Positions 1 to 54,968 of a stretch of DNA of 54,968 nucleotides are shown here, one piece after another. How positions within the stretch are numbered: the stretch's first letter is position 1; the number at the start of each line of letters is the position of its first letter. A model generated the notes under the pieces. That model was not told the origin of the DNA and searched no databases. It saw only the letters and a list, made by a program, of their open reading frames with translations. A program made the position numbers and the translations under genes. Source of the DNA: a virus (taxonomy: Duplodnaviria; Caudoviricetes); the IMG/VR virus record IMGVR_UViG_3300020201_000026, positions 1 to 54,968 of that record; one strand, 5' to 3'.

Positions 1-32
1 CGCGTTTTTTTTGTTATTTGTCCTTTTTTCAT
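1..32 (-). CDS. N-terminus of a gene truncated by the window edge; paralog of 4584-4886
   Basis: ATG at 32-30 reads MKKGQITKKT, matching KKGQITKKT near the start of ORF 4584-4886. It has the A-rich leader typical of this arm. Confidence 0.65.
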   Translation of the reverse strand, partial: MKKGQITKKT

Positions 33-61
33 TTGTTTGGTTTAAAGGGTTAATAAAATAT

Positions 62-517
62 CTATGAAAGATACGGGTTTACGAACAAGCTACTAAAAGT
101 AACATATGACCCGTTTTCTAACCTAAACACGACTATATCGTCTTTTACAGTTAAAAATGTCGCTTTCATTTCAACAATTTTATTCCACACGCTGTCAATC
201 ATCTCAAGCGTAGGAAAATACTTGAAAGACAACAAGTGCTTTTGTCCGTTTTGTTCGCACAAGTCCCATTCAACATCGTATTTGTGGGCATGTTGAATCT
301 TCAACACTTCCCACGAATCGCTGTGTGCCTTGTCGGTCATTCCTCTGGTGTATCTTCCAAACGGAATCAAAACTTGGGTTATTGTGTTTGCCTTAGTGTT
401 GTCATAATTTATTTCAATGACCCCATAAGGTTTTTTGTAGTGAAGTCCTCTAATGGTTATTTTTGGACAGGTTCTTTCTCCGTCCAACACCCATTTTGAA
501 CTTAATATGTTTGTCAT
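62..517 (-). CDS. hypothetical protein (151 aa)
   Basis: ORF with leader TTTAAACCAATTAAAAAATG, co-oriented with the arm; no motif recognised. Confidence 0.75.
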   Translation of the reverse strand: MTNILSSKWVLDGERTCPKITIRGLHYKKPYGVIEINYDNTKANTITQVLIPFGRYTRGMTDKAHSDSWEVLKIQHAHKYDVEWDLCEQNGQKHLLSFKYFPTLEMIDSVWNKIVEMKATFLTVKDDIVVFRLENGSYVTFSSLFVNPYLS

Positions 518-540
518 TTTTTAATTGGTTTAAATGTAAA

Positions 541-568
541 TAAGCAGTTTACACTCTTGCTTAGGAGT
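541..568 (-). ncRNA. small H-type pseudoknot, copy 1 of 3
   Basis: Minus strand ACUC-C-UAAGCA-A-GAGU-GUAAAC-UGCUUA. Stem ACUC/GAGU; loop UAAGCA pairs with UGCUUA. The stem covaries with copies at 8794 and 9133. Confidence 0.6.
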
Positions 569-626
569 TGTTTTAAACCTCTTTATAAAAGCGGTTTAAA
601 ACGTAATAGGTGAGGACAATACTATA

Positions 627-962
627 CTACCTATTACTGTATTTTCTCCAATTGTATAGTTGTGGGGCAAGTAAGTGGTAGCAATATTTAGCCACCGCCC
701 AAGTGTCTTTTTTCCAATTGTATTTTTCTTTGTCAAGTAATCTTGAACAGAACTGAGCTACATAACAGGAGTTTTCCTCCCAATCAAAGCAGTTGTTTTC
801 AATCTGCCAAGCTATTAAATCATAGCTTGAATGTGCATACAACCACGCGTATTGTTGCCCGTGTTCAATGAACGCTAAGTGGACATTTAACTTTCCATTT
901 TCAAATCGCAATCGCCATTCATCACAAGGCACTGTTGTTAGGTTTTCTAATTCAATTATCAT
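627..962 (-). CDS. hypothetical protein (111 aa)
   Basis: ORF with A-rich leader; aromatic-rich; no motif recognised. Confidence 0.75.
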   Translation of the reverse strand: MIIELENLTTVPCDEWRLRFENGKLNVHLAFIEHGQQYAWLYAHSSYDLIAWQIENNCFDWEENSCYVAQFCSRLLDKEKYNWKKDTWAVAKYCYHLLAPQLYNWRKYSNR

Positions 963-1024
963 GTTTTTGTTTTTTGGGTTAAAAATTAATAAAATAGGGC
1001 TTACTTAAAAGCAAACCCTATCAG

Positions 1025-3844
1025 TTATCCTAACATTGCCTGACGAAGCATCACTGCTAAATCAGATTCAGACTCTGTTTCGTCTTTTCTGTCTTCAATT
1101 AGTTGGTTAAGCAACCTGACAGCTTGCACGTGAAATACATACATACTCAAAGAGCTATCAAACTCCTTTAACACGTCTTCAAGGGCTTCACAAAGAAGGC
1201 TTTGTTTTGCGGTTAAAGAGCGGTAGTCTATCTCATCAAGATATGCGTTTATCTCACCAATGGAGTGTTCAAACTCTTGGCAATAGTAGAAGTCTAACGC
1301 CATAGTTTTTAAACTCTCCTTTTCTGACTCAGCAATATCCCTTTGGTCAGTCTTTCTCCAGTAAAAGGCATCTTTTTCTTGTGCTATGTACTTATACACA
1401 TCAGCACTTAACAAAGAATTGTACTCCACTGTAAAAGAGTCAATTAGTTCTTCAACAGACAACTTGAAATCTACTTTTACGCAGGCTTTGTAGCTGTTTA
1501 TCACTAATCTTTCTTTTTCTATTTCCTCCTGCTTTTTTTCATTAGCGACATAGTCGTAATACAGCTGAGATAACTCAGTGTGAGACAGAACACCTTGTCC
1601 TTTATAACAATAAAAGACAACAACCCCTCCTAATTCTAAAGGAAGAGTGAGAAAGTTAGACAAAGAACTAACTGCAAGCAATATCCTTTCTGCTGAGTAT
1701 GACACAGAACTACCTTTGTAGCTGTCTGGTAGTATCTCGTTAACAAAGGAGTAGTGCTTTTTAATATCCTCAATAGATTTCTCTAAAGATTCAATTATCA
1801 GCTCTTTTTGTGATTCTACACTGGCAAAAGTAGGCACAGTTTTAATAACTAATACCACTTTATCTTCTCCTAACAATTCAAGTTTGGTATTAACCACTTT
1901 GATTTGGGATTGATAGTTAGGTAAATAGATACTGCTCACTGCTTTTGCGTGAATCTCCTCTGTTGTTAAAGGAGTAGAAATCCTCATTTCAGCGTTGCCC
2001 ATTGCATATACCGTAACAGTTTCACTATCAGCGTTAAACACTCTTTCTTTAGTGAATAAAGAAGGGTCAAGCTTGTAAACAAGCGCAACTACTGCCTCGT
2101 TAAAATACGTAACGTTAGTAAGAAAAGTAGCTCTTCCAATACTTGTTACTGTACCTGTTGTGTAGGAGAAATAACTCCCTTCAGAAGCAGCCGACACTTT
2201 CGTATCAAATGCTACCCTGTATGCTTTACAGCCTTTAGCTGCAACCACAACAACGGAACACAATTGCTCAGTTACTTGCTGAGTGTCTGTCATATACCCT
2301 AATTGGCTTAGAATAATAGACAGCTTTCTGTATCCCTCAAGGGCTTCTTGCTCCGCCATATAAAAAGTCATTGACTCTTTTGCTTGGCGTACTTCTTTGT
2401 TGTTCTTTTTAGCCACGATGCTGTCGTACAACTTTATATTGGCGTAAGAAGTAGACACAAACTTTGAAAAAAACTTGTTAGTTTTATCTTCGTCTGCTTT
2501 TTTGTCTATGACTGTTCCAAATTTAGTGTACGCCTCAATGGCAAGAAACTTTGCAACTTCTTTGGCGATGCCAAGTTCCATTGCATAATAGAGAATTAGA
2601 GCTTGGTTATACTCTAACATCGTCAATAGAGGAGCAATCCTTTTACCTTTTACAGTAAAACTATTGTTGCTTTCTATTACGTCATTTGCACGAAGCTCTT
2701 CAAGAACCTCGTTGTACTCCATTTGGTTATATGGAGTTATCAGATTTTCGTTATCTACACCTTGTGATAAAGTGTTAACAACAAACTCTCTTGCGTCCAA
2801 CAAGTCAATGGCTCTTAATGGATACTGTTGACGAGAATCGTAAGAACCTATAAGAGTGTATTTGTAAGGCATAGAACCTTGTTCAAGTTGCATTCTTCCA
2901 ATACGCCCAGCAGCTTGCGCCACCTCAGCTTTTGAAACGCTGTAAGTAGTCAATTGCTTGACTCCTTTAACGTTTACCATATGTCGTATTTGACCTAAGT
3001 CAATCACAGACTTTATCCATTTAGGATACGTTAAGCCTGTACGACCTATGTTAGTTGCAATGATAACAGCTTGTCCTTCTTTATGCTGGAGATAAGCCAT
3101 ACGGTCTTTACTGTCCATTTCACCGTGCATAAGATACACAGTTACTTTAGATGAAGCCTTAGTCGCATATGCTTCAACAATAGCTTGTACTTCAGCTATC
3201 TCCTTCTTTCCAGGACAGATAACTATGAAGTTGTACCCTTCTTCAAGTCTTGTATTGACAGTTGAAGTTAGGTTTTGAGAAGTTATCACACTCCCAAACA
3301 CAGGCGAGCCTTCTACACTGAAGCTTGTAGTAGTAGCTTCCACTACATTACAGTTTAGATAAGAAGCAAACATTGTACCTTGCACAGTCGCAGACATAAT
3401 CAAGACTTTACAGCCTAATTCTCTTGCTTTGTACAAGTTGATAATAGTGTTAAGCTCTAATTCGTGAGCTTCATCTATTACCACTAAAGTAGATGACATA
3501 TCCTCTTTGCCTAATTTAGACGTGAGGATTCCTTCGGTCATATACACAACAGAAGCATTAGCATTGCTGCTTGTACCTCTTCCTGTGATATGCCCTATCA
3601 TATCGGGTTGTCCACAGCCTTCAATAGCTGTAGCAGAGTTGCTTTCTGCTTGGCTAATGCGTGGCTGCGAGACATACACTTTGCTTATACCCTCTACGGC
3701 AGTCAGCAAGTGCAGTGGCAAGTATATGGTCTTACCTGTCCCTGTAGGACTTGTAAGAACACATCTGCCAACAGTGTTGAGCTGAGAGGCAATGCTCTCG
3801 GCATAACGAGCTATAGGCAGCTCTTTAAACCATTTTTTCTCCAT
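1025..3844 (-). CDS. DEAH/RHA-family (HrpA/HrpB-like) SF2 helicase with long C-terminal extension
   Basis: Motifs in order: I SPTGTGKT, Ia SQPRI, Ib TEGIL, II DEAHE, III SAT, IV PGKKEI, V ATNIGRTGLT, VI QAAGRIGR. Confidence 0.9.
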   Translation of the reverse strand: MEKKWFKELPIARYAESIASQLNTVGRCVLTSPTGTGKTIYLPLHLLTAVEGISKVYVSQPRISQAESNSATAIEGCGQPDMIGHITGRGTSSNANASVVYMTEGILTSKLGKEDMSSTLVVIDEAHELELNTIINLYKARELGCKVLIMSATVQGTMFASYLNCNVVEATTTSFSVEGSPVFGSVITSQNLTSTVNTRLEEGYNFIVICPGKKEIAEVQAIVEAYATKASSKVTVYLMHGEMDSKDRMAYLQHKEGQAVIIATNIGRTGLTYPKWIKSVIDLGQIRHMVNVKGVKQLTTYSVSKAEVAQAAGRIGRMQLEQGSMPYKYTLIGSYDSRQQYPLRAIDLLDAREFVVNTLSQGVDNENLITPYNQMEYNEVLEELRANDVIESNNSFTVKGKRIAPLLTMLEYNQALILYYAMELGIAKEVAKFLAIEAYTKFGTVIDKKADEDKTNKFFSKFVSTSYANIKLYDSIVAKKNNKEVRQAKESMTFYMAEQEALEGYRKLSIILSQLGYMTDTQQVTEQLCSVVVVAAKGCKAYRVAFDTKVSAASEGSYFSYTTGTVTSIGRATFLTNVTYFNEAVVALVYKLDPSLFTKERVFNADSETVTVYAMGNAEMRISTPLTTEEIHAKAVSSIYLPNYQSQIKVVNTKLELLGEDKVVLVIKTVPTFASVESQKELIIESLEKSIEDIKKHYSFVNEILPDSYKGSSVSYSAERILLAVSSLSNFLTLPLELGGVVVFYCYKGQGVLSHTELSQLYYDYVANEKKQEEIEKERLVINSYKACVKVDFKLSVEELIDSFTVEYNSLLSADVYKYIAQEKDAFYWRKTDQRDIAESEKESLKTMALDFYYCQEFEHSIGEINAYLDEIDYRSLTAKQSLLCEALEDVLKEFDSSLSMYVFHVQAVRLLNQLIEDRKDETESESDLAVMLRQAMLG

Positions 3845-3867
3845 TGTTTTATGTTTTTAAAGGTTTG

Positions 3868-3919
3868 TGAATAAGATTGGATTTGAACCAATTCTCCATA
3901 GGAGCAACCTTGCTTATTC
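3868..3919 (-). ncRNA. 52-nt tRNA-like element lacking a D-stem and anticodon loop
   Basis: Minus strand: acceptor GAAUAAG/CUUAUUC plus discriminator A; T-arm AUUGG-UUCAAAU-CCAAU; linker CAAGGUUG containing GG; mini hairpin CUCC-UAU-GGAG. Confidence 0.7.
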
Positions 3920-3924
3920 AATAA

Positions 3925-3953
3925 AAGTAGGGGCTACAAGAAGCAACCCCTTA
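3925..3953 (-). terminator. post-stop hairpin (terminator or processing site)
   Basis: Minus strand GGGGUUGC-UUCUU-GUAGCCCC followed by UACUUUU, just after the stop of 3957-4379. A similar hairpin lies at ~993-1020. Confidence 0.45.
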
Positions 3954-3956
3954 TAA

Positions 3957-4379
3957 CTAAAACATCTCTCTCCACTGTACGTGTTGAAAGACCGTTGTTT
4001 TGGTAACACTCCCGTCGGGGTTTACCAGCTCAACGGACTTTCTTTCGGTGGTTGACTGAATGCACACAAGAGAGGTATGTGCGTTTTTGTAGTGGGCATA
4101 CAAGTTAGCCCACATTGTCAGGGTAGGCTCACCTGTGCAATAAAAGTGAGTTGCCTCTTCCATTATTGCTTCTGAGACTATCCTCAGAGCAAGCAACTGT
4201 ATTTCTTCTAAAGTTGCTGTTGCTGAAATGGCTGACATTTGAGCTTGCAACTCAGGGTCTACCTCTTTCAAGGTAACAATTGAGTCTTCGTGGTCTTTGC
4301 CAAATTGCGAGTTAAATCCTTCAACTTGAGACTCTGTCAAAACGTGGCTAAACGCGACAAATAACTTCTTGTTTTTCAT
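3957..4379 (-). CDS. csx20: Csx20-like CARF-related protein, putative ring nuclease / anti-CRISPR
   Basis: N-terminal LFVAFSHVLTESQ, central G-E-P-T-L-T, and C-terminal STTERKSVE...DGSVTKTTVFQHVQWR match my recollection of the Csx20 pattern (FSHxLTxxQ ... STTxR ... K.s.F.HvrFR). Confidence 0.75.
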   Translation of the reverse strand: MKNKKLFVAFSHVLTESQVEGFNSQFGKDHEDSIVTLKEVDPELQAQMSAISATATLEEIQLLALRIVSEAIMEEATHFYCTGEPTLTMWANLYAHYKNAHTSLVCIQSTTERKSVELVNPDGSVTKTTVFQHVQWREMF

Positions 4380-4510
4380 ACTTTTATTTTTAAAGGTTTT
4401 AGCAACGATGCACCTTTATCCATTTGTTTCGCACACCCGTCCTGTGTGCTACATCTACCTCGTAGATGAGTTTATAAAGGGTTAGATACAACCTTTATAA
4501 ACTGACTTTG

Positions 4511-4542
4511 CAAAGTTAGTGAAATAACTTCGCATTTGCAAA
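4511..4542 (-). promoter_or_regulatory. Bacteroidota housekeeping-sigma promoter driving csx20-like and helicase genes
   Basis: Minus strand TTTG (4542-4539), 20-nt spacer, TAACTTTG (4518-4511): the -33/-7 consensus TTTG-N19-21-TAnnTTTG. It sits just downstream of a terminator. Confidence 0.75.
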
Positions 4543-4549
4543 CAAATTA

Positions 4550-4580
4550 AAAAGCCTTCCAATTAAATCGGAAGGCTTTT
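4550..4580. terminator. intrinsic terminator (bidirectional-looking)
   Basis: AAAAGCCTTCC-N9-GGAAGGCTTTT perfect inverted repeat 3 nt after the stop of 4584-4886. A related hairpin lies at 9710-9737. Confidence 0.75.
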
Positions 4581-4583
4581 GGG

Positions 4584-4886
4584 TTAAAATGTTGCTAAGT
4601 AAGCTCTCCTTGCCACAGATTCATTCAAGTTTAACCATACGAGGTACTCCTCGTTGGTCATGTCTTGAATGAAGATATATTTTATGCAACTTCTTGCCCC
4701 ACGAGAGCCATAATACGCTTCTTTTACTTCACTTGTGTCTTGTAGCCAATGGCTAAGGGGAGTCTCCTTAGATGTGGAGCAATTAAGCTCCAATAAATCA
4801 CTGAGATACAATTTACCTATTGACCCACTTCTGCGAATTGGGTAATTTGTTTTTTTTGTTATTTGCCCTTTTTTTGACTTTGTCAT
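4584..4886 (-). CDS. hypothetical protein (100 aa)
   Basis: ORF; N-terminus shared with the truncated gene at 1-32. Confidence 0.75.
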   Translation of the reverse strand: MTKSKKGQITKKTNYPIRRSGSIGKLYLSDLLELNCSTSKETPLSHWLQDTSEVKEAYYGSRGARSCIKYIFIQDMTNEEYLVWLNLNESVARRAYLATF

Positions 4887-4930
4887 ACGTTTAAATTGTT
4901 TAAATTGTTAATAAAAAACAGTACGTTTAA

Positions 4931-4970
4931 AAAACTCTTATCAACAGTATGTCTTGGTTGATAAGAATTT
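4931..4970 (-). terminator. hairpin with U-tail after 4975-5487
   Basis: Minus strand AAAAUUCUUAUCAAC-loop-GUUGAUAAGAGUUUUU, with a G-U wobble only on the minus strand. Confidence 0.55.
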
Positions 4971-4974
4971 TGAA

Positions 4975-5487
4975 TTATTTTGTGAGGAGAAAATGACTGT
5001 TTGCTTGTGTTTTGTATAACACAAAACAGTCATTTGCCGCTAAGGCTGTCCCTGAATTGCTCCCTTTCTCCTCAATAAAATATTGGCGAGTTTCAAAGAA
5101 CACAAGGGTATCTTCTCCTTCTTTTTGAAAGACTTGGAGCATTTGTCCTTTGTCAGTCCCTACTTGGTCTTCCCAATCCTTTCTACAAGATAAGCCCTCG
5201 TAGATATGTTGGTTTATGTGATGAAACTCACACGCCATTGGCAGTGTGATTTCTTTTCTGTTTACCAAAAATGTCTCTGGATTGATTTCAAAGGACACCT
5301 TGTATTCGTATGGACTACCCTCCGAGTAGTCGTCCTTTGCAGAAATCTCATACGGCTCTGAGTTACTCGCAAACCCAATAACTAGTTCGTCGTGATAGCT
5401 TACACTTGCCATTAAGTGCTTGCCGCCCTCAATGAGGGTCTCGCCTGTTATGGCGTTTTTTATTAAAATTTCCGTGAAGTTTGACAT
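4975..5487 (-). CDS. hypothetical acidic protein (170 aa)
   Basis: ORF; no motif recognised. Confidence 0.75.
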   Translation of the reverse strand: MSNFTEILIKNAITGETLIEGGKHLMASVSYHDELVIGFASNSEPYEISAKDDYSEGSPYEYKVSFEINPETFLVNRKEITLPMACEFHHINQHIYEGLSCRKDWEDQVGTDKGQMLQVFQKEGEDTLVFFETRQYFIEEKGSNSGTALAANDCFVLYKTQANSHFLLTK

Positions 5488-5497
5488 TGTTTTTGGA

Positions 5498-5545
5498 TTT
5501 AGGGTTTAGGGTTTAGGGTTTAGGGTTTAGGGTTTAGGGTTTAGG
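5498..5545 (+). repeat. (TTTAGGG)6 + TTTAGG tandem repeat
   Basis: Read directly; lies 10 nt upstream of the ATG of the minus-strand gene 4975-5487. Confidence 0.95.
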
Positions 5546-5610
5546 CTACGATTAAGAAAAAGGCTCTTTAATTTAATTGTAGAACCCTTTTCTAATTTAA
5601 TTTTAGCGCA

Positions 5611-5982
5611 CTATACTATTGAAAACCTGCTGATGTACAGGTTTTCTTCTTGGTCTTGGTCTTCGTCTTCAAGAACCCATTCGTGGGCTATGGTTTTGAT
5701 GCGTGGGAATCTTGCGATTCTTCCACACTCAACTCCAAAAACGTACAACTCAATAGTGCATTGAGCTGTCAAGTCTACTCTCAACCCACCATATTGGACG
5801 GCATACGCCCAGTTTATATTTGTTTCTAACAGAAACAAGGCAACCTCATATTGCACTTGTTCTGTGATTGGTGTGAACTTGTTAATCCCTCCATAAATGG
5901 AGTTTTTTAACTGTTCTACCATTTCTTCCTTTTCTTCTTGGTCAGCAGAGTTGTAATTTCTGCTGAATTCATAATTGTCCAT
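5611..5982 (-). CDS. hypothetical protein, paralog of 9747-10133
   Basis: YEVALFLLETNINWAYAVQYGGLRV aligns with WEIAFCLLKASPEWAYAVQFGKLNV. Confidence 0.8.
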   Translation of the reverse strand: MDNYEFSRNYNSADQEEKEEMVEQLKNSIYGGINKFTPITEQVQYEVALFLLETNINWAYAVQYGGLRVDLTAQCTIELYVFGVECGRIARFPRIKTIAHEWVLEDEDQDQEENLYISRFSIV

Positions 5983-6009
5983 AGTTTTTTGTTTTGTTTA
6001 ATGGTTTAA

Positions 6010-6041
6010 TAAAACAGGACTTACATCTTACGACTGCCTGT
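6010..6041 (-). repeat. 32-nt intergenic hairpin repeat, copy 1 of 3
   Basis: TAAAACAGGACTTACATCTTACGACTGCCTGT; near-identical copies at 6705-6736 and 7875-7906. Confidence 0.9.
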
Positions 6042-6050
6042 TGTTAGTTT

Positions 6051-6680
6051 TTAGATAGACTTCAGCATTTCTGCGAGTTTCTCTAACGTTTGAAGTCTTT
6101 CCGATACTACGGATTGAGCAGCGTAGATGACGGATTTCAACGCACTTGGCAGGGAGGTTACGGCATGAGGGGTCATGTCATAGTCCCCGAATAAAACACC
6201 AAGAGCAACCTCGTAAGGGAGCTTTGTAAAGTCTTCCCCTCCAAAACCGTTAAAGATGTTAGCCAAAGATACTCGCTCCATTTCTTCTCCATTGATTTTT
6301 GCAGAGGTTACTATTTCCCCTGAAACTATCCTTTCAGCAACCGTTTTGCAAACGAATGCAAAAAGGTTGAGTTCACCTCCATAACAATCACTGTCGTCTG
6401 CCAAATGGTTTTCAATAGCAACATTATTAATGGTTATTGTTGCTACTTCTACTACGCTGTACTTTTCCCCCCAAAAACTTGCTTGTGCGAGACTTGCAAG
6501 CATGGGTTGTCCGTTAGGGTTGAATAACCCCTCTATAATAGTTTGCGACAAAACTACATCACTGTTTATTGCCGCTTGTGTCTTGGTCTTTGCCATTAAA
6601 ACAAAAGCTGTTGCTTCTGCTTCGGTGGGGAAGAAGTACTCATTTGTTTTTTGAGTACGTTGGTTTTTGATAGTGAACAT
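6051..6680 (-). CDS. hypothetical protein, tandem paralog of 6740-7360
   Basis: Aligns end to end with the neighbouring gene (MFxIKN..KTNEYFF, NGxPMxAxL, LPYxVAxGVLFGDY, RLQTLExLAxMLKSI). Confidence 0.85.
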   Translation of the reverse strand: MFTIKNQRTQKTNEYFFPTEAEATAFVLMAKTKTQAAINSDVVLSQTIIEGLFNPNGQPMLASLAQASFWGEKYSVVEVATITINNVAIENHLADDSDCYGGELNLFAFVCKTVAERIVSGEIVTSAKINGEEMERVSLANIFNGFGGEDFTKLPYEVALGVLFGDYDMTPHAVTSLPSALKSVIYAAQSVVSERLQTLEKLAEMLKSI

Positions 6681-6704
6681 TTTTTTACTTGTTTAAAAGG
6701 TTAA

Positions 6705-6736
6705 TAAAACAGGACTTACATCTTGCGACTGCCTGT
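6705..6736 (-). repeat. 32-nt intergenic hairpin repeat, copy 2 of 3
   Basis: TAAAACAGGACTTACATCTTGCGACTGCCTGT. Confidence 0.9.
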
Positions 6737-6739
6737 GTG

Positions 6740-7360
6740 TTAAATAGATTTTAGCATTTTTGCTAAATCTTCTAACGTTTGAAGTCTTTGCGATACTACT
6801 CTTTGAGCGGCGTAAAAGATTGATTCCAATGCGCTTTTCAATGCCATTGCTGGGTGAGATTTTGTTTTGTAATCTCCAAACAAAACCCCACAGGCAACGC
6901 TGTAAGGAAGCTTTGTGGGGTCTTCCTCCCCAAAGTCGTTAAAGATACTTATGAGCGAAACCCGCTCTTTTTCCTCTCCGTTCACTTGAACGGAAATGAC
7001 ACTCTCCCCCAATATTATCATTTCTTGAACTTTTTTTGAAATAAAATCAGAGAGCTTTCCCCCCAAAAATTCGCCACTGTCGTCCGCCAAGTCGTTGTCA
7101 ATGGCAACTCCATTGATAAGCACCTTTGCACTTTCAATGACTTCGTATTTTTGCTCCAAAAACGAAGCTTTTTCAAGGAACGCCGACATTGGCTTTCCAT
7201 TAGGGTGGAACACCCCTTGCACTATTTCACTCACGTCCCCTCTGTCAATGACAGATTGTGTTTTTTCTTTTGCCATTACGAGAAAAGCGGTAGCTTCTTC
7301 GGCAGTTGCAAAAAAATACTCGTTGGTCTTTCCTGACCGTTTGTTTTTTATACTAAACAT
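6740..7360 (-). CDS. hypothetical protein, tandem paralog of 6051-6680
   Basis: Aligns end to end with 6051-6680. Confidence 0.85.
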   Translation of the reverse strand: MFSIKNKRSGKTNEYFFATAEEATAFLVMAKEKTQSVIDRGDVSEIVQGVFHPNGKPMSAFLEKASFLEQKYEVIESAKVLINGVAIDNDLADDSGEFLGGKLSDFISKKVQEMIILGESVISVQVNGEEKERVSLISIFNDFGEEDPTKLPYSVACGVLFGDYKTKSHPAMALKSALESIFYAAQRVVSQRLQTLEDLAKMLKSI

Positions 7361-7412
7361 AGTGTTTTTTTGTTTAAAAGGCTTAATAAAATAGCACGTT
7401 TATCTTAAACGT

Positions 7413-7866
7413 ACAAATAAACACTAAAACCACGAGCAATCTTGGCTCTCTGGTTGCAACACCAAACTCACACACGGTGAGGAACTATGTGTGGTCTTAG
7501 GGTTTAAGGTAGGTTTGAGCCTATAACTTTCTTGCTGTTACACAAGCCTGCTCAAACAGGATTAAGTTTTGCTAAACTTACAAAATAACATTGGACAACT
7601 TTCATTTAGCTAAATGAAGGCTTATGTTGTCCCAATGCCTCTTATCGGTCAATTACAAAATGATAGATTCTAATTCTTGACCTTTTACAGTCCCCCGTTC
7701 ATTACTCGGGCTATTTCGGAGAATAGCAAAAAACAGACGAGGCTTATGAAGCATTTTCGTGTCTGTCTTACTCCTTACTCAGTTCTAACGTATCTATCAC
7801 AGTTAGAACATATATGCACACCTGTCTTACAGGATTCAACGCTTGCATAATGCGTTATTTATTTGT
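7413..7866 (-). ncRNA. candidate large (~450 nt) structured ncRNA
   Basis: No ORF >=60 aa; termini complementary (ACAAATAAA/TTTATTTGT); at least 8 internal hairpins; two candidate loop-loop pseudoknots. Confidence 0.6.
7445..7488 (-). repeat. 44-nt repeat (two-hairpin / three-way junction module), copy 1 of 2
   Basis: Matches 8571-8614 at 43 of 44 positions; the single difference is in a hairpin loop. Confidence 0.9.
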
Positions 7867-7874
7867 TTATGAGA

Positions 7875-7906
7875 TAAAACAGGACTTACATCTTGCGAAT
7901 GCCTGT
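7875..7906 (-). repeat. 32-nt intergenic hairpin repeat, copy 3 of 3
   Basis: TAAAACAGGACTTACATCTTGCGAATGCCTGT. Confidence 0.9.
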
Positions 7907-7908
7907 TG

Positions 7909-8433
7909 TTACTTGATTTGGTGGGTTTTACACCACCCTGATTTTTTTATTGCCAAAAGGCGTAAGTAATCGGAAGAGTAGGGGTTGTCATATCCTGACG
8001 ACCACTGGTCGTCATACCCTGAGGCCCAATGAGAGTTCCTCGTGAAAGAGAAACCCAATGCCAAACTCTTTAGAATCTTTAAATGTTCCTCTCTGTCAAA
8101 AGAGGTTATTACCTGTAAGCGGTCGCAATGCAGTGAGATTTCAGCCTCCAATTTGCTGGTGCAGGAGCTTCCTTTCCAGCTATGACCCCAGCTAATCATG
8201 CCACTCCATTTTTTAAATCGTTCCGCCCATTTCTTGCAGAACGGTTCCCAGCCAGTGGCTTTGGTCTTCCCAGAAACACAAACAGTCGTCCCCGACGATA
8301 GGTTGTACGTAATGGTAACCTTGTACCGCTCTTTGTTGCGGTATAAAGTTGCAATATGATATTCAATGTACGAGATTGAATTTCGTACATTGACAGTCGC
8401 TACGGGCGTTGCAAATAATTGGATTGCTATCAT
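7909..8433 (-). CDS. hypothetical protein (174 aa, Trp/Ser-rich)
   Basis: ORF with AACAAAAAATG leader. Confidence 0.75.
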   Translation of the reverse strand: MIAIQLFATPVATVNVRNSISYIEYHIATLYRNKERYKVTITYNLSSGTTVCVSGKTKATGWEPFCKKWAERFKKWSGMISWGHSWKGSSCTSKLEAEISLHCDRLQVITSFDREEHLKILKSLALGFSFTRNSHWASGYDDQWSSGYDNPYSSDYLRLLAIKKSGWCKTHQIK

Positions 8434-8570
8434 TTTTTGTTCTGCTTACTCAATGCAGAAACACTCTGTCTTTGTCCCGAACGGGAAACAGGTGTTAGCA
8501 GTTTCTCGTAAATTCTACGAGGAAGATTTAGAGTTTTCTCTCTTTTGTTATCTACCGTACAATAATCACA

Positions 8571-8614
8571 GCTCTCTGGTTGCAACACCAAACTCACACC
8601 CGGTGAGGAACTAT
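8571..8614 (-). repeat. 44-nt repeat, copy 2 of 2
   Basis: GCTCTCTGGTTGCAACACCAAACTCACACCCGGTGAGGAACTAT. Confidence 0.9.
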
Positions 8615-8712
8615 ACTATACACTGCAAAAATGCAACATCACACCTAAGCCGAAGCTCTCCCTTTAGATTTTTCAGGGATTAAGGTGCCAACCTCCTAAG
8701 AGGTATTTAAAT

Positions 8713-8821
8713 ACGTCTTTCTTGTTCTTTCACTGTCGCATTAACCCCCGTAGGAGAAAAGACGTTGCAACAGCGAGAGGTTTTTCCTCTATCAAAGCAG
8801 TTTATAGTCCTGCTTAGGACT
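8713..8821 (-). ncRNA. ~110-nt structured repeat (small pseudoknot + hairpin + nested pseudoknot), copy 1 of 2
   Basis: Direct repeat of 9050-9160 with compensatory changes in two stems. Confidence 0.7.
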
Positions 8822-8835
8822 TGCTCTTATCGGGG

Positions 8836-9021
8836 TTAATCCCAATAAGAGCTATGACCCCCTTTTCCATACGCTGCCATACGACAGCCGGGATTTCTTT
8901 TTATTGCAGCCCTTGAGGTCTTTGCAGGGCTTTTCTTTTTGGGACGACAAGCTTTTCTCCTGCCCATTGCTTGACGAGGGTGAAAGTCATTCTTGTCTTC
9001 CACAATCTCGTGGATTTTCAT
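8836..9021 (-). CDS. small basic hypothetical protein (61 aa)
   Basis: K/R-rich ORF with the arm-typical leader TAACCTTAAAAC...ATG, flanked by the 110-nt repeats. Confidence 0.6.
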   Translation of the reverse strand: MKIHEIVEDKNDFHPRQAMGRRKACRPKKKSPAKTSRAAIKRNPGCRMAAYGKGGHSSYWD

Positions 9022-9049
9022 GATGTCTTGTGTTTTAAGGTTAAATAAT

Positions 9050-9160
9050 GCACTTTTCTTGTTCTTTCACTGTCGCATTAACTTCCGTAGAAGAAAAAGT
9101 GCTGCAACAATTAGAGGTTTATTTCCCCTATCAAAGCAGTTTATAGTCCTGCTTAGGACT
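9050..9160 (-). ncRNA. ~110-nt structured repeat, copy 2 of 2
   Basis: Direct repeat of 8713-8821 with compensatory stem changes. Confidence 0.7.
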
Positions 9161-9174
9161 TTTGACGATTAATC

Positions 9175-9606
9175 CTACAGGGCTTTAACCCAGTACTCCA
9201 TTGAACTTAACCATGTAACACACATCATTGGACTAAGTTCCTCCGCCAGCGATGTCCAATCAGGGGCATACTGATTGTCCCCTTTTGTGGGGTAGCCCAG
9301 TTGGGCATACCCGTACAAATATGTCCACATTTGAAGTCGCACGTCCTCAAAAGAGCAGTAAAGGTGGGTTGCCCCCACTTTTGTTGCCTCTTTCACGATT
9401 TCAAGAGCCAAAGCTTTCACTTGTACAAGTGCGAGCTTGGCACTTTCTGTGTCAAATCCTATCATGGTTGCAATTTCTGTACCCTCGTACCCTTGAGCAT
9501 CTTCATGGTGGCAACCATTGATATGGCTGCCGTACTGTAAGCGGAACATGTCCTCTTGGCGAGGGGTCAATACAGTTTGAGACGCTACGAATAATATCTT
9601 TTTCAT
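9175..9606 (-). CDS. divergent paralog of the Csx20-like protein
   Basis: LFVASQTVLTPRQ vs LFVAFSHVLTESQ; LALEIVKEA..GATHLYC vs LALRIVSEA..EATHFYC; LQMWTYLY vs LTMWANLY. The C-terminal STT/HV segment is lost. Confidence 0.7.
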   Translation of the reverse strand: MKKILFVASQTVLTPRQEDMFRLQYGSHINGCHHEDAQGYEGTEIATMIGFDTESAKLALVQVKALALEIVKEATKVGATHLYCSFEDVRLQMWTYLYGYAQLGYPTKGDNQYAPDWTSLAEELSPMMCVTWLSSMEYWVKAL

Positions 9607-9629
9607 ATTTTTATTTATTTAAGGTTTAT

Positions 9630-9707
9630 TTTCTTGCGAACCACCGCTTGCTCTATGTTTCCATAGACTTGTGAGACTCTCGTATTCCGAAGAACTTAGA
9701 GGTAGTT
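9630..9707 (-). ncRNA. GAAA-tetraloop / 11-nt-receptor RNA element, copy 1 of 2
   Basis: Receptor variant UCUAAG/UACGA capped by UUCG; hairpin UCUAUG-GAAA-CAUAGA; closing stem AACUAC/GUGGUU. Aligns without gaps to 10160-10237. Confidence 0.7.
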
Positions 9708-9709
9708 GT

Positions 9710-9737
9710 AAAAGCCCCCCAGTTAATCGGAGGGCTT
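9710..9737 (-). terminator. probable intrinsic terminator
   Basis: AAGCCC...GGGCUUUU hairpin after the stop of 9747-10133; resembles 4550-4580. Confidence 0.6.
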
Positions 9738-9746
9738 GTTGTTACT

Positions 9747-10133
9747 TTATTTGAGGAAGAATGTGTTTTCTACTACTTCGTCGCCGAAGTAATCTCGTTC
9801 GTCCCCTGTGTAAGGGACGGTTTTAGAGGTACAACCAATTGACGTTGTAGGAAACTTAATGTCCCCTAAATCCACTCCGCAAGTTGACAGCGAAACTACT
9901 CCGTTCTTTCCTATATACACGTTCAATTTGCCGAATTGAACAGCATACGCCCATTCTGGCGACGCTTTCAATAGGCAAAACGCTATTTCCCACTTGATGT
10001 CGTAGGATATTATGTCAAAATGTCCGTTTGCCATTTTCAGCGATTTGGCAAGGCTTTTAGCCATCTTGCCTCTTTCTGTAACTGTGCCGTATACGAAACG
10101 GCTTGTGTATACGTCTTTTTTTGAAACTTTCAT
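9747..10133 (-). CDS. hypothetical protein, paralog of 5611-5982
   Basis: Shared WAYAVQ(F/Y)G core. Confidence 0.8.
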   Translation of the reverse strand: MKVSKKDVYTSRFVYGTVTERGKMAKSLAKSLKMANGHFDIISYDIKWEIAFCLLKASPEWAYAVQFGKLNVYIGKNGVVSLSTCGVDLGDIKFPTTSIGCTSKTVPYTGDERDYFGDEVVENTFFLK

Positions 10134-10159
10134 AATACTTATTTATTTATTGAGTTTAA

Positions 10160-10237
10160 TTTCTTGCGAACTACCGCTTGCATTACTTTTCAGTAACCTT
10201 GTGAGACTCCCATATCCTACTGGACTTAGGGGAAACC
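10160..10237 (-). ncRNA. GAAA-tetraloop / 11-nt-receptor RNA element, copy 2 of 2
   Basis: Canonical receptor CCUAAG/UAUGG; hairpin GUUACU-GAAA-AGUAAU. Confidence 0.7.
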
Positions 10238-10293
10238 GATTGTATATGTACCTCAACGCCGAAATCCCAATGACGGATTCGTGTGAGAAACAA

Positions 10294-10389
10294 GAAATAG
10301 TTACATACTGTATGGGTATGTAGCTATTTCATTAGTTACGTGTACGGTTAAACACGTAACATATACCCTAAACTTTTAATTTAGGGTAT
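10294..10389. repeat. three consecutive inverted repeats
   Basis: GAAATAGTTACATAC/GTATGTAGCTATTTC, GTTACGTGT/ACACGTAAC and ATACCCTAAA/TTTAGGGTAT. Confidence 0.85.
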
Positions 10390-10394
10390 TGTTT

Positions 10395-11063
10395 TTATTT
10401 TGGCACACTTGCCGTGTTTGCTAATTTAGCTTGTTCTTTTGCTAATTTAGCTTGTTCTTTTGCCTCATCTTTGGTTTTTTCTGTGTTGTTTTCTTTTGTA
10501 ACCGCAATAGGGGCAATAAAGCCTCCTATTGCCCAAAATAGGCTCTTTGATGACTTTTCTTGCCACACTGTGTTCTCCCGTACAGTTGCAAGTTGTTCGT
10601 GGTAGCTAATACCAACCTTCATTAATGAAGGAATAGCGTTAGCAATGTTCAAATACTTTGTACCTGAACTTGTTGTAACCAAAACGGTCTCCATGTCGCA
10701 TGTTACACCCTCTAATAGGGTAGCAACATTTTTGATTGAAACGTTGATAAGTTCGTTGCCTCTTGTGAAGCAACCAACCGTGAGTGAAAGTACTGCAACC
10801 GCAGTAAAATCACTCTTAACGAGCGCGTTGTTTGCAACCTCTATGGTAGCAATTGATAGTTTCTTTTCTATCAATTTTGTGTCATACGCATTGTCTACTT
10901 CACTGTGTGTGAAGTTAGATAAGACACTGCCTTCTAAGAGGTAGTGCCTTTTAATGGGTATGATAAACTCCGACGTGGCACGTAGTGCCAAATTAGAGGG
11001 TATTAATCTATCAACCATTGGTATAGGGCTATTTTGTAAACGGTTGCACGGTTGCAGTCGCAT
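10395..11063 (-). CDS. hypothetical protein, first gene of the left arm; start uncertain (ATG 11063, ATG 11018 or TTG 10874)
   Basis: Open frame with a C-terminal 21-bp tandem repeat (AKEQAKL x2). The 5' part is hairpin-rich, and TTG 10874 has the A-rich context typical of this arm. Confidence 0.6.
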   Translation of the reverse strand: MRLQPCNRLQNSPIPMVDRLIPSNLALRATSEFIIPIKRHYLLEGSVLSNFTHSEVDNAYDTKLIEKKLSIATIEVANNALVKSDFTAVAVLSLTVGCFTRGNELINVSIKNVATLLEGVTCDMETVLVTTSSGTKYLNIANAIPSLMKVGISYHEQLATVRENTVWQEKSSKSLFWAIGGFIAPIAVTKENNTEKTKDEAKEQAKLAKEQAKLANTASVPK

Positions 11064-11668
11064 ATAGCCAAAGGCAGGAGGGGTGAATAGACATCAGACT
11101 CAATACTCCTTCTTAAAAAAATATTTTTTTTGCTGGGGTCAGTTGTCATTTTGCCTTGTGTGTTAGTTTGCTGTGTGTTAGTTTTACTGTAGAGGGGGGT
11201 ATTTGAGGGGGTGTTGTTTTATGTTTTTCTTTGGGTGGTTTCTTTGGCTATGGTATTATAGTTATAAGCTCTATCAAGGGGCAAGCCCCTTAAAAAGTTG
11301 TTTTTGGAGTACCTGATCCAGTCCTTTTTTGGGGAGAGTGTAGTATCTTTTGTTTAATGTGGAGATAGACACGTTCCACTACAATATAAATAAGGGTATG
11401 CTTTTACTGCAAAATGTTTATGCGGATTATCAGCCAGAGCTTCGTATCAGAACCTTATGAAAGAGGATGCGAAGATGTTTATGCCTTTAGCACTGAAGGA
11501 TTACCGCAAGAGGGGAGTTTCAACCGCCCATTTTGTTGCCCTTTTATCTTAATACCTTTCGTTGCCAAAAGGTAACCGAGAATCTAAAAAAGAATCGTTA
11601 TATATATAACTTATTTTTGACATAAAAGGTTCAGTTATTTTGAAAATAAATTAAAAATATTTTTTATT

Positions 11669-11700
11669 TTTGGTAGTATCGTTTTGTTGTGTTATATTTG
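11669..11700 (+). promoter_or_regulatory. Bacteroidota-type promoter for the tRNA / right arm
   Basis: TTTG (11669-72), 20-nt spacer, TATATTTG (11693-700), 8 nt before the tRNA. Confidence 0.75.
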
Positions 11701-11708
11701 CACAACAA

Positions 11709-11781
11709 GTCCTTATAGCTTAACTGGAAAAGCGTTACCCTTCTAAGGTAAGGAGTACAAGTTCAAATCTTGTTAGGGACA
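11709..11781 (+). tRNA. tRNA-Arg(TCT)
   Basis: Acceptor GTCCTTA/TAGGGAC+A; D-arm GCTT/AAGC; anticodon arm TTACC-CTTCTAA-GGTAA; T-arm ACAAG-TTCAAAT-CTTGT; CCA not encoded. Confidence 0.92.
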
Positions 11782-11796
11782 CTAATAGATTATAAT

Positions 11797-12552
11797 ATGA
11801 AAAGGAAGGACGATGTTTCGTTTGATGCTGTTACGCATTCCTATTTCAACACGGATACGGGAGTGGAGTACACTCCTGTTACGTCTTGGATAGCGAAGCA
11901 CAAGAGGGAGTTTGTTGCAGATGAGAGCAAGACCAGAGCAACTCAGAGGAAGCTTGGCTTAACTCACGAGGAGGTTCTTTCTATGTGGGAGGACAAGAAG
12001 AACAAGGCAGGACAGAGGGGGTCGTATATCCACAACACTATTGAGGACTACTTGGTTTCTGGTAGGGTAGACATGGGGTATAATCCTTTAAACAAGGACA
12101 TACCTTTTACTTATTTAAAAATGCTTAGAAGGAAAAGAGCTAAACTGTGGATAGAGGATATGCTCTGGTACAAGCAGAGGGGGATAGCTGGTCAGAGTGA
12201 TTTGGTGTTGGAGTACAAGAGGCACGTTGAAATAACAGACTGGAAGACCAATGAGAAAGAAACGGAGGCACTATCAAAAGTAATGTGGTACACTGAGAAC
12301 TTCAAGGAGTTGTTTGTAGACCTTCCCCAGACTTCTTTAAACGAGTATGTTATACAGCTTGTGTTATATGGCATAATGGCGAGTTATTATTACGGCAAGC
12401 CTTGTAGGAAGCATACGGTGGTACACATCTTTAACGGGTATAGGGAGATACACCTTGACAAGTTGAAAATGGAATACTACAATGGGCGAGGGCAAAAGAT
12501 AAAAACAACAGTGGTAGCATACGTCAAGAAGAAACTAAAACCTTTATTTTAA
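11797..12552 (+). CDS. PD-(D/E)XK (RecB/Cas4-like) nuclease
   Basis: Motifs GSYIH..IE, IAGQSDLV, ITDWKT, Y..QL..Y. ATG 11797 chosen because TTG 11770 lies inside the tRNA. Confidence 0.85.
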   Translation: MKRKDDVSFDAVTHSYFNTDTGVEYTPVTSWIAKHKREFVADESKTRATQRKLGLTHEEVLSMWEDKKNKAGQRGSYIHNTIEDYLVSGRVDMGYNPLNKDIPFTYLKMLRRKRAKLWIEDMLWYKQRGIAGQSDLVLEYKRHVEITDWKTNEKETEALSKVMWYTENFKELFVDLPQTSLNEYVIQLVLYGIMASYYYGKPCRKHTVVHIFNGYREIHLDKLKMEYYNGRGQKIKTTVVAYVKKKLKPLF

Positions 12553-12554
12553 AA

Positions 12555-12761
12555 ATGACAGAAGAAAACAAAACAGAAGATATGCAAGAGGAGTACCAGT
12601 TTAACTGGAAAGTTGCTTCTTTGCCTAAGCCTATTGGCAAGATACAAAAGAACAAGTTAGAAATTGCAAGATTGAAAAACACAATACTTAAACAGAGCAA
12701 GGTTATACAAACGCTTTGGGATTATAGGAAGGCGACACAAAACAAAACAAAACAAATATGA
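12555..12761 (+). CDS. small hypothetical protein
   Basis: ORF packed between neighbours; ATGA overlap with the next gene. Confidence 0.7.
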   Translation: MTEENKTEDMQEEYQFNWKVASLPKPIGKIQKNKLEIARLKNTILKQSKVIQTLWDYRKATQNKTKQI

Positions 12762-13780
12762 CTCACCCAAAAGAAATAAACAAGCAGGTATTAGAGTCTT
12801 GGCTAAACGGTTATAAAGGCATGCTGACGGTGTTAGCTAAGAACATACTGTATCACTACGACATAGAAGACACAGGAGACAATCGGGAATACCTCCGAAA
12901 GAGATTGTCTGCTATTAGGCATAGCCCAGTGTTTTCCCCTCCTTTTGAAGGGGAGGTTACAGGATTCACAGAGCCTTTCTTAGCTGCTGTTGCTTCTTCC
13001 CCTGTTGCCCCTGTATTGACTTCTATTCAAGCCTCTGAGATAATAGAGCGTTTGAATAGGGAGTCTTACAGAAGAGAGTTGAAGGTCATATATTTAGTAA
13101 TAGGGGACATACACGCCCCTTTTACTTCTCCTTTTTACTTTAAGCATTGTCAGGAGGTAAAAGAGAAGTACACTATTATAGGGGACGCTTTGTACGGAAA
13201 GCACAACTGGCGATTGCGGATTGTGTTTATAGGGGACATCATTGACGGGCAGGCTATCAGTATGCACGACCACAACCCCAACCTTCAATCGGCAGGGGAC
13301 GAGATGACAGAAGCAAAGGCATCTCTCCACAAGTGGACAACCGAGTTCCCTGTTGCTTATGTAACAGAGGGCAATCACGACTCCTTGTATAAAAGGCAAG
13401 TGTCAAAAGCTGGACTACCACAAGAGGCATTCTCAGGGCTTTCCCGTATGTTGGGCTTGCCTAAAGACTGGCTAATAACAGATGAGCTTATAGACTCTCA
13501 GTACAACATAGTGTTTACGCACGGTACGAAACTAAGCAAATCAACTATCGCGGTAGCTGCTATGAAACGCCAGTACAGTCATGTATGCGGACACCAGCAC
13601 AGCATTTGCAACATAAGCTATATAACTGAAAAGCTGTTTACTTCGTTTGTAGGGTGTGGCATAGACTTCTCTTCCTCCGCGTTTGACTATGCCAAAGGGG
13701 GTGCTAACAATCCTATTTTGAGTTGTCTGGTTATTGTGGACGGCGTACCTGTTTTAGAAACTATGCGAGTAGTAGAGTAA
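12758..13780 (+). CDS. calcineurin-like metallophosphoesterase
   Basis: Motifs GDIH, GDIID, GNHD, THG, GHQH in canonical order. Confidence 0.9.
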   Translation: MTHPKEINKQVLESWLNGYKGMLTVLAKNILYHYDIEDTGDNREYLRKRLSAIRHSPVFSPPFEGEVTGFTEPFLAAVASSPVAPVLTSIQASEIIERLNRESYRRELKVIYLVIGDIHAPFTSPFYFKHCQEVKEKYTIIGDALYGKHNWRLRIVFIGDIIDGQAISMHDHNPNLQSAGDEMTEAKASLHKWTTEFPVAYVTEGNHDSLYKRQVSKAGLPQEAFSGLSRMLGLPKDWLITDELIDSQYNIVFTHGTKLSKSTIAVAAMKRQYSHVCGHQHSICNISYITEKLFTSFVGCGIDFSSSAFDYAKGGANNPILSCLVIVDGVPVLETMRVVE

Positions 13781-14118
13781 TGGGAACAGAGGGGGTTCTT
13801 ACCATAGAGAACAAGCAGGGGGGACAAAGGAAGTGGGAGGCTTACATTGTTACGGCTAACTACTATGTGGGAGAGCTGAATCTAAACCTTGTAAACTTCC
13901 CATTGTTGTATGGTATTTCGCGAGAGGAGGTCATAGACAAAACAATAGACAGGCTTGTGGTGTTAAAGAAGGAAATAGCTATGCTGACGGCGGTTTGTAA
14001 AACAAAAAAGAAAACAATACAGCAAGAGGAAAGGTTAAAAGAGCGAGTCTTGCAACGTAATATAAAAAAACAACTAAGAAAAAATGAAAACAACACAGGC
14101 ATTTCTAAACAGCTTTAA
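13780..14118 (+). CDS. hypothetical protein
   Basis: TAATG stop/start coupling at 13778-13782; basic coiled C-terminus. Confidence 0.65.
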   Translation: MGTEGVLTIENKQGGQRKWEAYIVTANYYVGELNLNLVNFPLLYGISREEVIDKTIDRLVVLKKEIAMLTAVCKTKKKTIQQEERLKERVLQRNIKKQLRKNENNTGISKQL

Positions 14119-14779
14119 CAGCCCTATCACGCCTCTTGTAGTAGACGGTGTAATGGGAGCTAAGTCCAATGAGCAGCTCGGCATAGCCTTAAACAAGCTT
14201 TCTATTGAGTTTAGCAAAAGGGGCTGGGTATGGGACAAGGCGTTCAACTTTATTGGAATAAGAACAGACAACATATTTGACGACACTTTTGCGGATTGGT
14301 TTGTGCTTACTATTGGCACAACGCTTGTGGCTGTTCCTGCCTCTACTGTGGCAGGCGTTACCTCTATATGGAAGTATATGAGCTTGTGGGTCAATGGCAG
14401 GCAGGGCGTAGGCACAATAGCAGAGAACATACAAATTGACTACCTGCTTGTAGAGCCAAGAGGGGACGTTTGGACGGGTTGGACGGGCAATCAAGGCTTT
14501 CTTTACCAAGACAAGGCGATAGCAAAAGTGTATAGAGGGGCAATTAAAGACGGGAACAAGTGGTACACTGACAGGACTAACCCTGAAACGAACAATGTTG
14601 GCTCTGGCTTCAATGTTCACACGTGGGCAGGCTTTAGCCTATGGCAAGTAAGAAACCTAAGCGAGGGCTGCCAAGTAACAAGGGCTGAGTTTTGGGAGAT
14701 TATCTTCCCTTTGTTTGTGAAATACGCAAGGGTCGTATCTGGTAGTAAGAGAATCACGTATAGCCTAATCCAGTTGTGA
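14084..14779 (+). CDS. putative endolysin (peptidoglycan-binding-like N-terminus + L,D-transpeptidase/YkuD-like His...SxGC domain)
   Basis: LVVDGVMG (PG-binding-like), FNFIGIR and FNVH...LSEGCQV. Confidence 0.6.
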   Translation: MKTTQAFLNSFNSPITPLVVDGVMGAKSNEQLGIALNKLSIEFSKRGWVWDKAFNFIGIRTDNIFDDTFADWFVLTIGTTLVAVPASTVAGVTSIWKYMSLWVNGRQGVGTIAENIQIDYLLVEPRGDVWTGWTGNQGFLYQDKAIAKVYRGAIKDGNKWYTDRTNPETNNVGSGFNVHTWAGFSLWQVRNLSEGCQVTRAEFWEIIFPLFVKYARVVSGSKRITYSLIQL

Positions 14780-14832
14780 GAGTATAGACAAGGCAGTTAT
14801 CAAAGACGTATCAGAAAAAAAAATAAAATTTT

Positions 14833-15066
14833 ATGATTGACATATCCAACATCGTTGAGGGCTGGTACAACACAATAAACAAAGCTGGACTTTCTTTAGA
14901 CAAACAAAGGATAGCAGAGGACAGAATAAAAACTTGTGAAGAGTGCGAGTACATGAGGATAGGGGTGTTTTACACTGACTGTGCCTTGTGTGGTTGCAAG
15001 CTACCTCAAAAGACGTATAGCTACAAGAAATCAAACGTATGCCCAGAAAACAAATGGAAAGAGTAA
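14833..15066 (+). CDS. small Zn-binding protein
   Basis: CxxC...CxxCGC...CPxxKW pattern. Confidence 0.75.
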   Translation: MIDISNIVEGWYNTINKAGLSLDKQRIAEDRIKTCEECEYMRIGVFYTDCALCGCKLPQKTYSYKKSNVCPENKWKE

Positions 15067-15074
15067 GATAAAAT

Positions 15075-15548
15075 ATGATAGATTACATAAATGAAAAAGT
15101 GCAGATAGTACCGCAAGGAAAGCATTTCTTTAAGGACGTTCCTAAGAAAGAGCTACCAGACTTGTTGTACTATTTGTACCATTATTATAGCCCCAACAGC
15201 ATATATGTTGGAATGATGCCCAGCGAGAGGAAAGAAGAAATATTAAAAACAACCTCGCTTGACCTTGAAAAGCACAAGGCGTTTGTTAAGAGCTACGAAG
15301 AAGTTACTATGTCCCCGACAGAGAAGCTGGCTATGGCTATAAACGAAAGAATAGAAAAGATAATGCTTGAAGTCAGAACCTCAGAAGTGGATATCAAGGA
15401 CTTAGAAAAAGAGGGCAAGAATCTAAAAGCCTTAACGGAGATATTTAAACTACAAGACCTACTATCAGACAGACTGTCAAAAGAAAACAGGCAAGTAGAA
15501 GGAAAAGGGGCAAAAGCAATAGGCTACTTTGAGAATATAATACTATAA
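15075..15548 (+). CDS. hypothetical protein, possible terminase small subunit
   Basis: Helical 157-aa protein immediately upstream of TerL; positional inference only. Confidence 0.45.
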   Translation: MIDYINEKVQIVPQGKHFFKDVPKKELPDLLYYLYHYYSPNSIYVGMMPSERKEEILKTTSLDLEKHKAFVKSYEEVTMSPTEKLAMAINERIEKIMLEVRTSEVDIKDLEKEGKNLKALTEIFKLQDLLSDRLSKENRQVEGKGAKAIGYFENIIL

Positions 15549-15549
15549 T

Positions 15550-17412
15550 ATGTGGAGGAATACAAAAGCATTTAGCCCTGTCGCGACAGGCAAAGAGAAA
15601 TGTGATGCTCACGGCTTGTCGCAGGAAATGAGAGAGTGGGTGTTTATACAAGTGGAAAGATTTAAAAACGGCTTCATTGTAGACGGGCAACGCATAACAG
15701 GAGCGCACTACTTCTTTTTAAACTTCTTCATGTTGATAGACAAGAAGACAAGCAAGTACAGATACCCCACCTTTCTGGACTTTCAAGCCGACTTCTTTTT
15801 AGAAATAGAAAGAGCGAGAACAGAGCATAAGGGGATAGTTTGTGTTAAAAGAAGACAGATAGGTTTTTCAGAGCTTATGGCGGCGATAGCTGTATTAGAG
15901 CTGTGGTTCAAAGAGAGTCCGCAGATAGTTTTGGCAACAGACGGGGCAGAACAGTTAAAGCCTTTGTGGGAAAAGATAGAACAAGGGATAAACACTTTAA
16001 ACAAAGGCATATTTGCAAAGAATCTAAGGGTAAACACTAAAGAGAGGAAGCAAATGGGCTATCAAAAGAAAGGAAGCTCGGTTTGGTTAGGCAACAGTGG
16101 GGAGATAAACAGAGTAAACTATACAAAAGGAAACATAGGGGACGGGGTAGGCAAGTCGCCAAGCCTGTTGATATGTGATGAAGCAGGAAAGGCAGAGGGG
16201 CTGGTAGACTTTTACTCTATTATGCGACCTGCTATTACAGATAACCTGTCTAACACGATGACAGGGCTGCCTATTATACTTGGAGCTACTGTAGACATGA
16301 CTAAATCGGCAGACCTTAGAGAAATGTTTTACAACCCAGAGGCATACAATATGCTTTCTTACGAGTTTGACGGGCTTACTAAGCCGATAGGCTACTTTGT
16401 AGAGGGCTGGAAGATGAGAGTCATAGACGCAGAAGGAAACAGCCTTAAAGAACCTGCTTTAAAGCTTATACATGCAGAAAGAGAAAAGATACAAAACGGG
16501 ACTAAGGACGAAAGGGCATTAGTCAAAGAAATATCACAGTACCCCTTGTCTCCTGCGGAAGCATTCTTAGACAACGGGGTAAATATATTTAACGGCTACA
16601 AGCTGAAAGTCCAAATAGACGCTTTGATGATGTCGGAAATCACCTTGCGGACAGGGGACATTGAGTTTATGGACAACACGTGGCAGTTTATACAAAACAA
16701 AAACGGCAGATTCACCATTTACGAAGACCCAGAGTACATCTTAGACGAAAAGGGGAACATGGCAATTCCTGAAGGAATGTATATAGGAGGGGCAGACCCT
16801 ATCCACCAAGAGTTAGGGACATCACAAGGGGCTATCTACATTCACAAGCTATACAACGACAAGGCTAAGACTACTTGCGACTTGCCTGTAGCAGAATATT
16901 TGTTTAGACCTACTAACCCAGCTGTTTTTGCTGACGACTGTTTAAAACTGTCGTACTACTACAATGCGACAATGATGGTTGAGCCAACCACCTATATTGT
17001 AAAAGACTACTTCAACAGCAAGAATCAAATGGGACGATTAGCGAATGTCCCTCGTGTGGTAACAACGGATATAAGCAAGGGCAGCCAGACAAAATACGGT
17101 TGTCCTGTTAATGCCTCTACCAAGCCCTACGTTATAGGCTTAGTGGCAAAGTACATAGACGAGAACGTAGAAAAGATAGTGTTCCCACGACTCTTAGATG
17201 AGATGATACGCTATACTTCTGACGGCAACTTTGACTTAATAATGGCTTTTGCGCAAGCACTGGCATATAGAGCAGACTTGTGGGACTGGAAGCCTAAAAC
17301 ACAACGGGAACAAATAACTGAGTTTAACCGTTTCATACGGACAAGGGACGGCAGGATAATACGAGAAGCCGTTTCAAAAGCAGTGTCCCCAACAAGCGAG
17401 TTATATGGATAG
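15550..17412 (+). CDS. terL: terminase large subunit
   Basis: ITGAHYFFLNF, KRRQIGFS (Walker A region), LICDEAG (Walker B), nuclease-domain GADP and NFDLIMAF. Confidence 0.93.
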   Translation: MWRNTKAFSPVATGKEKCDAHGLSQEMREWVFIQVERFKNGFIVDGQRITGAHYFFLNFFMLIDKKTSKYRYPTFLDFQADFFLEIERARTEHKGIVCVKRRQIGFSELMAAIAVLELWFKESPQIVLATDGAEQLKPLWEKIEQGINTLNKGIFAKNLRVNTKERKQMGYQKKGSSVWLGNSGEINRVNYTKGNIGDGVGKSPSLLICDEAGKAEGLVDFYSIMRPAITDNLSNTMTGLPIILGATVDMTKSADLREMFYNPEAYNMLSYEFDGLTKPIGYFVEGWKMRVIDAEGNSLKEPALKLIHAEREKIQNGTKDERALVKEISQYPLSPAEAFLDNGVNIFNGYKLKVQIDALMMSEITLRTGDIEFMDNTWQFIQNKNGRFTIYEDPEYILDEKGNMAIPEGMYIGGADPIHQELGTSQGAIYIHKLYNDKAKTTCDLPVAEYLFRPTNPAVFADDCLKLSYYYNATMMVEPTTYIVKDYFNSKNQMGRLANVPRVVTTDISKGSQTKYGCPVNASTKPYVIGLVAKYIDENVEKIVFPRLLDEMIRYTSDGNFDLIMAFAQALAYRADLWDWKPKTQREQITEFNRFIRTRDGRIIREAVSKAVSPTSELYG

Positions 17413-19705
17413 CAAAATATACACCAGCCAAAGCCCTGACTACAACAGAACAAGAACGGCGAACGGAAAAGACTTTATAGAAAGGTTTAGTCCTTTTTCA
17501 GAAAACAAAAACAAAGAATGGTACATGTATTGGGCTAATATGTATATAAGTGCCTTTAGCTCTACTCAGTCCCGTTATGAAGACGAGGCATATAAAAAAT
17601 ACAGGGGCATTAGACAGGCATCTGACTTTGAATACATAACCAAGTCTTTTGGGGCAGCTATGCCCGTACCAGACATACCCCACGTCCCCTTAATTAGCCG
17701 ATTCATAAATCACTTGCGGTCTACAAACGACCTCCGTCCTCTTGTGTTTAATATAAAGTACAATGACGTAGACGCAGTACAGGCGAAAGACAAAGAGATG
17801 ACGGAAAGAGTGGCAAAACAGCTAATGGGAGAAATAATGCAGTCTGTGGACAAGCAGATGCAGGAAGGGGGAGAAATAAAACAAGAAGAAAACAACCAAG
17901 CACTACAAGAAAAAACAAAAGAGATATTAAAACAGATACCTGATTTCAGAACAGTGCAGGAAAAAGCAGCCCAAAAAACAATGGATTTGGCAATTGAGCG
18001 GCTCAATCTTAGGGACAAGTGGTCTACCGCCTTCTTAGACAAGCTGGTAACAGGAAAGCAGTATTACAGATGCAAGCTAAACAGAAAAGGGGAACTACCC
18101 CAATTTGACATTATAAACACAGGCGACATTGCCTTTAGTGCAGATAATGTAGATAGTCTAAACGAATCAACGTTTGTAGTCCACAGGCACTGGCTTGGAG
18201 TGCAGGAGGTGTATGCTAAATACGGTCATTTGCTAAACGCAGAAGAGAAATCCAGACTAAACAGATATGCCTACACTTATACCTCCGACAGCAGAGATAA
18301 AAGGCAACAGCCCTCAGAGTTCAGCGAAATAAACTCTAATGACTTTGGCTATACAGGCTCACAGTCTTCAAACGGGGGAATAGAAATACACGAAGTGGAG
18401 TGGAAGGCAGTGAAAAAGATAGCTGTAACAGAGCTAAACGGAAAATACGAAATACTAAGAGAGGACAGCATATTGACAGACAAAGAGGAAGTCAAATACA
18501 AGTACTTTCAAGAACTGCACACTTGCGTTCGTCTTGACGGAAACATATACCTCAAGTACGGGACAGTGGAATATGCAAGAAGAGACCCTAACAACATATC
18601 AAAGTGTCTTCTTTCTTTTAACGGGCGACTGTATAATAATAGAAACAACCCCCCTCTTTCTATGGTAAGAGAGTTAGGCGACTTACAAGACAGATATGAC
18701 ATCTTGTGGTACAAGCTGTTAGAGATGATTTTGCTAAGTGGCAACAAGGGGATAACTATGATTAAAGAGCTTATACCAAATGGGGACTTGGACGACTGGA
18801 TGTATTGGAGGAAGTTAGGTGTAATGCAACTAAGCATTGCAGGAGAAGGAGTCCACAAAGAACTGATAAACCAAATAGGGCAAGTGATACAGCCTTATGA
18901 CGACAGCCTTTCTCAAAACGGAATACAATCAATCATTGCCCTTTTAAACCAAATAGAGAAGACGGTAGGGGATATATGCGGTGTCCCTCCACAGGCATTA
19001 GGGCAGACCCAGCAGTATGAAACAAAGGCAAATGTAGAAACCTCTATCACACAAGGCACAATAACAACAGAGGTTATCCACAGAGACCACAGCAACTTTG
19101 TAAGGGACAGCCTAAACGATATCCTGTATTGGTCTAAAATAGGACTCAGCGAAGGAACACTAAAAGACTATGTTCTATCTCCTGCCGAGCAGGCACTCAC
19201 AAAAGACTTGTCGTGGAACTATATAGACTACAATGTCTTTGTAACAGACAGCTTCAGAGAAGAAAAGAACCTAATGACAGCGAAGAAACTGGTACAAGAA
19301 CTTGCTATGGCGCAGGCTATTAGTTTTGGCGATGTAATCAAGTCGCTCAACTCAAACTCAATGAACGAGATAAACAACATTGTCAATTCTGCCGTTAAAG
19401 AAATGAGAGAGGCACAACAGAAAAACGCACAAGGGGAGCAACAAGCCAAACAACAAGAGCTACAAGCTAAGATGCAGTTAGAGCAAGCTAAGATGCAGCA
19501 AGACGCTCAATTAGAGCAGGCTAAGATGCAACAAGAAAAAGAGAAACACGTAACAGACAACAGCGTGAAGAAAGAAGAAACAAGCATCAAAGAAAGACTC
19601 GCAGTAGTTGAAGAGCGATATGCCGAAATAGCACAAAAGCAATTAGACGCAGACATAAGCACATCTAACGCAAAAATATCCGCCAGAAAAGGAAAAAACG
19701 AATAA
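17405..19705 (+). CDS. portal protein
   Basis: 766 aa directly after TerL; AFLDKLVTGKQYY, IEV/HEVEWK-type segment, Q-rich coiled tail with QAKMQ repeats, as in crAss-like portals. Confidence 0.85.
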   Translation: MDSKIYTSQSPDYNRTRTANGKDFIERFSPFSENKNKEWYMYWANMYISAFSSTQSRYEDEAYKKYRGIRQASDFEYITKSFGAAMPVPDIPHVPLISRFINHLRSTNDLRPLVFNIKYNDVDAVQAKDKEMTERVAKQLMGEIMQSVDKQMQEGGEIKQEENNQALQEKTKEILKQIPDFRTVQEKAAQKTMDLAIERLNLRDKWSTAFLDKLVTGKQYYRCKLNRKGELPQFDIINTGDIAFSADNVDSLNESTFVVHRHWLGVQEVYAKYGHLLNAEEKSRLNRYAYTYTSDSRDKRQQPSEFSEINSNDFGYTGSQSSNGGIEIHEVEWKAVKKIAVTELNGKYEILREDSILTDKEEVKYKYFQELHTCVRLDGNIYLKYGTVEYARRDPNNISKCLLSFNGRLYNNRNNPPLSMVRELGDLQDRYDILWYKLLEMILLSGNKGITMIKELIPNGDLDDWMYWRKLGVMQLSIAGEGVHKELINQIGQVIQPYDDSLSQNGIQSIIALLNQIEKTVGDICGVPPQALGQTQQYETKANVETSITQGTITTEVIHRDHSNFVRDSLNDILYWSKIGLSEGTLKDYVLSPAEQALTKDLSWNYIDYNVFVTDSFREEKNLMTAKKLVQELAMAQAISFGDVIKSLNSNSMNEINNIVNSAVKEMREAQQKNAQGEQQAKQQELQAKMQLEQAKMQQDAQLEQAKMQQEKEKHVTDNSVKKEETSIKERLAVVEERYAEIAQKQLDADISTSNAKISARKGKNE

Positions 19706-19706
19706 T

Positions 19707-20024
19707 ATGGACAACGATACAAGATTACTTTTACGAGCAATAATAGATTTATTGTCAGTTGTTTCTCCTATAACAGGAACAGTGTCAATAAACAACTCTG
19801 CTTTAGTTTCAACCCCTACCTCAAGCTTGGTTGTTGCAGGGGGAACTGTTTCAGCTGGGAGCAACGCTGTTAATTTCACAACAAGCGTTGATTTCGTAGG
19901 AAGCATACTCGGTACTGTAAGACAGTCAAGCACCTCTTACTCTTTCTCAGCTCCTCTTAACGGGACACTGAGCAGCATTGCATACACTGTTACAGCAGGA
20001 AACATAATTATTGACAAACTATAA
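19707..20024 (+). CDS. small Ser/Thr-rich beta-strand protein, possibly structural
   Basis: Composition and position only. Confidence 0.55.
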   Translation: MDNDTRLLLRAIIDLLSVVSPITGTVSINNSALVSTPTSSLVVAGGTVSAGSNAVNFTTSVDFVGSILGTVRQSSTSYSFSAPLNGTLSSIAYTVTAGNIIIDKL

Positions 20025-20037
20025 TTCCTTTTTAAAA

Positions 20038-20379
20038 ATGAATACGTGGATATCTTTCCTAAATAAGCAAACTGCGTTAATAATAACGCTCATAATAGTA
20101 ACCAGTGCTATCTTGATTATGATAATAGTCTATGAGATAGACAGGGTGTTAGCTGTTAAAATGTCCCCTATGCTCCTGCCCTCTTGTATTGGTATTGCCA
20201 ATCTCTATACCTCGCAGCACATTATAAAAATAAGCAGTCGCAAGGACGCTATTGACCAGGAGTCTAAAACAAATCTCGCTGTTGAAATAGCAGAGATAAA
20301 AAGCAAAGAGAAGGAAATACAAAAAGAACTCTTAGAAATCTACAAACGCATTATAGTAATAGAAAACAAACTTTCGTAA
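20038..20379 (+). CDS. membrane protein (holin/antiholin-like)
   Basis: Strong TM segment ALIITLIIVTSAILIMIIVY, a second hydrophobic stretch and a coiled C-terminus. Confidence 0.55.
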   Translation: MNTWISFLNKQTALIITLIIVTSAILIMIIVYEIDRVLAVKMSPMLLPSCIGIANLYTSQHIIKISSRKDAIDQESKTNLAVEIAEIKSKEKEIQKELLEIYKRIIVIENKLS

Positions 20380-20381
20380 AT

Positions 20382-20684
20382 ATGAAAAGCAATAAACTTT
20401 TTCCAAGTGTAAATTTCAGACACGCCTTTACCGTCTTACTGCTTTTTTGCTTTATGACCTTGTGCCTTATACGAGTCAAATACGACAAAGCGGTTTTGGA
20501 CATGCACATAGGGGTAATTGGCACATTGCTCACTTTGTCAGGCAGAAGGTACTTTGACGCTAAACAAATAGACAATGAAGAACCAATTGAAAATAAGGGA
20601 GGACAACCAGATGAAAAAGCTATTCCTGCTGTTAGGGCTTGTACTTGTGCTGTCCCTACTTGCGTTTGCGACACAAAGTTGTAA
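20382..20684 (+). CDS. putative holin
   Basis: Two hydrophobic segments and a charged tail; adjacent to the spanin-like gene. Confidence 0.55.
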   Translation: MKSNKLFPSVNFRHAFTVLLLFCFMTLCLIRVKYDKAVLDMHIGVIGTLLTLSGRRYFDAKQIDNEEPIENKGGQPDEKAIPAVRACTCAVPTCVCDTKL

Positions 20685-21066
20685 AAGCCCTAAGCTCATA
20701 ACAAGGACATCTGAAACGATTATTAAAACAGACACTGTTAAAACAGAAGTCGTTAGGATAGACACTGTTAAAAGAAACGACACTGTTTTTATAAAAGAAA
20801 CAATAGAAAAAATAAAAACAATAGAAAACACAAAAACAGTGTTTGTAAAAGAGGAGTGTAAAACAAAATATGAAATAAAGTACGAGTATAAGATCATAAA
20901 AGACACTACGCGAATAAAAGCAAAAGAAAAAGCAAATATAGAAAGAACAAACGCAAAAGAAAAAGTAAAGACAACAAGGATAAACAAAAGAAACAACTGG
21001 TGGCTATGGCTACTTGTAGGAGTCGTAATAGGGTTTGTCTTAGGTAAAACAACTAAAACAAGATAA
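20611..21066 (+). CDS. putative unimolecular spanin
   Basis: MKK + hydrophobic core + TQSC lipobox-like Cys; beta-rich DT/VK repeats; C-terminal TM WWLWLLVGVVIGFVLG followed by a basic tail. Confidence 0.7.
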   Translation: MKKLFLLLGLVLVLSLLAFATQSCKSPKLITRTSETIIKTDTVKTEVVRIDTVKRNDTVFIKETIEKIKTIENTKTVFVKEECKTKYEIKYEYKIIKDTTRIKAKEKANIERTNAKEKVKTTRINKRNNWWLWLLVGVVIGFVLGKTTKTR

Positions 21067-21067
21067 A

Positions 21068-22021
21068 ATGAAAGAAGAAATATCTATAGTACAAGAGGAA
21101 GACAACGAATACTTTCCAACATTAGAAGACTTGTCAAAAGAAGAAGCAGAACCCTCCACCCCTTTTAGCTTTGAGGAAGAAGAAACAACCCTCTCAGCTA
21201 AAACGGAGGCACAGCCAACCTCAAAACAAACACTTGCCCCCACTGACTTTGCCAAACACTTAGAACAAACGTTCGGCTGGGAGAACGTGCCAAAAGACAT
21301 AGACCCCGTAAAAGCAATAGGGGCAATGTCAGATATGTACGAGGAAGAGCTAAACACCCTGAGAAACCAGCTGAAAGAGGCAACTAACAATGCCCCCTCA
21401 GACGAACTGGTACAATACAATAAGGCGTTTGAAACCTTTAAGGCATTAGACAAAAAGCAAGCTGTGATAAACCACTTAATGTCTGCTGATGAACTAACAC
21501 AAGAAGAAGCAGAAGAAGAAGCAGCTGAGTTAGAACTTGAAGGCAAGCTGGAAAGAACATATACCAAGCTATACCGTACTACCGAAAAAGAGTACAAGAA
21601 GGAAGTAGAAGCAATAGACCAAACAATAGCCCGTAACCACCAACTGCGAGAGCAACAAGAAGAATTAGCGTACAAAGAAGAAATAGCCAACTTTAGCAAT
21701 ATTCTTATAGACTTTAAGTCAGAGTACCTCGCAGTAACAGATAAAGACAAATCGTTTTTAAAAGATGCCTTTTTAGAACAAGACAACGAAGGCTACTCCT
21801 TAGTAGACAAAATGCTTGATGACAAAAAGACCCTTATTGAAATGGTGATTGCCTATTACAAAATGCAGGACATAGCAGGTATGCCTGCAAGAAACAAGAA
21901 GCAAGTAGCAAGTGAAATGGTAAACAGCATGTCAAACGAACCTCTGTTTAATCAAAAGTCGTTTACAAGCACAGACGTGCTAAAAGACTACTGGCGAAAA
22001 GAAGAAGAAGAAGAATACTAA
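21068..22021 (+). CDS. acidic helical protein, probable capsid scaffold
   Basis: Very Glu-rich coiled-coil protein immediately upstream of MCP. Confidence 0.55.
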   Translation: MKEEISIVQEEDNEYFPTLEDLSKEEAEPSTPFSFEEEETTLSAKTEAQPTSKQTLAPTDFAKHLEQTFGWENVPKDIDPVKAIGAMSDMYEEELNTLRNQLKEATNNAPSDELVQYNKAFETFKALDKKQAVINHLMSADELTQEEAEEEAAELELEGKLERTYTKLYRTTEKEYKKEVEAIDQTIARNHQLREQQEELAYKEEIANFSNILIDFKSEYLAVTDKDKSFLKDAFLEQDNEGYSLVDKMLDDKKTLIEMVIAYYKMQDIAGMPARNKKQVASEMVNSMSNEPLFNQKSFTSTDVLKDYWRKEEEEEY

Positions 22022-22067
22022 ACTAAACAAAATATAACAAACACAAAACAAACACGTAATAACAGCT

Positions 22068-23516
22068 ATGAAATTAGTAAACACAAAAAACTCAATGTTT
22101 AGAGGACACGATGTAACAACTACTGTTCCATCTTTGTCTCAGATTTATGGACCAGAAGCCAAAGGCTCTCCAGGTAAGATAATTAGGTTATTTGACAAGC
22201 CTCTCCTTCAGATATTTGCAGACGCATACTCCTCCGTGCTTGGTGTTAAAAGCGGCACGGCAAAAGGCATAGCGTCAATGAAGTACGTCTACACTGTCAA
22301 AGGGACTCCCTCATTTATATCAAGAATAGCCCAAAACGTTCCGTCAAACACCAGTCTTGGTAGAAACTTCCAGCCTTTCACTGTTTGCTTAAACGAGAAC
22401 AGCTTCTTCAATAATGACATTATGTACTTGCAAAACAGACAACAATTGCAGGTAGTAAGAGGCAATGGGGTAGAGCTTTCAGCTGGAAAATGGCAGTACA
22501 CCGTTATTCTTGTGGGGAACAATCCTGAAGAAGTAGTAGATTTTAATTTTCTACAAGCTAACAACACTGTTTCAAAGTTAGGCAATGCCCAACCAGAGCT
22601 TTCTCGTGAAGGGTACATGTCCCAACGTTCAAACGAGGAATCCCGTGTCAATTACTTACGCAAAATGCGAGTAGGCAGAGACTGGTCAGGAGATGCTGCT
22701 ATGGCTAAGTTTGCTGTATGCGACACAATAGACGGCAAGTCTACCCCTGTTATGTGGATGACAGGTCTTGAGAAAGACATGCTTGAAGACCTCATGCTAC
22801 AAAAGGAGATGGCGTTGTTGTTTGGCAAGGCTAATGTAGACCCAGAAACAGACAGGGTGTTTGGTTTAAATGGCTTTTCAGAAGAAACCATTATGGGGGA
22901 CGGTGTTTGGGAAGCTATCCGCAAAGAGGGCATTAATGAAATGTACACTGTCTTTACAGAAGGCTTGTTACGCGACATACTCGGTTCTGTGTTACAGAGA
23001 AACCCTATGAAGGCAATAGGAGACGTGAATATTGTCATGATGACTGGTTTTGACGGTTTGGCTCAGTTTGACAGTGCGATGAGAAACATACTCAAAGAGT
23101 ACACTATTACAAGCGACCACATCGTTACAAAGAAAGGCGACAACATAGAAATAGGAGCTAACTTCACAACATACAAGTATATGGGGGCTAAGTTCACTGT
23201 GGTTCGCAATCCAATATTTGACGATGTTCAGCTGGTGGCAGACCGTTTGACTCCAAGTGGCAGACCAAGTAGAAGTTCAACTTTCCTTGTTCTTGACATG
23301 AGTTCTTATGACGGCGTTCCCAACATTCAATTGCTAACCAAAGAGGGCTGCAACTTGATAACAGGTTACCAACTTGGCTTTGGTGGAAAGAACGGAAAAA
23401 CATCAGGTGAATATTCAACCCCTGTTCAAGGAGCAAGAATGGACATGATGACTTATGCAGGAGTGGTAGTTCACGTACCAGAAACCTGTATGATTCTTGA
23501 AAAGTCGTTTATTTAA
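22068..23516 (+). CDS. major capsid protein (crAss-like)
   Basis: 482 aa; position after portal and scaffold; PELSREG, KEMALLFG, GDGVWE, MMTGFDG, FTTYK...NPIFDD segments resemble crAss-like MCPs. Confidence 0.85.
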   Translation: MKLVNTKNSMFRGHDVTTTVPSLSQIYGPEAKGSPGKIIRLFDKPLLQIFADAYSSVLGVKSGTAKGIASMKYVYTVKGTPSFISRIAQNVPSNTSLGRNFQPFTVCLNENSFFNNDIMYLQNRQQLQVVRGNGVELSAGKWQYTVILVGNNPEEVVDFNFLQANNTVSKLGNAQPELSREGYMSQRSNEESRVNYLRKMRVGRDWSGDAAMAKFAVCDTIDGKSTPVMWMTGLEKDMLEDLMLQKEMALLFGKANVDPETDRVFGLNGFSEETIMGDGVWEAIRKEGINEMYTVFTEGLLRDILGSVLQRNPMKAIGDVNIVMMTGFDGLAQFDSAMRNILKEYTITSDHIVTKKGDNIEIGANFTTYKYMGAKFTVVRNPIFDDVQLVADRLTPSGRPSRSSTFLVLDMSSYDGVPNIQLLTKEGCNLITGYQLGFGGKNGKTSGEYSTPVQGARMDMMTYAGVVVHVPETCMILEKSFI

Positions 23517-23548
23517 TTTTACCACCCCCAAATAAAACAATTAAAAAC

Positions 23549-24265
23549 ATGGATATAGTAATTAAGCCCACCGACACAAAGATAAAAGCTGTCTACACGA
23601 TTGTAGTCCCAATAGACCCCCACACAAAAAACATGTGGGTAGAAGACGAGGATATGCAAAAGAACTTCATTGAGAAATACAACATTGACCACAGCACAAA
23701 ACAATCGTTCCTGCCTTTTATGGTGATAAGCAAAAGCAACGAGCGACTAAGCTATTGGTTAAAAGTAGCTAAGAAGGTAGGCATACTCCGAGAAGCCAAA
23801 GACCAACACCTATCTACTCCTTTTGAAATACAGGACTTAGAGGAACAGTCTGCAAGAATTGTAGAAGCAACAGACTCTAAATACAGAGCTATTGCCGCAG
23901 TAGCAGCATTGTCTCACGGAAAGATGATAGAGCTTTCTAAGCTTCTTGGCTTTGACGGGAAGTCAGTTTCAGTAGACACTCTAAAGCGTCAGCTGTATGA
24001 GATTTGCGAAACGACTCCTTCTCGTGTGCCTGATAGAAACTACGAGGTTGTGCTAAAACTATTAGACGACAAGGACTACAATGTCAAGTTGCTTGTAGCC
24101 GAGCTTATATTTAGTGCGGTTATTACGGGCAAAGACGGCAAGTACATGTACAAAGAGACGTATCTCGGTAGTAGCAAAGAGGAATTGCTGGCGTGGGTCA
24201 AGGACAAGACAAACAAGGACGTGGTAAACTCGTTCAAAATGATGCTTAAACAAGATGTAGAGTAA
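23549..24265 (+). CDS. conserved post-MCP protein of crAss-like phages
   Basis: Synteny; C-terminal KYMYKETYLGSSKEELLAWVKD-type segment. Confidence 0.55.
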   Translation: MDIVIKPTDTKIKAVYTIVVPIDPHTKNMWVEDEDMQKNFIEKYNIDHSTKQSFLPFMVISKSNERLSYWLKVAKKVGILREAKDQHLSTPFEIQDLEEQSARIVEATDSKYRAIAAVAALSHGKMIELSKLLGFDGKSVSVDTLKRQLYEICETTPSRVPDRNYEVVLKLLDDKDYNVKLLVAELIFSAVITGKDGKYMYKETYLGSSKEELLAWVKDKTNKDVVNSFKMMLKQDVE

Positions 24266-24921
24266 TGTTGATAAAGGACAGCGTTGATGTTTATAATGCC
24301 GTGTTAGTTGAATTAAACAAGGAGTACAATGCCTCATTTGAAACGTGGGACTACTTGTTTTATTTGAACAAGGCGGTGTATGAGTGGGTCAAACTAAAGT
24401 ACAAGGAGTATGAAACCACACAGAAGCGAACAGACGACTTGCAGCTTATCACAAACAGAAACTACCCTGTTGAGCTTCAATTCTTAACAGGGGCGTTGCC
24501 TGCTAATTACTTGTTTCTATTAGGAGTACGAGCAGAAGTAAAAGGCAAAAAGAAATGTGAAGAGGGGGGAAACATCAAGGAGTGTTATAAAATGACTTCG
24601 GACAGAAAAGGGTACGAGGACAGCAACTATTACGGCAAGCTTAAAAACTGGTACGAGGTTTCAAAAGATAAAATAACTATGATACCTGAAAAAGATGCAA
24701 CGATAGACACAATACTGATTGAGTACTTGGAAAAGCCTTTGACGCAAGGTCTGGACATTGACAATGTTTCTTCCCCTTCTAACGTTTTGATTACTTTGTT
24801 AGAGAAGGAGTACATTGCTATTGAAATAATAAAAATAACCGCCTTGATGTTTTTAGAAAGCATAGAGCAGCAAAGAACACAAGGGCATTTACAACTAAAT
24901 AACCAATTCTTAACAAACTAA
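24265..24921 (+). CDS. neck/ring (head-tail adaptor) protein
   Basis: YLNKAV, YETTQKRTDDLQ, LPANYLF and IEYLEKP resemble crAss-like ring proteins. Confidence 0.65.
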   Translation: MLIKDSVDVYNAVLVELNKEYNASFETWDYLFYLNKAVYEWVKLKYKEYETTQKRTDDLQLITNRNYPVELQFLTGALPANYLFLLGVRAEVKGKKKCEEGGNIKECYKMTSDRKGYEDSNYYGKLKNWYEVSKDKITMIPEKDATIDTILIEYLEKPLTQGLDIDNVSSPSNVLITLLEKEYIAIEIIKITALMFLESIEQQRTQGHLQLNNQFLTN

Positions 24922-24925
24922 AAAC

Positions 24926-25891
24926 ATGTCATTTAAGATAAGAAAAACAATACTTGTAGCAAACACAAATGCTGACGTAAAAATATTAGAAGACAACATT
25001 GTTGATGAGGCAACAACCCCTTTGTTTAACGGGTTTGCCAATATAAATGCTTCTATTCAAATACAACCTTGTTCTACTATTATCAAACAAGGACAAATTG
25101 TGTCCTTACGTAGGACTTTAGTAGGGTCTACCTCAACAACGATTGCTGGCGCAAATGCCCCTAACTATTCTGTAGATGCTCTTGCGACTTCGTTTGTTAA
25201 TTTTAAAAACGAAACAGTTGTCCCTGTAACAAACACTGTGAGAAGAGCCGCCCCTCACATACTTGCTGCCATTTTGACAACGACAGGACTTGTGGCAGGT
25301 CTTCCTTACAAAATGCGACTGTCGTATAGGTCTCTTGACAGAAACCAAGTGGATATGCAAAGAGGCTGGAAGACAATAGGAACAAACGACATATTTAGAG
25401 CTAATATGTCAGATGCCAGTGTTTTTGCTACCAGAATTTCGTTGTTACTTAGCGCATTAGTCAAAAACAACCCAGAGTTAAAAGCAAACGTATACCCACA
25501 AGGGAGCATAGTATTCGTTGAAGGGCTAACGGCAGGCGTGGAGTTTTTCCTTTCTTTATCAGATGACGGGGACAACCTATACCAGAATGTCCCAGTTACC
25601 TATTCAGAAATTTCCAAAGCGTTTATGGGGGTTAATGATGCAGACTATATTCGCACATACATACAAACAAGAGAGGGAATGTATAACTTAAACAATGGCG
25701 ATACAAGATTCCTCCCTATCAACGGGGCGTACTACAACTCTTACCACATTGTATATCGTGTTGAGTCAGGCACAAACGAACATCAAATGGACACTATCAA
25801 TGCAGAACAATCGCATCTTATGGAGATAGTGTTATATGTAAATCAAGCAGCAACAGCAACAACAGCCGCACTCGGGGCTATGTTTGCGTAA
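24926..25891 (+). CDS. virion structural protein (possible auxiliary capsid protein)
   Basis: A/T/N/V-rich 321-aa protein in the structural block, followed by a terminator-like hairpin. Confidence 0.5.
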   Translation: MSFKIRKTILVANTNADVKILEDNIVDEATTPLFNGFANINASIQIQPCSTIIKQGQIVSLRRTLVGSTSTTIAGANAPNYSVDALATSFVNFKNETVVPVTNTVRRAAPHILAAILTTTGLVAGLPYKMRLSYRSLDRNQVDMQRGWKTIGTNDIFRANMSDASVFATRISLLLSALVKNNPELKANVYPQGSIVFVEGLTAGVEFFLSLSDDGDNLYQNVPVTYSEISKAFMGVNDADYIRTYIQTREGMYNLNNGDTRFLPINGAYYNSYHIVYRVESGTNEHQMDTINAEQSHLMEIVLYVNQAATATTAALGAMFA

Positions 25892-25918
25892 CTATTTGGG
25901 GGTTTATTTCGTTGAATG

Positions 25919-25941
25919 TGGAGTACGTTGTACTCCATTTT
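25919..25941 (+). terminator. probable intrinsic terminator
   Basis: TGGAGTAC-GTT-GTACTCCA-TTTT. Confidence 0.6.
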
Positions 25942-25953
25942 CATTTTATACAC

Positions 25954-26625
25954 ATGACTCTTTTGCAGATAGCCTCCCTTATTCGTAACCAAATAAGCCC
26001 GTTTATTACTAATGCCAACATAGATATAAACATGTTGAAGGACGAGATAATAAACACAAGAAACAGGCTTGTTTACGAGTATGACTTAAAGAAGCAGTTG
26101 CTATCCCCAGAGCAGTTGTATGTTGAGATAAACTGCATTCCCGTAGTGTGCAAAGACATAAGTGAGTGTTGCGACATAGACAGTGATGAGAAAGTTTTAG
26201 TTGCGGAAATACCAGAGCTAATGCAGATTAGCTCTATACCAAACCTTAGGTATGTAGGAACAATAGACAGGTCTACCCCGTTCAACCTTATAAAAGGGAA
26301 CGCCTACCTTTATAGGAAGTTTGCAAAGTGGACTTCCAAAATGAAAGCCGTGTGGCACAGAGAAGCTAAGAAGCAACTTGTTCTTTACAACTACAACACC
26401 TCTATCCCTCCTAAGTACATTACGGTAGAGCTTATCCCTAAAAACGAGCAGGAGATACTAAAGTACGAGTGCGCTTGTATAAACGAGGAAGATGTAGAGT
26501 TCAAATGTCCAGACTACCTTATATCAGTAATTACAGAAAAGCTATTAGCACAATACATGAGTCAATATCAAATGGGACACTTGCAAGCAAACACTCAGTC
26601 TGAAATAATAGGATTAAAACAATGA
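25954..26625 (+). CDS. neck/ring structural protein
   Basis: MTLLQI...R start, Cys cluster, RYVGTID. ATG 25954 preferred over TTG 25912, which overlaps the terminator. Confidence 0.55.
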   Translation: MTLLQIASLIRNQISPFITNANIDINMLKDEIINTRNRLVYEYDLKKQLLSPEQLYVEINCIPVVCKDISECCDIDSDEKVLVAEIPELMQISSIPNLRYVGTIDRSTPFNLIKGNAYLYRKFAKWTSKMKAVWHREAKKQLVLYNYNTSIPPKYITVELIPKNEQEILKYECACINEEDVEFKCPDYLISVITEKLLAQYMSQYQMGHLQANTQSEIIGLKQ

Positions 26626-27281
26626 GGTTAAAACGAAAGGGCATTTCCACAAACAACTTACGGTTATACAAGTACGAACACTATAGTCCTGAAACAGGCA
26701 TAAGCGTAGTAGCAATACGGTATGACTGTGAAGACCTGTTTGTTCTTTTGAAAAGCAAGGTCAAGGACTATATAAAAGAGAGTTATGTAAATGAGTGGAA
26801 CAAAACAAAAAAGAAAAAGAAAGACACAGCATACACCGCCGTCTACACAAAAGTAATACAGAGGTATTTTGAATGGTTAATAGAAAAGTGCATAGAAGGA
26901 CACAGCGTTGCTTTGTTCAACAATCCAAACCTGATAGCCAAAGTAACCCGTTACGTCCCTACAAGCGTTGAAAACACAAGGGTTGAGCAACTTAGAAAAG
27001 AGGCACTGTTGTTAGCAGCAAAGAAGAATATGGAAATAACCTTTGTGGAAACAGAAGACTTCTTTCTAAACAAATACAGGATATCCTTGTTAAAGACAAG
27101 CAAAGAGAACAGTCTTCACTACGTAGAAGCAGGCTACTTCATACGCCTGCCAAACAAGCAAAACAAAGAGTTAGAAAAACAGATAACCAAAAACCCAGAA
27201 GTATATGGAGATATCGCAGTACAGTTTTCAGGACAACTTAAATCTACCAAGAATCTTAGACTCTTTACGAAGAGACTTTGA
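26622..27281 (+). CDS. basic protein, possibly the IHF/HU-like protein of crAss tail modules
   Basis: VIQRYFEWLIEKCIEGHSVAL resembles the HU/IHF helix-strand; located just before the tail tubular gene. Confidence 0.4.
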   Translation: MRLKRKGISTNNLRLYKYEHYSPETGISVVAIRYDCEDLFVLLKSKVKDYIKESYVNEWNKTKKKKKDTAYTAVYTKVIQRYFEWLIEKCIEGHSVALFNNPNLIAKVTRYVPTSVENTRVEQLRKEALLLAAKKNMEITFVETEDFFLNKYRISLLKTSKENSLHYVEAGYFIRLPNKQNKELEKQITKNPEVYGDIAVQFSGQLKSTKNLRLFTKRL

Positions 27282-27807
27282 CATAGACGCTCCTTTAGAC
27301 TACGTTATAGAACAAGTAGGACAGTGCCTTAGACTAATAGGAAAGAAGGCGTTCCTTTTAGAAACATCAACTATGTGTGTTGTTAATGGGCAAATAAAAC
27401 TACCCTGCTATGTGGACAGAGTAGACATGGTAAGATTGAAAAACCAAAGCATTCCTTTTAGGTTTAAAGGGACAAGCACTGTTACATTCAACAGTATCTT
27501 CAACAAAGAGGAAGTAGAAGTAACATACTACGTTTATCAAAACGACGAGAACGGATTCCCTTTAATAGCTACAGAAGAGGAGTATTATGCCTGTTACCAC
27601 TGGGTCTTGTACCAGCATTTCCTACGTTTGTTTGCCAAAGGACTGGGACAAGAAGACAAGCTACAGTACTTTGAAAACTTGAAGAACCGATACATATTAC
27701 AAGCAAAAGCGGTAATGACCAACAGCGAGCTACAAGGAGTAGTGGACATACTTTACAGCACTTATAACAGGACACAGAGATATGGAAACAGCCCAAAACA
27801 CCGCTAA
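27205..27807 (+). CDS. tail tubular / ring protein
   Basis: CLRLIG, IKLPC, VTYY...DENGFPLI, ACYHW; precedes the stabilisation protein. Confidence 0.65.
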   Translation: MEISQYSFQDNLNLPRILDSLRRDFDIDAPLDYVIEQVGQCLRLIGKKAFLLETSTMCVVNGQIKLPCYVDRVDMVRLKNQSIPFRFKGTSTVTFNSIFNKEEVEVTYYVYQNDENGFPLIATEEEYYACYHWVLYQHFLRLFAKGLGQEDKLQYFENLKNRYILQAKAVMTNSELQGVVDILYSTYNRTQRYGNSPKHR

Positions 27808-30800
27808 TAAAGGACTGTCAATGGACTTAGACGAGTACATAAGTCTAAATGACACTTTGACTTTTGCACAAAACCTACGCCTGCTGTCTCAGTCAGACAA
27901 CAGCTACGTTATGCAGAACTTAGAAGGCAACGAGGAGTCCTTTGTGCTAACACGAGGGTTTCAGCCAATTGGGGTGGTAACAGACAACAGAGTGTCATAC
28001 ATTATATCCCATAACCCAACAACGAGACAAGGAGAAATAGGGACATACCCCTCCCCTAACTTCGGCACGAGGATATACGAAGAGGACTTTGATGTCAGTC
28101 CCTTTTACGAGTTTGACTTGTTCCCTGACAACCACCGCTATTACTATGCGGCGTACCTTGTAGGAGTGGGATACCCTGTTTCAATGGTGAACGAGTATCA
28201 CCCTCTGATGACGATGAAGTACGGGAGTAACAACAGATACCCTTTGAGAAGCAAGCTGTTTAACTTTAACCTGAACAATCCTATCGCAAATGAGATTGTA
28301 GCCAAGCTGTCGTATGACTACTCCTATGGTTTGTATTTCACAGACAACCTAAACCCTATCCGTAGTGTGAACGGCAGTGTGGTATATAAAGACGGGGCTT
28401 ACTCTATTAACGCTCGCACATACACAGAGCAGGACTTTTCAACTGAGCTGAACCTAATACTCAACACTTTAAAATACACCTCCATAGCTCTACAAGACGT
28501 TGCGGCAGGAGGACGGTTGAAGTTTGGGAACTACATATACTATTTAAAGTACAAGACGCAAGACTCTAACACTACCTCTGTCATAGCACAGTCTTCGTTA
28601 GTCAGTGTTTTTAGAACTACGACAGGAGGAAGTAACGGCAATGTTTCATATGGAGGAAGTTCTGTTATAGGACAGAACTCTTCATTGGGTCAGTCTTTTA
28701 CAGACATAACAACGCCTAATCAAGTCATACTGTTTGTATCAGATATAGACCCCTCCTACACTTCTTTTAGGCTTATAGTAGAGTACAGTACAGGGGACGA
28801 CATAGCTACACAGGAGTTTTATGAAATAGACCAAGACTTTCCTATCACAAGCACAACCCAATACATTTCTCACACTGGCTTTGAGAACACTCTTGCTGTT
28901 TCAACTACTTCTATAAGCAGTGCGTACTACTCTTCCTTTTTAGCTAAGTCAATTACTCAATTAGACGGAAGGCTGTTTGCCACAAACATAAAGATAACCT
29001 CTCAGAACCACGCCTTATACACTAAGTTTGCAAACGCTTTTGTGTTAGAAGCAGTTGAAGTTTCAGCAGGGACACCTACTATAATGGCAGGGGACGTTTT
29101 AAACTATAGCCAAACGGGCTACCACAAGCCTCTAACCATATACAATAGCTTGGGCTATTGGTGGGAGGAGACATATGCTTTTGGAATAGTCTTTAAGCTC
29201 AAAGACGGAAGTGAAACCCAAGCCTACTTCCCAACAGGATACGACTACTTATCAACCACTCCTTTAACCAGCGTTAATAAAAAAGGAATAATAAGAACCC
29301 CTAAGAAGCCTGAGACGCTTGAGCTAACCACTGTGCGAATAGATGTTAGGTTAGAGTCCACTATGTTTGGCAATCTGACAATAGCAGAGAAAAACGAACT
29401 AAAAGAAAACATAATAGGCTGCAAGATAGTAAGAGCAGATAGAAACAGAGACGCAATAGCACAAGGGGTAGTCTGTACTACTTCTTCTGTGCCAGCAGGC
29501 GACTACAGTGTTACAGAACTAAGCTGGTTAGGGGTTGTTAGTTGGGGTAGCTCCCTTGACAAGAACAACAGCAATCAGTGGACTACTTATCAAAACGCAA
29601 CAGACAGAAGAGTAATCCCTGCTCCAAGAGGACACACAGAAACAGAATGGAGAAGACACTCTGGGAACAGTGCAAAGTCCTCACAGGTAGGTTCTTATAT
29701 GAACATCTTAAAAGACGAACGCAGGTATGCCTTCTATTCCCCTGACTGCGACTTAAACAGGACTACAAGGAGCAGGTTAAACGATGTAACTTTGTCCGTA
29801 GTGCCAAAACACAGGTATCTTTCTGGGCGATACTCTAAACAAACTAACAGCTCATTTAGAACTGACTTTTTGTATTTTCCTTCTTCAATATACAATGAAA
29901 ACACCCCCGTCAAAAAAAACTGCAAGAGCTGGATAGTAGACACAGGAAGAGATATAACAGGAGGTTTATTTGCAAGCAACTTAAACTATCTGTCTAACTC
30001 TGTTGTAACAGGAAACAACAACAACTCAACGGCTTTAATCCACGTCAATCACGTTTTTGAAGGCTATGTAGGGCTTGTGCTTTCGGAAGACACTTTTCAA
30101 GGCAACCAGTTTGGGTTAAGGGACTTTGTGTTTCAGGACGGAGGAAATGAAAACCAGAGAGTAATCCAGTCTTTGACAATGGAACAAGACAGCACTTCCT
30201 CTCCTGACTTCACAGTTGTAAATATTTACGACACGGAACAACGGGCTAACTATCTTTCTCTCTACCCACAAGTAAACCTGCTACAATACAAGAGTGTTAC
30301 ACAAGGTTCGCTTTTTGATTGGAAAACCATATTGTTAGGGGCATTGCCCACAATACAATGTTTTAGAGGAGACTGCTTTGTAGGAGAGTTCTTTAAAAGA
30401 ATGTGGTATTGTAAAACAGGGGAAGGCTACACAGGAGTCGTTTTACAGATAATAACAGAAAACAACTCAAACCCTTACCTAAGAAACAGTGAGCTGGTAG
30501 ATATAAATGAGGGGCAACGAGTCGCCTTGCCAGAGGTTGAAATAGACAACAACAACTTAGTAGCGGCTACTACCAACTTTGCAAACGCGGATTGGAGATT
30601 AGACAGCCCTGTCAATGGGCAGTTGCTTTTGTTTACTCGCTACAACAAATCACCAGAAAGCAGAGGCTACAACAAAGGCTATAGCCACGTGTTGGGGGAA
30701 CAAAGAACTACGGCATTTGACACAACCCTGCCGTCAGTTAGCAACCACTTCCCTACCAGAGTGATATATAGCGAACAGCAAGTTGGATTGTCCTTCACAG

Positions 30801-31852
30801 ACTTTTACAGGCAGATAGGACTGCTAAACACACAAGACTACCCTATTGAACTTGGGGAAGCTTCGGATATATGCTCCTTAGGCTTTAGCCTGTACCTGAC
30901 ACAGGAGTTTGGGGTGTCTAAGCTCCCTTATAAAGAAAGAGTCCCTATATCAACAGAAGGACAGGTGTTTGTAAGTGGAACGGGAGTACTCACTCCATAC
31001 AGTCAGCTGCTTTCTAAAATAGGCTCACAGCACACTCACTCAGTTATTTCAACAGACAATGCTATATACGGTATAGATGTCAATAGAAGAAAGCTATGGG
31101 CTATTGTAGGGGACACAGTGAAGGCTATTTCCGATGATGTTGTAAGCTCCTTTCTCAGAAGCAACGAAGGCACAGACAGAATAGGAGGATACAATTTTCT
31201 AAGGGACTTAGAAGGGAGATACCACGTAAGAACTGTCTGGGACAAAAGGCAAAACGAGGTTATGTTTGTTTTCTACAGAAGCACCGTCCCTTTGTCAAAC
31301 TACATGGATACCTTCACTCTCTGTTACAGCGAAAAGCTACAAGTGTTTATGTCTTATTACACTTATAGCCCTTCTATTATGTGGAACGTCAGTGATGTGT
31401 TGTTCTCTTTTCCTTCTTCGGAAGTTAAACAGTACGATAAATTAGAAGGGTACAAGCACAATGGAGGAGGCTACAACAACTTCTACGGGGGAAGCCTGCC
31501 TACTATAATGGAGATAGTAGTGAACGACAATGTGGCATACAGCAAAGTGTTTGACAATCACTCTGTGATAGGAAACAACATCTACCCTACGGAAATAGAG
31601 TGGAACACTGAAAACCAAACGGCGAAAAGGGATATCTCGTGGTTGCTAAAAAGGAAAAGAGTAAGGCAAGAGGAGAATCGCGTTTCAATAGTCATAGGCA
31701 GTAGCGACACAGACAAAGGGGAAGACTACAACCATAGCCGAGTCAATTCTCGTATAAGAGATAAATACGTAAAGGTGAGGTTCACATACAACGCAATAAA
31801 AAAACTAAGAGTACAATCGTTTCTAACTAAATACAGAATGTCAAATGTGTAA
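27782..31852 (+). CDS. tail stabilisation (muzzle/nozzle) protein
   Basis: 1356 aa; NTANKGLSMD...LTFAQNLRL start, ETYAFGIVFKLKDGS, FRGDCFV and RIRDKYVKVRF end resemble crAss-like Tstab. Confidence 0.8.
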   Translation: METAQNTANKGLSMDLDEYISLNDTLTFAQNLRLLSQSDNSYVMQNLEGNEESFVLTRGFQPIGVVTDNRVSYIISHNPTTRQGEIGTYPSPNFGTRIYEEDFDVSPFYEFDLFPDNHRYYYAAYLVGVGYPVSMVNEYHPLMTMKYGSNNRYPLRSKLFNFNLNNPIANEIVAKLSYDYSYGLYFTDNLNPIRSVNGSVVYKDGAYSINARTYTEQDFSTELNLILNTLKYTSIALQDVAAGGRLKFGNYIYYLKYKTQDSNTTSVIAQSSLVSVFRTTTGGSNGNVSYGGSSVIGQNSSLGQSFTDITTPNQVILFVSDIDPSYTSFRLIVEYSTGDDIATQEFYEIDQDFPITSTTQYISHTGFENTLAVSTTSISSAYYSSFLAKSITQLDGRLFATNIKITSQNHALYTKFANAFVLEAVEVSAGTPTIMAGDVLNYSQTGYHKPLTIYNSLGYWWEETYAFGIVFKLKDGSETQAYFPTGYDYLSTTPLTSVNKKGIIRTPKKPETLELTTVRIDVRLESTMFGNLTIAEKNELKENIIGCKIVRADRNRDAIAQGVVCTTSSVPAGDYSVTELSWLGVVSWGSSLDKNNSNQWTTYQNATDRRVIPAPRGHTETEWRRHSGNSAKSSQVGSYMNILKDERRYAFYSPDCDLNRTTRSRLNDVTLSVVPKHRYLSGRYSKQTNSSFRTDFLYFPSSIYNENTPVKKNCKSWIVDTGRDITGGLFASNLNYLSNSVVTGNNNNSTALIHVNHVFEGYVGLVLSEDTFQGNQFGLRDFVFQDGGNENQRVIQSLTMEQDSTSSPDFTVVNIYDTEQRANYLSLYPQVNLLQYKSVTQGSLFDWKTILLGALPTIQCFRGDCFVGEFFKRMWYCKTGEGYTGVVLQIITENNSNPYLRNSELVDINEGQRVALPEVEIDNNNLVAATTNFANADWRLDSPVNGQLLLFTRYNKSPESRGYNKGYSHVLGEQRTTAFDTTLPSVSNHFPTRVIYSEQQVGLSFTDFYRQIGLLNTQDYPIELGEASDICSLGFSLYLTQEFGVSKLPYKERVPISTEGQVFVSGTGVLTPYSQLLSKIGSQHTHSVISTDNAIYGIDVNRRKLWAIVGDTVKAISDDVVSSFLRSNEGTDRIGGYNFLRDLEGRYHVRTVWDKRQNEVMFVFYRSTVPLSNYMDTFTLCYSEKLQVFMSYYTYSPSIMWNVSDVLFSFPSSEVKQYDKLEGYKHNGGGYNNFYGGSLPTIMEIVVNDNVAYSKVFDNHSVIGNNIYPTEIEWNTENQTAKRDISWLLKRKRVRQEENRVSIVIGSSDTDKGEDYNHSRVNSRIRDKYVKVRFTYNAIKKLRVQSFLTKYRMSNV

Positions 31853-32879
31853 AGAATGTGATAAAAAAAGACTTGTCAGACAACGCGTCTTTCAAAAAGG
31901 GGGGTCTGTTTCTACAATGGGCTACAAAGACAACTCCCCGTATAGAAACGCCCCTTCTCTGATGATAGATAGCCCGAACGGCACAATAACAATGGACGGG
32001 GTATCCAAAGACCTAATAGGCATAGACGAGTACGGGAATAGGAAAGTGATGAAGGCTAATAGTGGGGAGTACCGTTTTAAAGGCAGCAAGGTAAAGGAAA
32101 TACCAATCGCTCAGGCAGGCGGAGAGCTAAGTGAGGGAATGTCTGGAAACCTATTAGGAGGAATACAAGGAGGCGTAGGTCTATTGTCAGACGGGGTGGA
32201 CTACCTTTCTAACAAGAACACAATGAACAATCCGCAAAAAGGAAAGTCGCTTGGCTCTATGATAGGCGGAGGCTTAGGATTAGCCTCAATGGCTTTTGGC
32301 GTCCCTCCAACAGTAGGAATGGCGATAGGCAGCAAGTTAGGAGGGGCAGTAGGCGGAGTAGTAGGAAACAAAATATTAGAAAAACCAGTATTACAAACAG
32401 TAAACACAGTAGGAATCCCAAAAGCTAAAACAGGAGGCTTATTAAACCAAAGAAACATGAACTTCAGAGAAAAGTACAACGACTACCAAAGCGGTGGGGC
32501 ATTGACAAAGAATTATCAAGGCGGCGGCTTAGTGTCAGGAGAAGGGGCTATGCCTCATAGTCAGGGGGGTGTTCCCACTGTAGACGAAACAGGACAGCAA
32601 ATAGCAGAAGTAGAAGGGGGAGAACGCATCTTCTCAGTAGAGGACACTGCCCAAATTGAACAGATGGTTCAAGAATACAGCCAGACAAATTCACCAGAGC
32701 TGGCTCAACAAGGCTGGGACTTTGTGGTACAGGCTATTATGAAACAGGAGCAGGTGAATCCTTCTGAAACGGGGGTAGCAGGAGATACCTCTATGCAACA
32801 ACCGATGATGGAGAAAGGCGGAAAGTTCTTGTCTAAAAAAGGGCTATTTAACTATTGGAAAAACGATGACGAAGAATAA
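31845..32879 (+). CDS. internal virion cargo/ejection protein
   Basis: Gly-rich hydrophobic hairpin, PHSQGGVP...AEVEGGE, six xxxGG motifs. Confidence 0.65.
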   Translation: MCKECDKKRLVRQRVFQKGGSVSTMGYKDNSPYRNAPSLMIDSPNGTITMDGVSKDLIGIDEYGNRKVMKANSGEYRFKGSKVKEIPIAQAGGELSEGMSGNLLGGIQGGVGLLSDGVDYLSNKNTMNNPQKGKSLGSMIGGGLGLASMAFGVPPTVGMAIGSKLGGAVGGVVGNKILEKPVLQTVNTVGIPKAKTGGLLNQRNMNFREKYNDYQSGGALTKNYQGGGLVSGEGAMPHSQGGVPTVDETGQQIAEVEGGERIFSVEDTAQIEQMVQEYSQTNSPELAQQGWDFVVQAIMKQEQVNPSETGVAGDTSMQQPMMEKGGKFLSKKGLFNYWKNDDEE

Positions 32880-34128
32880 AATAAAAAACCCGTTTAAGAA
32901 GCTACAGAGCGGAGCAAGGATACCCCTCCAAACATTCCCTCTTTTAAAGCCAAGAGGGATTGCTCCTTTTACAGAAGGCAGTCTTGCCGCAAAAACAATG
33001 GGAGAGAAAGCATCAAGGATTAGCTCAGGCACTCTTGAACCTTTTCCTTTTATGAAAGTGGAAGACAGTCTTGCCCCAGAAACAATGCAAAAGAAAGCAT
33101 TAGCGATTAACCCACTTACCCCTGTTCCTGTTCCTGTAAAAGACCCAACAAAAGCACGAATGGTCTATGACAAAGTAACAGGCAGGTTAAAAAGAGTATT
33201 TGACGGAGCAACCGCTGGAGCAACTGGAATGGACAAGGTCTTTGCTGTTACAAACCTTGTGAATATGGGCAAGGGCTATTTGGGAAGAGGACTAAAGCCT
33301 CCTGCCAGAAGCCTTCAAGACAGACAAGACATAATAGGAAGCACGCAGGGTATGAACCAGTATGCCAAAGATAGTGCCTTGCAAGGAATGAGCAACCAAG
33401 CCAACACACAAGCTAACAACAATAGAAGCATTGACAATAGAATGAACATAGCCTCCACAATGGGGACACAAGAGGGGCTTAACAACAGTGCCACACAGCT
33501 AAATGCTCAGGACAGTCAGATGTATGACCAAAGCAGAAACACCCAGCTGCAAGCACGGCAAGGGGAAAACATGAGAATGTTAAGCACAAGTCAGAAGTTC
33601 CAGCAAGGACTACAAGACGAGGCTATGACCAATTACAAAAACCAACAAGCCGCTTCCCAACAAGCAATAAATCAAGGACAGCAAAATATGTTTTTGCAAA
33701 GCAGAGACATACAAGCCAAGAAAGAACAGGAAAAAGCAATGATTTACCAATCTGCCGTAGGACAAGTTCAAAAAAACGTAAAAGTAAACCCGACAGCAGA
33801 CGGCAAATTCACTGTTTCCCACTATGACCAATCAGGAAAACTTGTTGTCTCCCCTGTTTTTAACAGCATGTACGAAGCCAGTATCTTTGCCTCCAGTGAA
33901 AAAGCATCTTCTTCTATAGACAAAGCAATAGCTGAACAAATGGAAAAGATTAGAAAAGGAATAGCTGGTTTTTCCAACGGAGGAAAGATGACGCAGTCTC
34001 ATGCTAAGAACCCCTTTTCGTACATGGAAAAATACAACGTCAAACTAATGGACATAACCAAGAACTGGGGAGCGATTAATATGAAAAACAGAAACAAAAT
34101 ATCCTTAAACTTTAAAAAACAACTGTGA
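32866..34128 (+). CDS. internal virion cargo protein (Q/N/M-rich helical)
   Basis: Composition, position and FSNGG motif. Confidence 0.6.
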   Translation: MTKNKIKNPFKKLQSGARIPLQTFPLLKPRGIAPFTEGSLAAKTMGEKASRISSGTLEPFPFMKVEDSLAPETMQKKALAINPLTPVPVPVKDPTKARMVYDKVTGRLKRVFDGATAGATGMDKVFAVTNLVNMGKGYLGRGLKPPARSLQDRQDIIGSTQGMNQYAKDSALQGMSNQANTQANNNRSIDNRMNIASTMGTQEGLNNSATQLNAQDSQMYDQSRNTQLQARQGENMRMLSTSQKFQQGLQDEAMTNYKNQQAASQQAINQGQQNMFLQSRDIQAKKEQEKAMIYQSAVGQVQKNVKVNPTADGKFTVSHYDQSGKLVVSPVFNSMYEASIFASSEKASSSIDKAIAEQMEKIRKGIAGFSNGGKMTQSHAKNPFSYMEKYNVKLMDITKNWGAINMKNRNKISLNFKKQL

Positions 34129-34352
34129 TATTAAACACGACAACAGGCGGCTTCATAGACTGGCTGAAAGAAAAAGACGAGCCTTTATGTATAAACACAA
34201 AGGCTCTTTCTATTATATACAAAACCAGAAAGCCGTTTGCCCGTATTATAAAAGACCAGCACGACTTTTTAATACGCAAGGTATGCACTGTAAAGAGAGA
34301 CTTGTATAAGTTTGAACAAGACTACATAGACCAATTAAACAAGAACACATGA
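34125..34352 (+). CDS. small hypothetical protein
   Basis: GTGA and ATGA overlaps at both ends indicate translational coupling. Confidence 0.6.
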   Translation: MILNTTTGGFIDWLKEKDEPLCINTKALSIIYKTRKPFARIIKDQHDFLIRKVCTVKRDLYKFEQDYIDQLNKNT

Positions 34353-36535
34353 GCAAGAAGATAAAAATGTTCCAGCGAGGAGGACTCTTAAACAGAATAG
34401 GAAGAGGCGTGTCTACTGTTGGCAACTACGTAGGGGATAATGTCAAAGGGGCGTTTGGACAAGGCATCATAGGAAACGATAGAAACAACTATGACTATGC
34501 CAACACTGCCGATAGAGCAACCTCTTATGACGGCTTGCAATACGTGCCACAAGCTCCTGTCTCCCCTTTCTTAGCAGCGTATCAAAGCAGATACAGTGCA
34601 AAAAACTTTTATGACCCAGCTAAACACACTATGGACACTTCCGCTTTTGAGAAAGACCTCAAAACATACCATATTGACAAAGAAGGGTGGATGAGCAGAA
34701 AGGAAGCGGCAACAGCAGAAATAGCAGCGTATATTGCATTACACAACACAGACGAACAAATGATGGCTCAACTGCCAATGTTTATTGTGCAACAGAAAGA
34801 CAAGCTCACAAGGGACACACAAGGGTTAGTAAACACTTATGATGAAAACCAAACAGCATATAAAAAATATGTAAGTGAAGGAAAGCACGGGATACAATAC
34901 CGCGACAATGGAGAAAGCTATTTCACAAGAACAGAGAAGCAATTGGTAAACGGAGTAGAAAAAAATGTTAGAATAGTAAGACCACAGTCAGAAATATTAA
35001 ATCGTTTAGGAAGCCTAAGTGGCTGGAAGGCAGCAACTCCAAGAGACCTACAGGAAAGCTACGAGTACATAAACCCAGAAAACCCTCTTCACTCCAAAAA
35101 GATGATGGTCAATCTTAACGACAGAGACACTGCCCTTACGAGAATGCAAGCCTACTTTAAAGATGCAGAAACAAACAGCAAAGCAGAAGCTATAGCAGGG
35201 TCATACCGCCAAGCAAACATAGGGGGATACAACTCAGACATGGTTATATTCCATAACACTTCTTCAAAAGTAATAAATGAAAACAACTTCAAACAAATAG
35301 AAGAGGCAACTAAAGAAATAAACCAATTAGACCCTGTTATTAGAGACGGGTTAATGAGTGCTTTTTACTCAGAGATGAAAGCTATAATAAATGTCCCAGT
35401 GTATGACAAAGACGGAAATGCAATAACAACAGAAGAGAACGGAGTAAAAGGAGTAAAACTTCAAGCAACAAAGATTGAAGACATGAACAATGCTCAGTTG
35501 GCATTTGCCCAAAGTGCGTATATAGCAAATGCTATAATCAGAAGAGCAGCAGTTAATACAACGGAGAAAACCGACCAAAACAAAAGTTCTTCCGTAAATA
35601 TGGCAGCCATTGTTCACGGGGCTGGAAGTGGAGCAGCGTTATTAGAAAAACAAAAAAGGGATAGAGTAACAGACCTTTCAGACATGGTTGAAAACGGGCA
35701 AAAAGTACGAACTGCCGACACTATCGCCGCAAGATTGTTTGGGCAAGATTTTACAAAAAGATTTGGAGAAAACTCTGTGTGGCAAGTTAAAAAACCCTTA
35801 CTCAAAAGTGCCTCAACGGGGGCAACAATAACGGAAGATATAATTGGAAGCGCAGCAATAACATGGGACGGGACTATACTTAACAAAAACGGGATTAAAC
35901 TTGTATTAACGAAAGACGGAAAAAGAGTAGAAGGCAATGACATAACTAAAAACGTGCATCGTTTGGGGCAAAATATTATGACTACTACTGTTTATACAGA
36001 CGAATCAGGAGAGGAAATAAACTATAGCGACAAGATGTATGCTGTAATTCAAGCGGCTATAAGCGGAAATGAAAAAGCGAGAGAGGCATTGAAAGAACAT
36101 GGTATTAAAACACAACAAATAACAGGAATGGAAGTTTACGCTTTAAAGATGGGAGAAATAGGGACAACCATAAAAGGAGGGGTAATTATACCAAACAGTT
36201 CTACTGAAGGGCAAGAAATACTAAAACAACAGTTAGCCCTACACTCCTATTTAGGACCTACTCACGCATCAGTTGTAGCTCTTAAAGGGGCATTGACAGG
36301 AGACAGTGGTTCTACAGTTGTGCTTACAAGAGATTTCTTAACAGGAAAAACTCCCCCTTTATCTACCTATTTTGGAAGTGGTACTCTGTTTACCGACAAC
36401 AACAACGCAACTCTATACCCCACTGAAGAACAAGGAGTTATTCCTAAACGACAAGAGGGAGGAACAATACAACAACAAATCACTCTGCAACAACAAAACA
36501 CCCTGCCAGATATAACCTTAGACGATTTATACTAA
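34349..36535 (+). CDS. internal virion cargo protein
   Basis: MFQRGG at the N-terminus and RQEGG near the C-terminus; lies in the cargo block. Confidence 0.6.
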   Translation: MSKKIKMFQRGGLLNRIGRGVSTVGNYVGDNVKGAFGQGIIGNDRNNYDYANTADRATSYDGLQYVPQAPVSPFLAAYQSRYSAKNFYDPAKHTMDTSAFEKDLKTYHIDKEGWMSRKEAATAEIAAYIALHNTDEQMMAQLPMFIVQQKDKLTRDTQGLVNTYDENQTAYKKYVSEGKHGIQYRDNGESYFTRTEKQLVNGVEKNVRIVRPQSEILNRLGSLSGWKAATPRDLQESYEYINPENPLHSKKMMVNLNDRDTALTRMQAYFKDAETNSKAEAIAGSYRQANIGGYNSDMVIFHNTSSKVINENNFKQIEEATKEINQLDPVIRDGLMSAFYSEMKAIINVPVYDKDGNAITTEENGVKGVKLQATKIEDMNNAQLAFAQSAYIANAIIRRAAVNTTEKTDQNKSSSVNMAAIVHGAGSGAALLEKQKRDRVTDLSDMVENGQKVRTADTIAARLFGQDFTKRFGENSVWQVKKPLLKSASTGATITEDIIGSAAITWDGTILNKNGIKLVLTKDGKRVEGNDITKNVHRLGQNIMTTTVYTDESGEEINYSDKMYAVIQAAISGNEKAREALKEHGIKTQQITGMEVYALKMGEIGTTIKGGVIIPNSSTEGQEILKQQLALHSYLGPTHASVVALKGALTGDSGSTVVLTRDFLTGKTPPLSTYFGSGTLFTDNNNATLYPTEEQGVIPKRQEGGTIQQQITLQQQNTLPDITLDDLY

Positions 36536-39500
36536 TGGACGAATTAAAACTACCATACAACGTTAATGCTTTTAAAGGCGGAGATGAACAACCAATGATT
36601 CCTGTTCTTCCCGATACACCAGCATACGCAAATACCTTTGCCCCTGCAATAGAAGAAGAACAAAAGAACAAACACGATGTCCTAAGACAAGAATCACTAA
36701 ATGTAAATAGAAGTGTAGGATATGACGGGTCATACAAAGGCACTATATACTCCGACACAATGCGCAAAAGGCTGGAGGAAAGAGACGGAATGATAGGCTC
36801 TTTTATCTATCCAGATGCTTTAAAGACACCAGACTACGACTTCCGAATAGAAGACATAGAAAAATACTGGGCAAAAAAGGAGATACAAGACAAGTTCAAA
36901 AAGGAAGACGGCACAACAGATAGAAAAGCATTTGACAAATATTTTTTTGAAGTTCAGAAAACAATTAAAGGGTTACAAGACTTTCGTAGGTTTCAAGACG
37001 TAGTTCAAGAGTACGACCCTCTCAAAAACCTAACAGAAAGAGACTTAGAAGCAAGAAAAAGGTTTATGCCTACCCTTGTGCGTAAAACAAGCTACCGAGA
37101 TGAAAGTCTAACGCTACAACACCAACTGCTAAACGAAGGCAAGATAGTAGACCTAAAAGGAAAACCAGTAGCGTATAACGGAAACTACTTTGGGGCATCA
37201 GACAAAGGAGTTTCTTATTCTGAGTTAGTAGGCAGAGGCTTTCACGTAGCAGTACAAGACGGTGAGAAAGTATTAAAAGAAGGAGCTTGGGGAAAAGACT
37301 TAAGTTTAGAAGACCGACTCGGCTACTGGGGTGTTTCAAGAATGGACAAAGCAGACTGGGCAGACGCAACATACATTATAGGAGGGGTCTTTAACGGGCT
37401 TTTGTCTACTGTATCTAACGTAACCCAAATTGCACAAATAGCCTCTGAAGTAGTAGGGGCTTCTATGCGTTTGACAGGCATGAGCAAGGACAACGCAGAG
37501 TATGTGTCAGGCTACAACATGTTCACAGGGACTAACAACTTTGTAGAACGCGTTATGGTAAACAAGTACGAAGGAAATGACGGCAATCTAAGACACTACG
37601 GGGACATAATAGGGAATGCCACAGGACAGCTGGGGGGTATGTTTCTTACAGGAGGACTTGGTATAGGAACTTGGGCAGCAGCTAAAACACTTATGGCAAC
37701 TCGCAGCGCAGCTAAAATGGCACTGTTGGCTACTAACCTCATTAAACCTTCTACTGGTCCAGCGGTTGTAAACTTATTAAGGTCTGCTAATCCTTTATAC
37801 CAACGAGTTGGGCTTGCTCTTAATCTCGGGGTATTAGGGGCAAACCAAACAATGGACGCAATGAGGCATAGCGGCATAGACATAAAGTACAGAGGACCAA
37901 TGGGGATTGCAGCACTATCTGTCTTTGGCGTATTAGCACAAGTAGATGACTTTCTAATTGGCAAGAACTCTACACAATACTTTCTTAGCAAAGTGGGATT
38001 GTTAAACACTCCTGCTGTATTAGCTAAGAGCTTGGTGGATATGGTTACCCCTCTTAAAGGAGTATTGAACACTATGACAGAAAGAGAAGCCTCTAAGCTG
38101 TTTGTTTCATTAAGTGAAAAAGCGTACCAAAAAGTTATCCGCAGCCTTACAGGGAATGCAGGAGTTGGACAAGCAGTAAAAGAAACTTTCCAAGAGCTTA
38201 TGGAGGAAGGAGCAGACAAAGCACTGTTAAACTTATACAATCAACTTCCCGAGAAAACATACGGCAAAGTAAGAAAAGAACACGCAGCGGTCAAGTTTCA
38301 AAACTTTGTTGACGCAGCTGTTGGTGGTGCTGCTGGTGGTGCTATTTCTGGGACAGCCCAACGAATGATTCAAGGAGACACCTCTAAAGAAGGCGAGACA
38401 GTCTTAGATGTCATTGTAGACGAGTCTTCGTACAAGAAGACTATGGCTATGTTAGTGGAACAAGCTGACGACACTAACAGAAGCAAGAAATGGTTGTTTT
38501 CTTCTATTGACATAGATGACAAAGGGGAGTTGATTAAAAAAGGGGCATTGACAAAGTCTGCCAACGCAACAACAGCTGACTTGATGATACACAATATGAA
38601 AGTATTGAAAAAGACGTGGACGGCTTTTAAGACTACATACAAGGACAAAACAAAAAGCTATCAGGCGATGTCAAAAGAGTTTAAGGAGTTAATAGCCCAA
38701 AACCCTGACGACACCAATTTATTTAGCTTTTTAGCAGGCAAGAAGTTTAAAGACCAGTTGTCTAAGGTTAAAATAGGCGAAGAAGATGAAACCGCAAATA
38801 AGGAGATACAAGAAGGATTGAACACTATACTTGTAGACGATGCTGATAGTATAAAAAGAGAGTTCTTTGACAAAATGTTTTACTTAGCAAAAGGAGGGGA
38901 CACTACCTACTATGACGAGTATAACAGACTGAATGTTGATGTTATCACAAGAAACTTCAACAATATGCAAGAAAGGGTCGCTACTCTTCCTGCTATAACC
39001 GACCTTAATTCTACCCTTGACTTCTTAAATCAAACAGAAGGAGTAGCAGAAAAAGGACAAATAGAAAAAGCTACTTCTTTCATTGAACAAACGAATAAAC
39101 AGCTTTTAGAAGGAAGACAAACACTAACAGAGGAATCCGCCCTGAACAATACTCTCTCAGAAACAGTGGAAAACACTAAAGCAAAGGTAGAAGGGACATT
39201 AGGGAATGACGAAGAAGCAGACATAAACCCGTTTTTAGAAGATATTTTTTCAGCAGTAGATAAGTATTCCCATTTCTTAGCGTCAGAAGTTAGAAGGGCA
39301 ATTGAAGAAGAAGACATAGATGCAAAACTAAGTGTGATAGCATTAGTTGAAGATTTTTCGGCAAACAAAAAAATAGCTTTGGAAGCCCAAGTACAAGACG
39401 CTACTGAACAAGAACAAAAGCTGGCGGCTTACGGGAATAAGCTAAAGTCTTTAAAAGACATAACAGACCAATCGGTTATGGCAGATGTAAACAAAGAAAT

Positions 39501-42126
39501 ATACTTCTCCCCTATTGAGATAGACGGAGTACGATTTAACATAAAAGACATTGAAGCCAAAGCAAGCGAAGATGTTCAAGATAAAGACTTTGGAATATCC
39601 GAATATGCCGAAATGGAACAGGCGTTTCAGACATATAGGGCAATTAAACAACACCAGATACTCTACAACAACCTAACAGGAGCTAAAGTAAATGAATACC
39701 TAAAAGGGAATAAGACAGATTTAGTGCCTGCTATAACAGAAGAACAAGCAAAAGAATACACGGCATACCTTGCGAAAGTAGAAACAGACTTAGCCAAGCT
39801 AAAAGCGTTGGCAATAAGCAATGAAAGCAGTTTTGTTAAAAACAACTTTAACAGTTCAATAGGTGTGTTTTCAGATAAGCTCAGTAGAATCTCACGTATC
39901 ACTTTTGTAGACCCAAAAACAGAAGAGGATATAAAAGAGATACAATCTCAATTAGGGGCATACATAGATGCTACAGCAGCGTTAGACCACATGGACGATG
40001 TTTTAGTTGACGAGCTTTCTAAAATAGAAGCAGGGTTGTTTACAGCTATTTCAGCGATAGAAGAGTCAATATTTAAAAGCTACAAAACCAACACTGCTGA
40101 AGTAGACACCGCCCTAAAAAACATTGCCGTTAGGTTAGCTCAGGCTGACTCAGCTTCAGCCGCAGAAGAAAGAGACGCTAAGATAGAAGAGCTGCGTACT
40201 TTCAACTACCTGCATCAGATAGCTACAGTAAGCACAACGGAAACCAACAAACAACTTTGGCTGGCTATTGCCGAGTTAAACAAAATAGACAAGTACTTCT
40301 TTCCTTCTTTTGAGCAAATATACGCTTTACAAAGAATGTATATGAGTATTTCCGCTTCTCAAAAAGGGCAAGAAATGCTAATTGCAAACGGGGTAACAGA
40401 AGTAGCTAACACGGTGATTATCCTAAATGGCTTTAATGGAACAGGCAAAACTAAAACAATGTCTTTGTTTAAGACAATGGTTAATGGAAAGCTCAAGTAC
40501 TTTGCTCATAGTGAAAAACAAAACGAAAATCTTTCTAAACTGACAGCTGGAAAAGGTAGCTTTCTGTTTTCAGAGAAAGGTAAAAAAAACGACTACACTA
40601 TTGTCCCAAGCACAGACCCCACTGACACAGACAGTATTACCCCTACGGAAGAGTCAAAACTAAATAAAGCTTTATCAGGGTTGAAAAAAGGCGACGTGTT
40701 AGTTGTAGACGAGTACACTATGTCTGCAACAAAAGGGTTGAAGATGATATTAAAAGAGGCAAAGGACATCGGGTTTCATGTTGTGTTGATAGGCGACACT
40801 GGGCAAGCTACTACAAATGCTACCAGTTACACCCCAAGAGGCAATCTCACAAACGTTTTTGCTTTGACAGACTCTACTGTCCCTTTGAAGCTACAACAAA
40901 GGGGGGGCATTGTTACAATACGAAAGGCAACGGACTACTTCAGGGGACTGCAAGCGGTGTTAGAAACCCAGAAAGGCGTTGTGGAGGCAGAGCAAGTGGA
41001 TAAGATGCAGGAGCTAATTGAGAAGCTGCCTCCTTTTTATTATCAGGAACACACTGTGGAGGGTTTCACAGAAGGCATTTCGGTAGTAAGCACATTAGAA
41101 GAAGCAGAAGCACTTGTGAAAGGTAGAGAGGTTATTAAAATAGGGCATAGGGCAAGTGGGGACACTATGAGTGTTATGACGGCTCAAGGGTCTGAGGCGG
41201 AAGTAGTAATAATTGACTTGGGTACTTCTTTGACGAATGGAGAAATAAATGTTTTAGATTCAATCCCCTTTTACTTTTCTGTATCAGAACACTTTAAAAA
41301 GCTACTGTCTGCTTCTGGCAGGGCAAAGACGCATTTGATTATTATACAACCTGCTAATGACTTGTTGCAGGGCAAGTTCAAAAAGGTATCTGGGAAGGTT
41401 TCTGAGTTTAGTGAAAAGGAAGAAACGAGAAAGACCTTACACGAAAAGGGGACTTCGGCATTTGAGTCTTACAATACAGTTCCTGTTGTTTCTGCTACAC
41501 CTGTTGTTGCTCCTGTTGTTTCTGCTACACCTGTTGTTGATACAGATACTGATACAGATACAGATACAGATACTGAAGCTGATACTGAAGCTGATACTGA
41601 AGCTGATGCCTCTAACAACAATTTGTTTTTGGCAGGAGTGAGGCAACTGTTAGACGCGTATAAAGGGCGCATTACCTACCCTGTTACAGACTTCGTTATA
41701 AACGTAGACAACACGGTTACTATTATGCTTAGAGGATTAGAAGAACAAACAATAGATATAAACGCCTCTTTTATTGAGGCGTTAAGAAAGACCACTGAGG
41801 TTATCTCCTGTTCTTTATTGACAACAGAAGGAGGGCTTGATTCCAAGACGGCAGTAGAAGTCTACACTGATTTAACTGGAAACACAATAATCATAGGAGC
41901 AGACGGGACTATAGACGCAAACAGTGATATGTACTATGTAATAAACAACATCGCACACACACATGAAAACGGAGGCTTTAGAGAAGTGTTAGATGCTGAC
42001 GGAAAAGCTTTTGAAATAGACGACACCGCAACGGACAACTATGACAAAATTGCAAAATGCACGGTTGTTGGAACAAAACCCCCAGAAGGAAAAGGAAACA
42101 GAAACGAAAGCAAATTAAAACTATAA
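36535..42126 (+). CDS. giant cargo protein with hydrophobic segments and a C-terminal SF1 (RecD/UvrD-like) helicase domain
   Basis: GFNGTGKT, VLVVDEY, LIGDTGQ, QQR, TAQGSE, SASGRAK; several Gly/Ala-rich hydrophobic helices at about aa 280-610. Confidence 0.8.
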   Translation: MDELKLPYNVNAFKGGDEQPMIPVLPDTPAYANTFAPAIEEEQKNKHDVLRQESLNVNRSVGYDGSYKGTIYSDTMRKRLEERDGMIGSFIYPDALKTPDYDFRIEDIEKYWAKKEIQDKFKKEDGTTDRKAFDKYFFEVQKTIKGLQDFRRFQDVVQEYDPLKNLTERDLEARKRFMPTLVRKTSYRDESLTLQHQLLNEGKIVDLKGKPVAYNGNYFGASDKGVSYSELVGRGFHVAVQDGEKVLKEGAWGKDLSLEDRLGYWGVSRMDKADWADATYIIGGVFNGLLSTVSNVTQIAQIASEVVGASMRLTGMSKDNAEYVSGYNMFTGTNNFVERVMVNKYEGNDGNLRHYGDIIGNATGQLGGMFLTGGLGIGTWAAAKTLMATRSAAKMALLATNLIKPSTGPAVVNLLRSANPLYQRVGLALNLGVLGANQTMDAMRHSGIDIKYRGPMGIAALSVFGVLAQVDDFLIGKNSTQYFLSKVGLLNTPAVLAKSLVDMVTPLKGVLNTMTEREASKLFVSLSEKAYQKVIRSLTGNAGVGQAVKETFQELMEEGADKALLNLYNQLPEKTYGKVRKEHAAVKFQNFVDAAVGGAAGGAISGTAQRMIQGDTSKEGETVLDVIVDESSYKKTMAMLVEQADDTNRSKKWLFSSIDIDDKGELIKKGALTKSANATTADLMIHNMKVLKKTWTAFKTTYKDKTKSYQAMSKEFKELIAQNPDDTNLFSFLAGKKFKDQLSKVKIGEEDETANKEIQEGLNTILVDDADSIKREFFDKMFYLAKGGDTTYYDEYNRLNVDVITRNFNNMQERVATLPAITDLNSTLDFLNQTEGVAEKGQIEKATSFIEQTNKQLLEGRQTLTEESALNNTLSETVENTKAKVEGTLGNDEEADINPFLEDIFSAVDKYSHFLASEVRRAIEEEDIDAKLSVIALVEDFSANKKIALEAQVQDATEQEQKLAAYGNKLKSLKDITDQSVMADVNKEIYFSPIEIDGVRFNIKDIEAKASEDVQDKDFGISEYAEMEQAFQTYRAIKQHQILYNNLTGAKVNEYLKGNKTDLVPAITEEQAKEYTAYLAKVETDLAKLKALAISNESSFVKNNFNSSIGVFSDKLSRISRITFVDPKTEEDIKEIQSQLGAYIDATAALDHMDDVLVDELSKIEAGLFTAISAIEESIFKSYKTNTAEVDTALKNIAVRLAQADSASAAEERDAKIEELRTFNYLHQIATVSTTETNKQLWLAIAELNKIDKYFFPSFEQIYALQRMYMSISASQKGQEMLIANGVTEVANTVIILNGFNGTGKTKTMSLFKTMVNGKLKYFAHSEKQNENLSKLTAGKGSFLFSEKGKKNDYTIVPSTDPTDTDSITPTEESKLNKALSGLKKGDVLVVDEYTMSATKGLKMILKEAKDIGFHVVLIGDTGQATTNATSYTPRGNLTNVFALTDSTVPLKLQQRGGIVTIRKATDYFRGLQAVLETQKGVVEAEQVDKMQELIEKLPPFYYQEHTVEGFTEGISVVSTLEEAEALVKGREVIKIGHRASGDTMSVMTAQGSEAEVVIIDLGTSLTNGEINVLDSIPFYFSVSEHFKKLLSASGRAKTHLIIIQPANDLLQGKFKKVSGKVSEFSEKEETRKTLHEKGTSAFESYNTVPVVSATPVVAPVVSATPVVDTDTDTDTDTDTEADTEADTEADASNNNLFLAGVRQLLDAYKGRITYPVTDFVINVDNTVTIMLRGLEEQTIDINASFIEALRKTTEVISCSLLTTEGGLDSKTAVEVYTDLTGNTIIIGADGTIDANSDMYYVINNIAHTHENGGFREVLDADGKAFEIDDTATDNYDKIAKCTVVGTKPPEGKGNRNESKLKL
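41481..41607 (+). repeat. in-frame tandem repeats encoding a PVVSAT/DT/DTEA linker
   Basis: 30-bp unit x~2, GATAC(A/T) hexamers and 12-bp GATACTGAAGCT x3. Confidence 0.9.
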
Positions 42127-42129
42127 AAA

Positions 42130-44664
42130 ATGGCTAATTGTAGCATAAAACCACAAGTCCAAGAAAGTATTAAAAGAGCAACACACGTAAAAAACATCTT
42201 AGAAGGACAGATAGCGTCAGACAGTGTAGATTTTACAAACCTGCTTATCGCTTTTGCCGCTTACGGGTTTCCCTCATTAGAAGGTCGCGTGAAGATAGAG
42301 TCAAAATACGCAAGTTCTTTTTACTTACCTGGAATGATAGACGATATACAAGTCTCAACAGGGGCAACTTTTGCAAAGGTTAAAGATTTCCTCAATAGCG
42401 AAGACCCAAGAGCGATAAAACTCCTTGAAAAATCAGATGCTTTTTACGACCACCTTAAAGCTTTCAACAACAAGGACGACATAGAGTTGTTTGAGAAGAT
42501 AAAGAACTGGATAGCTTTAAACCGCACAGGGGTTACAACCATTGTCCCTGTTGATTATGCAGACGCAGATATCATAGTGCAGCAACCACTTGATTTTACA
42601 AGCAGAGTGCAAATGATGAGCCACATCATAGACACTATTGAAGACTCTACTTTAAGAGCTAAGGCAGCAGTGTTCCTTGACTATATAAGCACAGGGAACA
42701 TTAATGCCCTAATAGACAAGGAACAAGCCACAGGCACTGACTTTGTAAGTAAACTGTCTAATGCTGTGAAGAACCAAACAAGAGTCCCCGTACAAGTGAG
42801 AACAGAGCTTGTTATGGAAGGAGGCATTACAGTTGCTAAACACAAGGTGTATATGGGAGATGAGCTAATAGGAACATTACAAGACCCTGCTCTGTTTCAA
42901 CACGCTAACACCAATGAACTCAAACAGACACACGACAAGGCTGTAGAGATGTGGGGACTTGAACACGTAGAAAAAAGATTAGCTGCGTTTGGCAATGCTA
43001 TTGCTGAATTACACCGAATCAAAACAGTCAGCTTGGAATTAGTCGGCTTAGGCAAAGGTAACTTCACACACAACAAAAAGAATACTTTTTTAACAGGTAT
43101 CACATTGTCAAGTCTTCAAACAGACGAATACAAAAGCAATTTGCCTGCTAACCTTGAAATAGGAAAAAAAGTACTAATAGACTGGTCTAAGTGGCGAATG
43201 ATAGCTGGAATAAAGATGTCCCAAAAAGAACGAAAAGAGCTATCTGGATTTGTTGAAAAAATAGGGGGCATAACTGAGTTAATGAACGCGACAGAAACTA
43301 CAGTACAAGATGTAGACATTGCTCTTTTAAAAAAGTACCAGCAGTACTACGAAGAAAACAAATCATACCTAAAGCCCTTTGTGGTTTATTCTTTTACAGG
43401 GCAGGACTTAGAACCCCCTACTATTACTCCTAACCAGTTAGTTTCTCAGTACTACGAAAACTTGTTGGAGTTTATGGATAAAAGAGGGCGGATAATGTTA
43501 GACACTCCGTCTTTTACTTTTTCCGAGCTAATGAAAAAGTTTAGCACGAACTCCCCTATTAAACAGTATATTGACGAGTTGCAAGAAAGCGATAAGGAAG
43601 TAGATAAAAACGTGAACAGAGCCAAGTTAGGCTTTGCGTTTGTTTCTTCAGCAAGCACCCACAAGACATTAGAGACAATGCAATCACTGGTAACCAGTAA
43701 CCGTATAAAGGTTTTCAATACTGACAAAGACGGGGTACATAGAAACTCTTTTGCAGTAGCTATGACAGCAGACGTAAATGGCGATTCTTCAAGCCCAAAG
43801 TCAATCTTGGAAATGCTTAAGGAAACAATAAAAGAAGGTAACTTTGACAGTAAACTTGGTCATTCATCAATTGGAGGAATCCTTAGTTCAGACGGTGCTT
43901 TTAGTCTAAAACAGGACGATGAGATATTAACCCATCTTTTTTCTTTTCTACCGCTGGTAAAAGTAGGTAAAAAATACAAACACGCTTTAGACTATTTGTT
44001 TCAAGAACTTGCTGATTTCAATGAAGACTATAAGAAGTTTTCTAATGAAACACTCAAAGGGGGCAAAAACATAACGGATTATTTGTTCAGTAAAAGGGCA
44101 TCTCCTGCAAACATAATCAACAGAATGGTCGTTATGAAAGTAGGGGGCAAAGAAACAAGCAACCCTATCTATGACGAGCAAGGGGTGTTTGTTACAGTAG
44201 CCAGAAGGATAGGAACAAAGGCAGAGGAAATATTTGAGATAGAAAAGGCTTTAAAACGGAACAATAAAGACGTTGAAATGAGGTATCAAGCTAATGCTCT
44301 TTTACAAAAGGACAGTGGCAAAGCGGCTATAAAAAACCAAAACAGTGTAGGGGGCTTTGCTATTGTGGAAAGTGCCAAAATGGCTAAGTTAGGAATAGAG
44401 TACACTGTTCCGTCAATCCCTACTGAACCAAACATTTTATTAAGCGTTAAAGAGAGTAACCCTGTGGCGGCTGAAAGAACTACAATGGAAACTTTTCAAA
44501 ACATAGTAGCCCACAAAGAGGTGTCTTCTACAATAAAAAAAGCAGTACAAGTATATATAGATATAAACGACACATCTCCTAAAGCTATTGCAGACGTTGA
44601 CGAACTTCTTTTAGAGGAGTTTGAAGACAGAGACCAAATCCCCCCACTTTGTAACGTTACATAA
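42130..44664 (+). CDS. large virion protein adjacent to the RNA polymerase
   Basis: 844 aa, TAATG-coupled to the RNAP gene; no motif recognised. Confidence 0.6.
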   Translation: MANCSIKPQVQESIKRATHVKNILEGQIASDSVDFTNLLIAFAAYGFPSLEGRVKIESKYASSFYLPGMIDDIQVSTGATFAKVKDFLNSEDPRAIKLLEKSDAFYDHLKAFNNKDDIELFEKIKNWIALNRTGVTTIVPVDYADADIIVQQPLDFTSRVQMMSHIIDTIEDSTLRAKAAVFLDYISTGNINALIDKEQATGTDFVSKLSNAVKNQTRVPVQVRTELVMEGGITVAKHKVYMGDELIGTLQDPALFQHANTNELKQTHDKAVEMWGLEHVEKRLAAFGNAIAELHRIKTVSLELVGLGKGNFTHNKKNTFLTGITLSSLQTDEYKSNLPANLEIGKKVLIDWSKWRMIAGIKMSQKERKELSGFVEKIGGITELMNATETTVQDVDIALLKKYQQYYEENKSYLKPFVVYSFTGQDLEPPTITPNQLVSQYYENLLEFMDKRGRIMLDTPSFTFSELMKKFSTNSPIKQYIDELQESDKEVDKNVNRAKLGFAFVSSASTHKTLETMQSLVTSNRIKVFNTDKDGVHRNSFAVAMTADVNGDSSSPKSILEMLKETIKEGNFDSKLGHSSIGGILSSDGAFSLKQDDEILTHLFSFLPLVKVGKKYKHALDYLFQELADFNEDYKKFSNETLKGGKNITDYLFSKRASPANIINRMVVMKVGGKETSNPIYDEQGVFVTVARRIGTKAEEIFEIEKALKRNNKDVEMRYQANALLQKDSGKAAIKNQNSVGGFAIVESAKMAKLGIEYTVPSIPTEPNILLSVKESNPVAAERTTMETFQNIVAHKEVSSTIKKAVQVYIDINDTSPKAIADVDELLLEEFEDRDQIPPLCNVT

Positions 44665-47600
44665 TGAGTAAAATATCCTTTAACAACTGCAGCACCACTG
44701 CTCAAAAAATGGAGTTTTTAGAACAAGAAGGCAAAGCAACAAATACTCAGAACAGGGCAGTAATGCAAGAATACGTTGCTAAATACCACCCTGTAACGGT
44801 GTTGAAAACTACAGAGGCATATAAAAGCACTGTTACTGACGACCCTACAAATGCCCTTTTGTATTTTCCTAAAACAGATAACCCTGTTATAGAAGGAAAA
44901 GGACTGTCCATATACGAAGATGAAAATGGACTGTATATGTATGGTTATTCTAAAGAGATTGCAGACGCTAATGAGGCAGTTAAAAAAGACCCTGAAAAGG
45001 TTTATTTTAGCAACCTCCTAATGGAATCAGACATACTTACAGAAGGAGTAGTAAAAGAGATTAAAGAACAGTTCGTCCCTTTAAAAATAGGGGAAGAAGT
45101 AGACAAGAGACCTGTTAGCGAAGTAGTATATGAGATATCCGAAAAAGAACTAAACAACTATACCCAAACTGAAATATCTGGTTTTATACAACGCTTTAGA
45201 ACAGAAGTGTTTGACAGTGTTTTCAGATACAAAATAGGAAAATGGGAAGAGTTATACCGACTCAAAAAAGAAATCATAGACAAAGCCAAAGAAGGAATAA
45301 ATGACGATACAAAAAGCACACACTATTTTGTGTTTATGTCTAAGTACTTTGACATATTCTTAGAAAACGAGTTCAAAGATGTGTTCACAGTAGATAGAGA
45401 GAAGCAGGATTACAAAATAGCAGTTACAATAGAAGAAACCGAAACAGAAATAGACGAAGACGAAGAAGGAGACCACGAGTATTCAAAAAACCAACTGTTT
45501 GTTGAGAGCAATAAACCACTAAAAGTAACTGGTTTTATGAAGATACTCTTTGGTGCTTTGAAAGGGACAGACGGCAAAAGGTACACTTACCCTAACTATG
45601 TCATCGCTTTATCCGAACTACAAGCTACTACCCTAAAAGAGTTTAGAGAGAAGGTAGATGCCTCGCATAGCCCTGAAATAAAAATCATTAAAGAGTACCT
45701 GTACGGACTTAAAGGGATAATAGCGTCTTCTACAACAACACCAAACCCTCTAATAAAAGATGCCTTCTCTCCTATCGCCTCTAATATAGAAACAGCCCTG
45801 CAACAAATAGCAACTTCTAACAAGCCACAAATACACGCCAACATAATAAAGAAAGACAAAACAGAACAAGGCTTAGAGGTACTCTCTGTGTTTAGAACAC
45901 AAGGGCAAAAAGAAAGACTAAACTCTATTGTAAGTATTGTAAATGACAAAGACGTGCTTGCCCTTTTAAGAGCGCATACTGGGCTAAAGAAAAAGGCAGA
46001 AGACACTACAAAGACTGCTGAAGAACAAGCGGTAGCAAAAGAGCTATACAAAGAATCTATTGTCAATCTATCAAAAGTGTTAGGTATAATAAACAGCCCT
46101 GACGCAACAGTGTTGATAAATGAAATATCAGCTAAAGCAAGTAGTTCAAAAGATGACAACCCACAGAGGTTTAGCAGAAGCATCTCACAAGACAGCGACC
46201 TCATAACACTTATACAACAAGGTGAGGCTTTGCAAGCTAACAATACACTGACAGTTAGTGTAGACGGCAAGCAGGTATCTGTCTTACAGAGAAGCAATCA
46301 GCTAAACACATTGCCTGCTGTTTCAACAGAGTATGGAAAAACAGACACCTTCTCAGTAGGCACAGTTGTAGAAACAAACAGGTTCAAAGACGGCGACTTA
46401 GCAAGAGGGGTAGTCAGAATAGACAATACCGCATATCTACAGTCAGGGTACGTTTTAAACGGGTTCAAAATATCGTATGCTGGGTTCACTGATTTAGAAA
46501 TGCTGAAGACAGCGTTAGAGATGTTTAACAAAGGAAGAAACATTGCCCAAACTTCCTTTTTAATACAGACCATAACACAATCTGACCAATCAACTCCTGT
46601 TGCTACTCAAATTAGTTTTGGCTCAAGATTCTTTGAAAATGTGTCTTTAAACTTTAAAGATGAAAACGGAAAACCAATAGCGTTTGACAGTAGCAACAAT
46701 GCTCACTGGATAAAAGTCCTTAACCAACGCACTTTCAAAAACGAGTTAAACTATTGGGGACACACATTGCGTAACATGTTTGCCCACATAGGATTACCCC
46801 CATACATAACTCTATCTGAAATGGTAGAAGAGCTAAGTAAAGAAACGGCTATCCCAGAAGGAATATCTGTCAATCAACTCCAAGCCAGATTAGGTAGAAA
46901 CTACATAAGTGTTTCTAAAGACGGAAAAACATTTAGTCTTAACCCCGACTTAAAAAAATACCTCAACGCTCTTGACACACAAGAAGGGTTTACTTCTGAG
47001 TTAGACAAGATGTGGGAGGAAACCCTGTTAGTAATCAAAGACAGGTATGCCGCTGGTGTTTTTAGTGCCGATGAAACTGACCAGTTAAAACTAATGCACT
47101 ATCTACACGCTTATACAGACCGCGTGATTAACCCATTGCTGGTAGGCGATATGTTCTCCTATAAAGGCAACAACGTGTTTAAGAAGGTGGTAGACAGGTT
47201 TAAGAGGAGCAAGCAGTCAGGAGGCATAGGGTTAGCTGAAACAGCTTTCGGATTAGGAGAAACAGTTAGCACAATTGCCCTCACCTCCTTTTCAAGCAGC
47301 AAGTTGTTCAAAAACGATTTGCCTGATAGCAACACTGACACACGGATACATGATGTTTTTGGCAACGAGGTAAAAGACTTCAAGGCAGTAGACGGACAGT
47401 CTTTTATGTCCCCTTTACAAGCACGATTAATGAGAGAGTCATTCGGTGGGGACTTGCAAGACTACTTCAAGAACGGGCTTGACACTAAGACACTGATAAC
47501 AGGAATGCTGGGCAACCACACAATCAATATAAAAGACTCAACCCTGACTATCTCCCCAAACATTTACCGCATATCAACGCCTGTGCAGAAGGCAATATAC

Positions 47601-50600
47601 AGACTAATGTATAGCCGAACATACGCAACAGACTTAACCGATATACAATCCTCTATTGACTTTGTTGTAGACAAAGTAATAAAAGACCATGACAAAAGAC
47701 AAGGGCTTAAAACGCACCTTTCAGAAAACCCAACCCACAACAACGCTTGGGAGTTATTGCGTAGCATCAACATAGGCTTAGGAAACAATAACACGAGCAA
47801 TGAAATACTACAGGAGTCAGAAGACTTGCTGTATTACCTCACTATTGTCTTTTATCTTCAAGGTGGCAAATACAGCGACATCAAAGAGAAGTTTTTCAGC
47901 AGTGTTTCTAACATAGAAAACATTAAAGCCAACAACGGCATAGAGCTAAAGCCAATAGACGACTCTTTTGTATTTGAAGACGGCAATATTGCTATAAACA
48001 ATGCGACATTTGACGACTATCAGTATTCTCAAATACCAACTAAGAACATAAAGATACAGTTAAATGCCAATCACGACATAGCGCACTCTGCTATAACCCT
48101 AATGACACAAGCGGTAAATGTGATGGGTATTCAAGGGAGAGTAGAAAAGGGCAAGAAGATGAAGGAAATAATCAAACGCCTTACAGACACAATAGTAGTG
48201 GACATACCGCTACTCAAAGACATACCTGAAGAAGAGCTAAACGAAGAGTTAACAAAAATACTGTTACAAACTATTGAGGATAAAGACAACCTCATGCAGA
48301 AGAATGAGATATTAGCATCAGAAGACGGTAGCATAGTTTTTCTGCCATACTACTCCAATCTTTTAAGCAACAAGCTAAACACATATATAAACAAAGCAAT
48401 TAAGCCTAAGATAAAAGGGGACTTGTTTGTGCTTAGACAAGGCACTAATATGATACAGGTTTATGACTGGCAAGTTGCTACAACAGGGGAAACACAGTCT
48501 GGGCTATATGACGAGTACCAAAGTGCAATGTCAAAAGGACACGTGATAGTAGGAAAACCTCGTACATTGAAAAACGACGGCATCTTATACAAAGGGAAAG
48601 ACATTAGATTCCCTAACAAATACAACGAAGAAGAAAAAGACACCATAACAGAAAGAGCATCTGAGATATTACAAGGGGTAGCCTCAAAGACAATAGACGA
48701 ACAAGTGTGGTTAGACTTTATAGACGAAAACAGCAGTGTTTTTACTGTAAGACCGTTTGAAGTAGTTTTACCAAACAACTACAGGAAGGAACTTCCATTT
48801 GTGCAACAGCTCGGATTAAACGCTTCACAAGCTGAAATAAAGCAGTGGTATGATAAAGCAGGCAAAGAAGAAGACAACACGGAACTCGCTCATAAAAAGT
48901 ATTTAGAACTGCAATCTATAAAAGAAGTTATAGTAAACAGGATACCTACAACAGGTCTTCACTCTTCTGGGTACTCTAAAATAGTAGGCTTCCACAATGA
49001 CAACTCCAACACTATCTTTATACCAGACGGCATAATGTATATACAAGGCTCGGATTTGGATATTGACAAAGGAGTAACTGTTTTACGCGACCTTAAAACA
49101 AAAGACAAAACAGGCAACGATAAACAAAGCATAAAAGAAGCTAACAGCATATTAGACACCTTTATAGATGTGTTGTCTAAACCTCGTAGCTACAACGAGG
49201 CACACACTCCTGTAACAACCAACGAGATGGACGAGGTTAAGACAGACCTAATGGAGGAATTGTCAGATGAAGACAAAAGGTTTATGAACTTTAACCCGTA
49301 CAGAACCTTTATGGATATGATAGCTGGCAACTGGCTAAACGGTGGAGGCAAGACACAAGTAGGGGTATATGCTAACTCTCAAAAAGTATATAACAACGTG
49401 TTTTATGTTTGCAGCACTCTAATTGAAGAGGCATATTTCGCAGCAAAAAGCGTTTCTTTTTATGGACAATCTGCCGAGTGGATAAGAACAGAGGGAAGAA
49501 AATGGGTACTTGCAAACCACTCTGACGCAAAAATAAAACAAGTATTTAATTTGTTTCCTGCTATTACATTTCAAAGCCCTATATTAGTAGAAGCAACAGA
49601 CGGAGGCAAGGCAAACACAATAGGCAATATCTTTCAACCACGCAGTAAAAATCAAGTTTGGGCAAGTCAGTCAGGGGCAAGTAACTCCGCAATGGACAAT
49701 GCAAAAGACCCTAAGTTAGCAATAATAGGTAGCACGTCAGTAACCTCTCCCCTAATAGGAGCGGCTATGATGCTTGGAGGAGAAGACAGCTCTCCTATTC
49801 ACTATTCGTTTTTAAAGTTTTTTGCTGACCCTATTACCAAAGCTATTGTCAAGAACAAAGGGCAAGCCACTGATAAAATGACAGCTGAGTTTGAAAAAGA
49901 CCCAGCCTCTAAAGGGCTTGTTGCCAAGTACTTAAAGGACTACAAGGCTTTAGAAAAGTGGGCGGAGTTTTCTAACGGGCTTGCTAAACTGTTAAAGATA
50001 AATCAGGGCGCACCGTTTCAAACAGTAGACCTCTTGATATTTCAAGACGACTATGATACAGCAATGCAGGCTAAAGACGGCAGAATAAAAATAGTAATGG
50101 ACAACTTACCAGAGTTTTCTAACTATTTTAAAGTAATGAATAGTAACACAAAGTCAAAGTCCAAGCTGTTCAAAGATGTAGCTTTGATAATGGAGTATTT
50201 TAGAACAGATAAAAACATAATAGCCTCTCAAAAAACAAATACTGATGACGAGGCTGAAACAATAAACGTCAACAAGTCAGCAAGGACAAGAGACCATTAC
50301 AAAAGCATATCAAAAGCAGTGTCGTATTTGCTTTTAGCATCAAGCAGAGTAAACATAGCCATTGATTACAATGGAAAAAAGGAAGTCTTTGAAATAAATA
50401 GCAAAGAAGTTTTGGACTATCAAGGAAACACAGTAGGGTCAAAGGCACTTGAAGACTTTGGCAGAAGGTTTCCTAAAATGATAAAATGGTATTTAACCAC
50501 AAACTCATCGTTATATCCTACCTTATACGACAAAGTCAAATTAGACGAGGACGTAATAGGCAAGGACGAAACAGTAGCCAAAGCAGAGATAAAGTACTCA

Positions 50601-53600
50601 AGCACATTAGACTACAAGACACAGTTAGCTCTTCAAGAGGAGTTTCAAAAGATGCCTCTTGAGTGGCAAGACGCATTGTATATGTACTCTGCTATGAAAG
50701 ACGGCGAGTCTTTTGGCAAACACACCTTCACTTCTATTTTCGGGGGCAGCGTGCAACGTCAAAGAACTATAGACGCTATACGCAGATTTGACATTCGCAA
50801 AGTTCCTGACGACTACATGATGGACGCAATAAGAAAGATAAGCAAAGGAGGGTTTCGGCTTGTGTTTAACACTCAGCCAGCGGTAAACGCAAGTGTTGTC
50901 AGCATAGACTCCTCTCTTTCAAAAAACGAAATGGCAACAACAGAAGCCAAAACAAAGATGAAAGGGCTTGTAGGAGCTTTGTTTACAAAACTGTTTGACT
51001 TCCTAAACGCAAAAGGAGTGGTAGTCCATTCTGGAAACAGTGAAACGTTAAAAGCCGTCTTTATAGCAAAGGGGGGGACGGAAGCAATGTACAATAACTA
51101 CGCCTCTTCTGCAAAAGGGTTTACTTTTAAAAATGAAATTTATATAAACCCTTTTGAAGATAGCGAAAATGTGCTTTTAACAAGAGCGCACGAGTACGCC
51201 CACATATTTTTACAAATGCTAAAGCACGGAGGCAAAGAAGCTAATGCCAGCTATGTCAAGCTATTAGAACAAGTGAAAGAGGCAAGAGGGGAGTTCAAAG
51301 AGTCAATAGACAAGGTCAATGCGTTGTATGAAGGGGAGTTAGAAGAAACCTCAGAAGACTATTGGGAAGAGGTTCTGGTTCAAGAGTTAGAAAGAATAGC
51401 CAAACTTGAAATTGAGAAGAAGCCTGTTGAAATAACCCCTTCTATACAAGACGCAAGAAAGTCAATATGGCAAGCCATAAGAGCCTTTTTCACGTTTGAC
51501 TTTAGCTTCAACACGGTTAAGGCAAACAGAAAAGGGGTAAGTGCAGAAGAAACCCTTCTTTCTATTGTGAAGTCGTTACACAGATACATAGGCGAAAGCA
51601 CAAAGGAAACTTCTCTGAGAGAGCAATACCCGTTAAAAAGCCTGACCAAGACGGAAACAGAAAAGGTTCGCCAAAGCAAACAAGACACAGAACGCCCTAT
51701 TGGTAGGTTTACTAATCAAGACACTCTTACTCCTAACTATGACTATGTTCTTTTAAGAGAGAGGTACATGAAAGACCTAAACCCAAAACTCAACGCGGCA
51801 CTGATAAAAAAATTAGAAGCAAACAAAACTCCTGAGAGCATTAGGATAATCTTAGAAAACGCAGGACTGATATCTTCTGCTCCTACTGTGTTAGCTCTCT
51901 CTTTGTTTGATGCTCAAAACCTAAAAGAAAAAGACCAGCACAGGGTTAATAGAATATTCCAACATTCTTCTAAGCTACAAGTTGAAAGAAGAGAAATACG
52001 CGAAAGCCCTGACCCAAGATTTAAGGACGTGTTGTATGCTGTTAAAACAGTAAACGGCGTAGAATACATAGACTTGATAGGGTGTTTGTCTGTTGTACCT
52101 TTAACTAAGACGCACGGTTCTTTGACTAAGTTTAGTTCATTCACCAGCTTCTTTCAAAACAACATAAGAGATGCAAAGATGTTAGAGCTTGCTATCTTTG
52201 CCTTGTACTTAAAGACCAAGTATCCAAAAGCTGTGTTTGGAACTATGAAGGTAGCCCAAATTGCAAACAACTTGGACAAAGCGGAAGACGTGCATATAAA
52301 AGATGCCAATCAAGTGATACGTGAGTTCCAGAGAATGGGCAAAGACAACAAGGACAAGTACACAGCAGACTTCTTAGCCACTTTAAAAGACAAAGACTTA
52401 ATAGAAGCTATTCAGAGTATAGACTTGGTGGCTTCCAACTACCTTGAAATATACAAGCAGGAGTTTGCTGCAATGGGGGCAAACTTAGAAAAGACAGACG
52501 ACAAAGTTGCCTTTGTTAGAAAACGCAAGTCGGAAATAAGAAACACGACTGTTGGATTTTCAACAAACGAGGAGTACATTTTATTGTCGCGACTTGAATC
52601 AGAGCTTATCGGCTTAGACATGCAAGGCAACAAGGTGATTGACAAGATAAGTCGCTGGCTTAAGTCCTCTTCTGATTTTACAAACGAGATAGTGCAGTAT
52701 GTTCAGAACTTGACTAAGAAGGCTTTTGACAATATAGCGAAAGAGTATTGGAGCGGATTTAGAAAAGTGTCTGATTTGAAAACAGCAGCATTGATTGTGG
52801 CTCTTAGAAAAGCCTTGCCCGAGTTGCAGTACGGAACAATCAAAGGCTACCGTGAGTACTACAAGCACTTGTGGGAGACGGATACTAATGGAATAAAAAC
52901 AGGCAGATTGATAAACCCTGTAACCTCTCCTACTGTCAATCCCTCGTTGTGGAGTAGCAAGTGGAGTCATTTGCTAAAAGACAAAGACATTATAGGCTAC
53001 ATTGAATGGTACAAGGACACTTTGGCAGAATACAAAACAAAGATGTACCAAAGAGAAGAAGGCATAAACAGGTCTCCTATAAGCCTACTTGGGGACGAGT
53101 ACTTTATACCTTTGGTCAATGCCAAATGGTCGCAGCAGCTGTTCCAAAACGGAAAGATAGTAAAAGCTTTTAACGAAGTTACAGCTGTAATAAACGACTA
53201 TGATAGAATTTCAGGGAAGCAGTTGCTCACGGACAACTTAGACAAAGACTTATACAATCACTTTGTTTCTCAGTCTTTAAGCAAAGACATTTACTTTAAC
53301 AGGATAGGGCTACAGCGATTAGGGGACAACACCTATGCAGTACAAGAGGGCGGCAAGGTCAAGAACGAAAGTACAGAGATACACTTGGAGAACTTGTTGA
53401 ACTTGTTCGTTATGACAGAAATGAAGCAGTCCCATTTGAAGGAAGTCGCAGAAGTCTATGACACTGTCCTGACTATCTTAAAAGCAGAAAACAACCCAGA
53501 CCTTGACTACTCTATAAGATTCTTTACAGACCAGTACCAGAGGGTTATTCTGAACCATAAGAACTTAGACAACGGGTTGTTTGATAAAATAACCTCTGCT

Positions 53601-54956
53601 TTGGGGTCAGTGGCGACATATTTCGGCATTGGCTTCAACATGACAACAGCAGTACACCAAATGGCACAAGGGCAGTGGAACTTGTGGAACAATGCCTTTT
53701 CTGGTGTTATGGGAGTAGACAATGCGGTTAGCATGAAGGCTTGTGCAAAAGCATTTGGCATAATGACTACGGCGACAGGAGGAAACATTGCAGGCACTAT
53801 CTTTAAGATAGGCGGCTACAACGGGCAAAACACCAAGACAGTAGAGAAAGTTGAAGCCTTGTCTAAACATTTCAGATTGTTGGACATGGACTATAGCAGG
53901 ATAACAGGAAACCAGTATTCGCTGACAGGGAACTTTGCTTCTGACTTACCTTTCATAGGACTGAACGCAGGGGATTACTTTAACAAAATGCAGTACTTTA
54001 TTGCAAAAATGATTGACGATGGTTCTTGGGACGCGTACAATATGACTAAGGTTAATAAAGACGGCAAAAAAGTAAAAGACTCGGAGGAAGGAATTTACAC
54101 GTTGTTTTATGACGAAAGCAAAGACAGACGGCTAAAAGAAAACCCTTTGTTTAGGGCATACCTTGTTGAGCAGGGATTAGAAGTAGACGGGAAGCTAACA
54201 GACGGCTACTCTTATGAAATGGCTAACAAGATAAGAAGGCTCTCTGACATATTGTTTGGCACGTTTTCTAAAGAAGACCAGAACAATCTTAACTCGTATG
54301 CGTTTTTTAGATTGATACTTGCTTTTAGAAGGTGGGTTGTCCCTAAGATAATGCGGTATTGGAACGGGAGAACCTTTGACAATAAGGAACTCGGCAACCT
54401 TGTAAACAAAGACGGCAAAATGGTTTGGGAAGGCACGTTTAGTGAAGGTATATTTATGTCTATTGGCTCTTGGATGTATAACATCAACAAGGCGTTCAAG
54501 CAAGACGGAATGGGCATATCTGTTTTCCCCAAAGCGTGGGGCGAGCTAAACAAAACTCAGCAAGACAACATTTACAGAGGGGCTACGGACTTAGTTATGT
54601 TTATTGCTCTTGTTTCTATGATGATGTTAGCAGAGCCTGACCCAGAGGAAAGAAGTAGAAGAAGGGGGATATGGAAAAAGATATATGACCTAACAGCAGA
54701 TTTCACTATTGCGAATGACCCGAGTCAGGTTTTGGCAATTATAAAATCTCCTATCACGTTGGTTACCTATTTAGAGAGGCTGCTTTCTATTTTCACGCTT
54801 GGGCTTTTTACGGGAATAGAAGGGGCGACAGGGTTTGATATTTTGACAGACCGACAAGTTAAACAGAGATTAAAAGGAGTACGTGATTTTGGGGGGTTGT
54901 TTGTACCACTCTACAAAGACTACAGGTACTGGGAAGAAATGATGGACGATAAATAA
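44664..54956 (+). CDS. virion-packaged two-barrel RNA polymerase polyprotein (phi14:2 gp66-like) with zincin-like domain
   Basis: NRIPTTGLHS followed by QGSDLDIDKG (DxDxD, 49053-49067); upstream DGQSFMSP; HEYAH at 51189-51203 with downstream EEVLV; hydrophobic C-terminus. Confidence 0.88.
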   Translation: MSKISFNNCSTTAQKMEFLEQEGKATNTQNRAVMQEYVAKYHPVTVLKTTEAYKSTVTDDPTNALLYFPKTDNPVIEGKGLSIYEDENGLYMYGYSKEIADANEAVKKDPEKVYFSNLLMESDILTEGVVKEIKEQFVPLKIGEEVDKRPVSEVVYEISEKELNNYTQTEISGFIQRFRTEVFDSVFRYKIGKWEELYRLKKEIIDKAKEGINDDTKSTHYFVFMSKYFDIFLENEFKDVFTVDREKQDYKIAVTIEETETEIDEDEEGDHEYSKNQLFVESNKPLKVTGFMKILFGALKGTDGKRYTYPNYVIALSELQATTLKEFREKVDASHSPEIKIIKEYLYGLKGIIASSTTTPNPLIKDAFSPIASNIETALQQIATSNKPQIHANIIKKDKTEQGLEVLSVFRTQGQKERLNSIVSIVNDKDVLALLRAHTGLKKKAEDTTKTAEEQAVAKELYKESIVNLSKVLGIINSPDATVLINEISAKASSSKDDNPQRFSRSISQDSDLITLIQQGEALQANNTLTVSVDGKQVSVLQRSNQLNTLPAVSTEYGKTDTFSVGTVVETNRFKDGDLARGVVRIDNTAYLQSGYVLNGFKISYAGFTDLEMLKTALEMFNKGRNIAQTSFLIQTITQSDQSTPVATQISFGSRFFENVSLNFKDENGKPIAFDSSNNAHWIKVLNQRTFKNELNYWGHTLRNMFAHIGLPPYITLSEMVEELSKETAIPEGISVNQLQARLGRNYISVSKDGKTFSLNPDLKKYLNALDTQEGFTSELDKMWEETLLVIKDRYAAGVFSADETDQLKLMHYLHAYTDRVINPLLVGDMFSYKGNNVFKKVVDRFKRSKQSGGIGLAETAFGLGETVSTIALTSFSSSKLFKNDLPDSNTDTRIHDVFGNEVKDFKAVDGQSFMSPLQARLMRESFGGDLQDYFKNGLDTKTLITGMLGNHTINIKDSTLTISPNIYRISTPVQKAIYRLMYSRTYATDLTDIQSSIDFVVDKVIKDHDKRQGLKTHLSENPTHNNAWELLRSINIGLGNNNTSNEILQESEDLLYYLTIVFYLQGGKYSDIKEKFFSSVSNIENIKANNGIELKPIDDSFVFEDGNIAINNATFDDYQYSQIPTKNIKIQLNANHDIAHSAITLMTQAVNVMGIQGRVEKGKKMKEIIKRLTDTIVVDIPLLKDIPEEELNEELTKILLQTIEDKDNLMQKNEILASEDGSIVFLPYYSNLLSNKLNTYINKAIKPKIKGDLFVLRQGTNMIQVYDWQVATTGETQSGLYDEYQSAMSKGHVIVGKPRTLKNDGILYKGKDIRFPNKYNEEEKDTITERASEILQGVASKTIDEQVWLDFIDENSSVFTVRPFEVVLPNNYRKELPFVQQLGLNASQAEIKQWYDKAGKEEDNTELAHKKYLELQSIKEVIVNRIPTTGLHSSGYSKIVGFHNDNSNTIFIPDGIMYIQGSDLDIDKGVTVLRDLKTKDKTGNDKQSIKEANSILDTFIDVLSKPRSYNEAHTPVTTNEMDEVKTDLMEELSDEDKRFMNFNPYRTFMDMIAGNWLNGGGKTQVGVYANSQKVYNNVFYVCSTLIEEAYFAAKSVSFYGQSAEWIRTEGRKWVLANHSDAKIKQVFNLFPAITFQSPILVEATDGGKANTIGNIFQPRSKNQVWASQSGASNSAMDNAKDPKLAIIGSTSVTSPLIGAAMMLGGEDSSPIHYSFLKFFADPITKAIVKNKGQATDKMTAEFEKDPASKGLVAKYLKDYKALEKWAEFSNGLAKLLKINQGAPFQTVDLLIFQDDYDTAMQAKDGRIKIVMDNLPEFSNYFKVMNSNTKSKSKLFKDVALIMEYFRTDKNIIASQKTNTDDEAETINVNKSARTRDHYKSISKAVSYLLLASSRVNIAIDYNGKKEVFEINSKEVLDYQGNTVGSKALEDFGRRFPKMIKWYLTTNSSLYPTLYDKVKLDEDVIGKDETVAKAEIKYSSTLDYKTQLALQEEFQKMPLEWQDALYMYSAMKDGESFGKHTFTSIFGGSVQRQRTIDAIRRFDIRKVPDDYMMDAIRKISKGGFRLVFNTQPAVNASVVSIDSSLSKNEMATTEAKTKMKGLVGALFTKLFDFLNAKGVVVHSGNSETLKAVFIAKGGTEAMYNNYASSAKGFTFKNEIYINPFEDSENVLLTRAHEYAHIFLQMLKHGGKEANASYVKLLEQVKEARGEFKESIDKVNALYEGELEETSEDYWEEVLVQELERIAKLEIEKKPVEITPSIQDARKSIWQAIRAFFTFDFSFNTVKANRKGVSAEETLLSIVKSLHRYIGESTKETSLREQYPLKSLTKTETEKVRQSKQDTERPIGRFTNQDTLTPNYDYVLLRERYMKDLNPKLNAALIKKLEANKTPESIRIILENAGLISSAPTVLALSLFDAQNLKEKDQHRVNRIFQHSSKLQVERREIRESPDPRFKDVLYAVKTVNGVEYIDLIGCLSVVPLTKTHGSLTKFSSFTSFFQNNIRDAKMLELAIFALYLKTKYPKAVFGTMKVAQIANNLDKAEDVHIKDANQVIREFQRMGKDNKDKYTADFLATLKDKDLIEAIQSIDLVASNYLEIYKQEFAAMGANLEKTDDKVAFVRKRKSEIRNTTVGFSTNEEYILLSRLESELIGLDMQGNKVIDKISRWLKSSSDFTNEIVQYVQNLTKKAFDNIAKEYWSGFRKVSDLKTAALIVALRKALPELQYGTIKGYREYYKHLWETDTNGIKTGRLINPVTSPTVNPSLWSSKWSHLLKDKDIIGYIEWYKDTLAEYKTKMYQREEGINRSPISLLGDEYFIPLVNAKWSQQLFQNGKIVKAFNEVTAVINDYDRISGKQLLTDNLDKDLYNHFVSQSLSKDIYFNRIGLQRLGDNTYAVQEGGKVKNESTEIHLENLLNLFVMTEMKQSHLKEVAEVYDTVLTILKAENNPDLDYSIRFFTDQYQRVILNHKNLDNGLFDKITSALGSVATYFGIGFNMTTAVHQMAQGQWNLWNNAFSGVMGVDNAVSMKACAKAFGIMTTATGGNIAGTIFKIGGYNGQNTKTVEKVEALSKHFRLLDMDYSRITGNQYSLTGNFASDLPFIGLNAGDYFNKMQYFIAKMIDDGSWDAYNMTKVNKDGKKVKDSEEGIYTLFYDESKDRRLKENPLFRAYLVEQGLEVDGKLTDGYSYEMANKIRRLSDILFGTFSKEDQNNLNSYAFFRLILAFRRWVVPKIMRYWNGRTFDNKELGNLVNKDGKMVWEGTFSEGIFMSIGSWMYNINKAFKQDGMGISVFPKAWGELNKTQQDNIYRGATDLVMFIALVSMMMLAEPDPEERSRRRGIWKKIYDLTADFTIANDPSQVLAIIKSPITLVTYLERLLSIFTLGLFTGIEGATGFDILTDRQVKQRLKGVRDFGGLFVPLYKDYRYWEEMMDDK

Positions 54957-54968
54957 ATAAACAATAAA

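Follow-up and report, generated by a model that had tools for sequence, protein, structure and literature searches.

The minus-strand arm of this virus contains three RNA elements whose folds are kept by compensatory base changes: a small pseudoknot of 27 nt, a nested pseudoknot and a 74-nt leader. The small pseudoknot, for which there is no Rfam family, is new here and is carried by dozens of unrelated phages. The arm occupies positions 1-11100 of the window (the whole stretch of DNA analysed, 54,968 nucleotides) and consists of 14 consecutive genes on the minus strand, together with 14 spacers; the minus strand is the sense strand. The source is a fragment of a distant crAss-like virus, the TerL of which is only ~27% identical to crAss-like terminases. 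We tentatively regard the arm as an array of cassettes of small accessory genes, whose messages would be punctuated by cis-acting RNA signals for ends, stability and translation, a reading that we favour at a little short of even confidence.

A repeat search in the arm returned discrete families of 40 nt (three copies), 66 nt (two), 98 nt (two) and 51 nt (two), and a block formed by a hairpin plus TTTTATTAA, which occurs five times. Discrete repeated elements in the spacers of this arm, as described in a first-pass annotation, are confirmed, yet not every kind that it listed: base-pair support was found for three of the seven.

The small pseudoknot is of the H type and occurs three times:

9134-9160, minus strand: small pseudoknot, copy 1 (model score 45.4 bits, R3)
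8795-8821, minus strand: small pseudoknot, copy 2, same sequence as copy 1
542-568, minus strand: small pseudoknot, copy 3 (48.6 bits), 24 nt upstream of the ATG at 517

Stem 1 has 4-5 bp, and the loop CUAAGCA pairs with UGCUU beyond a UAAAC linker. The second pair of stem 1 is C-G in copy 3 and G-C in copies 1 and 2. A 25-nt pattern of the motif had 63 exact matches at 62 IMG/VR loci and six in a set of 185,579 species genomes, where every match lay in a MAG or draft contig; near-copies were found in the cyanophage S-CRM01 and in one crAss-like phage. In the alignment of 64 rows, 52 of which had been chosen by a pattern that leaves no freedom in stem 2 or in one half of stem 1, 98.9% of 531 cells were paired and five of the nine pairs showed double changes, a result that none of 500 shuffles reached. 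Both stems covaried; the three copies in the arm had been proposed from the sequence alone. Rfam 15 gave no match, nor did it when 76 nt were searched with E up to 10.

Of the 50 records searched, 49 had the motif, with 1 to 5 copies each. An ORF on the same strand ends at most 60 nt upstream of 51 of the 64 copies, in 30 of them at a distance of 5-11 nt, and an ORF starts within 60 nt downstream of 37; in the arm itself, copy 2 begins 14 nt past the stop codon of gene 9021..8836. The small pseudoknot is a mobile module common to many unrelated phages and lies between same-strand genes. Its neighbours are not always protein genes. At two loci (L057 and L068) it lies 4-6 nt upstream of tRNAs, in S-CRM01 it follows tRNA-Tyr by 2 nt, and at a further locus (L042) it is found 10 nt upstream of a type III hammerhead. 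A tRNA or minihelix was detected within 130 nt upstream of one of the 64 copies and downstream of one, by a scan that missed L068. As a cutter seldom lies near the motif, these data do not establish 'cut and cap' as a general scheme.

H-type pseudoknots with an A-rich third loop include the preQ1-I riboswitch, the T4 gene 32 operator and stimulators of frameshifting or readthrough. The 27-nt motif resembles them in its stem 1 of 4-5 bp, stem 2 of 5 bp, short loop 1 and UAAAC loop 3, and its distance from the preceding stop codon, 5-11 nt in 30 of the 64 copies, recalls that of the recoding stimulators. It differs from them in having neither an Rfam match nor a long loop 2, and in that varied genes stand behind it and tRNAs can follow. 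The preQ1-I riboswitch has a long loop 2 that holds the ligand-reading C; loop 2 of the motif is a single nucleotide, and with no family match either, assignment to preQ1-I was rejected.

The other two compensated elements occur in two copies each:

9630-9703, minus strand: 74-nt leader, copy 1, ending 23 nt upstream of the ATG at 9606
10160-10233, minus strand: 74-nt leader, copy 2, upstream of the ATG at 10133, with a CCUAAG...UAUGG receptor and a GAAA hairpin
9050-9110, minus strand: nested pseudoknot, copy 1, with P1 of 8 bp, a P3 hairpin with UACG loop, and P2 of 8 bp across P1
8713-8773, minus strand: nested pseudoknot, copy 2, compensated relative to copy 1 at four of the eight P2 pairs and one P3 pair

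The leader, which is the core of the 98-nt repeat family, consists of a receptor-like helix with a UUCG hairpin, an invariant linker, a GAAA hairpin and a small hairpin. All 17 pairs are standard in both copies; six were changed on both sides and none was broken. Random substitution, with the fold predicted from copy 1 alone, produced at least five compensatory doubles in 3 of 200000 trials. The consensus of the 11-nt receptor is CCUAAG...UAUGG. Copy 2 has it exactly, with a GAAA-capped hairpin 12 nt further on; copy 1 reads UCUAAG...UACGA, two departures of which one is compensated and one is not, and keeps the GAAA. On its sequence the leader contains a putative GAAA tetraloop/11-nt receptor motif, and the tetraloop/receptor RNA claimed in two copies has base-pair support.

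In the nested pseudoknot 31 of 31 pairs are standard, five being compensated, four of these in the knot-forming helix, and none broken, so that this claim also held. Random substitution did as well in 2 of 200000 trials with the manual fold and in 70 of 200000 with the MFE fold. Considering P1, P2 and P3 only, 20 of 20 pairs are standard in both copies, in the order P1-P2-P3-P3'-P1'-P2'. A short hairpin lies ahead of each copy, at 9113-9129 (5 bp) and 8776-8790, respectively. The G-U pairs, 5 of 34 cells in the leader and 5 of 62 in the nested pseudoknot, all read on the minus strand, where the UNCG and GNRA loops read as well; on the plus strand A-C mismatches would replace them. The statement that copies differ mainly by compensatory changes is true of these two families and of these only.

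Pattern searches of IMG/VR and the species genomes, as well as INPHARED, the 244.7-kb phage G001 described below, distant TerL loci and 48 phage records bearing the small pseudoknot, yielded no relatives of the leader or the nested pseudoknot. Since both exist as two copies in one genome, the support for each amounts to one paralog pair.

It seems unlikely, although somewhat less so than the alternatives taken up last, that these elements act at the DNA level, as borders of mobile cassettes (promoter plus stem-loop) driving recombination and shuffling or as extruded-hairpin promoters, with the small pseudoknot as a recombination or promoter site. There are precedents: PeSL cassettes (promoter plus stem-loop) of T4-type phages are the borders of mobile gene cassettes, and the virion polymerase of phage N4 reads hairpin promoters on extruded single strands. 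The arm has three paralog gene pairs with repeated leader blocks, its hairpin-plus-TTTTATTAACC block recurs five times, and the pseudoknot motif is spread among unrelated phages beside unrelated genes. However, covariation extends to stem 2 of the pseudoknot and to the knot-forming helix P2, G-T pairs are confined to the sense strand, and GAAA/receptor and UNCG loops are RNA motifs. One to five pseudoknots per genome are too few for a general promoter, and hosts ranging from Bacteroidota to cyanobacteria make a shared promoter improbable.

About as doubtful is the proposal that the leader, the nested pseudoknot or both represent a riboswitch or a small self-cleaving ribozyme of a new kind, with the 27-nt pseudoknot as a minimal aptamer of preQ1-I size. 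Invariant single-stranded linkers beside covarying stems, the canonical receptor with its GAAA loop, the location of both leader copies in 5' leaders ahead of a start codon, and the hammerheads that neighbour the pseudoknot in some phages would all suit it. So would the helix order of the nested pseudoknot, P1-P2-P3-P3'-P1'-P2' being a feature of the HDV-like ribozyme family. Against it, no Rfam riboswitch or ribozyme matched, also with E relaxed to 5-10, an evident expression platform is missing, what follows the elements is a set of unrelated ORFans that match no family, and the pseudoknot also stands ahead of tRNAs, which is ill-suited to gene control. An HDV-like or theta ribozyme was rejected for the nested pseudoknot, as the 4-nt UACG loop that closes P3 leaves no L3/P1.1; HDV-type Rfam models had no match to it at E up to 5. 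Models of the hammerhead, pistol and twister ribozymes did not match within the window either, and self-cleavage, put forward for this transcript, found no support. GAAA/receptor pairs are a feature shared by group I and II introns, RNase P and some c-di-GMP-I riboswitches. Like these, the leader in its copy 2 has CCUAAG...UAUGG around a hairpin plus a GAAA-capped hairpin; unlike them, it stands alone at 74 nt, and no model of an intron, RNase P or a riboswitch matched it.

The fourth supported element is single:

3869-3919, minus strand: tRNA-like minihelix with acceptor stem, T-arm and a 4-bp stub, lacking D and anticodon arms

It has a 7-bp acceptor stem, a discriminator base and a 5-bp T-arm with the loop TTCAAAT. 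The tRNA model RF00005 gave it 15.5 bits against a gathering score of 29, with the D-arm and anticodon arm both deleted in the alignment, and ARAGORN over the window called tRNA-Arg only. Acceptor/T-arm folds are limited within the window to the minihelix and the true tRNA-Arg. What had been termed a tRNA mimic is a true acceptor/T-arm minihelix. Its 3' end lies 24 nt upstream of the helicase ATG and a terminator-like hairpin (3929-3951) precedes it; at the equivalent position G001 has a true tRNA-Met, 26 nt upstream of the helicase ATG. In mitochondrial transcripts tRNAs punctuate the message as RNA modules that mark processing points between cistrons. The minihelix ahead of the helicase gene, and in other phages the shared pseudoknot beside tRNAs or a hammerhead, resemble this arrangement and that of hammerhead arrays, which flank genes in prophages and in polycistronic RNAs (Perreault et al. 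2011, PMC3088659). The window differs in having no hammerhead and one tRNA-like element, and most pseudoknots are without a nearby cutter.

The remaining spacer features are as follows:

7438-7488, minus strand: 51-nt repeat, copy 1, a sequence repeat only
8564-8614, minus strand: 51-nt repeat, copy 2, overlapping the GTG at which a possible 55-aa ORF (8597..8430) would begin
6014-6041, minus strand: 28-nt hairpin with GUAA loop, then UUUUAUU; terminator-like
7361-7908, minus strand: 548-nt gap without an ORF of at least 40 aa
4380-4583, minus strand: spacer that includes leader hairpins, a match to a Bacteroidota-type promoter at 4511-4542 and, at 4550-4580, a strong terminator hairpin
5495-5546, minus strand: tandem CCCUAAA, ~7 units, a G-free leader abutting the ATG at 5487

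The 51-nt repeat, annotated as a three-way junction, is real as a repeat; with one differing inner base and a fold z-score of -0.18 the junction was not confirmed. Similarly, the hairpin at 6014-6041 has kin at 6709-6736 and 7879-7906 (GCAA loops), yet two bases distinguish the three GYAA hairpins, a U-run follows them as in a terminator, and anything beyond a terminator-like repeat was not confirmed. The supposed ~450-nt RNA is merely an ORF-free gap: the z-score was above -0.7 in three of five 100-nt tiles, no relative was found and a common fold is unsupported. A second long ORF-free gap in the arm measures 402 nt.

Nor is nearly every spacer folded beyond chance, as had been asserted. The mean fold z-score was -2.00 for spacer tiles and -1.66 for coding tiles (Mann-Whitney p 0.18), and tile fold energy showed no strand bias (Wilcoxon p 0.35). 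The lowest z-score of all spacers belongs to 4380-4583. Terminator-like hairpin sites numbered 32 against 9.8 +/- 3.2 in shuffles; they have the make-up of intrinsic terminators (G+C-rich hairpin, then U-run, at a gene end), and those at gene ends on the minus strand include 4580, 3951, 1022 and 7414. A good share of the claimed elements are ordinary terminator-like hairpins, which many spacers hold. Rfam 15 at the gathering score passed in the window only tRNA-Arg (11709-11781, plus strand), and relaxation to E up to 5-10 gave nothing relevant at the arm elements. At 10 of 15 gene starts CC-n(0-2)-T(1-4)-AAA occurs within 45 nt of the start; the arm leaders are G-poor and A-rich, without a Shine-Dalgarno sequence. 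Bacteroidota-type promoters were not enriched (6 matches, 3.4 expected).

An arm made up mostly of terminators and of recent duplicates that arose locally and serve no function would account for the enriched terminator-like sites, the near-identical 51-nt and GYAA repeats and a spacer fold energy no better than that of coding tiles. We consider it improbable: stem changes are compensated far above chance, conservation of the pseudoknot spans dozens of phages, and the hairpin block is 88% identical between copies versus 59% for the flanking paralog proteins.

The gene next to the minihelix encodes a probable helicase:

1025-3844, minus strand: DEAH/RHA-like helicase, 939 aa (Pfam DEAD and Helicase_C)

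CrAss-like virion RNAPs transcribe early genes, and DEAH/RHA helicases remodel structured RNA. The best PDB matches were HrpB (E 3.6e-21), then HrpA and Prp2. Two RecA-like domains and a DEAH motif II (VIDEAHE), together with GTGKT, SAT and QAAGRIGR, place the predicted protein with the DEAH/RHA helicases; its C-terminus had no Pfam HA2 or OB match, and some PDB alignments extend to residue 450-517. The one close relative (63% identity) is encoded by phage G001, which has none of the three modelled elements (small pseudoknot, leader, nested pseudoknot) and in its arm true tRNAs instead. The notion that the helicase services the RNA elements comes down to adjacency. A virion RNA polymerase transcribing the arm lacks support too: the 3430-aa ORF at 44664-54956 has only DLDID (residue 1464) and no PDB or PHROG match, and it was rejected as a crAss-like enzyme for want of DFDxD and similarity to gp66.

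Highly expressed early intergenic non-coding RNAs are described for the crAss-like phage phi14:2 (10.1101/2020.03.07.982082). The two phages share a relation to crAss and long spacers devoid of genes within a small-gene arm; the phi14:2 RNAs are expressed, whereas the present elements are described from sequence, in a virus with TerL ~27% identical to crAss-like terminases. That some elements act in trans from the spacers as host-defence decoys, sponges or small RNAs, possibly remodelled by the DEAH helicase, is improbable too: the ORF-free gaps of 548 and 402 nt, the tRNA-like minihelix, the abundant early RNAs of phi14:2 and the RNA-helicase family of the protein would fit, but the long gaps have no homologs or covariation, the phage of the helicase's close relative is without the elements, and none is linked to any defence system.

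We return to the reading of the arm as small-gene cassettes punctuated by cis-acting RNA. It rests on repeats with sharp module borders, compensatory changes, G-U pairs and UNCG/GNRA loops on the sense strand, enriched terminator-like sites, G-poor leaders, the spread of the pseudoknot family and the tRNA-Met of G001 at the minihelix position; the unremarkable fold z-scores of the individual elements (-0.2 to -2.6) count against it, and of the listed sequencing runs that contain the stretch none is registered as RNA. Of the RNA toolkit first envisaged, the idea that cis-acting folded RNAs organise the arm is partly supported, with a fair case for the small pseudoknot, nested pseudoknot, leader and minihelix, and early timing, transcription by a virion RNA polymerase, self-cleavage and the helicase link are unsupported.

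Gene ends would be marked by terminator-like hairpins and gene starts by G-poor, A-rich leaders without a Shine-Dalgarno sequence, and compact folds at some junctions might define or shield the ends of RNAs, or adjust how the adjacent gene is translated. The small pseudoknot may act as RNA just past the upstream stop, in an end-protecting or ribosome-facing role. The minihelix could be cleaved by host tRNA-processing enzymes, RNase P or Z, and the leader and nested pseudoknot may be leader domains that recognise a factor or ligand and govern the genes that follow. Such punctuation would not need the helicase. In phage T7, RNase III processing hairpins between early genes are thought to cut and stabilise messages. 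Folded paralogous elements occupy the spacers of a small-gene phage arm in both cases; those of T7 are long irregular hairpins, and the predicted folds here comprise a tetraloop/receptor leader and a tRNA minihelix besides small pseudoknots.

The minus arm of the window (1-11100) contains 14 genes. For 13 of them Pfam and PHROG searches returned no family match; the fourteenth encodes a 939-aa helicase with DEAD and Helicase_C domains and a DEAH motif II, most closely related among solved structures to HrpB, HrpA and Prp2. Six of the genes form paralog pairs (3957/9175, 5611/9747 and 6051/6740), and a further gene (start at 31) repeats the start of 4886 (repeat family D18). The plus arm encodes the terminase large subunit (TerL), the portal and the major head protein, with matches to crAss-type PHROGs. 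The IMG/VR virus record is linear (54,968 bp, completeness estimate 33%). Because TerL has about 26-28% identity to the terminases of Crassvirales, the virus is considered a distant crAss-like phage.

The first-pass annotation described nearly every spacer of this arm as folded. When whole spacers were compared with dinucleotide shuffles, 12 of 15 had z < -2 on the minus strand. In 100-nt tiles, however, the mean z of 18 spacer tiles was -2.00, against -1.66 for 40 coding tiles of the same arm (Mann-Whitney p 0.18). Tiles of the minus and the plus strand did not differ (p 0.35), and the single elements had fold z values between -0.2 and -2.6. Since the like-for-like coding control erases the spacer signal, folding energy alone is no evidence for the elements, and the claim fails in its energetic form; the case is carried by repeats and covariation. 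Hairpins resembling terminators occur more often than in shuffles (32 observed, 9.8 +/- 3.2 in shuffles). They wholly explain the spacers 963-1024, 4887-4974, 5983-6050 and 6681-6739, and some others in part.

Four of the proposed elements are supported by our analysis:

542-568, 8795-8821 and 9134-9160, minus strand: small H-type pseudoknot, three copies.
9630-9703 and 10160-10233, minus strand: 74-nt leader, two copies aligning without gaps, with 19 differing columns.
9050-9110 and 8713-8773, minus strand: nested pseudoknot with P1 (8 bp), P3 (4-bp hairpin with UACG loop) and P2 (8 bp).
3869-3919, minus strand: tRNA mimic with 7-bp acceptor stem, discriminator A, 5-bp T-arm and UUCAAAU loop.

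The small 27-nt pseudoknot is the main new result. In IMG/VR, 63 sites in 62 loci match its pattern, TCCTAAGCANGANTNTAAACTGCTT, exactly; they are on contigs of 2-184 kb that include complete genomes of 36, 98-103 and 179-184 kb. Near-copies were found in the crAss-like cr52_1 and in the T4-like cyanophage S-CRM01 (host on record Synechococcus sp. LC16), where the element lies 2 nt 3′ of tRNA-Tyr and 27 nt 5′ of g172. In 185,579 species genomes the pattern matched only six times, always in MAG or draft contigs. This contrast indicates that the element is strongly virus-linked, with hosts of several phyla. At least one copy was present in 49 of the 50 records searched, with one to five copies per record; the 244.7-kb phage G001, which encodes the closest helicase relative, has none.

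The pattern leaves two bases free, one before TCC and one in GANT. These pair with each other in 48 of 49 distinct copies (G-C 23, C-G 16, A-T 4, T-A 3, T-G 2). Further variants came from a pairing-blind nhmmer search over about 1 Mb of loci. They carry compensated changes in stem 1 (T-A to A-T and A-T to C-G) and in stem 2 (A-T to G-C at two pairs), together with G-U wobbles. In the 64-row alignment, of which 52 rows were selected by the pattern itself, 98.9% of the cells are paired and five of the nine pairs show double changes; shuffles and slid registers all scored far below. Thus both stems covary, which bears out the first reading of the three copies as a small pseudoknot. The geometry is that of a classic H-type pseudoknot, in which a 4-5-bp stem 1, a 2-nt loop 1 and a 5-bp stem 2 are combined with an nUAAAC loop 3. 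Nothing similar was found in Rfam. In literature searches by strings and key words the long strings of the motif were unmatched; going by excerpts of the sources, it may be listed in the supplements of PMC10690425, a catalogue of candidate structured RNAs in IMG/VR, or of the phi14:2 study (10.1101/2020.03.07.982082).

A same-strand ORF ends within 60 nt upstream of 51 of the 64 pseudoknot copies; in 30 of 64 the end is 5-11 nt away, and in none is it nearer than 5 nt. Same-strand stop codons in the alignment cluster, in raw counts, 5-8 nt before stem 1, a distance that would bring a ribosome on the stop codon up against the knot. An ORF starts within 60 nt downstream of 37/64 copies, and the genes behind the element are, judged by eye, mutually unrelated. 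A few copies lie 4-6 nt 5′ of tRNAs. TAAAC-type repeat leaders were seen 3′ of a copy in two other phages (L044, L062).

A hammerhead neighbour was called in one locus: in L042 (17-75, minus strand) a type III hammerhead lies 10 nt after the pseudoknot (RF00008, 42.4 bits, E 1.5e-6, below the gathering score). In six further loci (L055, L056, L072, L061, L085 and L090) hammerhead-like cores were recognized by eye just 3′ of the pseudoknot, with CUGAUGA...GAAAC, three stems and a very short stem II; Rfam makes no call for these six, and they were not accepted as hammerheads. 'Cut and cap' was rejected as a general rule, as the scan for adjoining cutters was mostly negative. A general promoter function was dismissed because one to five copies per genome are too few, the hosts belong to several phyla and both stems covary. 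Two of the pseudoknot-bearing phages, both of 184 kb, also carry a HOLDH RNA (RF02997, >380 bits; L055 11208-11601 and L072 5207-5601), and the tRNA-rich phage of locus L068 has a tmRNA-like match and an abiF RNA (5162-5265 and 6302-6338).

The 74-nt leader had been proposed as a tetraloop/receptor RNA. Twelve of its 19 differing columns are in stems and amount to six double changes that keep pairing, so that 17 of 17 pairs are standard in both copies. With a fold predicted from copy 1 alone, and thus not picked with copy 2 in view, random substitution produced at least five compensatory doubles in only 3 of 200,000 trials. Copy 2 has CCUAAG...UAUGG round a hairpin and, 12 nt further on, a GAAA-capped hairpin, which we take to be the canonical 11-nt receptor with its tetraloop; in copy 1 two receptor positions deviate, one of them compensated. 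Two parts do not vary, the linker GAGUCUCACAAG and the 3′ portion GCAAGCGGU-GUUCGCAAGAAA. Each copy ends about 25 nt 5′ of a start codon, and the two genes concerned are unrelated. No relatives were detected by the covariance model (R1) or by pattern scans, and blastn gave only chance-level matches within coding sequences.

In the nested pseudoknot a strand inside P1 pairs with a strand outside P1 to form P2. Together with two upstream hairpins, 31 of 31 pairs are standard in both copies, and of five double-changed pairs four are in P2, the knot helix, which supports the proposed fold. The corresponding null was reached in 2 of 200,000 trials with the manual fold and in 70 of 200,000 with the MFE fold. 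The helix order is that of HDV-like ribozymes. The P3 tetraloop leaves no L3/P1.1 and no ribozyme model matched, therefore the element was not classed as HDV-like. A search for relatives yielded a single match at E 0.4 with the covariance model (R2) and none with blastn.

A module of nested plus small pseudoknot flanks both sides of a 61-aa gene (9021..8836, minus strand), whose product has a stretch rich in Arg/Lys. To judge from its sequence, this protein is a candidate RNA-binding partner of the flanking modules. Its Pfam match to Lentiviral_Tat (E 0.049, below the cut-off) was taken as composition only.

The fold of the tRNA mimic is genuine: an end-to-end alignment to the tRNA model scores 15.5 bits, with acceptor stem and T-arm retained and the two other arms deleted. 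It precedes the helicase ATG by 24 nt; 26 nt before the orthologous ATG, G001 has a true tRNA-Met, and no sequence relation between the two was seen.

The remaining elements fared less well. The two copies of the 51-nt 'three-way junction' are a repeat (92% identity), but the fold is without support (no informative change, z -0.18). A possible 55-aa ORF (8430-8597, minus strand) begins at a GTG that copy 2 overlaps, and its stop codon shares an ATGA with the start of gene 8433..7909; the middle of the ORF looks by eye ribbon-helix-helix-like (strand and helix), and a Pfam search gave no match. The 'GNRA hairpins' are indeed repeated: the three 28-nt copies are almost identical, have GUAA or GCAA in the loop and UUUUAUU behind the hairpin, and look like weak terminators. 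The hairpin block is 88% identical, compared with 59% for the neighbouring paralog proteins, which suggests that it is under some constraint; the pattern had no match in IMG/VR. In the region of the ~450-nt RNA there is no minus-strand ORF of at least 40 aa, and this is all that stands of that element: 100-nt tiles gave no evidence of a common fold, and no relative was found.

It had also been suggested that the co-encoded helicase services these RNAs. The helicase has a single close relative, P0002 (63% identity), which G001 encodes in an arm with the same divergent layout relative to TerL. That arm has tRNAs and tRNA-like genes and none of the three modelled elements, hence co-occurrence gives no support to the suggestion. 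By blastn, and among the proteins, the window's arm shares only the helicase with G001, and repeat families like those of the arm were not found there. Megablast of the arm against INPHARED returned nothing. Besides distant loci, peptide scans of IMG/VR with helicase and TerL found only G001 and a 13-kb contig whose TerL is identical; TerL relatives of 50-60% identity exist in Logan and ENA, and a metagenome scan with the helicase alignment gave at least one match, at 25% identity. The G001 helicase arm (L003, 1-5700) also has a GIY-YIG-like protein, recognized by eye, at 224-874 and a 1.26-kb ORF-poor gap at 2913-4175; tRNA-like genes with an insertion of about 40-50 nt lie at 4662-4782 and 12011-12120 of L003.

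Taken together, the claim of RNA elements in the arm spacers stands for the leader, the two pseudoknots and the tRNA mimic, and is not supported for the ~450-nt RNA, the folding energy and the helicase link. None of the sequencing runs listed with the stretch is on record as RNA, so every functional step is inferred. The best-supported account is that the folded elements would act in cis as punctuation of the arm messages, setting their ends, stability and translation. Phage messages are cut and shielded by folded RNA, but beyond the model phages not many of these signals are on record. T7 RNase III sites and tRNA punctuation are transcript-punctuation systems and close analogues of the arrangement proposed for the arm. 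Hammerhead arrays, as described in excerpts of PMC3088659, are another. Cis-acting punctuation would also fit the abundant early intergenic RNAs that excerpts of the phi14:2 study describe (10.1101/2020.03.07.982082).

A more far-reaching reading, which we put forward tentatively and think rather unlikely to hold in full, is that the 27-nt pseudoknot is an uncatalogued functional class of phage RNA, horizontally spread over at least four host phyla, which, from a fixed site just past stop codons, would act directly on a universal host machine (the ribosome during termination or re-initiation, an exonuclease or RNA polymerase). The leader and the nested pseudoknot would then be two more new regulatory RNAs sensing a ligand or protein, the partner of the nested pseudoknot being the 61-aa protein that its copies flank. 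The pseudoknot is a concrete, searchable motif, with a consensus, covarying stems and dozens of variants in phages whose hosts include Bacteroidota and cyanobacteria, and in S-CRM01, a named carrier with a recorded host, its role is directly testable. Should the motif act on RNA decay or the ribosome, it could serve as a portable control part for organisms without Shine-Dalgarno initiation. Two compact leader RNAs also come out of the analysis, both backed by clean compensatory changes.

Transcription and translation signals of the arm were also inspected. A virion RNA polymerase had been invoked for the arm, whose genes were presumed to be early. The 3430-aa ORF at 44664-54956 (plus strand), which reaches the window end, carries DLDID (residue 1464) in place of the DFDID of crAss-like virion polymerases; searches of PDB and PHROGs matched nothing, and with this motif as the only indication the claim was not upheld. 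The arm leaders are A-rich, G-poor and without Shine-Dalgarno sequence, and 10 of 15 contain CC-n(0-2)-T(1-4)-AAA. At 5495-5546 (minus strand) about seven tandem CCCTAAA units (on the plus strand TTTAGGG, plant-telomere-like) form a G-free leader directly 5′ of the ATG at 5487. The Bacteroidota-type promoter pattern was not enriched overall (6 matches, 3.4 expected); one match is at 4542..4511 (minus strand). The two arms are separated by a gene-free divergent region of 645 nt (11064-11708), which contains a sigma-70-like match at 11284..11255 (minus strand) and, at 11639-11700 (plus strand), two Bacteroidota-type promoter matches directly before tRNA-Arg.

Follow-up and report, generated by a model that had tools for sequence, protein, structure and literature searches.

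Minihelices are sufficient substrates for RNase P, RNase Z and CCA-adding enzymes, and the tRNA-like small RNAs mascRNA and MEN-beta (RF01684), which derive from the 3′ ends of eukaryotic nuclear lncRNAs, are released from a longer transcript by RNase P and RNase Z and then CCA-added. These RNAs are small and combine an acceptor stem and a T-arm with a shrunken anticodon arm. The tRNA-like domain of tmRNA lacks an anticodon and is built from an acceptor stem, a T-arm and an analogue of the D-loop, its two halves being separated by a tag ORF and pseudoknots. Both mascRNA and MEN-beta are named as RNase P substrates in PMC4919913, the same source that mentions the arm-less mitochondrial tRNAs of nematodes. 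These are likewise extremely reduced in size, but retain the anticodon arm, and it is their D and/or T arms that are missing. In plant mitochondria, t-elements carrying the motif GGTTCRANYCC guide cleavage by RNase P and RNase Z, from which mRNA ends arise (PMC1920247). As presented by Forner et al. (2007; PMC1920247), t-elements unite the T-arm motif and an acceptor-like stem with a cloverleaf whose remainder is non-canonical or missing, lie directly at the 5′ or 3′ boundaries of mRNAs and have RNase P and RNase Z as their presumed or demonstrated nucleases; they are organellar, usually ~70 nt long, retain remnants of all arms and have mapped ends. The bacterial Y RNA (YrlA) module, a non-decoding tRNA mimic that according to PMC4201824 is known also from phages, needs a Ro60-binding stem and an rsr/TROVE partner. 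Among the papers listed by full-text searches, none describes phage tRNA-like genes consisting of acceptor stem and T-arm only.

The locus analysed here lies in a 54,968-nt stretch of DNA from a phage of microbial-mat metagenomes, hereafter the window, which carries on its minus strand, at 3868..3919, a 52-nt reduced tRNA-like element (Table 1). Its RNA, read from 3919 to 3868, is GAAUAAG-CAAGGUUG-CUCC-UAU-GGAG-A-AUUGG-UUCAAAU-CCAAU-CUUAUUC-A. All 7 acceptor pairs are Watson-Crick, as are all 12 pairs of acceptor and T-stem together, and the T-arm has a 5-bp stem and a 7-nt loop with G53, U54, U55, C56, R57, A58 and C61 all kept. The sequence GGUUCAAAUCC within it fits the GGTTCRANYCC motif, and the two stems stack as 7 + 5 bp with no intervening base on the 3′ side. 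In place of the D-arm, RNAfold leaves the 8-nt linker unpaired, with no D-stem, and in place of an anticodon arm with a 7-nt loop it forms a 4-bp stem with the 3-nt loop UAU. Minimum free energy and centroid structures are one and the same (-11.2 kcal/mol) and equal the structure given in the original prediction, every detail of which (7-bp stem, linker, hairpin, T-arm, discriminator A) holds in sequence and fold. Because its loop has only 3 nt, the element is unable to decode codons, and its earlier characterisation as a tRNA mimic without an anticodon is right on this count as well as in its tRNA ancestry (25 of 25 nt match a phage tRNA 3′ end, see below). The nucleotide N(-1) is U and the pair G1-C72 is present; position 8 is C, and U8 is near-universal in tRNAs. 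U(-1) is able to pair with A73 in a fold of the element in its context, which might shift or weaken cleavage by RNase P.

Table 1. Coordinates of the element and its neighbours in the window, in order of position.
Feature	Position	Strand	Basis
DEAH/RHA-type (HrpA/HrpB-like) helicase ORF, 939 aa	1025..3844	-	Pfam DEAD and Helicase_C; homologues
23-nt spacer with core AAACCUUUAAAAA (3866-3854)	3845..3867	-	sequence comparison
Discriminator A	3868	-	sequence
Acceptor 3′ strand CUUAUUC	3875-3869	-	sequence
T-arm: stem 3892-3888, loop UUCAAAU 3887-3881, stem 3880-3876	3892-3876	-	sequence
Single A between hairpin and T-arm	3893	-	sequence
Hairpin CUCC-UAU-GGAG, 4 bp with 3-nt loop	3904-3894	-	sequence, fold
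Linker CAAGGUUG, 8 nt, GG-containing, unpaired	3912-3905	-	sequence, fold
Acceptor 5′ strand GAAUAAG	3919-3913	-	sequence
Intrinsic-terminator-like hairpin and tail ACUUUUAUU	3920..3951	-	terminator scan, context fold
Csx20-like ORF, 140 aa	3957..4379	-	PADLOC Csx20

Set beside the systems described above, the element shares with t-elements the T-arm motif, the acceptor-like stem, the incomplete cloverleaf and a position at an mRNA boundary, as it begins 37 nt past the stop codon of the Csx20-like gene; it differs in belonging to a phage, in its length of 52 nt, in being known from sequence alone and in lying between a terminator and a promoter-like motif. Small size, acceptor stem, T-arm and shrunken anticodon arm are also those of mascRNA and MEN-beta, for which a scan of 3500-4400 with RF01684 gave no match at E<=10; the only Rfam matches in that interval at this threshold, CAESAR and bxd_6, were sub-threshold and spurious. 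One tRNA-like element of a distinct relative of the window phage, the genome G002 introduced below, scored 27.2 bits with RF01684, below the cut-off of 42.5 bits. The likeness to tmRNA lies in the acceptor stem, the T-arm and the missing anticodon; between its halves, however, the element has only 20 nt, and ARAGORN reported no tmRNA in the window. For a Y RNA, a TROVE gene (PF05731) was absent from both the window (33% complete) and G002 (96% complete), and there was no Rfam match. Nematode arm-less tRNAs are comparable in the extent of reduction, but the element has lost what they keep. With canonical phage tRNAs and their pseudogenes it has in common the acceptor stem, the T-arm, the discriminator and the same slot as a tRNA-Met of the relative; unlike them, it has neither a D-stem nor a 7-nt anticodon loop, scores below the cut-off of the tRNA family and is invisible to ARAGORN. 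We regard the element as a tRNA reduction of the t-element or mascRNA type, here in a phage.

Chance hairpins in AT-rich intergenic DNA are one conceivable account of such a structure, and folding energy alone is unremarkable, with a z-score of -1.42 and 14 of 200 shuffles folding equally well. The T-arm motif, defined as TTCRANY within a 5-bp stem closed by G-C (G53..C61), occurs three times on the two strands of the window, compared with a mean of 0.13 in 300 dinucleotide shuffles. When each T-arm was scanned for an acceptor stem, with a 3′ strand abutting the T-arm and a perfect 7-nt pairing strand 2-75 nt upstream, the combination of T-arm and abutting perfect 7-bp Watson-Crick stem was found once in the window, at the element, and in none of the 300 shuffles. 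An end-to-end alignment with RF00005, the tRNA model of Rfam (model positions 1-71), covers exactly 3868-3919(-), and its score of 21.7 bits (E 0.0013) falls below the family cut-off of 29 bits; the only candidates that the model finds in the window are the element and a true tRNA-Arg. At the gathering threshold, Rfam reports the tRNA-Arg alone for the whole window, and ARAGORN makes the same single tRNA call, tRNA-Arg(tct) at 11709-11782; that the element would be missed by a tRNA detector had been foreseen. The shuffles, the model match at the exact coordinates and the identity of the 3′ 25 nt to a real tRNA effectively refute a chance origin, to which we assign next to no probability.

The last 25 nt of the element (T-arm, 3′ acceptor strand and A) recur in one other IMG/VR contig, the complete 193-kb phage L002, where a 91-nt tRNA-like gene ends in them; tRNA-Ala and tRNA-Leu flank that gene tightly within a cluster of 33 tRNAs. 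This gene has an 8-nt anticodon loop and a 3-bp D-arm, which we take to be Leu-type. Its 5′ acceptor strand, GGAUAAG, differs from the GAAUAAG of the element by one base, which makes pair 2-71 G.U in L002 and A-U in the element. A homologue of the helicase encoded next to the element is absent from L002, which is therefore unrelated to the window phage. The T-arm 18-mer on its own is widespread, at no fewer than 118 IMG/VR loci, and common tRNA ancestry is reasonable because identity over 8 nt of acceptor strand extends the T-arm match; in our preferred explanation the element descends from a class-II, Leu-like phage tRNA family. Alignment of the middle 20 nt with the interior of the L002 tRNA gave no significant match (local score 10, shuffle mean 10.9), and two routes to this middle can be envisaged. 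The geometry of the hairpin and the following A could be that of a class-II variable arm, for which a single deletion of ~39 nt would be needed, or the hairpin could be the old anticodon stem, for which several deletions would be needed. The arrangement G-CUCC...GGAG-A also flanks the 8-nt loop of one tRNA-like gene in G002, a match that is suggestive only. A distant blastn search of GenBank phages returned no match, and a search of IMG/VR for the pattern of hairpin and T-arm without an acceptor constraint gave 0 matches; since IMG/VR holds no copy with a different acceptor stem (0), no covariation is demonstrable.

All genes around the element are on the minus strand, and its two neighbours, a Csx20-like gene and a DEAH helicase gene, are as originally described. 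The Csx20-like ORF matches the PADLOC Csx20 profile with an E-value of 3.8e-11 over profile positions 2-125 of 128, whereas a Pfam search of this ORF found nothing; on this profile match it is probably a viral cA4 ring nuclease directed against type III systems, Csx20 being presented as a cA4 ring nuclease in bioRxiv 10.1101/2024.09.24.614671. More distant homologues of the helicase carry the names HrpA, HrpB or DHX15. The start codon of the helicase ORF is supported by alignment, because M1 and W5 are invariant in its two relatives, and with the ATG at 3844-3842 and the discriminator A at 3868 the earlier statement that the element ends 23 nt before the helicase ATG is confirmed.

Two metagenome lineages found with the 21-mer of the element, L004 and L005, have the same arrangement and an element identical at 52 of 52 positions, at overall identities to the window of 89% and 84%, respectively. 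In a three-way alignment nearly all divergence falls inside the body of the Csx20-like ORF, which is hypervariable; identity at the helicase start is ~98-99%, 1-2 changes fall in the 112-nt intergenic region and 4385-4550 is near-identical across all three. Conservation of the element in these lineages therefore has no power, the helicase start and both intergenic regions being ~98-100% identical in any case. Of the DNA contigs from sequencing runs, which are 151-nt pieces, only two, from aquatic and glacier metagenomes (X6/X9), reach into the element, as far as 3877 (10 nt) and 3889 (22 nt); they show five located substitutions and a 2-nt insertion in 3826-3853. No located difference lies inside the element, which is weakly suggestive of conservation at best, as 5 of 6 differences per contig were located and 3890-3957 is outside the coverage of the contigs.

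A further comparison is with the distinct relative. Only two close homologues of the helicase were found among 5.8 billion clustered proteins, at 63% and 34% identity, and tblastn against GenBank phages gave only ~25% identical HrpA/HrpB matches. The 34% homologue (P0003) is encoded on a 10.4-kb contig; the 63% homologue lies on the 244.7-kb, 96% complete G002 contig (also L003), which was retrieved with a three-sequence alignment as query, the helicase as a single query having returned no related loci. In G002 a spacer of 26 nt separates the helicase ATG from the end of a canonical tRNA-Met(cat); neither the sequence of this tRNA nor the gene upstream of it is related to its counterpart in the window. 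As G002 has only three RF00005 matches in 244.7 kb, the shared position is unlikely to be a coincidence, the chance of which we put, as a rough estimate, at about one in a hundred. The other two matches are non-canonical (L003:2001-2121, 29.4 bits; L124:391-282, 43.3 bits) and are called by ARAGORN in neither case. Both have intact acceptor, D and T arms and sit tightly between ORFs, and in both a longer stretch, 62 nt in L003:2001-2121 and 52 nt in L124:391-282, occupies the place of 15 or 13 anticodon-arm positions that the tRNA model skips. Non-canonical genes thus make up three of the five tRNA-family genes of the clade, and all five elements of this family in the window and G002 end 14-33 nt before the ATG of an ORF on the same strand. 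Such proximity is expected of any intergenic tRNA in a compact phage genome, but it means that tRNA-type processing at these places necessarily cuts mRNAs. A protein of the PolyA_pol/CCA-adding family is encoded 1.1 kb downstream of the G002 helicase; the window extends 1 kb past its helicase, short of the equivalent position.

The terminator-like hairpin that trails the Csx20-like ORF (3951-3929; 9 pairs, 5 of them G-C, and a 5-nt loop; tail 3928-3920) directly adjoins G1 of the element, and in a 116-nt context fold hairpin and element stand side by side in the minimum free energy structure (z -2.39). Downstream of the element, the core AAACCUUUAAAAA of the spacer recurs identically upstream of the Csx20-like ORF and is part of a module, TTTTATTAACCTTTTAAAC, that is repeated through the minus-strand gene block (~1-10 kb). 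The cassettes of this block consist of a hairpin with a TTTTATT tail, a AACCTTTTAAAC-like sequence, ~10 A-rich nt and the ATG; the module is present at the starts at 962, 5982, 6680, 7360 and 9021, and partly at 517, 4379 and 4886. T4-type phages have promoter/stem-loop cassettes that these minus-strand cassettes resemble. The module is absent upstream of the plus-strand genes, a block of large genes, and for this reason we read the motif as a putative class-specific promoter rather than a ribosome-binding signal. At the helicase the candidate promoter sequence is AAACCTTTAAAAA. A sigma-70 scan called a promoter at 3871-3843, which was disregarded, as transcription from it would begin within the ORF. 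Among the matches listed for sequencing runs holding this stretch there was no RNA run.

At the helicase the order is terminator, element, CAAACCTTTAAAAAC, so that the terminator-TTTTATT/AACCTTTAAA module, in other respects canonical, is split by the element. Since its removal restores a near-canonical module, the element can be regarded as an insertion between the terminator and the promoter-like core. With a terminator upstream and a promoter-like core downstream, the element would be transcribed only through terminator read-through and may lie outside both main transcription units. It is this placement that argues most strongly against the element being important for maturation of the helicase mRNA, which may not need processing.

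Our preferred reading, held tentatively and with somewhat less than even confidence, is that a tRNA gene has been reduced here to its processing half, which acts in cis as a site for cleavage by RNase P and a 3′-end nuclease. The decoding half (D-stem and anticodon loop) would have been lost and the 12-bp stack, the T-loop, the GG linker and the discriminator A kept, in a tRNA slot directly upstream of the helicase gene that is common to the sole distinct relative. Read-through of the terminator of the Csx20-like gene would yield transcripts containing the element, in which RNase P would cut 5′ of G3919 and a tRNA 3′-end nuclease of the RNase Z type would cut after A3868. The upstream mRNA, with its terminator hairpin retained, would in this way be separated from a helicase mRNA with a 23-nt leader, and an RNA of ~52 nt would be released, which a CCA-adding enzyme could extend. 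The element would serve to insulate and cut read-through transcripts at a cassette boundary, and may be tolerated or kept for that; as use in translation is excluded, selection, if any, would act on processing competence alone. RNase P is described as binding the stack of T-stem-loop and acceptor stem and measuring from the elbow (PMC4919913). The 12-bp stack, T-loop, G1-C72, U(-1) and A73 are the features that RNase P, RNase Z and CCA-adding enzymes recognise. Against this reading, the relative uses a full tRNA and not a mini form, and the element has C8 for U8 and no D-stem. The original prediction of a punctuation signal maturing the helicase mRNA thus stands in part: the tRNA-Met in front of the G002 helicase and the position of all five elements just before ORFs speak for it indirectly, while the terminator abutting the 5′ end and the block-specific promoter-like motif before the ATG weaken it.

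The main rival, only somewhat less probable, is a neutral relic: a full class-II tRNA gene in this slot would have suffered one or more internal deletions of its D-stem and anticodon region and would persist as an unselected pseudogene that has not yet decayed. Any cleavage of the element by RNase P or RNase Z would then be incidental, and this account differs from our preferred one only in denying selection. Truncated tRNA pieces are common in phage DNA: in the IMG/VR loci that we retrieved, the T-arm 18-mer occurs 121 times, 53 of them not called as tRNA by ARAGORN (two of the 53 being this element), and many of these are without a 5′ acceptor strand. Minis of acceptor stem and T-arm are what one would expect of internal deletions that have both breakpoints between positions 8 and 48. 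Neutral decay is also in keeping with the confinement of the mini to one narrow lineage while the relative retains a full tRNA, with the position of the element between terminator and promoter-like motif, and with a middle that shows no significant similarity to the L002 tRNA interior. What it does not lead one to expect is the intactness of all 12 Watson-Crick pairs and of each conserved T-loop position, including an A-U pair at 2-71 where the L002 homologue has G.U. The element is also unchanged in lineages from several habitats, a weak test, and phage genomes generally purge useless DNA. If the hairpin is the old anticodon stem, the several separate deletions needed look more like directed reduction.

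A role of the released RNA in trans is improbable. Once excised and CCA-added, the minihelix could sequester, as a sponge or decoy, those host factors by which the acceptor/T-arm half of tRNA is recognised, candidate targets being toxins that attack the 3′ CCA end or the acceptor stem and type III CRISPR accessory machinery. The element sits in an early-type cassette block beside the hypervariable, probable anti-type-III ring nuclease, and the neighbourhood in the relative has two tRNA or tRNA-like genes together with the CCA-adding-family gene. Some defences do target the tails or acceptor stems of tRNAs, Cas12a3, MenT3 and FaRel2 being examples in the literature consulted, and the anti-CRISPR AcrIIIA1 is reported in PMC11662646 to work in complex with fragmented tRNAs or tmRNA. 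The upstream terminator, however, would limit the dose of the RNA, conservation does not extend beyond one lineage and no partner protein was identified. The decoy for anticodon nucleases that was originally proposed is implausible, being mechanistically weak because the loop that such nucleases read is missing, and decoy ideas in general are speculative. That phages of this clade and others deliberately keep such non-decoding top halves as a class of functional RNA, paired here with the Csx20-like ring nuclease in a two-part counter-defence cassette, we likewise consider improbable.

A role at the level of DNA is very unlikely. In this account the element would be an attP-like 3′ fragment of a tRNA gene, or a boundary for swapping the hypervariable Csx20 cassette; the variable ORF does have near-identical intergenic DNA on either side, and the element interrupts the terminator/AACCTTTAAA module as an insertion would. 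However, a search of 185,579 species, each represented by one genome, gave no bacterial tRNA that shares the 3′ end of the element, and neither the window (33% complete) nor G002 (96% complete) contains a tyrosine integrase (PF00589). An att core would also leave the complementary 5′ acceptor strand unexplained. A lone 21-mer match, in an Omnitrophota contig, is without a T-stem, is not a tRNA and was taken as chance.

Similar elements exist elsewhere. A scan for stand-alone combinations of acceptor stem and T-arm (linker <=30 nt, at most one G.U pair, no overlap with an ARAGORN call) found 10 distinct minis in 994,333 bases from 120 loci and none in any of 10 shuffles; as tRNA clusters are over-represented in these loci, the rate is not a genome-wide one. 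The scan left out L001, L004 and L005, and further matches that proved to be alternative or internal pairings inside real tRNAs were dropped. In an RNAalifold analysis of three unrelated minis the acceptor strands were misaligned. ARAGORN reports none of the 10 minis, which amounts to a gap in annotation, and we consider that minis arise repeatedly from phage tRNA genes, as a product or by-product that escapes annotation. As a relic, the element would be ordinary, no more than the trace of a tRNA gene decaying in a conserved slot; if it is kept for processing, or in the form of a small RNA, it shows that a phage can pare a tRNA down to what RNase P, RNase Z and CCA-adding enzymes recognise and reuse this part, a principle already known from plant mitochondria and mammalian lncRNAs. 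The copy in the window is unusual mainly in that it stands alone, 7.8 kb from the only tRNA, and directly precedes an RNA helicase gene.

Stand-alone acceptor-plus-T-arm elements also occur in other viruses: a scan of 0.99 Mb of further viral loci recovered ten distinct ones (in L030, L064, L075, L094, L008, L021, L105, L114 and L122), whose linkers span 4-27 nt, and shuffled sequences yielded none. The 3′ end of the L094 element lies 20 nt upstream of the ATG of an ORF, and the elements of L030 and L064 have the acceptor sequence GTCAGAT in common but differ in their T-stems.

The related phage G002 contains two non-canonical tRNA-like genes, one in each of its loci L003 and L124. Both have kept their acceptor, D and T arms intact, but the anticodon arm is replaced by 62 nt in the L003 gene, aligned where 15 positions of the tRNA model are skipped, and by 52 nt in the L124 gene, where 13 are skipped; one of the two carries a 4-bp stem closing an 8-nt loop, together with a long hairpin. 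Each gene is tightly flanked by ORFs and neither is called by ARAGORN. A PolyA_pol/CCA-adding-family protein (E 3.3e-27) is encoded 1.1 kb downstream of the G002 helicase, with a tRNA-Met and a tRNA-like gene in the same neighbourhood. In the unrelated 193-kb phage represented by L002, the 91-nt Leu-like tRNA abuts a tRNA-Ala; its anticodon loop is 8 nt long (given as 'acac' by ARAGORN) and its variable arm pairs poorly; the neighbouring tRNA-Leu(tag) is just 77 nt long and lacks a long variable arm.

In the window itself, a repeated arrangement consisting of a hairpin with a TTTTATT tail, then AACCTTTTAAAC, an A-rich stretch of 10 nt and an ATG is restricted to the minus-strand block. Since AACCTTTTAAAC is confined to this block, it is likely to be a class-specific promoter, set directly after each terminator. 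Immediately upstream of one minus-strand ORF, the plus strand carries (TTTAGGG)x6.9, CCCTAAA on the coding strand, as a perfect tandem repeat, the unit of which is identical to that of the plant-type telomere repeat.

The Csx20-like ORF diverges strongly among close lineages although its flanks on both sides are near-identical, and it looks like a counter-defence cassette that is swapped or fast-evolving. Its product is probably a viral cA4 ring nuclease with an anti-type-III-CRISPR function. The 206-nt intergenic stretch 5′ of this ORF has a predicted fold of -69.9 kcal/mol (z -7.57), a stability matched by 0 of 200 shuffles, in which a terminator is followed by an 8-bp closing stem enclosing four hairpins. 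The sequence at approximately 4400-4500 is identical in the window and the two closely related contigs, L004 and L005. Rfam gives no above-threshold family for this stretch, which is a candidate for a small RNA or a structured leader.

Features of the window and of related and unrelated phage loci
Source	Feature	Coordinates	Strand
Window	Block with repeated cassettes	1-10000	-
Window	Cassette starts	962, 5982, 6680, 7360, 9021 and others	-
Window	Helicase ORF	1025-3844	-
Window	Csx20-like ORF	3957-4379	-
Window	Intergenic stretch	4380-4585	-
Window	ORF next to tandem repeat	4975-5487	-
Window	Tandem repeat	5498-5545	
Window	Large ORF	44664-54956	+
L003 (G002)	tRNA-like gene	2001-2121	+
L003 (G002)	Helicase	2998-4968	
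L003 (G002)	PolyA_pol/CCA-adding-family gene	6069-7397	+
L124 (G002)	tRNA-like gene	282-391	-
L002	tRNA-Leu(tag)	772-848	-
L002	Leu-like tRNA	851-941	-

The helicase of the window comprises 939 aa, whereas its G002 relative has 656 aa, and no counterpart of the C-terminal ~317 aa was found within the 8 kb of L003. The large plus-strand ORF encodes 3430 aa and extends nearly to the contig end.

Follow-up and report, generated by a model that had tools for sequence, protein, structure and literature searches.

A divergent Csx20-like protein in a distant crAss-like phage, a candidate anti-CRISPR ring nuclease

We have found in a phage fragment a gene which codes for a protein of 140 amino acids. 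Judged from sequence profiles, its likeness to the Csx20 family is real and covers its full length. The protein belongs to a new, divergent clade of Csx20, mainly viral or metagenomic, which lies below the cut-offs used for annotation. We consider it rather probable that it is a phage ring nuclease, which would destroy the cyclic tetra-adenylate (cA4) of host type III CRISPR systems and would thus act as an anti-CRISPR. The DNA analysed, which we will call the window, is the whole stretch of 54,968 nt of IMG/VR virus record IMGVR_UViG_3300020201_000026. The positions of its main features are given in Table 1.

Ring nucleases are a known viral route to blinding type III CRISPR signalling; to our knowledge AcrIII-1 was the only one recognised in this viral role until recently. 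In the mechanism which we propose, host RNA polymerase would transcribe the csx20-like gene from the gene's own promoter and the CARF-like protein would assemble as a symmetric dimer. This dimer would bind cA4, which the Cas10 protein of a host type III CRISPR system would make on detecting phage RNA, and would cut it into linear products. The cA4-dependent effectors (Csx1, Card1/Can2 and others) would then stay off. Such an action would be like that of AcrIII-1, from a different fold family. If the protein is active, it would stand for a second widespread viral family of ring nucleases, it would be a compact candidate for structural and inhibitor work, and crAss-like phages would seem to be under real pressure from type III signalling. 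The clade, missed by standard cut-offs, sits in uncultivated phages, among them the distant crAss-like one described here.

Table 1. Features of the csx20-like locus and of its paralogue in the window
Feature	Position	Strand	Description
DEAD/Helicase_C helicase gene	1025-3844		939 aa
Terminator-like hairpin	3929-3951	minus	directly past the csx20-like stop, ahead of the helicase gene
csx20-like ORF	3957-4379	minus	140 aa, ATG start; probably CARF-like, Csx20 family (MJ1673/PF27247), predicted ring nuclease
Upstream ORF	4376-4423	minus	15 codons; its stop overlaps the csx20-like start codon (ATGA)
Structured 5' leader	4391-4503	minus	three clear hairpins and a weaker fourth
Leader hairpin 1	4503-4469	minus	clear
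Leader hairpin 2	4468-4452	minus	clear
Leader hairpin 3	4449-4431	minus	clear
Leader hairpin 4	4418-4391	minus	weaker
Bacteroidota-type promoter match	4511-4542	minus	TTTG, 20-nt spacer, TAACTTTG
Terminator-like hairpin	4550-4580	minus	14 pairs, then a T-rich tail; ends the upstream 100-aa ORF (4584-4886)
csx20-like paralogue	9175-9606	minus	143 aa, divergent, conserved motifs lost

A sequence-only reading of the window had called the protein Csx20-like from its motifs, and the name stood when the protein was compared with profiles. The NCBIfam model CAS_Csx20 (NF040559) matches it with E 3.2e-10 and 40.4 bits, over profile positions 1-123 of 124. This score is below the curated equivalog cut-off of 70 bits, which is a naming threshold for equivalent function and not a structural feature. 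Ten representatives taken across the family score from 44.7 to 144.4 bits on the same model, three of them above the cut-off and seven below: the family is a continuum, with the window protein in its divergent part. The PADLOC models also give full-length matches, with E 3.8e-11 and 1.7e-09 for Csx20 and 2.1e-08 for Csx15/20. Pfam family PF27247, the MJ1673 family in the protein atlas, is assigned to the protein in the precomputed column; our local copy of Pfam gave DUF5315 alone, at chance level, and PHROGs gave no match. In the reverse direction profile A1, which represents the clade of the window, scores two cellular Csx20 at 106.0 bits (L007) and 61.4 bits (L006). Both are above the NCBIfam cut-off, with 88.1 and 153.6 bits respectively.

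The likeness to cellular Csx20 is thus apparent in reciprocal profile matches, in a similar size (124 profile positions and 140 aa), in the predicted dimer and in a series of motifs: H after strand 1, G-E/D after the third strand, TT.R, DG, K and F.HV.[WF]R. The window gene differs from the cellular ones by being in a phage and not beside cas genes, by belonging to a separate clade and by its score under 70 bits.

A word-indexed search gave 60 relatives at E<=0.001 out of 69 candidates; PF27247 is found on 55 of these 60, and several of them sit on contigs of 50-136 kb. An exhaustive search of 1.84 billion representatives gave 154 proteins at E<=0.001, 82 at E<=1e-10 and 14 at E<=1e-30. Conservation is strong across the 60 relatives and the motifs are invariant; relatives have variable insertions. 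Viral members make up 82-100% of four of the six nearest clusters which the protein atlas shows. We have built a FastTree tree with 160 rows, namely the proteins of 105-270 aa up to P0165 and two locus proteins; it omits P0166-P0190 and all shorter or longer proteins, its sampling leans towards the query, and it has no root. On one side of a branch with support 91 are 25 rows, both canonical Csx20 among them; on the other are 135 rows, among them the window protein. About a third of the residues of the window protein are identical in the two canonical Csx20, an estimate made by eye in the columns of the window protein only. The clade of the window has its own signatures: FSH, ATH.., GEP and W136. 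It differs from the canonical side at several well-conserved positions, S11 (N), S109 (A) and W136 (F), and by the ATH motif which precedes the third strand.

The positions conserved on both sides of this split are 17: H12, Q18, G83, E84, P85, T110, T111, R113, E117, D122, G123, K127, F131, H133, V134, W136 and R137. The window protein keeps all of them, which describes conservation across the family and is not equivalent to an intact active site. This result bears on the alternative that the protein would bind a cyclic oligoadenylate without cutting it, acting as a sponge which sequesters the signal. Such a role has a precedent in Csx15, a member of the same broad CARF-like group: it shows almost no nuclease activity and its authors raise a sponge role (PMC12409355). 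Binding and cleavage are inseparable by sequence alone, and the paralogue described below is a case of the fold in use without the conserved residues. However, the positions kept include those common to the cellular Csx20 of the active-enzyme family, whereas in a pure binder one would expect some of these to have been relaxed. We regard a sponge as quite unlikely and prefer a protein which would cut its ligand.

The nature of this ligand is suggested by the cellular enzymes. The sequence-only reading named an activity of Csx20 on cA4 and this is confirmed in print: Hoikkala et al. found that Csx20 degrades cA4 fully, and cA3 fully only with 10-fold more enzyme (PMC12409355). Among the ring nucleases of type III loci Csx20 was the commonest, with 78 loci (PMC12409355). 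The activity on cA3 leaves room for another substrate, either cA3 from a type III or CBASS system or a different cyclic oligonucleotide, so that the phage would counter a defence which does not use cA4. The substitutions of the viral clade given above, its ATH motif and the variable insertions of the relatives might also be read in this way. On the other side, the residues common to the whole family are unchanged, and the known ring-nuclease families co-occur only with cA4 effectors in the published survey (PMC12409355). We consider a substrate other than cA4 unlikely.

The AlphaFold2 model of the protein has a pLDDT of 93.8 and a pTM of 0.85, with five strands and flanking helices. The SH motif is found after strand 1 and GEP after the third strand. 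In CARF proteins the ligand-binding loops are those after the first and fourth strands; in the model the position of GEP would correspond to them approximately. Foldseek gave one clear match, a viral protein of 128 aa in BFVD (E 4e-08, TM 0.78/0.85). Against the PDB there was none at E<=0.001 among 1121 matches at E<=10, and the nearest CARF protein was a Csm6 at rank 14 (E 0.1). The published likeness between Csx20 and Crn1 is therefore not reproduced in this search of the PDB. A search by sequence among solved structures gave a best E of 0.25, which leaves no solved relative.

A homodimer is also predicted. When it was modelled as the sequence-only reading had proposed, the dimer passed with a score of 0.82, compared with 0.00 for the best of three controls, and it was symmetric. 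Contacts agreed at 100% between runs and the partner pLDDT was at least 86. In the calibration of the dimer tool 20 of 30 solved homodimers and one of 23 solved single chains came up to the mark; these counts apply only roughly, since a custom alignment was used and two AMP molecules were included. The predicted interface (residues 82-86, 110-112, 134-135 and 137-140) includes conserved residues.

The principle of a Csx20 encoded by phages is already in print and our gene is a further, divergent example of it. Csx20 is reported in 4 of 28,114 phage genomes (PMC12409355), and the shared point is a phage which has a gene of the Csx20 family but no type III locus. Among cultured phages we found relatives in four Fusobacterium phages of 175-180 kb, JD-Fnp1, 4, 6 and 7, which match the mid-family protein P0057 at 28-35% identity; our guess is that these are the four reported genomes. 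None of them matches the window protein at E<=0.01. A 2026 paper on Csx15 states that ring nucleases of viruses and plasmids can serve as anti-CRISPRs (PMC13148439). AcrIII-1 (Crn2, DUF1874) resembles our protein in the proposed job, that of a small dimeric viral enzyme which destroys cA4; as the sequence-only reading had it, the family is a different one, and no Pfam DUF1874 match to the 140-aa protein is present at E up to 10. The literature searched yielded no biochemical or genetic test of a phage Csx20, and its titles and abstracts yielded none on a crAss-like phage with Csx20. What is new here, besides the clade, is the crAss-like carrier, a motif-lost paralogue with one orthologue and a leader hairpin common to one other locus.

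The window is a virus record with an estimated completeness of 33%, and it has matches to terminase, portal, major head and structural proteins. Its terminase is 26-28% identical to those of Crassvirales, and the hosts named among the 87 matching records are mostly Bacteroidota. It is a fragment of a distant crAss-like phage, with a probable host in Bacteroidota. The absence of cas genes and of an array, noted from the first inspection, holds for what we searched: with the Csm1 model, the one cas model run, there is no Csm1/Cas10 in the record at E<=0.01, and the window has no array-like spaced repeats, its four families of short direct repeats being all tandem or coding. A fragment of 55 kb without Cas10 or array is as expected for an anti-CRISPR copy of the gene.

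The surroundings of the gene are poor in recognisable functions. Ten neighbouring small ORFs in the left arm have no Pfam or PHROG annotation, except for one match at chance level, and the ten ORFs which flank the relatives in contigs L002-L004 gave no Pfam match above chance. A 2026 paper reports acr operons in which a csx20 homologue is accompanied by the RHH regulator Aca14, and proposes that phages have co-opted csx20 (PMC13551039). Our gene is like them in being a csx20 homologue in the counter-defence setting of a mobile element, a proposed co-opted cas gene. There the co-encoded Aca14 binds an inverted repeat in the promoter (PMC13551039); in the window we detected no HTH or RHH regulator of this kind beside the gene by Pfam or PHROGs, which very divergent ones could escape.

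An uninformative neighbourhood and the lack of an adjoining Aca-like regulator are what one might find if the protein had a role outside defence, for example as a nucleotide-binding regulator of phage development, or if the gene were a decaying passenger. A relative (L005) and the paralogue in the window show that copies do decay. Against this stand the 60 strongly conserved relatives with their invariant motifs, and a gene with an intact frame, its own terminators and a confident predicted fold. We find such a role, or a passenger, very unlikely and continue with the anti-CRISPR ring nuclease as the preferred reading.

The clade of the window is present in three other IMG/VR contigs, all of them incomplete (46-76%). 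The window helicase has no match in any of the three; its terminase has none in two of them and a weak partial one in the third (27% over 158 residues). When the window is compared with these loci, extended matches come from the csx20-like gene only. Such a pattern is that of a horizontally exchanged accessory gene. With a narrower mid-family alignment we have confirmed 64 IMG/VR loci out of 99 pattern matches, only one of which (the already known contig L003) scores over 100 bits with the profile of the window clade. In 185,579 species genomes a single-pattern scan led to one confirmed relative, which is degenerate and lies on a contig of 3.7 kb; in metagenome contigs a scan led to eight, all on contigs of about 3 kb or shorter. 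Among the INPHARED phages there was no DNA match to positions 1-12000 of the window and no tblastn match for the protein. The gene had been taken at first for a captured host off-switch. A recent capture is not borne out, since the clade is large, divergent and almost only viral or metagenomic; on the unrooted tree the transfer may have gone in either direction.

The target which we propose exists in the likely host phylum. We have sampled 401 genomes of the phylum of G001, a Bernardetiaceae MAG and hence Bacteroidota. Csm1/Cas10 is above the cut-off in 42 of them, about one tenth of the sample, and at E<=1e-10 in 54. The Csx20 model gives 21 matches in these genomes; for 13 of them the same contig has a Csm1-model match at no more than 20 kb, and for nine of the 13 the Cas10 is above the cut-off. 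In G001 itself Cas10, a Card1 CARF nuclease and Csx20 are found within 8 kb of one another. This proximity of Cas10 and Csx20 indicates that cA4 signalling with a ring-nuclease off-switch is present in the phylum. Not every Bacteroidota host would be a target, since in gut Bacteroides the common type III-B system uses SAM-AMP as its signal and not cA4 (PMC10600005).

The csx20-like gene is a self-contained cassette on the minus strand, 4580-3929, with a terminator, a promoter match, a leader, the ORF and a second terminator in this order. The first hairpin, predicted from its pairing and T-rich tail, insulates the cassette from the ORF upstream. Terminator-like sites are frequent in this part of the window: positions 1-12000 have 32 of them, compared with 9.8 +/- 3.2 in shuffled sequences. 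The promoter-like site which the sequence-only reading had placed about 130 nt upstream is present: the match has the form TTTG-N20-TAACTTTG, which we take to be the Bacteroidota -33/-7 consensus, and the end of its -7 box is 132 nt upstream of the ATG. Over the whole window the pattern is no commoner than by chance: there are six matches against 3.81 +/- 2.26 expected, with at least six in 22 of 100 shuffles. Its weight therefore comes from placement and orientation alone, immediately behind a terminator-like hairpin. The pattern also occurs at 11669-11700 on the plus strand, where it ends 8 nt before the tRNA-Arg at 11709, the only tRNA gene of the window; this would suit a phage in which a few stand-alone genes are read from host-type promoters. 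Judged by its consensus match, the csx20-like gene may be expressed immediately by host RNA polymerase. The relatives in L003 and L004 lie directly behind small ORFs, so that an own promoter is no trait of the family.

The leader had been described as having three hairpins and we find these three clearly, with a weaker fourth which pairs with an A-rich stretch just ahead of the start codon. The leader of about 130 nt at 4506-4377 (minus strand) folds at -35.4 kcal/mol, compared with -22.2 +/- 3.5 for shuffled sequences; the z-score is -3.81 and none of 200 shuffles was as good. No Rfam family reaches its gathering score in the leader. The 15-codon ORF upstream of the gene has no counterpart seen in the upstream sequence of L021 and may be a chance occurrence.

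Hairpin 1 recurs upstream of the gene of a relative in L022, just past a tRNA-Met gene. The loop and inner stem are alike at 20 of 21 positions, the difference being a C/T (Y) position. Both sides have changed in 4 of the 11 pairs, with pairing kept in all 22 cells. The covariation is weak, as only two sequences are compared: 25 of 500 shuffles were equally good. With its loop kept and its outer stem variable, this inverted repeat is more readily explained as an RNA element than as an operator. We also considered whether hairpin 1 is the mimic of a CRISPR repeat, an RNA anti-CRISPR, and rejected it, as we saw no clustered array-like matches. Its core, with up to three mismatches, is found in 74 of the 401 sampled genomes on scattered contigs, at most five times per genome and at about the rate of a reversed-pattern control. 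An exact 19-mer of hairpin 1 in seven IMG/VR contigs turned out to be the same coding stretch without the hairpin flanks, a chance match.

The window has a second gene of the same fold. Its product is 37% identical to the csx20-like protein over 107 aa (E 4e-13), and the clade profile matches it with an hhalign probability of 98.3. The SH after strand 1 is replaced, GEP has become FED, and the C-terminal block STTER / DG / HVQWR is also replaced. In the predicted model the N-terminal 100 residues have a pLDDT of about 90 and the C-terminus is poor. It has one orthologue, P0192, which is 66% identical and has identical losses; the change is thus conserved and is not fresh decay. P0192 was not found in IMG/VR.

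The two genes might form a two-part system with a single fold, an active nuclease and a motif-dead partner, in which the conserved leader hairpin gates the nuclease. A ring nuclease of Csx20 type would be expressed from a host-type promoter and the paralogue would be its non-catalytic partner, either as a sponge for another signal or as a heterodimerising subunit which tunes the nuclease; the leader hairpin, with an identical loop and an outer stem covarying in a second phage locus, would be the regulatory element. We see this as hardly likely. The motif-dead paralogue and the covarying hairpin are small leads on how such genes may be regulated or repurposed.

Some other observations in the window and in the loci of the relatives will be added. 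Several relatives, known as proteins only, have the C-terminal hairpin collapsed to a few residues. This is the case for P0054, P0091 and P0055; the first two have also lost the SH motif, which P0055 retains. Shortened or motif-lost versions of the Csx20-like fold thus recur in other metagenomic sequences. The 98 nt upstream of the paralogue are repeated at 10135-10232, before the next ORF, with 71% identity.

The left arm contains a repeated intergenic module at 965-1021, 5985-6041, 6680-6736, 7362-7418 and 7850-7906, and also at 32-60 and 4890-4918. On the minus strand it has a hairpin followed by a TTTTATTAA...TTTAAAC motif. It is found directly before the start codons of 5 of the 13 leftward genes examined (starts 962, 4886, 5982, 6680 and 7360) and could be a promoter or terminator unit specific to the phage. 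At the csx20-like gene the TTTTATTAA part of the module is absent. A tandem repeat with a 7-nt unit (TTTAGGG on the plus strand) occupies the intergenic positions 5491-5545, upstream of a 170-aa ORF at 4975-5487. A stretch of 26 nt at 4-29 is 96% identical to 4849-4874; these are the first codons of the gene truncated at the left end and of the 100-aa ORF, which suggests that both are a paralogous pair. The adjacent ORFs at 6051-6680 and 6740-7360 (minus strand), with 209 and 206 aa, have similar 3' ends and similar downstream modules. They are probably tandem paralogues; no family was found for either.

At the other end of the window (36535-54956, plus strand) there are three very large ORFs of 1863, 844 and 3430 aa. 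An AAA_30/AAA_19 domain occupies residues 1278-1426 of the first; Pfam gave no match for the 3430-aa ORF and PHROGs none for the 844-aa ORF. In size they resemble the giant virion proteins of crAss-like phages. In L023 the sequence upstream of the csx20-like gene ends, by eye, in an apparent tRNA 3' end, where ARAGORN called no tRNA; in L022 the tRNA-Met gene which the csx20-like gene follows is at 663-736. Contig L002, a viral contig of 130 kb, has a stretch of 1.36 kb without any ORF of at least 60 aa upstream of its csx20-like gene. About 1.2 kb downstream of the gene, at 5796-5863 on the plus strand, it has a match to the type-P3 twister ribozyme with 49 bits (gathering score 39.9).

What the first reader, a model, noticed from the sequence alone, without database searches (positions are those of the whole stretch)
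7413..7866. ~450-nt ORF-free region folding into a closed multi-stem RNA with two candidate pseudoknots
Seen (plus coordinates): terminal stem 7413-21/7858-66; stems 7424-33/7491-7500 (G-U only on minus), 7513-20/7550-57, 7589-99/7626-37 with an inner TTCATTTAGCTAAATGAA palindrome, 7647-52/7677-82, 7710-16/7721-27, 7733-38/7761-66 and 7782-89/7802-09. Long-range complementarity on minus: loop GUGAUAGAU (7800-7792) with AUCUAUCAU (7668-7660), and ACAUAAGCCU (7627-18) with AGGCUUGUGU (7549-40). Known: large ornate ncRNAs such as ROOL and GOLLD occur in phages. I see no tmRNA, RNase P or group I/II signatures. Inference: a large ncRNA of possibly new class.
Basis: partly seen in the sequence, partly recalled or inferred. 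Interest (0 to 1): 0.8.

Follow-up and report, generated by a model that had tools for sequence, protein, structure and literature searches.

The report
Hairpin-rich non-coding spacer, crAss-like phage
A 548-base gene-free stretch in the early genes of a distant crAss-like phage is real and rich in stem-loops, but it looks like two swappable non-coding cassettes rather than one large closed RNA, and whether it makes a functional RNA could not be tested.

Summary
The gap 7361-7908 has no ORF over 57 aa under table 11, and TAG or TGA reassignment opens no frame spanning it. No Rfam family matches and no tmRNA is called.

The folding z-score (-3.6) is not diagnostic. Coding windows of the same early block score -2.7 to -7.3, and a likely true tmRNA in phage phi14:2 scores only -0.8. 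Better evidence is an excess of helices of 9 bp or more: 7 on the minus strand, 2 on the plus strand, about 1.65 in shuffles.

Contigs of related mat phages show a modular region. Segment 7587-7876 appears present in one haplotype and absent in another. Pieces 7396-7507 and 7821-7853 recur in other contexts. The flanking protein genes are replaced. This argues against one closed 450-nt RNA with the proposed closing stem.

My reading is two tandem non-coding cassettes, about 290 and 190 nt, each ending in a hairpin plus U-run. They are probably transcribed with the early genes. No homologues for covariation and no RNA data were obtainable, so function is unproven.

The parts
7877..7908 (-). Linker after the stop of gene 7909-8433: a hairpin with a GCAA-containing loop plus a U-run. 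It is one of three near-identical copies; the others are at 6009-6043 and 6704-6736.
   Evidence: family D1; 94-97% identity. Related contigs keep 7881-7914 while the neighbouring gene differs (records 13, 14).
7587..7876 (-). Cassette C, about 290 nt. It opens with an A-rich, start-like context and an ATG, then has about 8 local hairpins. It ends in the long hairpin 7637-7589 followed by a U-rich run.
   Evidence: Fold (z -2.55; 1 of 200 shuffles as good); a contig joint 7586>7877 (depth 8.12) beside a contig spanning 7557-7911 (depth 9.63), and an X4 contig that starts exactly at 7588. Start context.
7768..7848 (-). Small ORF-a, 26 aa. Its ATG sits where a gene start is expected after the linker.
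   Evidence: Piece 7821-7853, which includes this ATG, recurs in another context in X2 record 12.
7653..7754 (-). Small ORF-b, 33 aa, with no supporting evidence of coding.
7782..7809 (-). 8-bp hairpin. Its loop (7800-7792) is complementary over 9 nt to the loop of hairpin 7647-7682 (7668-7660).
7647..7682 (-). 6-bp hairpin with a 24-nt loop that carries the partner of the loop-loop complementarity.
7589..7637 (-). Long bipartite hairpin with an inner 18-nt palindrome, followed by a U-rich run. I propose it as the 3' end of cassette C.
7415..7586 (-). Core cassette: hairpin 7580-7563, hairpin 7557-7513, and a four-way 'cloverleaf' junction at 7506-7418 (a 15-bp closing stem plus three hairpins).
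   Evidence: z -4.16; MFE equals the centroid; 9% of the ensemble. X3 contig 7396-7586 has depth 18.8 and 6 differences.
7394..7414 (-). Terminator-like hairpin of 9 pairs followed by a U-rich tail. I propose it as the 3' end of the core cassette.
7361..7393 (-). A-rich translation-initiation context of gene 6740-7360, shared with the other early genes.
   Evidence: (family D2).
8564..8614 (-). Second copy (92%) of cloverleaf hairpins I and II, in the leader of gene 7909-8433.
   Evidence: (D7).

Best explanation
The 548-nt gap is genuine non-coding sequence in the early, minus-strand gene block of a divergent crAss-like phage from a microbial mat. It is not one closed RNA. It consists of two tandem 'gene-slot' cassettes, bounded by the same hairpin + U-run + A-rich linkers that bound the neighbouring protein genes. 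Cassette C (7876-7587, about 290 nt) is a chain of about 8 hairpins ending in a long hairpin plus U-run, and it appears to be present in some related genomes and absent in others. The core cassette (7586-7394, about 190 nt) has two hairpins, a four-way cloverleaf junction and a terminator-like hairpin plus U-run. I propose that both are transcribed from the minus strand together with the early genes and give one or two stable structured early RNAs. This would resemble the two abundant early long non-coding RNAs reported for crAss-like phage phi14:2. Shown: the anatomy, the absence of ORFs, the strand-biased excess of helices, and the modularity and retention in relatives. Inferred: transcription, the RNA ends, stability and any function.
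For: (1) The gap is ORF-free under table 11, and TAG or TGA reassignment opens no frame covering it. Stops occur in all three minus frames throughout.
(2) Helices of at least 9 bp with at most 1 G-U number 7 on the minus strand and 2 on the plus strand. Shuffles of the minus strand give 0.44 local plus 1.21 long-range. All 7 minus-strand helices contain a G-U that is A-C on the plus strand. The early block as a whole shows no such bias: 61 plus against 67 minus.
(3) The core folds to a well-defined structure: z -4.16, 0 of 200 shuffles as good, and MFE equal to the centroid.
(4) Both cassettes end in a hairpin plus U-run. Terminator-like sites in 6500-9200 number 14, against 2.5 +/- 1.8 expected.
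(5) The left edge repeats the linker and start context of the neighbouring genes, and the right edge repeats it again, so the region occupies 'slots' in a cassette array.
(6) Related contigs keep 7396-7586 (6 differences) and 7557-7911 (4 differences). Runs X2-X4 show zero depth over the flanking genes, bins 6744-7363 and 7984-8479. The X3 contig becomes unlike the window directly after the stop codon at 7911.
(7) Of the 7 listed substitutions in the variant copy of 7396-7507, 3 fall in loops and 4 in stems. Three of the stem changes keep pairing on the minus strand (7428, 7434, 7450) and 1 breaks it (7451). I mapped onto the pairs by eye; 7 further differences were not shown.
(8) Precedent: passages of bioRxiv 10.1101/2020.03.07.982082 report two long intergenic regions in the phi14:2 early region transcribed above most genes.
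Against: No transcript evidence exists; no listed run is RNA. There is no covariation, because every search for fetchable homologues was empty or gave a chance hit. The MFE z-score is no better than that of neighbouring coding sequence. The substitution evidence is thin: 3 of 4 stem changes are compatible, and two of those sit at G-U pairs where either transition is compatible. The presence/absence of cassette C rests on one contig joint whose shorter side is 30 nt and lies in a repeated linker, plus depth arithmetic (9.63 + 8.12 against 18.8). There is no sequence similarity to the phi14:2 intergenic regions. No Bacteroidota-type promoter lies upstream on the minus strand, so any transcript would depend on read-through or on an unknown early promoter. 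Two small ORFs (26 and 33 aa) cannot be excluded as coding.
Confidence: 0.4

Rival explanations
1. Cis-acting regulatory and recombination linkers only. The hairpins are terminators, RNA-processing or stability elements, leader elements of the downstream gene, and conserved boundary sequences at which gene cassettes are exchanged between related phages. This resembles the promoter-early stem-loops of T4-like phages (recalled, not looked up here). No discrete functional RNA is made.
For: The linker hairpin recurs after three genes. Cloverleaf hairpins I and II also lie in the leader of gene 7909-8433, about 140-175 nt before its ATG, and lie about 90-120 nt before the ATG of gene 6740-7360. Contigs of relatives break or diverge exactly at 6742, 7396, 7507, 7586-7588, 7877-7881, 7911 and 8571, that is at gene and module edges. 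The whole early block is hairpin-rich: 37 of 48 early tiles carry a local helix of at least 9 bp, against 50 of 188 late tiles.
Against: About 480 nt is far longer than the 59-140 nt linkers between the other early genes. The excess of long-range, G-U-containing helices on one strand is not needed for linkers. The core cassette has its own terminator-like end before the next gene.
Confidence: 0.3
2. One reading: one closed ~450-nt ornate RNA (7413-7866) with a terminal stem and two pseudoknots, forming a new class.
For: All the listed pairings exist. The terminal complementarity extends to 11 bp (7866-7856/7423-7413), and long-range helices exceed shuffles. The full-length MFE uses a closing helix.
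Against: The closing stem is all A/U. One haplotype appears to lack 7587-7876, which removes its 5' arm and one arm of the 7627-18/7549-40 pairing. The 7549-40 segment has two alternative partners, 7748-40 and 7627-18. The predicted fold is mostly a row of local hairpins. There is no Rfam match and no covariation.
Confidence: 0.1
3. A remnant of a lost protein gene, and/or one or two tiny protein genes (ORF-a 26 aa, ORF-b 33 aa).
For: The ATG at 7848 sits in the same linker plus A-rich context as real gene starts. The 33-nt piece holding this ATG is joined to different downstream sequence in another contig (X2 record 12). The region occupies gene-sized slots.
Against: Stops are spread through all three minus frames with no residual long frame. 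No translated similarity exists to anything else in the record. A decaying pseudogene would not be expected to stay 96-99% identical across contexts while carrying an excess of helices. I did not search the six-frame translation against the large protein databases.
Confidence: 0.12
4. A very divergent tmRNA or other tRNA-like RNA. By position it parallels phi14:2, where a tmRNA is called in the second long intergenic region.
For: phi14:2 4031-4502 scores 46 bits against Rfam tmRNA (gathering 47, E 3.6e-16). ARAGORN calls a tmRNA at 4031-4500. Both phages have the arrangement 'long gap, one gene, long gap' in the early block. The core contains a cloverleaf-shaped junction.
Against: No tmRNA or tRNA hit appears in 7000-8300 even at E up to 10. 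ARAGORN finds none at default settings and only scattered implausible calls at relaxed settings. The cloverleaf has a 15-bp closing stem, a 9-nt linker and no T-loop-like motif. The flanking proteins are unrelated to those of phi14:2.
Confidence: 0.03
5. A DNA-level element such as a replication origin, a packaging site or an array of protein-binding sites.
For: There are many inverted repeats, and the motif at 7748-40 / 7627-18 occurs twice.
Against: The cumulative GC skew turns at about 10.4-11.0 kb, in the divergent intergenic region, not here. GC content is unremarkable. No iterons or tandem repeats lie inside the region. The helices favour one strand through G-U pairs, which has no meaning for duplex DNA.
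Confidence: 0.03

Closest known systems
Early long non-coding RNAs of crAss-like phage phi14:2 (g004-g005 and g005-g006 junctions; bioRxiv 10.1101/2020.03.07.982082, passages read)
   Same: They are long ORF-free gaps inside the early gene block of a crAss-like phage, co-directional with the early genes, and arranged as two long gaps around a single gene (here 8434-9174 and 7361-7908 around gene 7909-8433).
   Different: There is no sequence similarity and the flanking proteins are unrelated. One phi14:2 region appears to be a tmRNA, and this one is not. Expression is measured for phi14:2 but unknown here. The g005 coordinates are in a supplementary table I could not open, so the assignment of the tmRNA call to the second junction is my inference from the RefSeq feature table.
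Promoter-early stem-loop (PeSL) boundary repeats of T4-like phages
   Same: These are repeated hairpin-containing intergenic motifs between small early genes. Neighbouring genes are swapped between related genomes exactly at these motifs.
   Different: No promoter was recognised in the motif here. The finding is about 480 nt of extra non-coding sequence, not just a boundary motif.
Large ornate phage-associated RNAs in Rfam (ROOL, GOLLD and others)
   Same: They are phage-borne, several hundred nucleotides long and multi-stem.
   Different: cmscan against all 4227 Rfam families gives no match, even at E up to 10. The predicted fold is mostly serial local hairpins rather than a conserved multi-junction core. 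No family of homologues is known.

Membership tests
tmRNA (RF00023 and the permuted forms) | A match to the covariance model: a tRNA-like domain formed by the two ends, a T-arm, and pseudoknots. | tested here: not met
   No tmRNA-family hit in 7000-8300 at E up to 10 or in the whole window at gathering score. As a positive control, phi14:2 gives 46 bits, E 3.6e-16.
tmRNA (RF00023 and the permuted forms) | A tag-peptide reading frame plus an acceptor end recognisable by ARAGORN. | tested here: not met
   ARAGORN finds no tmRNA at default settings. The relaxed run gives 10 mutually inconsistent calls.
tRNA / tRNA-like | A cloverleaf with a 7-bp acceptor stem and D, anticodon and T arms of canonical size. 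| tested here: not met
   The junction at 7506-7418 has a 15-bp closing stem, a 9-nt linker and arms of 5/5, 6/6 and 4/7 (stem/loop). ARAGORN and Rfam tRNA do not call it.
Any described RNA family (Rfam 15: ROOL, GOLLD, OLE, RNase P, group I/II introns, 6S and others) | A covariance-model match at or near the gathering score. | tested here: not met
   Only 4 matches at E 2-9.3, all far below gathering (best 19.8 bits against 141).
crAss-like phage early long non-coding RNA (as in phi14:2) | A long ORF-free gap within the early block, on the sense strand of the early genes. | tested here: met
   (Crass_capsid, E 3.5e-45).
crAss-like phage early long non-coding RNA (as in phi14:2) | An abundant transcript from the earliest time point. 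| not testable with these tools
   No RNA run holds this phage.
crAss-like phage early long non-coding RNA (as in phi14:2) | Sequence or structure homology to the phi14:2 regions. | tested here: not met
   blastn and nhmmer find nothing below E 0.2.
Intrinsic terminator | A G+C-containing hairpin followed by a U-run on the transcribed strand. | tested here: met
   7414-7394 has 9 pairs and a U-rich tail. For 7637-7589 the hairpin plus U-rich run is seen by eye and in the fold but was not flagged by the scan.
PeSL-type mosaic boundary repeat | A repeated intergenic hairpin motif with gene replacement in relatives at the motif edges. | tested here: met
   Three copies in the window. Relatives keep 6679-6742 and 7881-7914 but diverge beyond 6742 and 7911.
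PeSL-type mosaic boundary repeat | An early promoter inside the motif. | not testable with these tools
   No sigma-70-like or Bacteroidota-type promoter was found there. The early promoters of crAss virion polymerases have no known consensus.

The most novel reading that the evidence does not exclude
The core cassette (7586-7394), with or without cassette C, encodes a new family of structured early phage RNA. Its four-way-junction module is a portable RNA unit reused in several genomic contexts of a mosaic population of mat crAss-like phages. In that case non-coding RNA genes would be shuffled as cassettes exactly like the small early protein genes, and would be functional counterparts of the unexplained abundant early RNAs of phi14:2.
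Probability: 0.25. Interest if true: 0.6.

Novelty: new member of a known kind. Interest (0 to 1): 0.35.

Why it matters
crAss-like phages are abundant, and their early programme is run by a virion-packaged RNA polymerase that is poorly understood. The only transcriptome read here (phi14:2) reports two very abundant early non-coding RNAs of unknown function. A second, unrelated crAss-like phage with the same 'long gap, gene, long gap' layout would suggest that early structured RNAs are a general feature of the order, especially if the gaps are kept while neighbouring genes are swapped. It would also give a concrete ~190-nt candidate to test. If the region is instead only linkers, it still documents cassette-style shuffling of early genes at conserved hairpin boundaries in this group.

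Tried and rejected
Homologue searches that gave nothing:
- blastn (distant mode) of the region against GenBank phages found no match.
- The flanking proteins have no relative in viral contigs.
- Exact or gapped pattern scans of viral contigs and genome contigs gave 0 hits.
- Scans of metagenome contigs gave 0 hits and 1 hit. The single hit, L018, lies inside a 460-aa ORF of a high-GC contig and is a chance match.
- The nearest fetchable relative by helicase (63% identity; 244.7-kb record G001, locus L006) has no DNA similarity to 7361-9174. All 11 matches have E of 0.39 or more.
- A covariance model of cloverleaf hairpins I and II found only its own 2 input copies in 81,594 bases (window, L006, L017).

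Expression: no RNA holder was listed. All four runs that were laid are DNA contigs.

Annotation of neighbours: Pfam gave no family for 8 of the 10 proteins searched, including all 7 small early ones. PHROGs gave nothing for 9 of 10, plus one weak hit at E 0.005.

Other rejected ideas:
- TAA=Q gives only fragmented frames with 5-6 read-through stops, so I rejected it.
- A loop-only shuffle test of the loop-loop complementarity was uninformative, because the span-limited fold paired part of the loops. I discarded it.
- MFE z-score as a criterion is rejected as non-specific.
- A Bacteroidota-type promoter scan found none on the minus strand near the region.
- I did not search the six-frame translation of the region against the large protein databases. 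I did not use structure prediction, complex prediction or the protein atlas, because they do not bear on a non-coding stretch.
- Supplementary tables of the phi14:2 preprint (gene coordinates, transcript abundances) are closed and may bear on which junction holds the tmRNA.

Full report
CONTEXT. The window is a whole IMG/VR virus record of 54,968 bases, estimated 33% complete. It encodes a Crassvirus-type major capsid protein (Pfam Crass_capsid, E 3.5e-45). That protein is at most 27% identical to those of GenBank crAss-like phages; all 62 matching records are below 60%. DNA runs holding the phage are labelled microbial mat metagenome. Genes at 1-11,063 lie on the minus strand and are small ORFans plus a 939-aa helicase. 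Genes from 11,770 onward lie on the plus strand and are structural. The finding is the gap between the minus-strand genes 6740-7360 (206 aa) and 7909-8433 (174 aa).

THE OBSERVATION. The gap has no ORF over 57 aa, and no frame covering it opens with TAG=Q or TGA=W. With TAA=Q only fragmented frames with several read-through stops appear. Other gaps in the early block are 59-261 nt, except a second long one at 8434-9174. RNAfold gives z -3.63 (minus) and -3.39 (plus), with 0 of 100 shuffles as good in each.

IS THE FOLDING SPECIAL? By z-score it is not. Four 548-nt windows inside the early block gave z -2.75, -5.42, -7.25 and -4.91; 2741-3288, which lies wholly inside the helicase gene, gave -5.42. 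Fifteen late-block windows ranged from -2.6 to +2.2, with a mean of about -0.6. In 200-nt windows the finding is weaker than many coding neighbours. As controls, the likely tmRNA of phi14:2 scores only -0.8, while coding windows of a related phage score -3.65 and -7.07. MFE z-scores therefore neither support nor refute an RNA gene here.

Helix counts are a better measure. On the minus strand of 7413-7866 there are 5 long-range helices of at least 9 bp with at most 1 G-U, against 1.21 +/- 1.01 in shuffles; 0 of 300 shuffles reach 5. There are also 2 local helices, against 0.44 expected. Only 2 of 236 tiles of 454 nt across the record reach 5 long-range helices. The plus strand has 2 such helices against 7 on the minus strand, and all 7 minus-strand helices contain a G-U. 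The early block as a whole shows no strand bias, 61 against 67. This is moderate evidence for RNA-level pairing on the sense strand.

KNOWN FAMILIES. Rfam at gathering score finds only tRNA-Arg at 11709-11781. At E up to 10, the stretch 7000-8300 gives four noise hits, the best at 19.8 bits against a gathering score of 141. ARAGORN finds no tmRNA, and relaxed settings give only inconsistent calls.

ANATOMY. Each early gene is followed by a hairpin plus U-run and then an A-rich start context. One linker hairpin recurs nearly identically at 6009-6043, 6704-6736 and 7874-7908. The finding begins with this linker and a start-like context leading to an ATG at 7848, which opens only a 26-aa frame. 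About 8 local hairpins follow, ending with the long hairpin 7637-7589 and a U-rich run (z -2.55). I call this cassette C (7876-7587).

Then comes a core (7586-7394): two hairpins, a four-way junction at 7506-7418 (a 15-bp closing stem enclosing three hairpins) and a 9-bp terminator-like hairpin plus U-run. The core's MFE equals its centroid, holds 9% of the ensemble and has z -4.16, with 0 of 200 shuffles as good. Hairpins I and II of the junction recur at 8564-8614 (92%) in the leader of the upstream gene. A covariance model of them finds no third copy.

RELATIVES. No RNA run was listed. Four DNA runs were laid as contigs at 80% likeness or better. X1 may be the source sample.
- Runs X2-X4 have zero depth over the two flanking genes (bins 6744-7363 and 7984-8479) but do cover the gap.
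- In X3, a 193-nt contig covers 7396-7586 (6 differences, depth 18.8).
- A 1256-nt X3 contig covers 7557-7911 (4 differences, depth 9.63) and then becomes unlike the window directly after the stop codon at 7911. An X2 contig carries the same alternative flank.
- One X3 contig joins 7586 to 7877 (depth 8.12; shorter side 30 nt, inside the repeated linker). The sum 9.63 + 8.12 is close to 18.8, which suggests two haplotypes, one with and one without 7587-7876. An X4 contig starts at 7588.
- Piece 7396-7507 also occurs, with 13-14 differences (and 2 indels in two of the four contigs), inside unrelated flanks in all four runs. Piece 7821-7853 occurs in another context in X2.

Taken together, the gap is a patchwork of modules exchanged at gene and hairpin edges. 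Caution is needed here: the joint rests on a single contig and a short side.

LIMITED SUBSTITUTION EVIDENCE. I mapped the 7 listed substitutions of the variant copy of 7396-7507 onto the pairs. Three are in a loop. Three keep pairing on the minus strand: 7428 turns G-U into G-C, 7434 turns G-C into G-U (which would be a mismatch on the plus strand), and 7450 turns U-G into U-A. One, at 7451, breaks a pair. Seven further differences were not displayed. The pattern is compatible with the structure but not significant.

SEARCH FOR HOMOLOGUES. Every search came back empty or with a chance hit. The searches were GenBank phages, the flanking proteins and seven pattern scans of three collections (the one hit is a chance match). 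The nearest fetchable relative (helicase 63%) has no similar DNA. Upstream of its helicase it carries its own 1.26-kb ORF-free stretch with no Rfam match.

PRECEDENT. Passages of bioRxiv 10.1101/2020.03.07.982082 state that two long intergenic regions in the phi14:2 early region are transcribed above most genes. They appear from the first time point and persist, and their function is undetermined. The same passages say early transcripts share no upstream motif. In NC_021806 the stretch 2905-4601 has no current CDS. Rfam matches tmRNA at 4031-4502 (46 bits against a gathering score of 47; E 3.6e-16), and ARAGORN calls a tmRNA at 4031-4500. The layout 'long gap, gene, long gap' is shared with this window, but neither the sequences nor the proteins are related.

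ALTERNATIVES.
- Origin of replication: the GC skew turns at about 10.4-11.0 kb, not here.
- Pseudogene: stops are spread through all minus frames, and there is no translated similarity within the record.
- Small ORFs: these cannot be excluded.
- Linkers only: plausible, and ranked second.

VERDICT. The stretch is a real, ORF-free, hairpin-rich, strand-biased non-coding region, retained in mosaic relatives. Most likely it is two non-coding cassettes that give structured early RNA(s) (confidence 0.4). The single closed 450-nt pseudoknotted RNA is unlikely (0.1).

Noticed in passing
L017 (NC_021806, phi14:2) 4031-4502, plus strand: Rfam tmRNA match (46 bits against a gathering score of 47; E 3.6e-16) and an ARAGORN tmRNA call at 4031-4500. 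It lies inside the ORF-free stretch that the phi14:2 preprint describes as a highly transcribed early 'long non-coding RNA' of unknown function. The RefSeq record has no such feature. The listing of 14 papers with 'Cellulophaga, tmRNA, phage' and the preprint passages did not show this assignment, but I read no other paper.
   Followed up: partly
window 8434-9174, minus strand: A second long gap (741 nt), upstream of gene 7909-8433. It holds a ~105-nt module repeated at 8718-8822 and 9055-9161 (85-98% identical), a possible 61-aa basic ORF (8836-9021) and the copy of hairpins I and II. There is no Rfam match. It is retained at 88-98% identity in related contigs.
   Followed up: partly
L006 2913-4175 (IMG/VR record G001, 244.7 kb): A 1.26-kb ORF-free stretch upstream of the helicase of the nearest fetchable relative. 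It has several CCGCAAG motifs (possible GNRA-loop hairpins) and tRNA genes nearby. There is no Rfam hit, and z is only -1.5 to -1.9.
   Followed up: partly
window 1-11000 against 12000-54968: The whole early block folds far better than shuffles, even inside genes (z -2.7 to -7.3, against about -0.6 in the late block). It also has many more local helices of at least 9 bp (37 of 48 tiles against 50 of 188). Coding windows of the relative L006 show the same (z -3.65 and -7.07). This is unexplained.
   Followed up: partly
window 5491-5545: A tandem heptamer TTTAGGG, about 7 copies, in the gap between genes 4975-5487 and 5611-5982. The plus strand is G-rich.
   Followed up: no
window 11665-11700 (plus strand) and 4518 (minus strand): Bacteroidota-type promoter motifs (TTTG about 20 nt before TAnnTTTG). 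Two overlapping ones lie just upstream of tRNA-Arg(TCT) at 11709-11782, and one lies between the early genes 4584-4886 and 3957-4379. They are consistent with a Bacteroidota host.
   Followed up: no
window 3957-4379 / 9175-9606; 5611-5982 / 9747-10133; 6051-6680 / 6740-7360: Three pairs of paralogous early ORFan proteins (37%, 34% and 59% identity). Repeated leaders at 9605-9702 and 10135-10232 (71%) contain a GTTCGCAAGAA hairpin motif. Together these indicate segmental duplication in the early block.
   Followed up: no
window 10417-10458: A perfect 21-nt tandem duplication inside gene 10395-11063.
   Followed up: no

Follow-up and report, generated by a model that had tools for sequence, protein, structure and literature searches.

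A Duplicated Nested RNA Pseudoknot behind a Widespread 27-nt Motif in a Phage Early Region: A Candidate RNA-Processing Module

The leader of the T4 gene 32 mRNA contains an H-type pseudoknot that serves as the nucleation site for the autoregulatory protein. The promoter-early stem-loop cassettes of T4-type phages are composed of a DNA promoter and a terminator hairpin.

Ribozymes of the HDV and theta type are built with the helix order P1-P2-P3-P3'-P1'-(P4)-P2'. Theta ribozymes retain P4, if short, and the catalytic C is the first nucleotide of J4/2, as described in PMC10879173. New classes of self-cleaving ribozymes are rare. According to a review, bacteria and phages carry unrelated self-cleaving classes at shared genomic locations, and the last natural classes were found through the locations of known ribozymes, the route that led to twister-sister, pistol, and hatchet (PMC6765202).

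The DNA analyzed here, referred to as the window, is a stretch of 54,968 nt that constitutes an IMG/VR virus record of an uncultured phage, with an estimated completeness of 33%. The record encodes terminase, portal, and major head genes, and all genes from position 1 to ~11,100 are encoded on the minus strand. The public runs listed as containing the window sequence are microbial-mat DNA, and none of those listed is RNA. A preliminary description of this DNA had reported a duplicated nested pseudoknot with an HDV-like order of helices. The sequences quoted there were all located in the window, on the minus strand and where they had been placed.

Fold of the Pseudoknot and Organization of the Repeat Unit

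Two copies of one knotted RNA fold are encoded on the minus strand (Table 1). The fold comprises helix P1 of 9-10 bp, helix P2 of 8 bp, and helix P3 of 4 bp, which is capped by a UACG loop. The helix order read from the sequence is P1-P2-P3-P3'-P1'-P2' in both copies. The single-stranded parts are a U after P2, the tetranucleotide UUAA that links P3' to P1', and an A-rich joiner of 10 nt that links P1' to P2'. The outer P1 position of copy 2 is an A·G mismatch, which leaves nine P1 pairs in this copy.

Table 1. Positions of the pseudoknots and of the elements around them (L075, L085, L087, and L088 denote metagenomic loci of strain relatives)
Feature	Position in window	Strand	Remark
Pseudoknot copy 1	8713-8775	minus	pairing and two-row alignment
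Copy 1 P1	8775-8766 with 8740-8731	minus	10 bp
Copy 1 P2	8765-8758 with 8720-8713	minus	8 bp
Copy 1 single U	8757	minus	
Copy 1 P3	8756-8753 with 8748-8745; UACG loop 8752-8749	minus	4 bp
Copy 1 joiners	UUAA 8744-8741; A-rich 8730-8721	minus	sole C of A-rich joiner at 8724
Pseudoknot copy 2	9050-9112	minus	pairing and two-row alignment
Copy 2 P1	9112-9103/9077-9068	minus	9 pairs, 9111-9103 with 9076-9068
Copy 2 P2	9102-9095 with 9057-9050	minus	8 bp
Copy 2 single U	9094	minus	
Copy 2 P3	9093-9090 with 9085-9082; UACG loop 9089-9086	minus	
Copy 2 joiners	UUAA 9081-9078; A-rich 9067-9058	minus	C of A-rich joiner at 9061
27-nt motif before pseudoknot 2	9134-9160	minus	exact match
Spacer UGAU, copy 2	9130-9133	minus	
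Hairpin B, copy 2	9113-9129	minus	AGGGG-AAAUAAA-CCUCU, read from sequence
27-nt motif before pseudoknot 1	8795-8821	minus	27/27 nt identical in L075, L085, L087, and L088
Spacer UGAU, copy 1	8791-8794	minus	
Hairpin B, copy 1	8776-8790	minus	AGAGG-AAAAA-CCUCU, read from sequence
A/U-rich 28-nt leader from pseudoknot 2 to AUG of 61-aa ORF	9022-9049	minus	28/28 nt the same in L085
Very basic 61-aa ORF between the two copies	8836-9021	minus	open frame in L085 and L087
ORF-free block behind copy 1	8570-8712	minus	conserved together with copy 1
Third 27-nt motif, without pseudoknot	542-568	minus	24 nt upstream of AUG of ORF 62-517

The two copies were compared in a two-row alignment, and standard pairs appear in 43 of the 44 cells. 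Double-sided compensating changes are found at five pairs, four in P2 and one in P3, and an additional three pairs are changed on one side with pairing kept. The covariation of P2 and P3 noted in the preliminary description is thereby confirmed. When the 3' partners were shifted by 1-3 columns as a control, 38-52% of the cells were paired and 0-1 double changes were obtained. A shuffle control, to which two rows give little power, reached the observed value in 22 of 500 shuffles. The differences between the copies fall at 14 of the 44 paired positions and at 0 of the 19 unpaired positions, out of 63 positions in total (hypergeometric P = 0.003). Variation in the stems but not in the joiners is what a core for catalysis or binding shows, in contrast to a hairpin that merely stabilizes.

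A descriptor of the fold (P1 of at least 9 bp, P2 of at least 8 bp, and a P3 hairpin) was scanned over both strands of the window and matched at the two pseudoknot copies only. On 20 dinucleotide shuffles, the same descriptor provided 0-2 matches each, for a total of 8. Because shuffled sequence is also matched, the evidential weight is placed on the presence of two homologous copies between which pairing is preserved by compensating changes; a single fold of this topology could arise by chance, and two homologous copies with compensation do not. The nested part of copy 1 (P1 and P3) is the minimum-free-energy fold, with -21.1 kcal/mol and z = -3.1. Three G·U pairs are present in copy 1 and two in copy 2. 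These would be A·C on the opposite strand, and the fold is therefore specific to the minus-strand transcript. The duplicated nested pseudoknot of the preliminary description is thus supported by the pair counts and assigned to one strand by the G·U pairs.

The feature had been delimited as 8713-9111, but the repeat is longer. The full unit is ~110 nt rather than 63 nt in length (8713-8821 and 9050-9160) and consists, in order, of a 27-nt motif, a UGAU spacer, hairpin B, and the pseudoknot. The 27-nt motif is identical in both copies. Relative to copy 1, hairpin B of copy 2 has a stem A-U pair changed to G·U and a loop that differs by 2 nt.

Copy 2 sits before a gene, and copy 1 sits before an ORF-free RNA block. 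The gene behind copy 2 is the very basic 61-aa ORF, which shows a DNA identity of 80% in L085 and 93% in L087 with the frame open in both, and which has no PHROG or Pfam family. No convincing ORF is present in the ~280 nt after copy 1. Of this region, the first 143 nt (8570-8712) are identical at 139/143 nt in L087 and at 137/143 nt in L088, and beyond the block the identity is 52-54%. The block contains a 51-nt repeat (family D7) that is also found at 7438-7488. Several further families of structured intergenic repeats are carried by the early region.

The ORFs on the opposite strand (8366-8683 and 8993-9172) have no family match. A search of the protein atlas provided nothing for the neighboring 174-aa ORF and a weak lead to sigma-70 region 4 for the neighboring 143-aa ORF, at 0.84 and below the bar of 0.9. 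The tRNA of the window is Arg-UCU, which gave no lead to a suppressor tRNA or recoding.

The position of copy 2 bears on the proposal that the pseudoknot is a noncatalytic operator or aptamer, that is, a site in the 5' leader to which a protein or small ligand would bind and so control the translation or stability of the downstream unit. It would then act much as the leader pseudoknot of T4 gene 32 does. An A/U-rich leader of 28 nt separates copy 2 from the AUG of the basic ORF, the joiners are invariant where the stems vary, and one factor could co-regulate the two copies. A candidate for such a protein is the very basic 61-aa product of the ORF that begins shortly after copy 2. Copy 1, however, has no ORF behind it for ~280 nt, so the units downstream of the two copies differ, and neither a terminator nor a platform for masking the start codon is visible. 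The 61-aa protein has no link to RNA binding through a family match, and no match to pseudoknot riboswitches (preQ1, SAM-II/V, fluoride, guanidine-III, and others) was found in Rfam. An operator or aptamer is considered somewhat unlikely.

Conservation in Strain Relatives and Tests against Known Families

The only homologues of the pseudoknot to be detected come from close strain relatives in the same microbial-mat samples. Identity to these relatives is 97-100% over the element, whereas the genes that flank it are 74-80% identical or replaced. A pattern scan of metagenomes returned 18 loci, four of which (L075, L085, L087, and L088) carry the element in a total of six copies, all of them from close strain relatives. 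Chance matches in coding DNA account for the remaining 14 loci (11 distinct sequences). The distinct pseudoknot sequences number five and come from one habitat. Conservation outside this genome, on which the preliminary description had partly staked the fold, was therefore recovered in half measure, in strain relatives of the same habitat only.

Pseudoknot 2 is identical at 63/63 nt in L085 and at 62/63 nt in L087. In L085, hairpin B2, pseudoknot 2, and leader 2 match at 112/112 nt, compared with an identity of 74% and 80% for the flanking ORFs. The genes upstream of the element are unrelated in L087 and L075 and the element is kept, and in L087 and L088 the similarity stops ~143 nt after copy 1. 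Among the differences listed, the contigs compared with the window are strain variants only. The element is a conserved cassette border within a mosaic region.

The strain variants also define the limits of the fold. A G-to-A change in a strain copy 1 converts a U·G pair of P1 to U-A, and a G-to-U change disrupts the outermost P1 pair. In copy 2 of L087, an A-to-C change disrupts the innermost P1 pair. In three of the four relative contigs, the A-rich joiner has lost one G. Because of these variants, P1 is taken as secure over 8-9 pairs and the joiner as tolerant of 9 or 10 nt. The invariance of the linkers asserted in the preliminary description thus stands between the two copies of the window but not for this G in the relatives. 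With compensating changes, strand specificity, and conservation above that of the flanks all observed, the pseudoknot is a structured RNA under selection.

The mosaic flanks, and conservation that starts exactly at the 27-nt motif, are also what might be expected of a DNA-level repeat that has no RNA function itself, acting in recombination, as a cassette border, or as a protein site, with stems kept by chance or by templated inverted-repeat repair. The sequence TGTTGCAAC occurs three times in intergenic DNA, a marginal count that 5 of 100 shuffles reach. Such a repeat is nevertheless very unlikely, as on the opposite strand the G·U pairs would become A·C mismatches, compensating changes in three interleaved helices would not be expected of a DNA site, and the differences between the copies avoid all of the unpaired positions.

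Additional searches for the fold were conducted in viral sequence collections. In IMG/VR, the exact 24-mer provided 0 matches, the combination of the P3 loop, UUAA, and the start of P1' provided 0 matches, and a pattern with free stems and a fixed loop and joiners provided 4 matches, all in A/T-rich coding DNA without the fold. A 1.2 kb query had no match among GenBank phages, and no related viral locus was recovered in searches anchored on the proteins of the 143-aa, 174-aa, and 939-aa ORFs. The covariance model R1 was applied to 62 loci and the window, with 0 of the 62 real and the weak, incomplete matches reaching at best 22 bits in a 1356-aa ORF. The same model found 0 of 43 in whole virus records, with nothing below an E of 0.09, and only the strain relatives in 28 further loci.

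Known RNA families were sought with Rfam. At gathering scores, the whole window contains one tRNA and nothing else. No relevant family, HDV-type included, is detected in 8500-9400 at E ≤ 10 or in 1-12000 at E ≤ 5. The hammerhead, hatchet, pistol, twister, twister-sister, and hairpin ribozyme models do not match the pseudoknot, nor do the families of exonuclease-resistant RNA. The blank is weaker than it looks, since the same models miss five hammerhead-like elements in other phages.

The helix order of HDV and theta ribozymes is present in the pseudoknot with P4 missing, and the absence of a pyrimidine-rich L3, P1.1, and P4 that had been pointed out before is upheld. P1.1 consists of two pairs that L3 forms with the strand following P1'. 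Its formation is impossible here, as L3 is UACG in both copies and the strand after P1' starts with AAAG, which is not complementary. In place of P4 there is only the 10-nt purine-rich joiner, which has no self-complementarity. Since both P1.1 and P4 are absent, the pseudoknot is not an HDV or theta ribozyme. A very reduced true member of this family could still be proposed from the shared helix order, from the G·U at the base of P1 in copy 1, and from the single C in the joiner before P2', which is kept in all five distinct sequences. Without P4, however, a J4/2 in which to place this C is not definable, and theta ribozymes keep P4 with the catalytic C first in J4/2 (PMC10879173). With a P1 of 9-10 bp and no HDV-type match at E ≤ 10 in addition, such membership is extremely improbable and close to refuted.

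The 27-nt Motif and the Slot behind It

The consensus of the 27-nt motif is A-N-UCCUAAGCA-N-GA-N'-U-N-UAAACUGCUU. Outside this phage lineage it was found in 80 unique contexts. In IMG/VR, 62 stretches were obtained with the pattern of conserved letters and 77 with a relaxed pattern, and the motif is also present in 12 stretches of genomes or bins labeled as many different phyla. In the cultured Synechococcus phage S-CRM01, the motif lies 3 nt after a tRNA-Tyr and 26 nt before gene g172.

The motif forms a stem of 4 bp. The N/N' pair is standard in 80 of 81 unique instances and takes all four Watson-Crick types, with counts of 50 for G-C, 19 for C-G, 6 for A-U, 3 for U-A, 2 for U·G, and 1 for A·G. 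The loop can pair with the 3' tail of the motif to form a small H-type pseudoknot; support for this second helix is thin (C-G 56, U·G 16, and U-A 5, but C·A 4). The motif has no match to an Rfam family, and searches of the literature by sequence and by topic found no description of it.

Three other identities of the motif were rejected. A multicopy promoter of a phage polymerase was ruled out by the 1-2 occurrences in each of five complete genomes. A sigma-70 or Bacteroidota promoter was ruled out because conserved upstream boxes are absent and the hosts span many phyla. The score as a mimic of a CRISPR repeat is 17-18 bits against a cutoff of 42, on the other strand.

Elements that start 0-6 nt past the 3' end of the motif were detected in 15 of the 80 contexts, 8 with the support of a tool and 7 by eye. 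Two are hatchet ribozymes, with 92 and 89 bits against an Rfam cutoff of 51. One type III hammerhead provides 42.4 bits (E 3.8e-6), below the cutoff of 48.5, and a truncated twin of it was recognized by eye only. A GIR1-like ribozyme at locus L111 provides 55 bits (E 8e-12), below the cutoff of 100, and its core words align well; a second GIR1-like element was found once, by eye only. Five more elements are hammerhead-like by eye, and their three stems covary between three sequence types. These five are unrecognized by Rfam, and RF00008 provided no match at E ≤ 10 on five such records. Transfer RNAs follow the motif in 4 of the 80 contexts, including an array of motif-6 nt-tRNA units in L124. 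Other unexplained hairpins or a small terminated RNA are present in several contexts.

In about half of the 80 contexts an ORF starts 8-45 nt past the motif, mostly at 24-29 nt (45 rows by a crude ORF call, of which a few are false). The slot is not reserved for ribozymes. The order of motif, ribozyme, short A/U-rich leader, and AUG in other phages parallels the order of motif, hairpin B, pseudoknot, 28-nt leader, and AUG at copy 2. Downstream of the motif in other phages, the descriptor of the fold matched in 0 of 66 contexts, compared with 18 of 300 random pieces.

The preliminary description had offered a ribozyme, an aptamer, or a nuclease-blocking fold as explanations. As the 27-nt motif elsewhere precedes ribozymes or tRNAs within 0-6 nt, the genomic slot raises the first of these without deciding between the three. 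The tRNAs, which are RNase P substrates, also bring in a noncatalytic processing site for host RNase P, III, or E, or a 5' stabilizer that blocks exonucleases. Several families of structured intergenic repeats would be expected in the early region if polycistronic RNA were processed at many sites, and a compact pseudoknot with an A-rich strand would suit a stabilizer. A stabilizer would not need 19 invariant unpaired positions, however, and there is no Rfam match to an exonuclease-resistant RNA or RNase P substrate. As read from the sequence, it is the 5' strand that connects the stacked P2 and P3, the mirror image of the acceptor/T arm of tRNA. A nuclease site or stabilizer is judged unlikely, below the operator or aptamer discussed above.

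Proposed Function and Comparison with Known Systems

The reading that we tentatively place first is that the pseudoknot is a new cis-acting RNA-processing module that probably self-cleaves near its 5' side. It is ranked first because of the strand-specific fold, the constrained joiners, the conservation above the flanks, the slot, and the sharing of locations by ribozyme classes in the review cited above (PMC6765202). Held with less confidence, and possible rather than probable, is a more specific proposal. The pseudoknot would be a small self-cleaving ribozyme and the first of a new class, with the HDV helix order and without the HDV core. It would also be one of the interchangeable RNA-cutting modules (hatchet, hammerhead, GIR1-like, and tRNA) that phages of many host phyla put right after a universal 27-nt RNA pseudoknot marking unit boundaries.

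In the proposed mechanism, each copy would supply an autonomous RNA module of ~85 nt composed of hairpin B and the pseudoknot. We infer that the module and the early genes of the minus strand are transcribed together. The module sits at a cassette boundary and follows the widespread 27-nt phage RNA motif directly. P1 closes a loop, the 5' half of this loop pairs with the 3' tail to form P2, and P3 stacks on P2. The putative functional core would consist of the three kept single-stranded joiners, namely the U, UUAA, and the 10-nt A-rich joiner that contains one C. Self-cleavage would occur near the 5' side, as in the hatchet and HDV-like ribozymes, and would detach the downstream unit from the RNA ahead of it, leaving that unit with a folded 5' end and no triphosphate.

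Several points stand against self-cleavage. There is no recognizable catalytic core and no Rfam match, and the closed UACG tetraloop on P3 provides little room for an active site of the HDV type. The spacer and hairpin B part the pseudoknot from the motif by 19-21 nt, whereas the known ribozymes abut the motif. The slot is often empty or filled otherwise, and five of its occupants are hammerhead-like elements that Rfam does not recognize. Among the data searched, a single phage lineage carries the fold, and the strain variants break two P1 pairs and shorten the A-rich joiner by one G.

The pseudoknot may be regarded as a small candidate for the location-based discovery of ribozymes. The context of the 27-nt motif may matter more than the pseudoknot itself, since the motif could provide a handle on the role of self-cleaving ribozymes in phages and bacteria. 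If it is not catalytic, the pseudoknot is still a well-supported new structured RNA of a phage early region.

Among the known systems, the HDV-like and theta ribozymes resemble the pseudoknot in the order of helices, the stacking of P2 on P3, the C in the strand leading into P2', the phage setting, and the cut expected at the 5' edge. The pseudoknot differs in its UACG tetraloop in place of L3, its P1 of 9-10 bp, its 4-nt joiner between P3 and P1', and its lack of P1.1 and P4. The phage hatchet and type III hammerhead ribozymes occupy the same slot, with the 27-nt motif ahead of them and a short A/U-rich leader and AUG behind, and cut at or near their own 5' ends. Their folds and cores are unrelated to those of the pseudoknot, and they abut the motif (0 nt) where the pseudoknot is separated by a gap of 19-21 nt. 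Self-cleavage has been demonstrated for those two classes, whereas the pseudoknot is only a candidate.

The GIR1 (lariat-capping) ribozyme is comparable through the GIR1-like RNA found in the same slot at locus L111. This occupant suggests that the slot serves to equip the downstream RNA with a special 5' end. GIR1 itself is ~190 nt in length with a group-I-like core and has no likeness in sequence or fold to the 63-nt pseudoknot.

The leader of T4 gene 32 similarly places a pseudoknot a few tens of nucleotides upstream of the AUG, followed by an A/U-rich stretch. It differs from the present case in that copy 1 has no ORF behind it, and the additional P3 and the zero-length junction of P1 and P2 are unlike a classical H-type pseudoknot. 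The early cassettes of T4-type phages share with this locus short conserved elements that border shuffled small early genes within mosaic flanks. The conserved unit at this locus differs from theirs in being an RNA pseudoknot motif combined with a second, larger pseudoknot.

Distribution and Variation of the 27-nt Motif

The 27-nt RNA motif that precedes both copies of the pseudoknot, and which also occurs once in the window without a pseudoknot, has the consensus A-N-UCCUAAGYA-N-GA-N'-U-N-UAAACURCUU. Outside the window, it was found in 80 unique contexts (loci L007-L068 and L089-L124 of the database scans). Among its carriers are phage contigs and genome bins from many phyla, as well as Synechococcus phage S-CRM01. 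One or two copies are present per complete genome. One pair in the stem of the motif covaries, and pairing of the tail within the motif is possible. Ribozymes, tRNAs, or gene starts are located downstream. The motif is absent from Rfam, and no paper describing it was found in a literature search. The coordinates of this motif and of the other features are collected in the table.

Features in the window and at loci (L numbers) of other motif-bearing genomes
Feature	Location	Strand	Remark
27-nt RNA motif	window 542-568, 8795-8821, 9134-9160	minus	
Second pair of structured leaders	window 9605-9702, 10135-10232	minus	
57-nt intergenic element, 5 copies	window 965-1021, 5985-6041, 6680-6736, 7362-7418, 7850-7906	minus	
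51-nt repeat, 2 copies	window 7438-7488, 8564-8614	minus	92% identity
Tandem TTTAGGG 7-nt run (CCCTAAA on gene strand)	window 5491-5545		between ORFs 4975-5487 and 5611-5982
GIR1-like (lariat-capping) ribozyme	L111:93-282	minus	viral contig, directly 3' of 27-nt motif
Type III hammerhead-like elements	L030, L031, L047, L036, L065, L060		just 3' of 27-nt motif

In two close strain relatives of the window phage from microbial-mat samples (L085 and L087), four changes appear in the otherwise invariant tail of the motif before copy 2, and the pseudoknot behind this changed motif is intact. The motif at this position in the two relatives may be decaying. A partial motif tail was also observed within a coding region of the window (769-794, minus strand, inside ORF 627-962), together with a hairpin resembling hairpin B, the small hairpin between the motif and the pseudoknot.

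Additional RNAs were observed in motif-bearing phage records. HOLDH RNAs above the cut-off are present in two large records (L030:11208-11601 and L047:5207-5601). Two sub-threshold matches to type-P1 twister (L096:4212-4283 and 4638-4692) are located 1.5-2 kb upstream of the motif on the same strand.

Other Repeats and Open Reading Frames in the Window

The members of the second pair of structured leaders are 71% identical and are positioned directly 5' of ORFs 9175-9606 and 9747-10133, respectively. Each contains a hairpin with a GAAA loop, in which three pairs are changed on both sides, and another small hairpin with a compensating change. The first of these ORFs (143 aa, minus strand, upstream of copy 2) points weakly to sigma-70 region 4/helix-turn-helix proteins: its protein-atlas score of 0.84 lies under the bar of 0.9, and a PHROG family of unknown function was matched with an E of 0.005.

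In the 57-nt intergenic element, a hairpin is followed by a U run and an A-rich leader that ends at a start codon; the arrangement resembles a terminator joined to a leader in front of early genes. The two copies of the 51-nt repeat are found in long stretches of the minus strand that lack convincing ORFs (7419-7908 and 8434-8712), and its core has different flanks in other mat runs. These ORF-free stretches, for which no Rfam match was obtained, may be further noncoding RNAs.

The 3430-aa ORF at 44664-54956 (plus strand) stops 12 nt short of the record's end. Neither this ORF nor the 1863-aa and 844-aa ORFs that precede it matched a PHROG at E <= 0.001.

Ribozyme-like Elements Downstream of the Motif in Other Phages

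The GIR1-like ribozyme of L111 was detected with 55 bits and an E of 8e-12, below the cut-off of 100 bits, and the core and branch-site words align. By eye, L023 appears similar, with no model match. A literature search for lariat-capping ribozymes in bacteriophages returned nothing relevant.

The type III hammerhead-like elements at the six loci were not reported by the Rfam hammerhead models. Comparison of the sequence types shows covariation in all three stems, and a UGUGUG loop is common to these elements. The start of stem II contains a nonstandard pair or an extra base.
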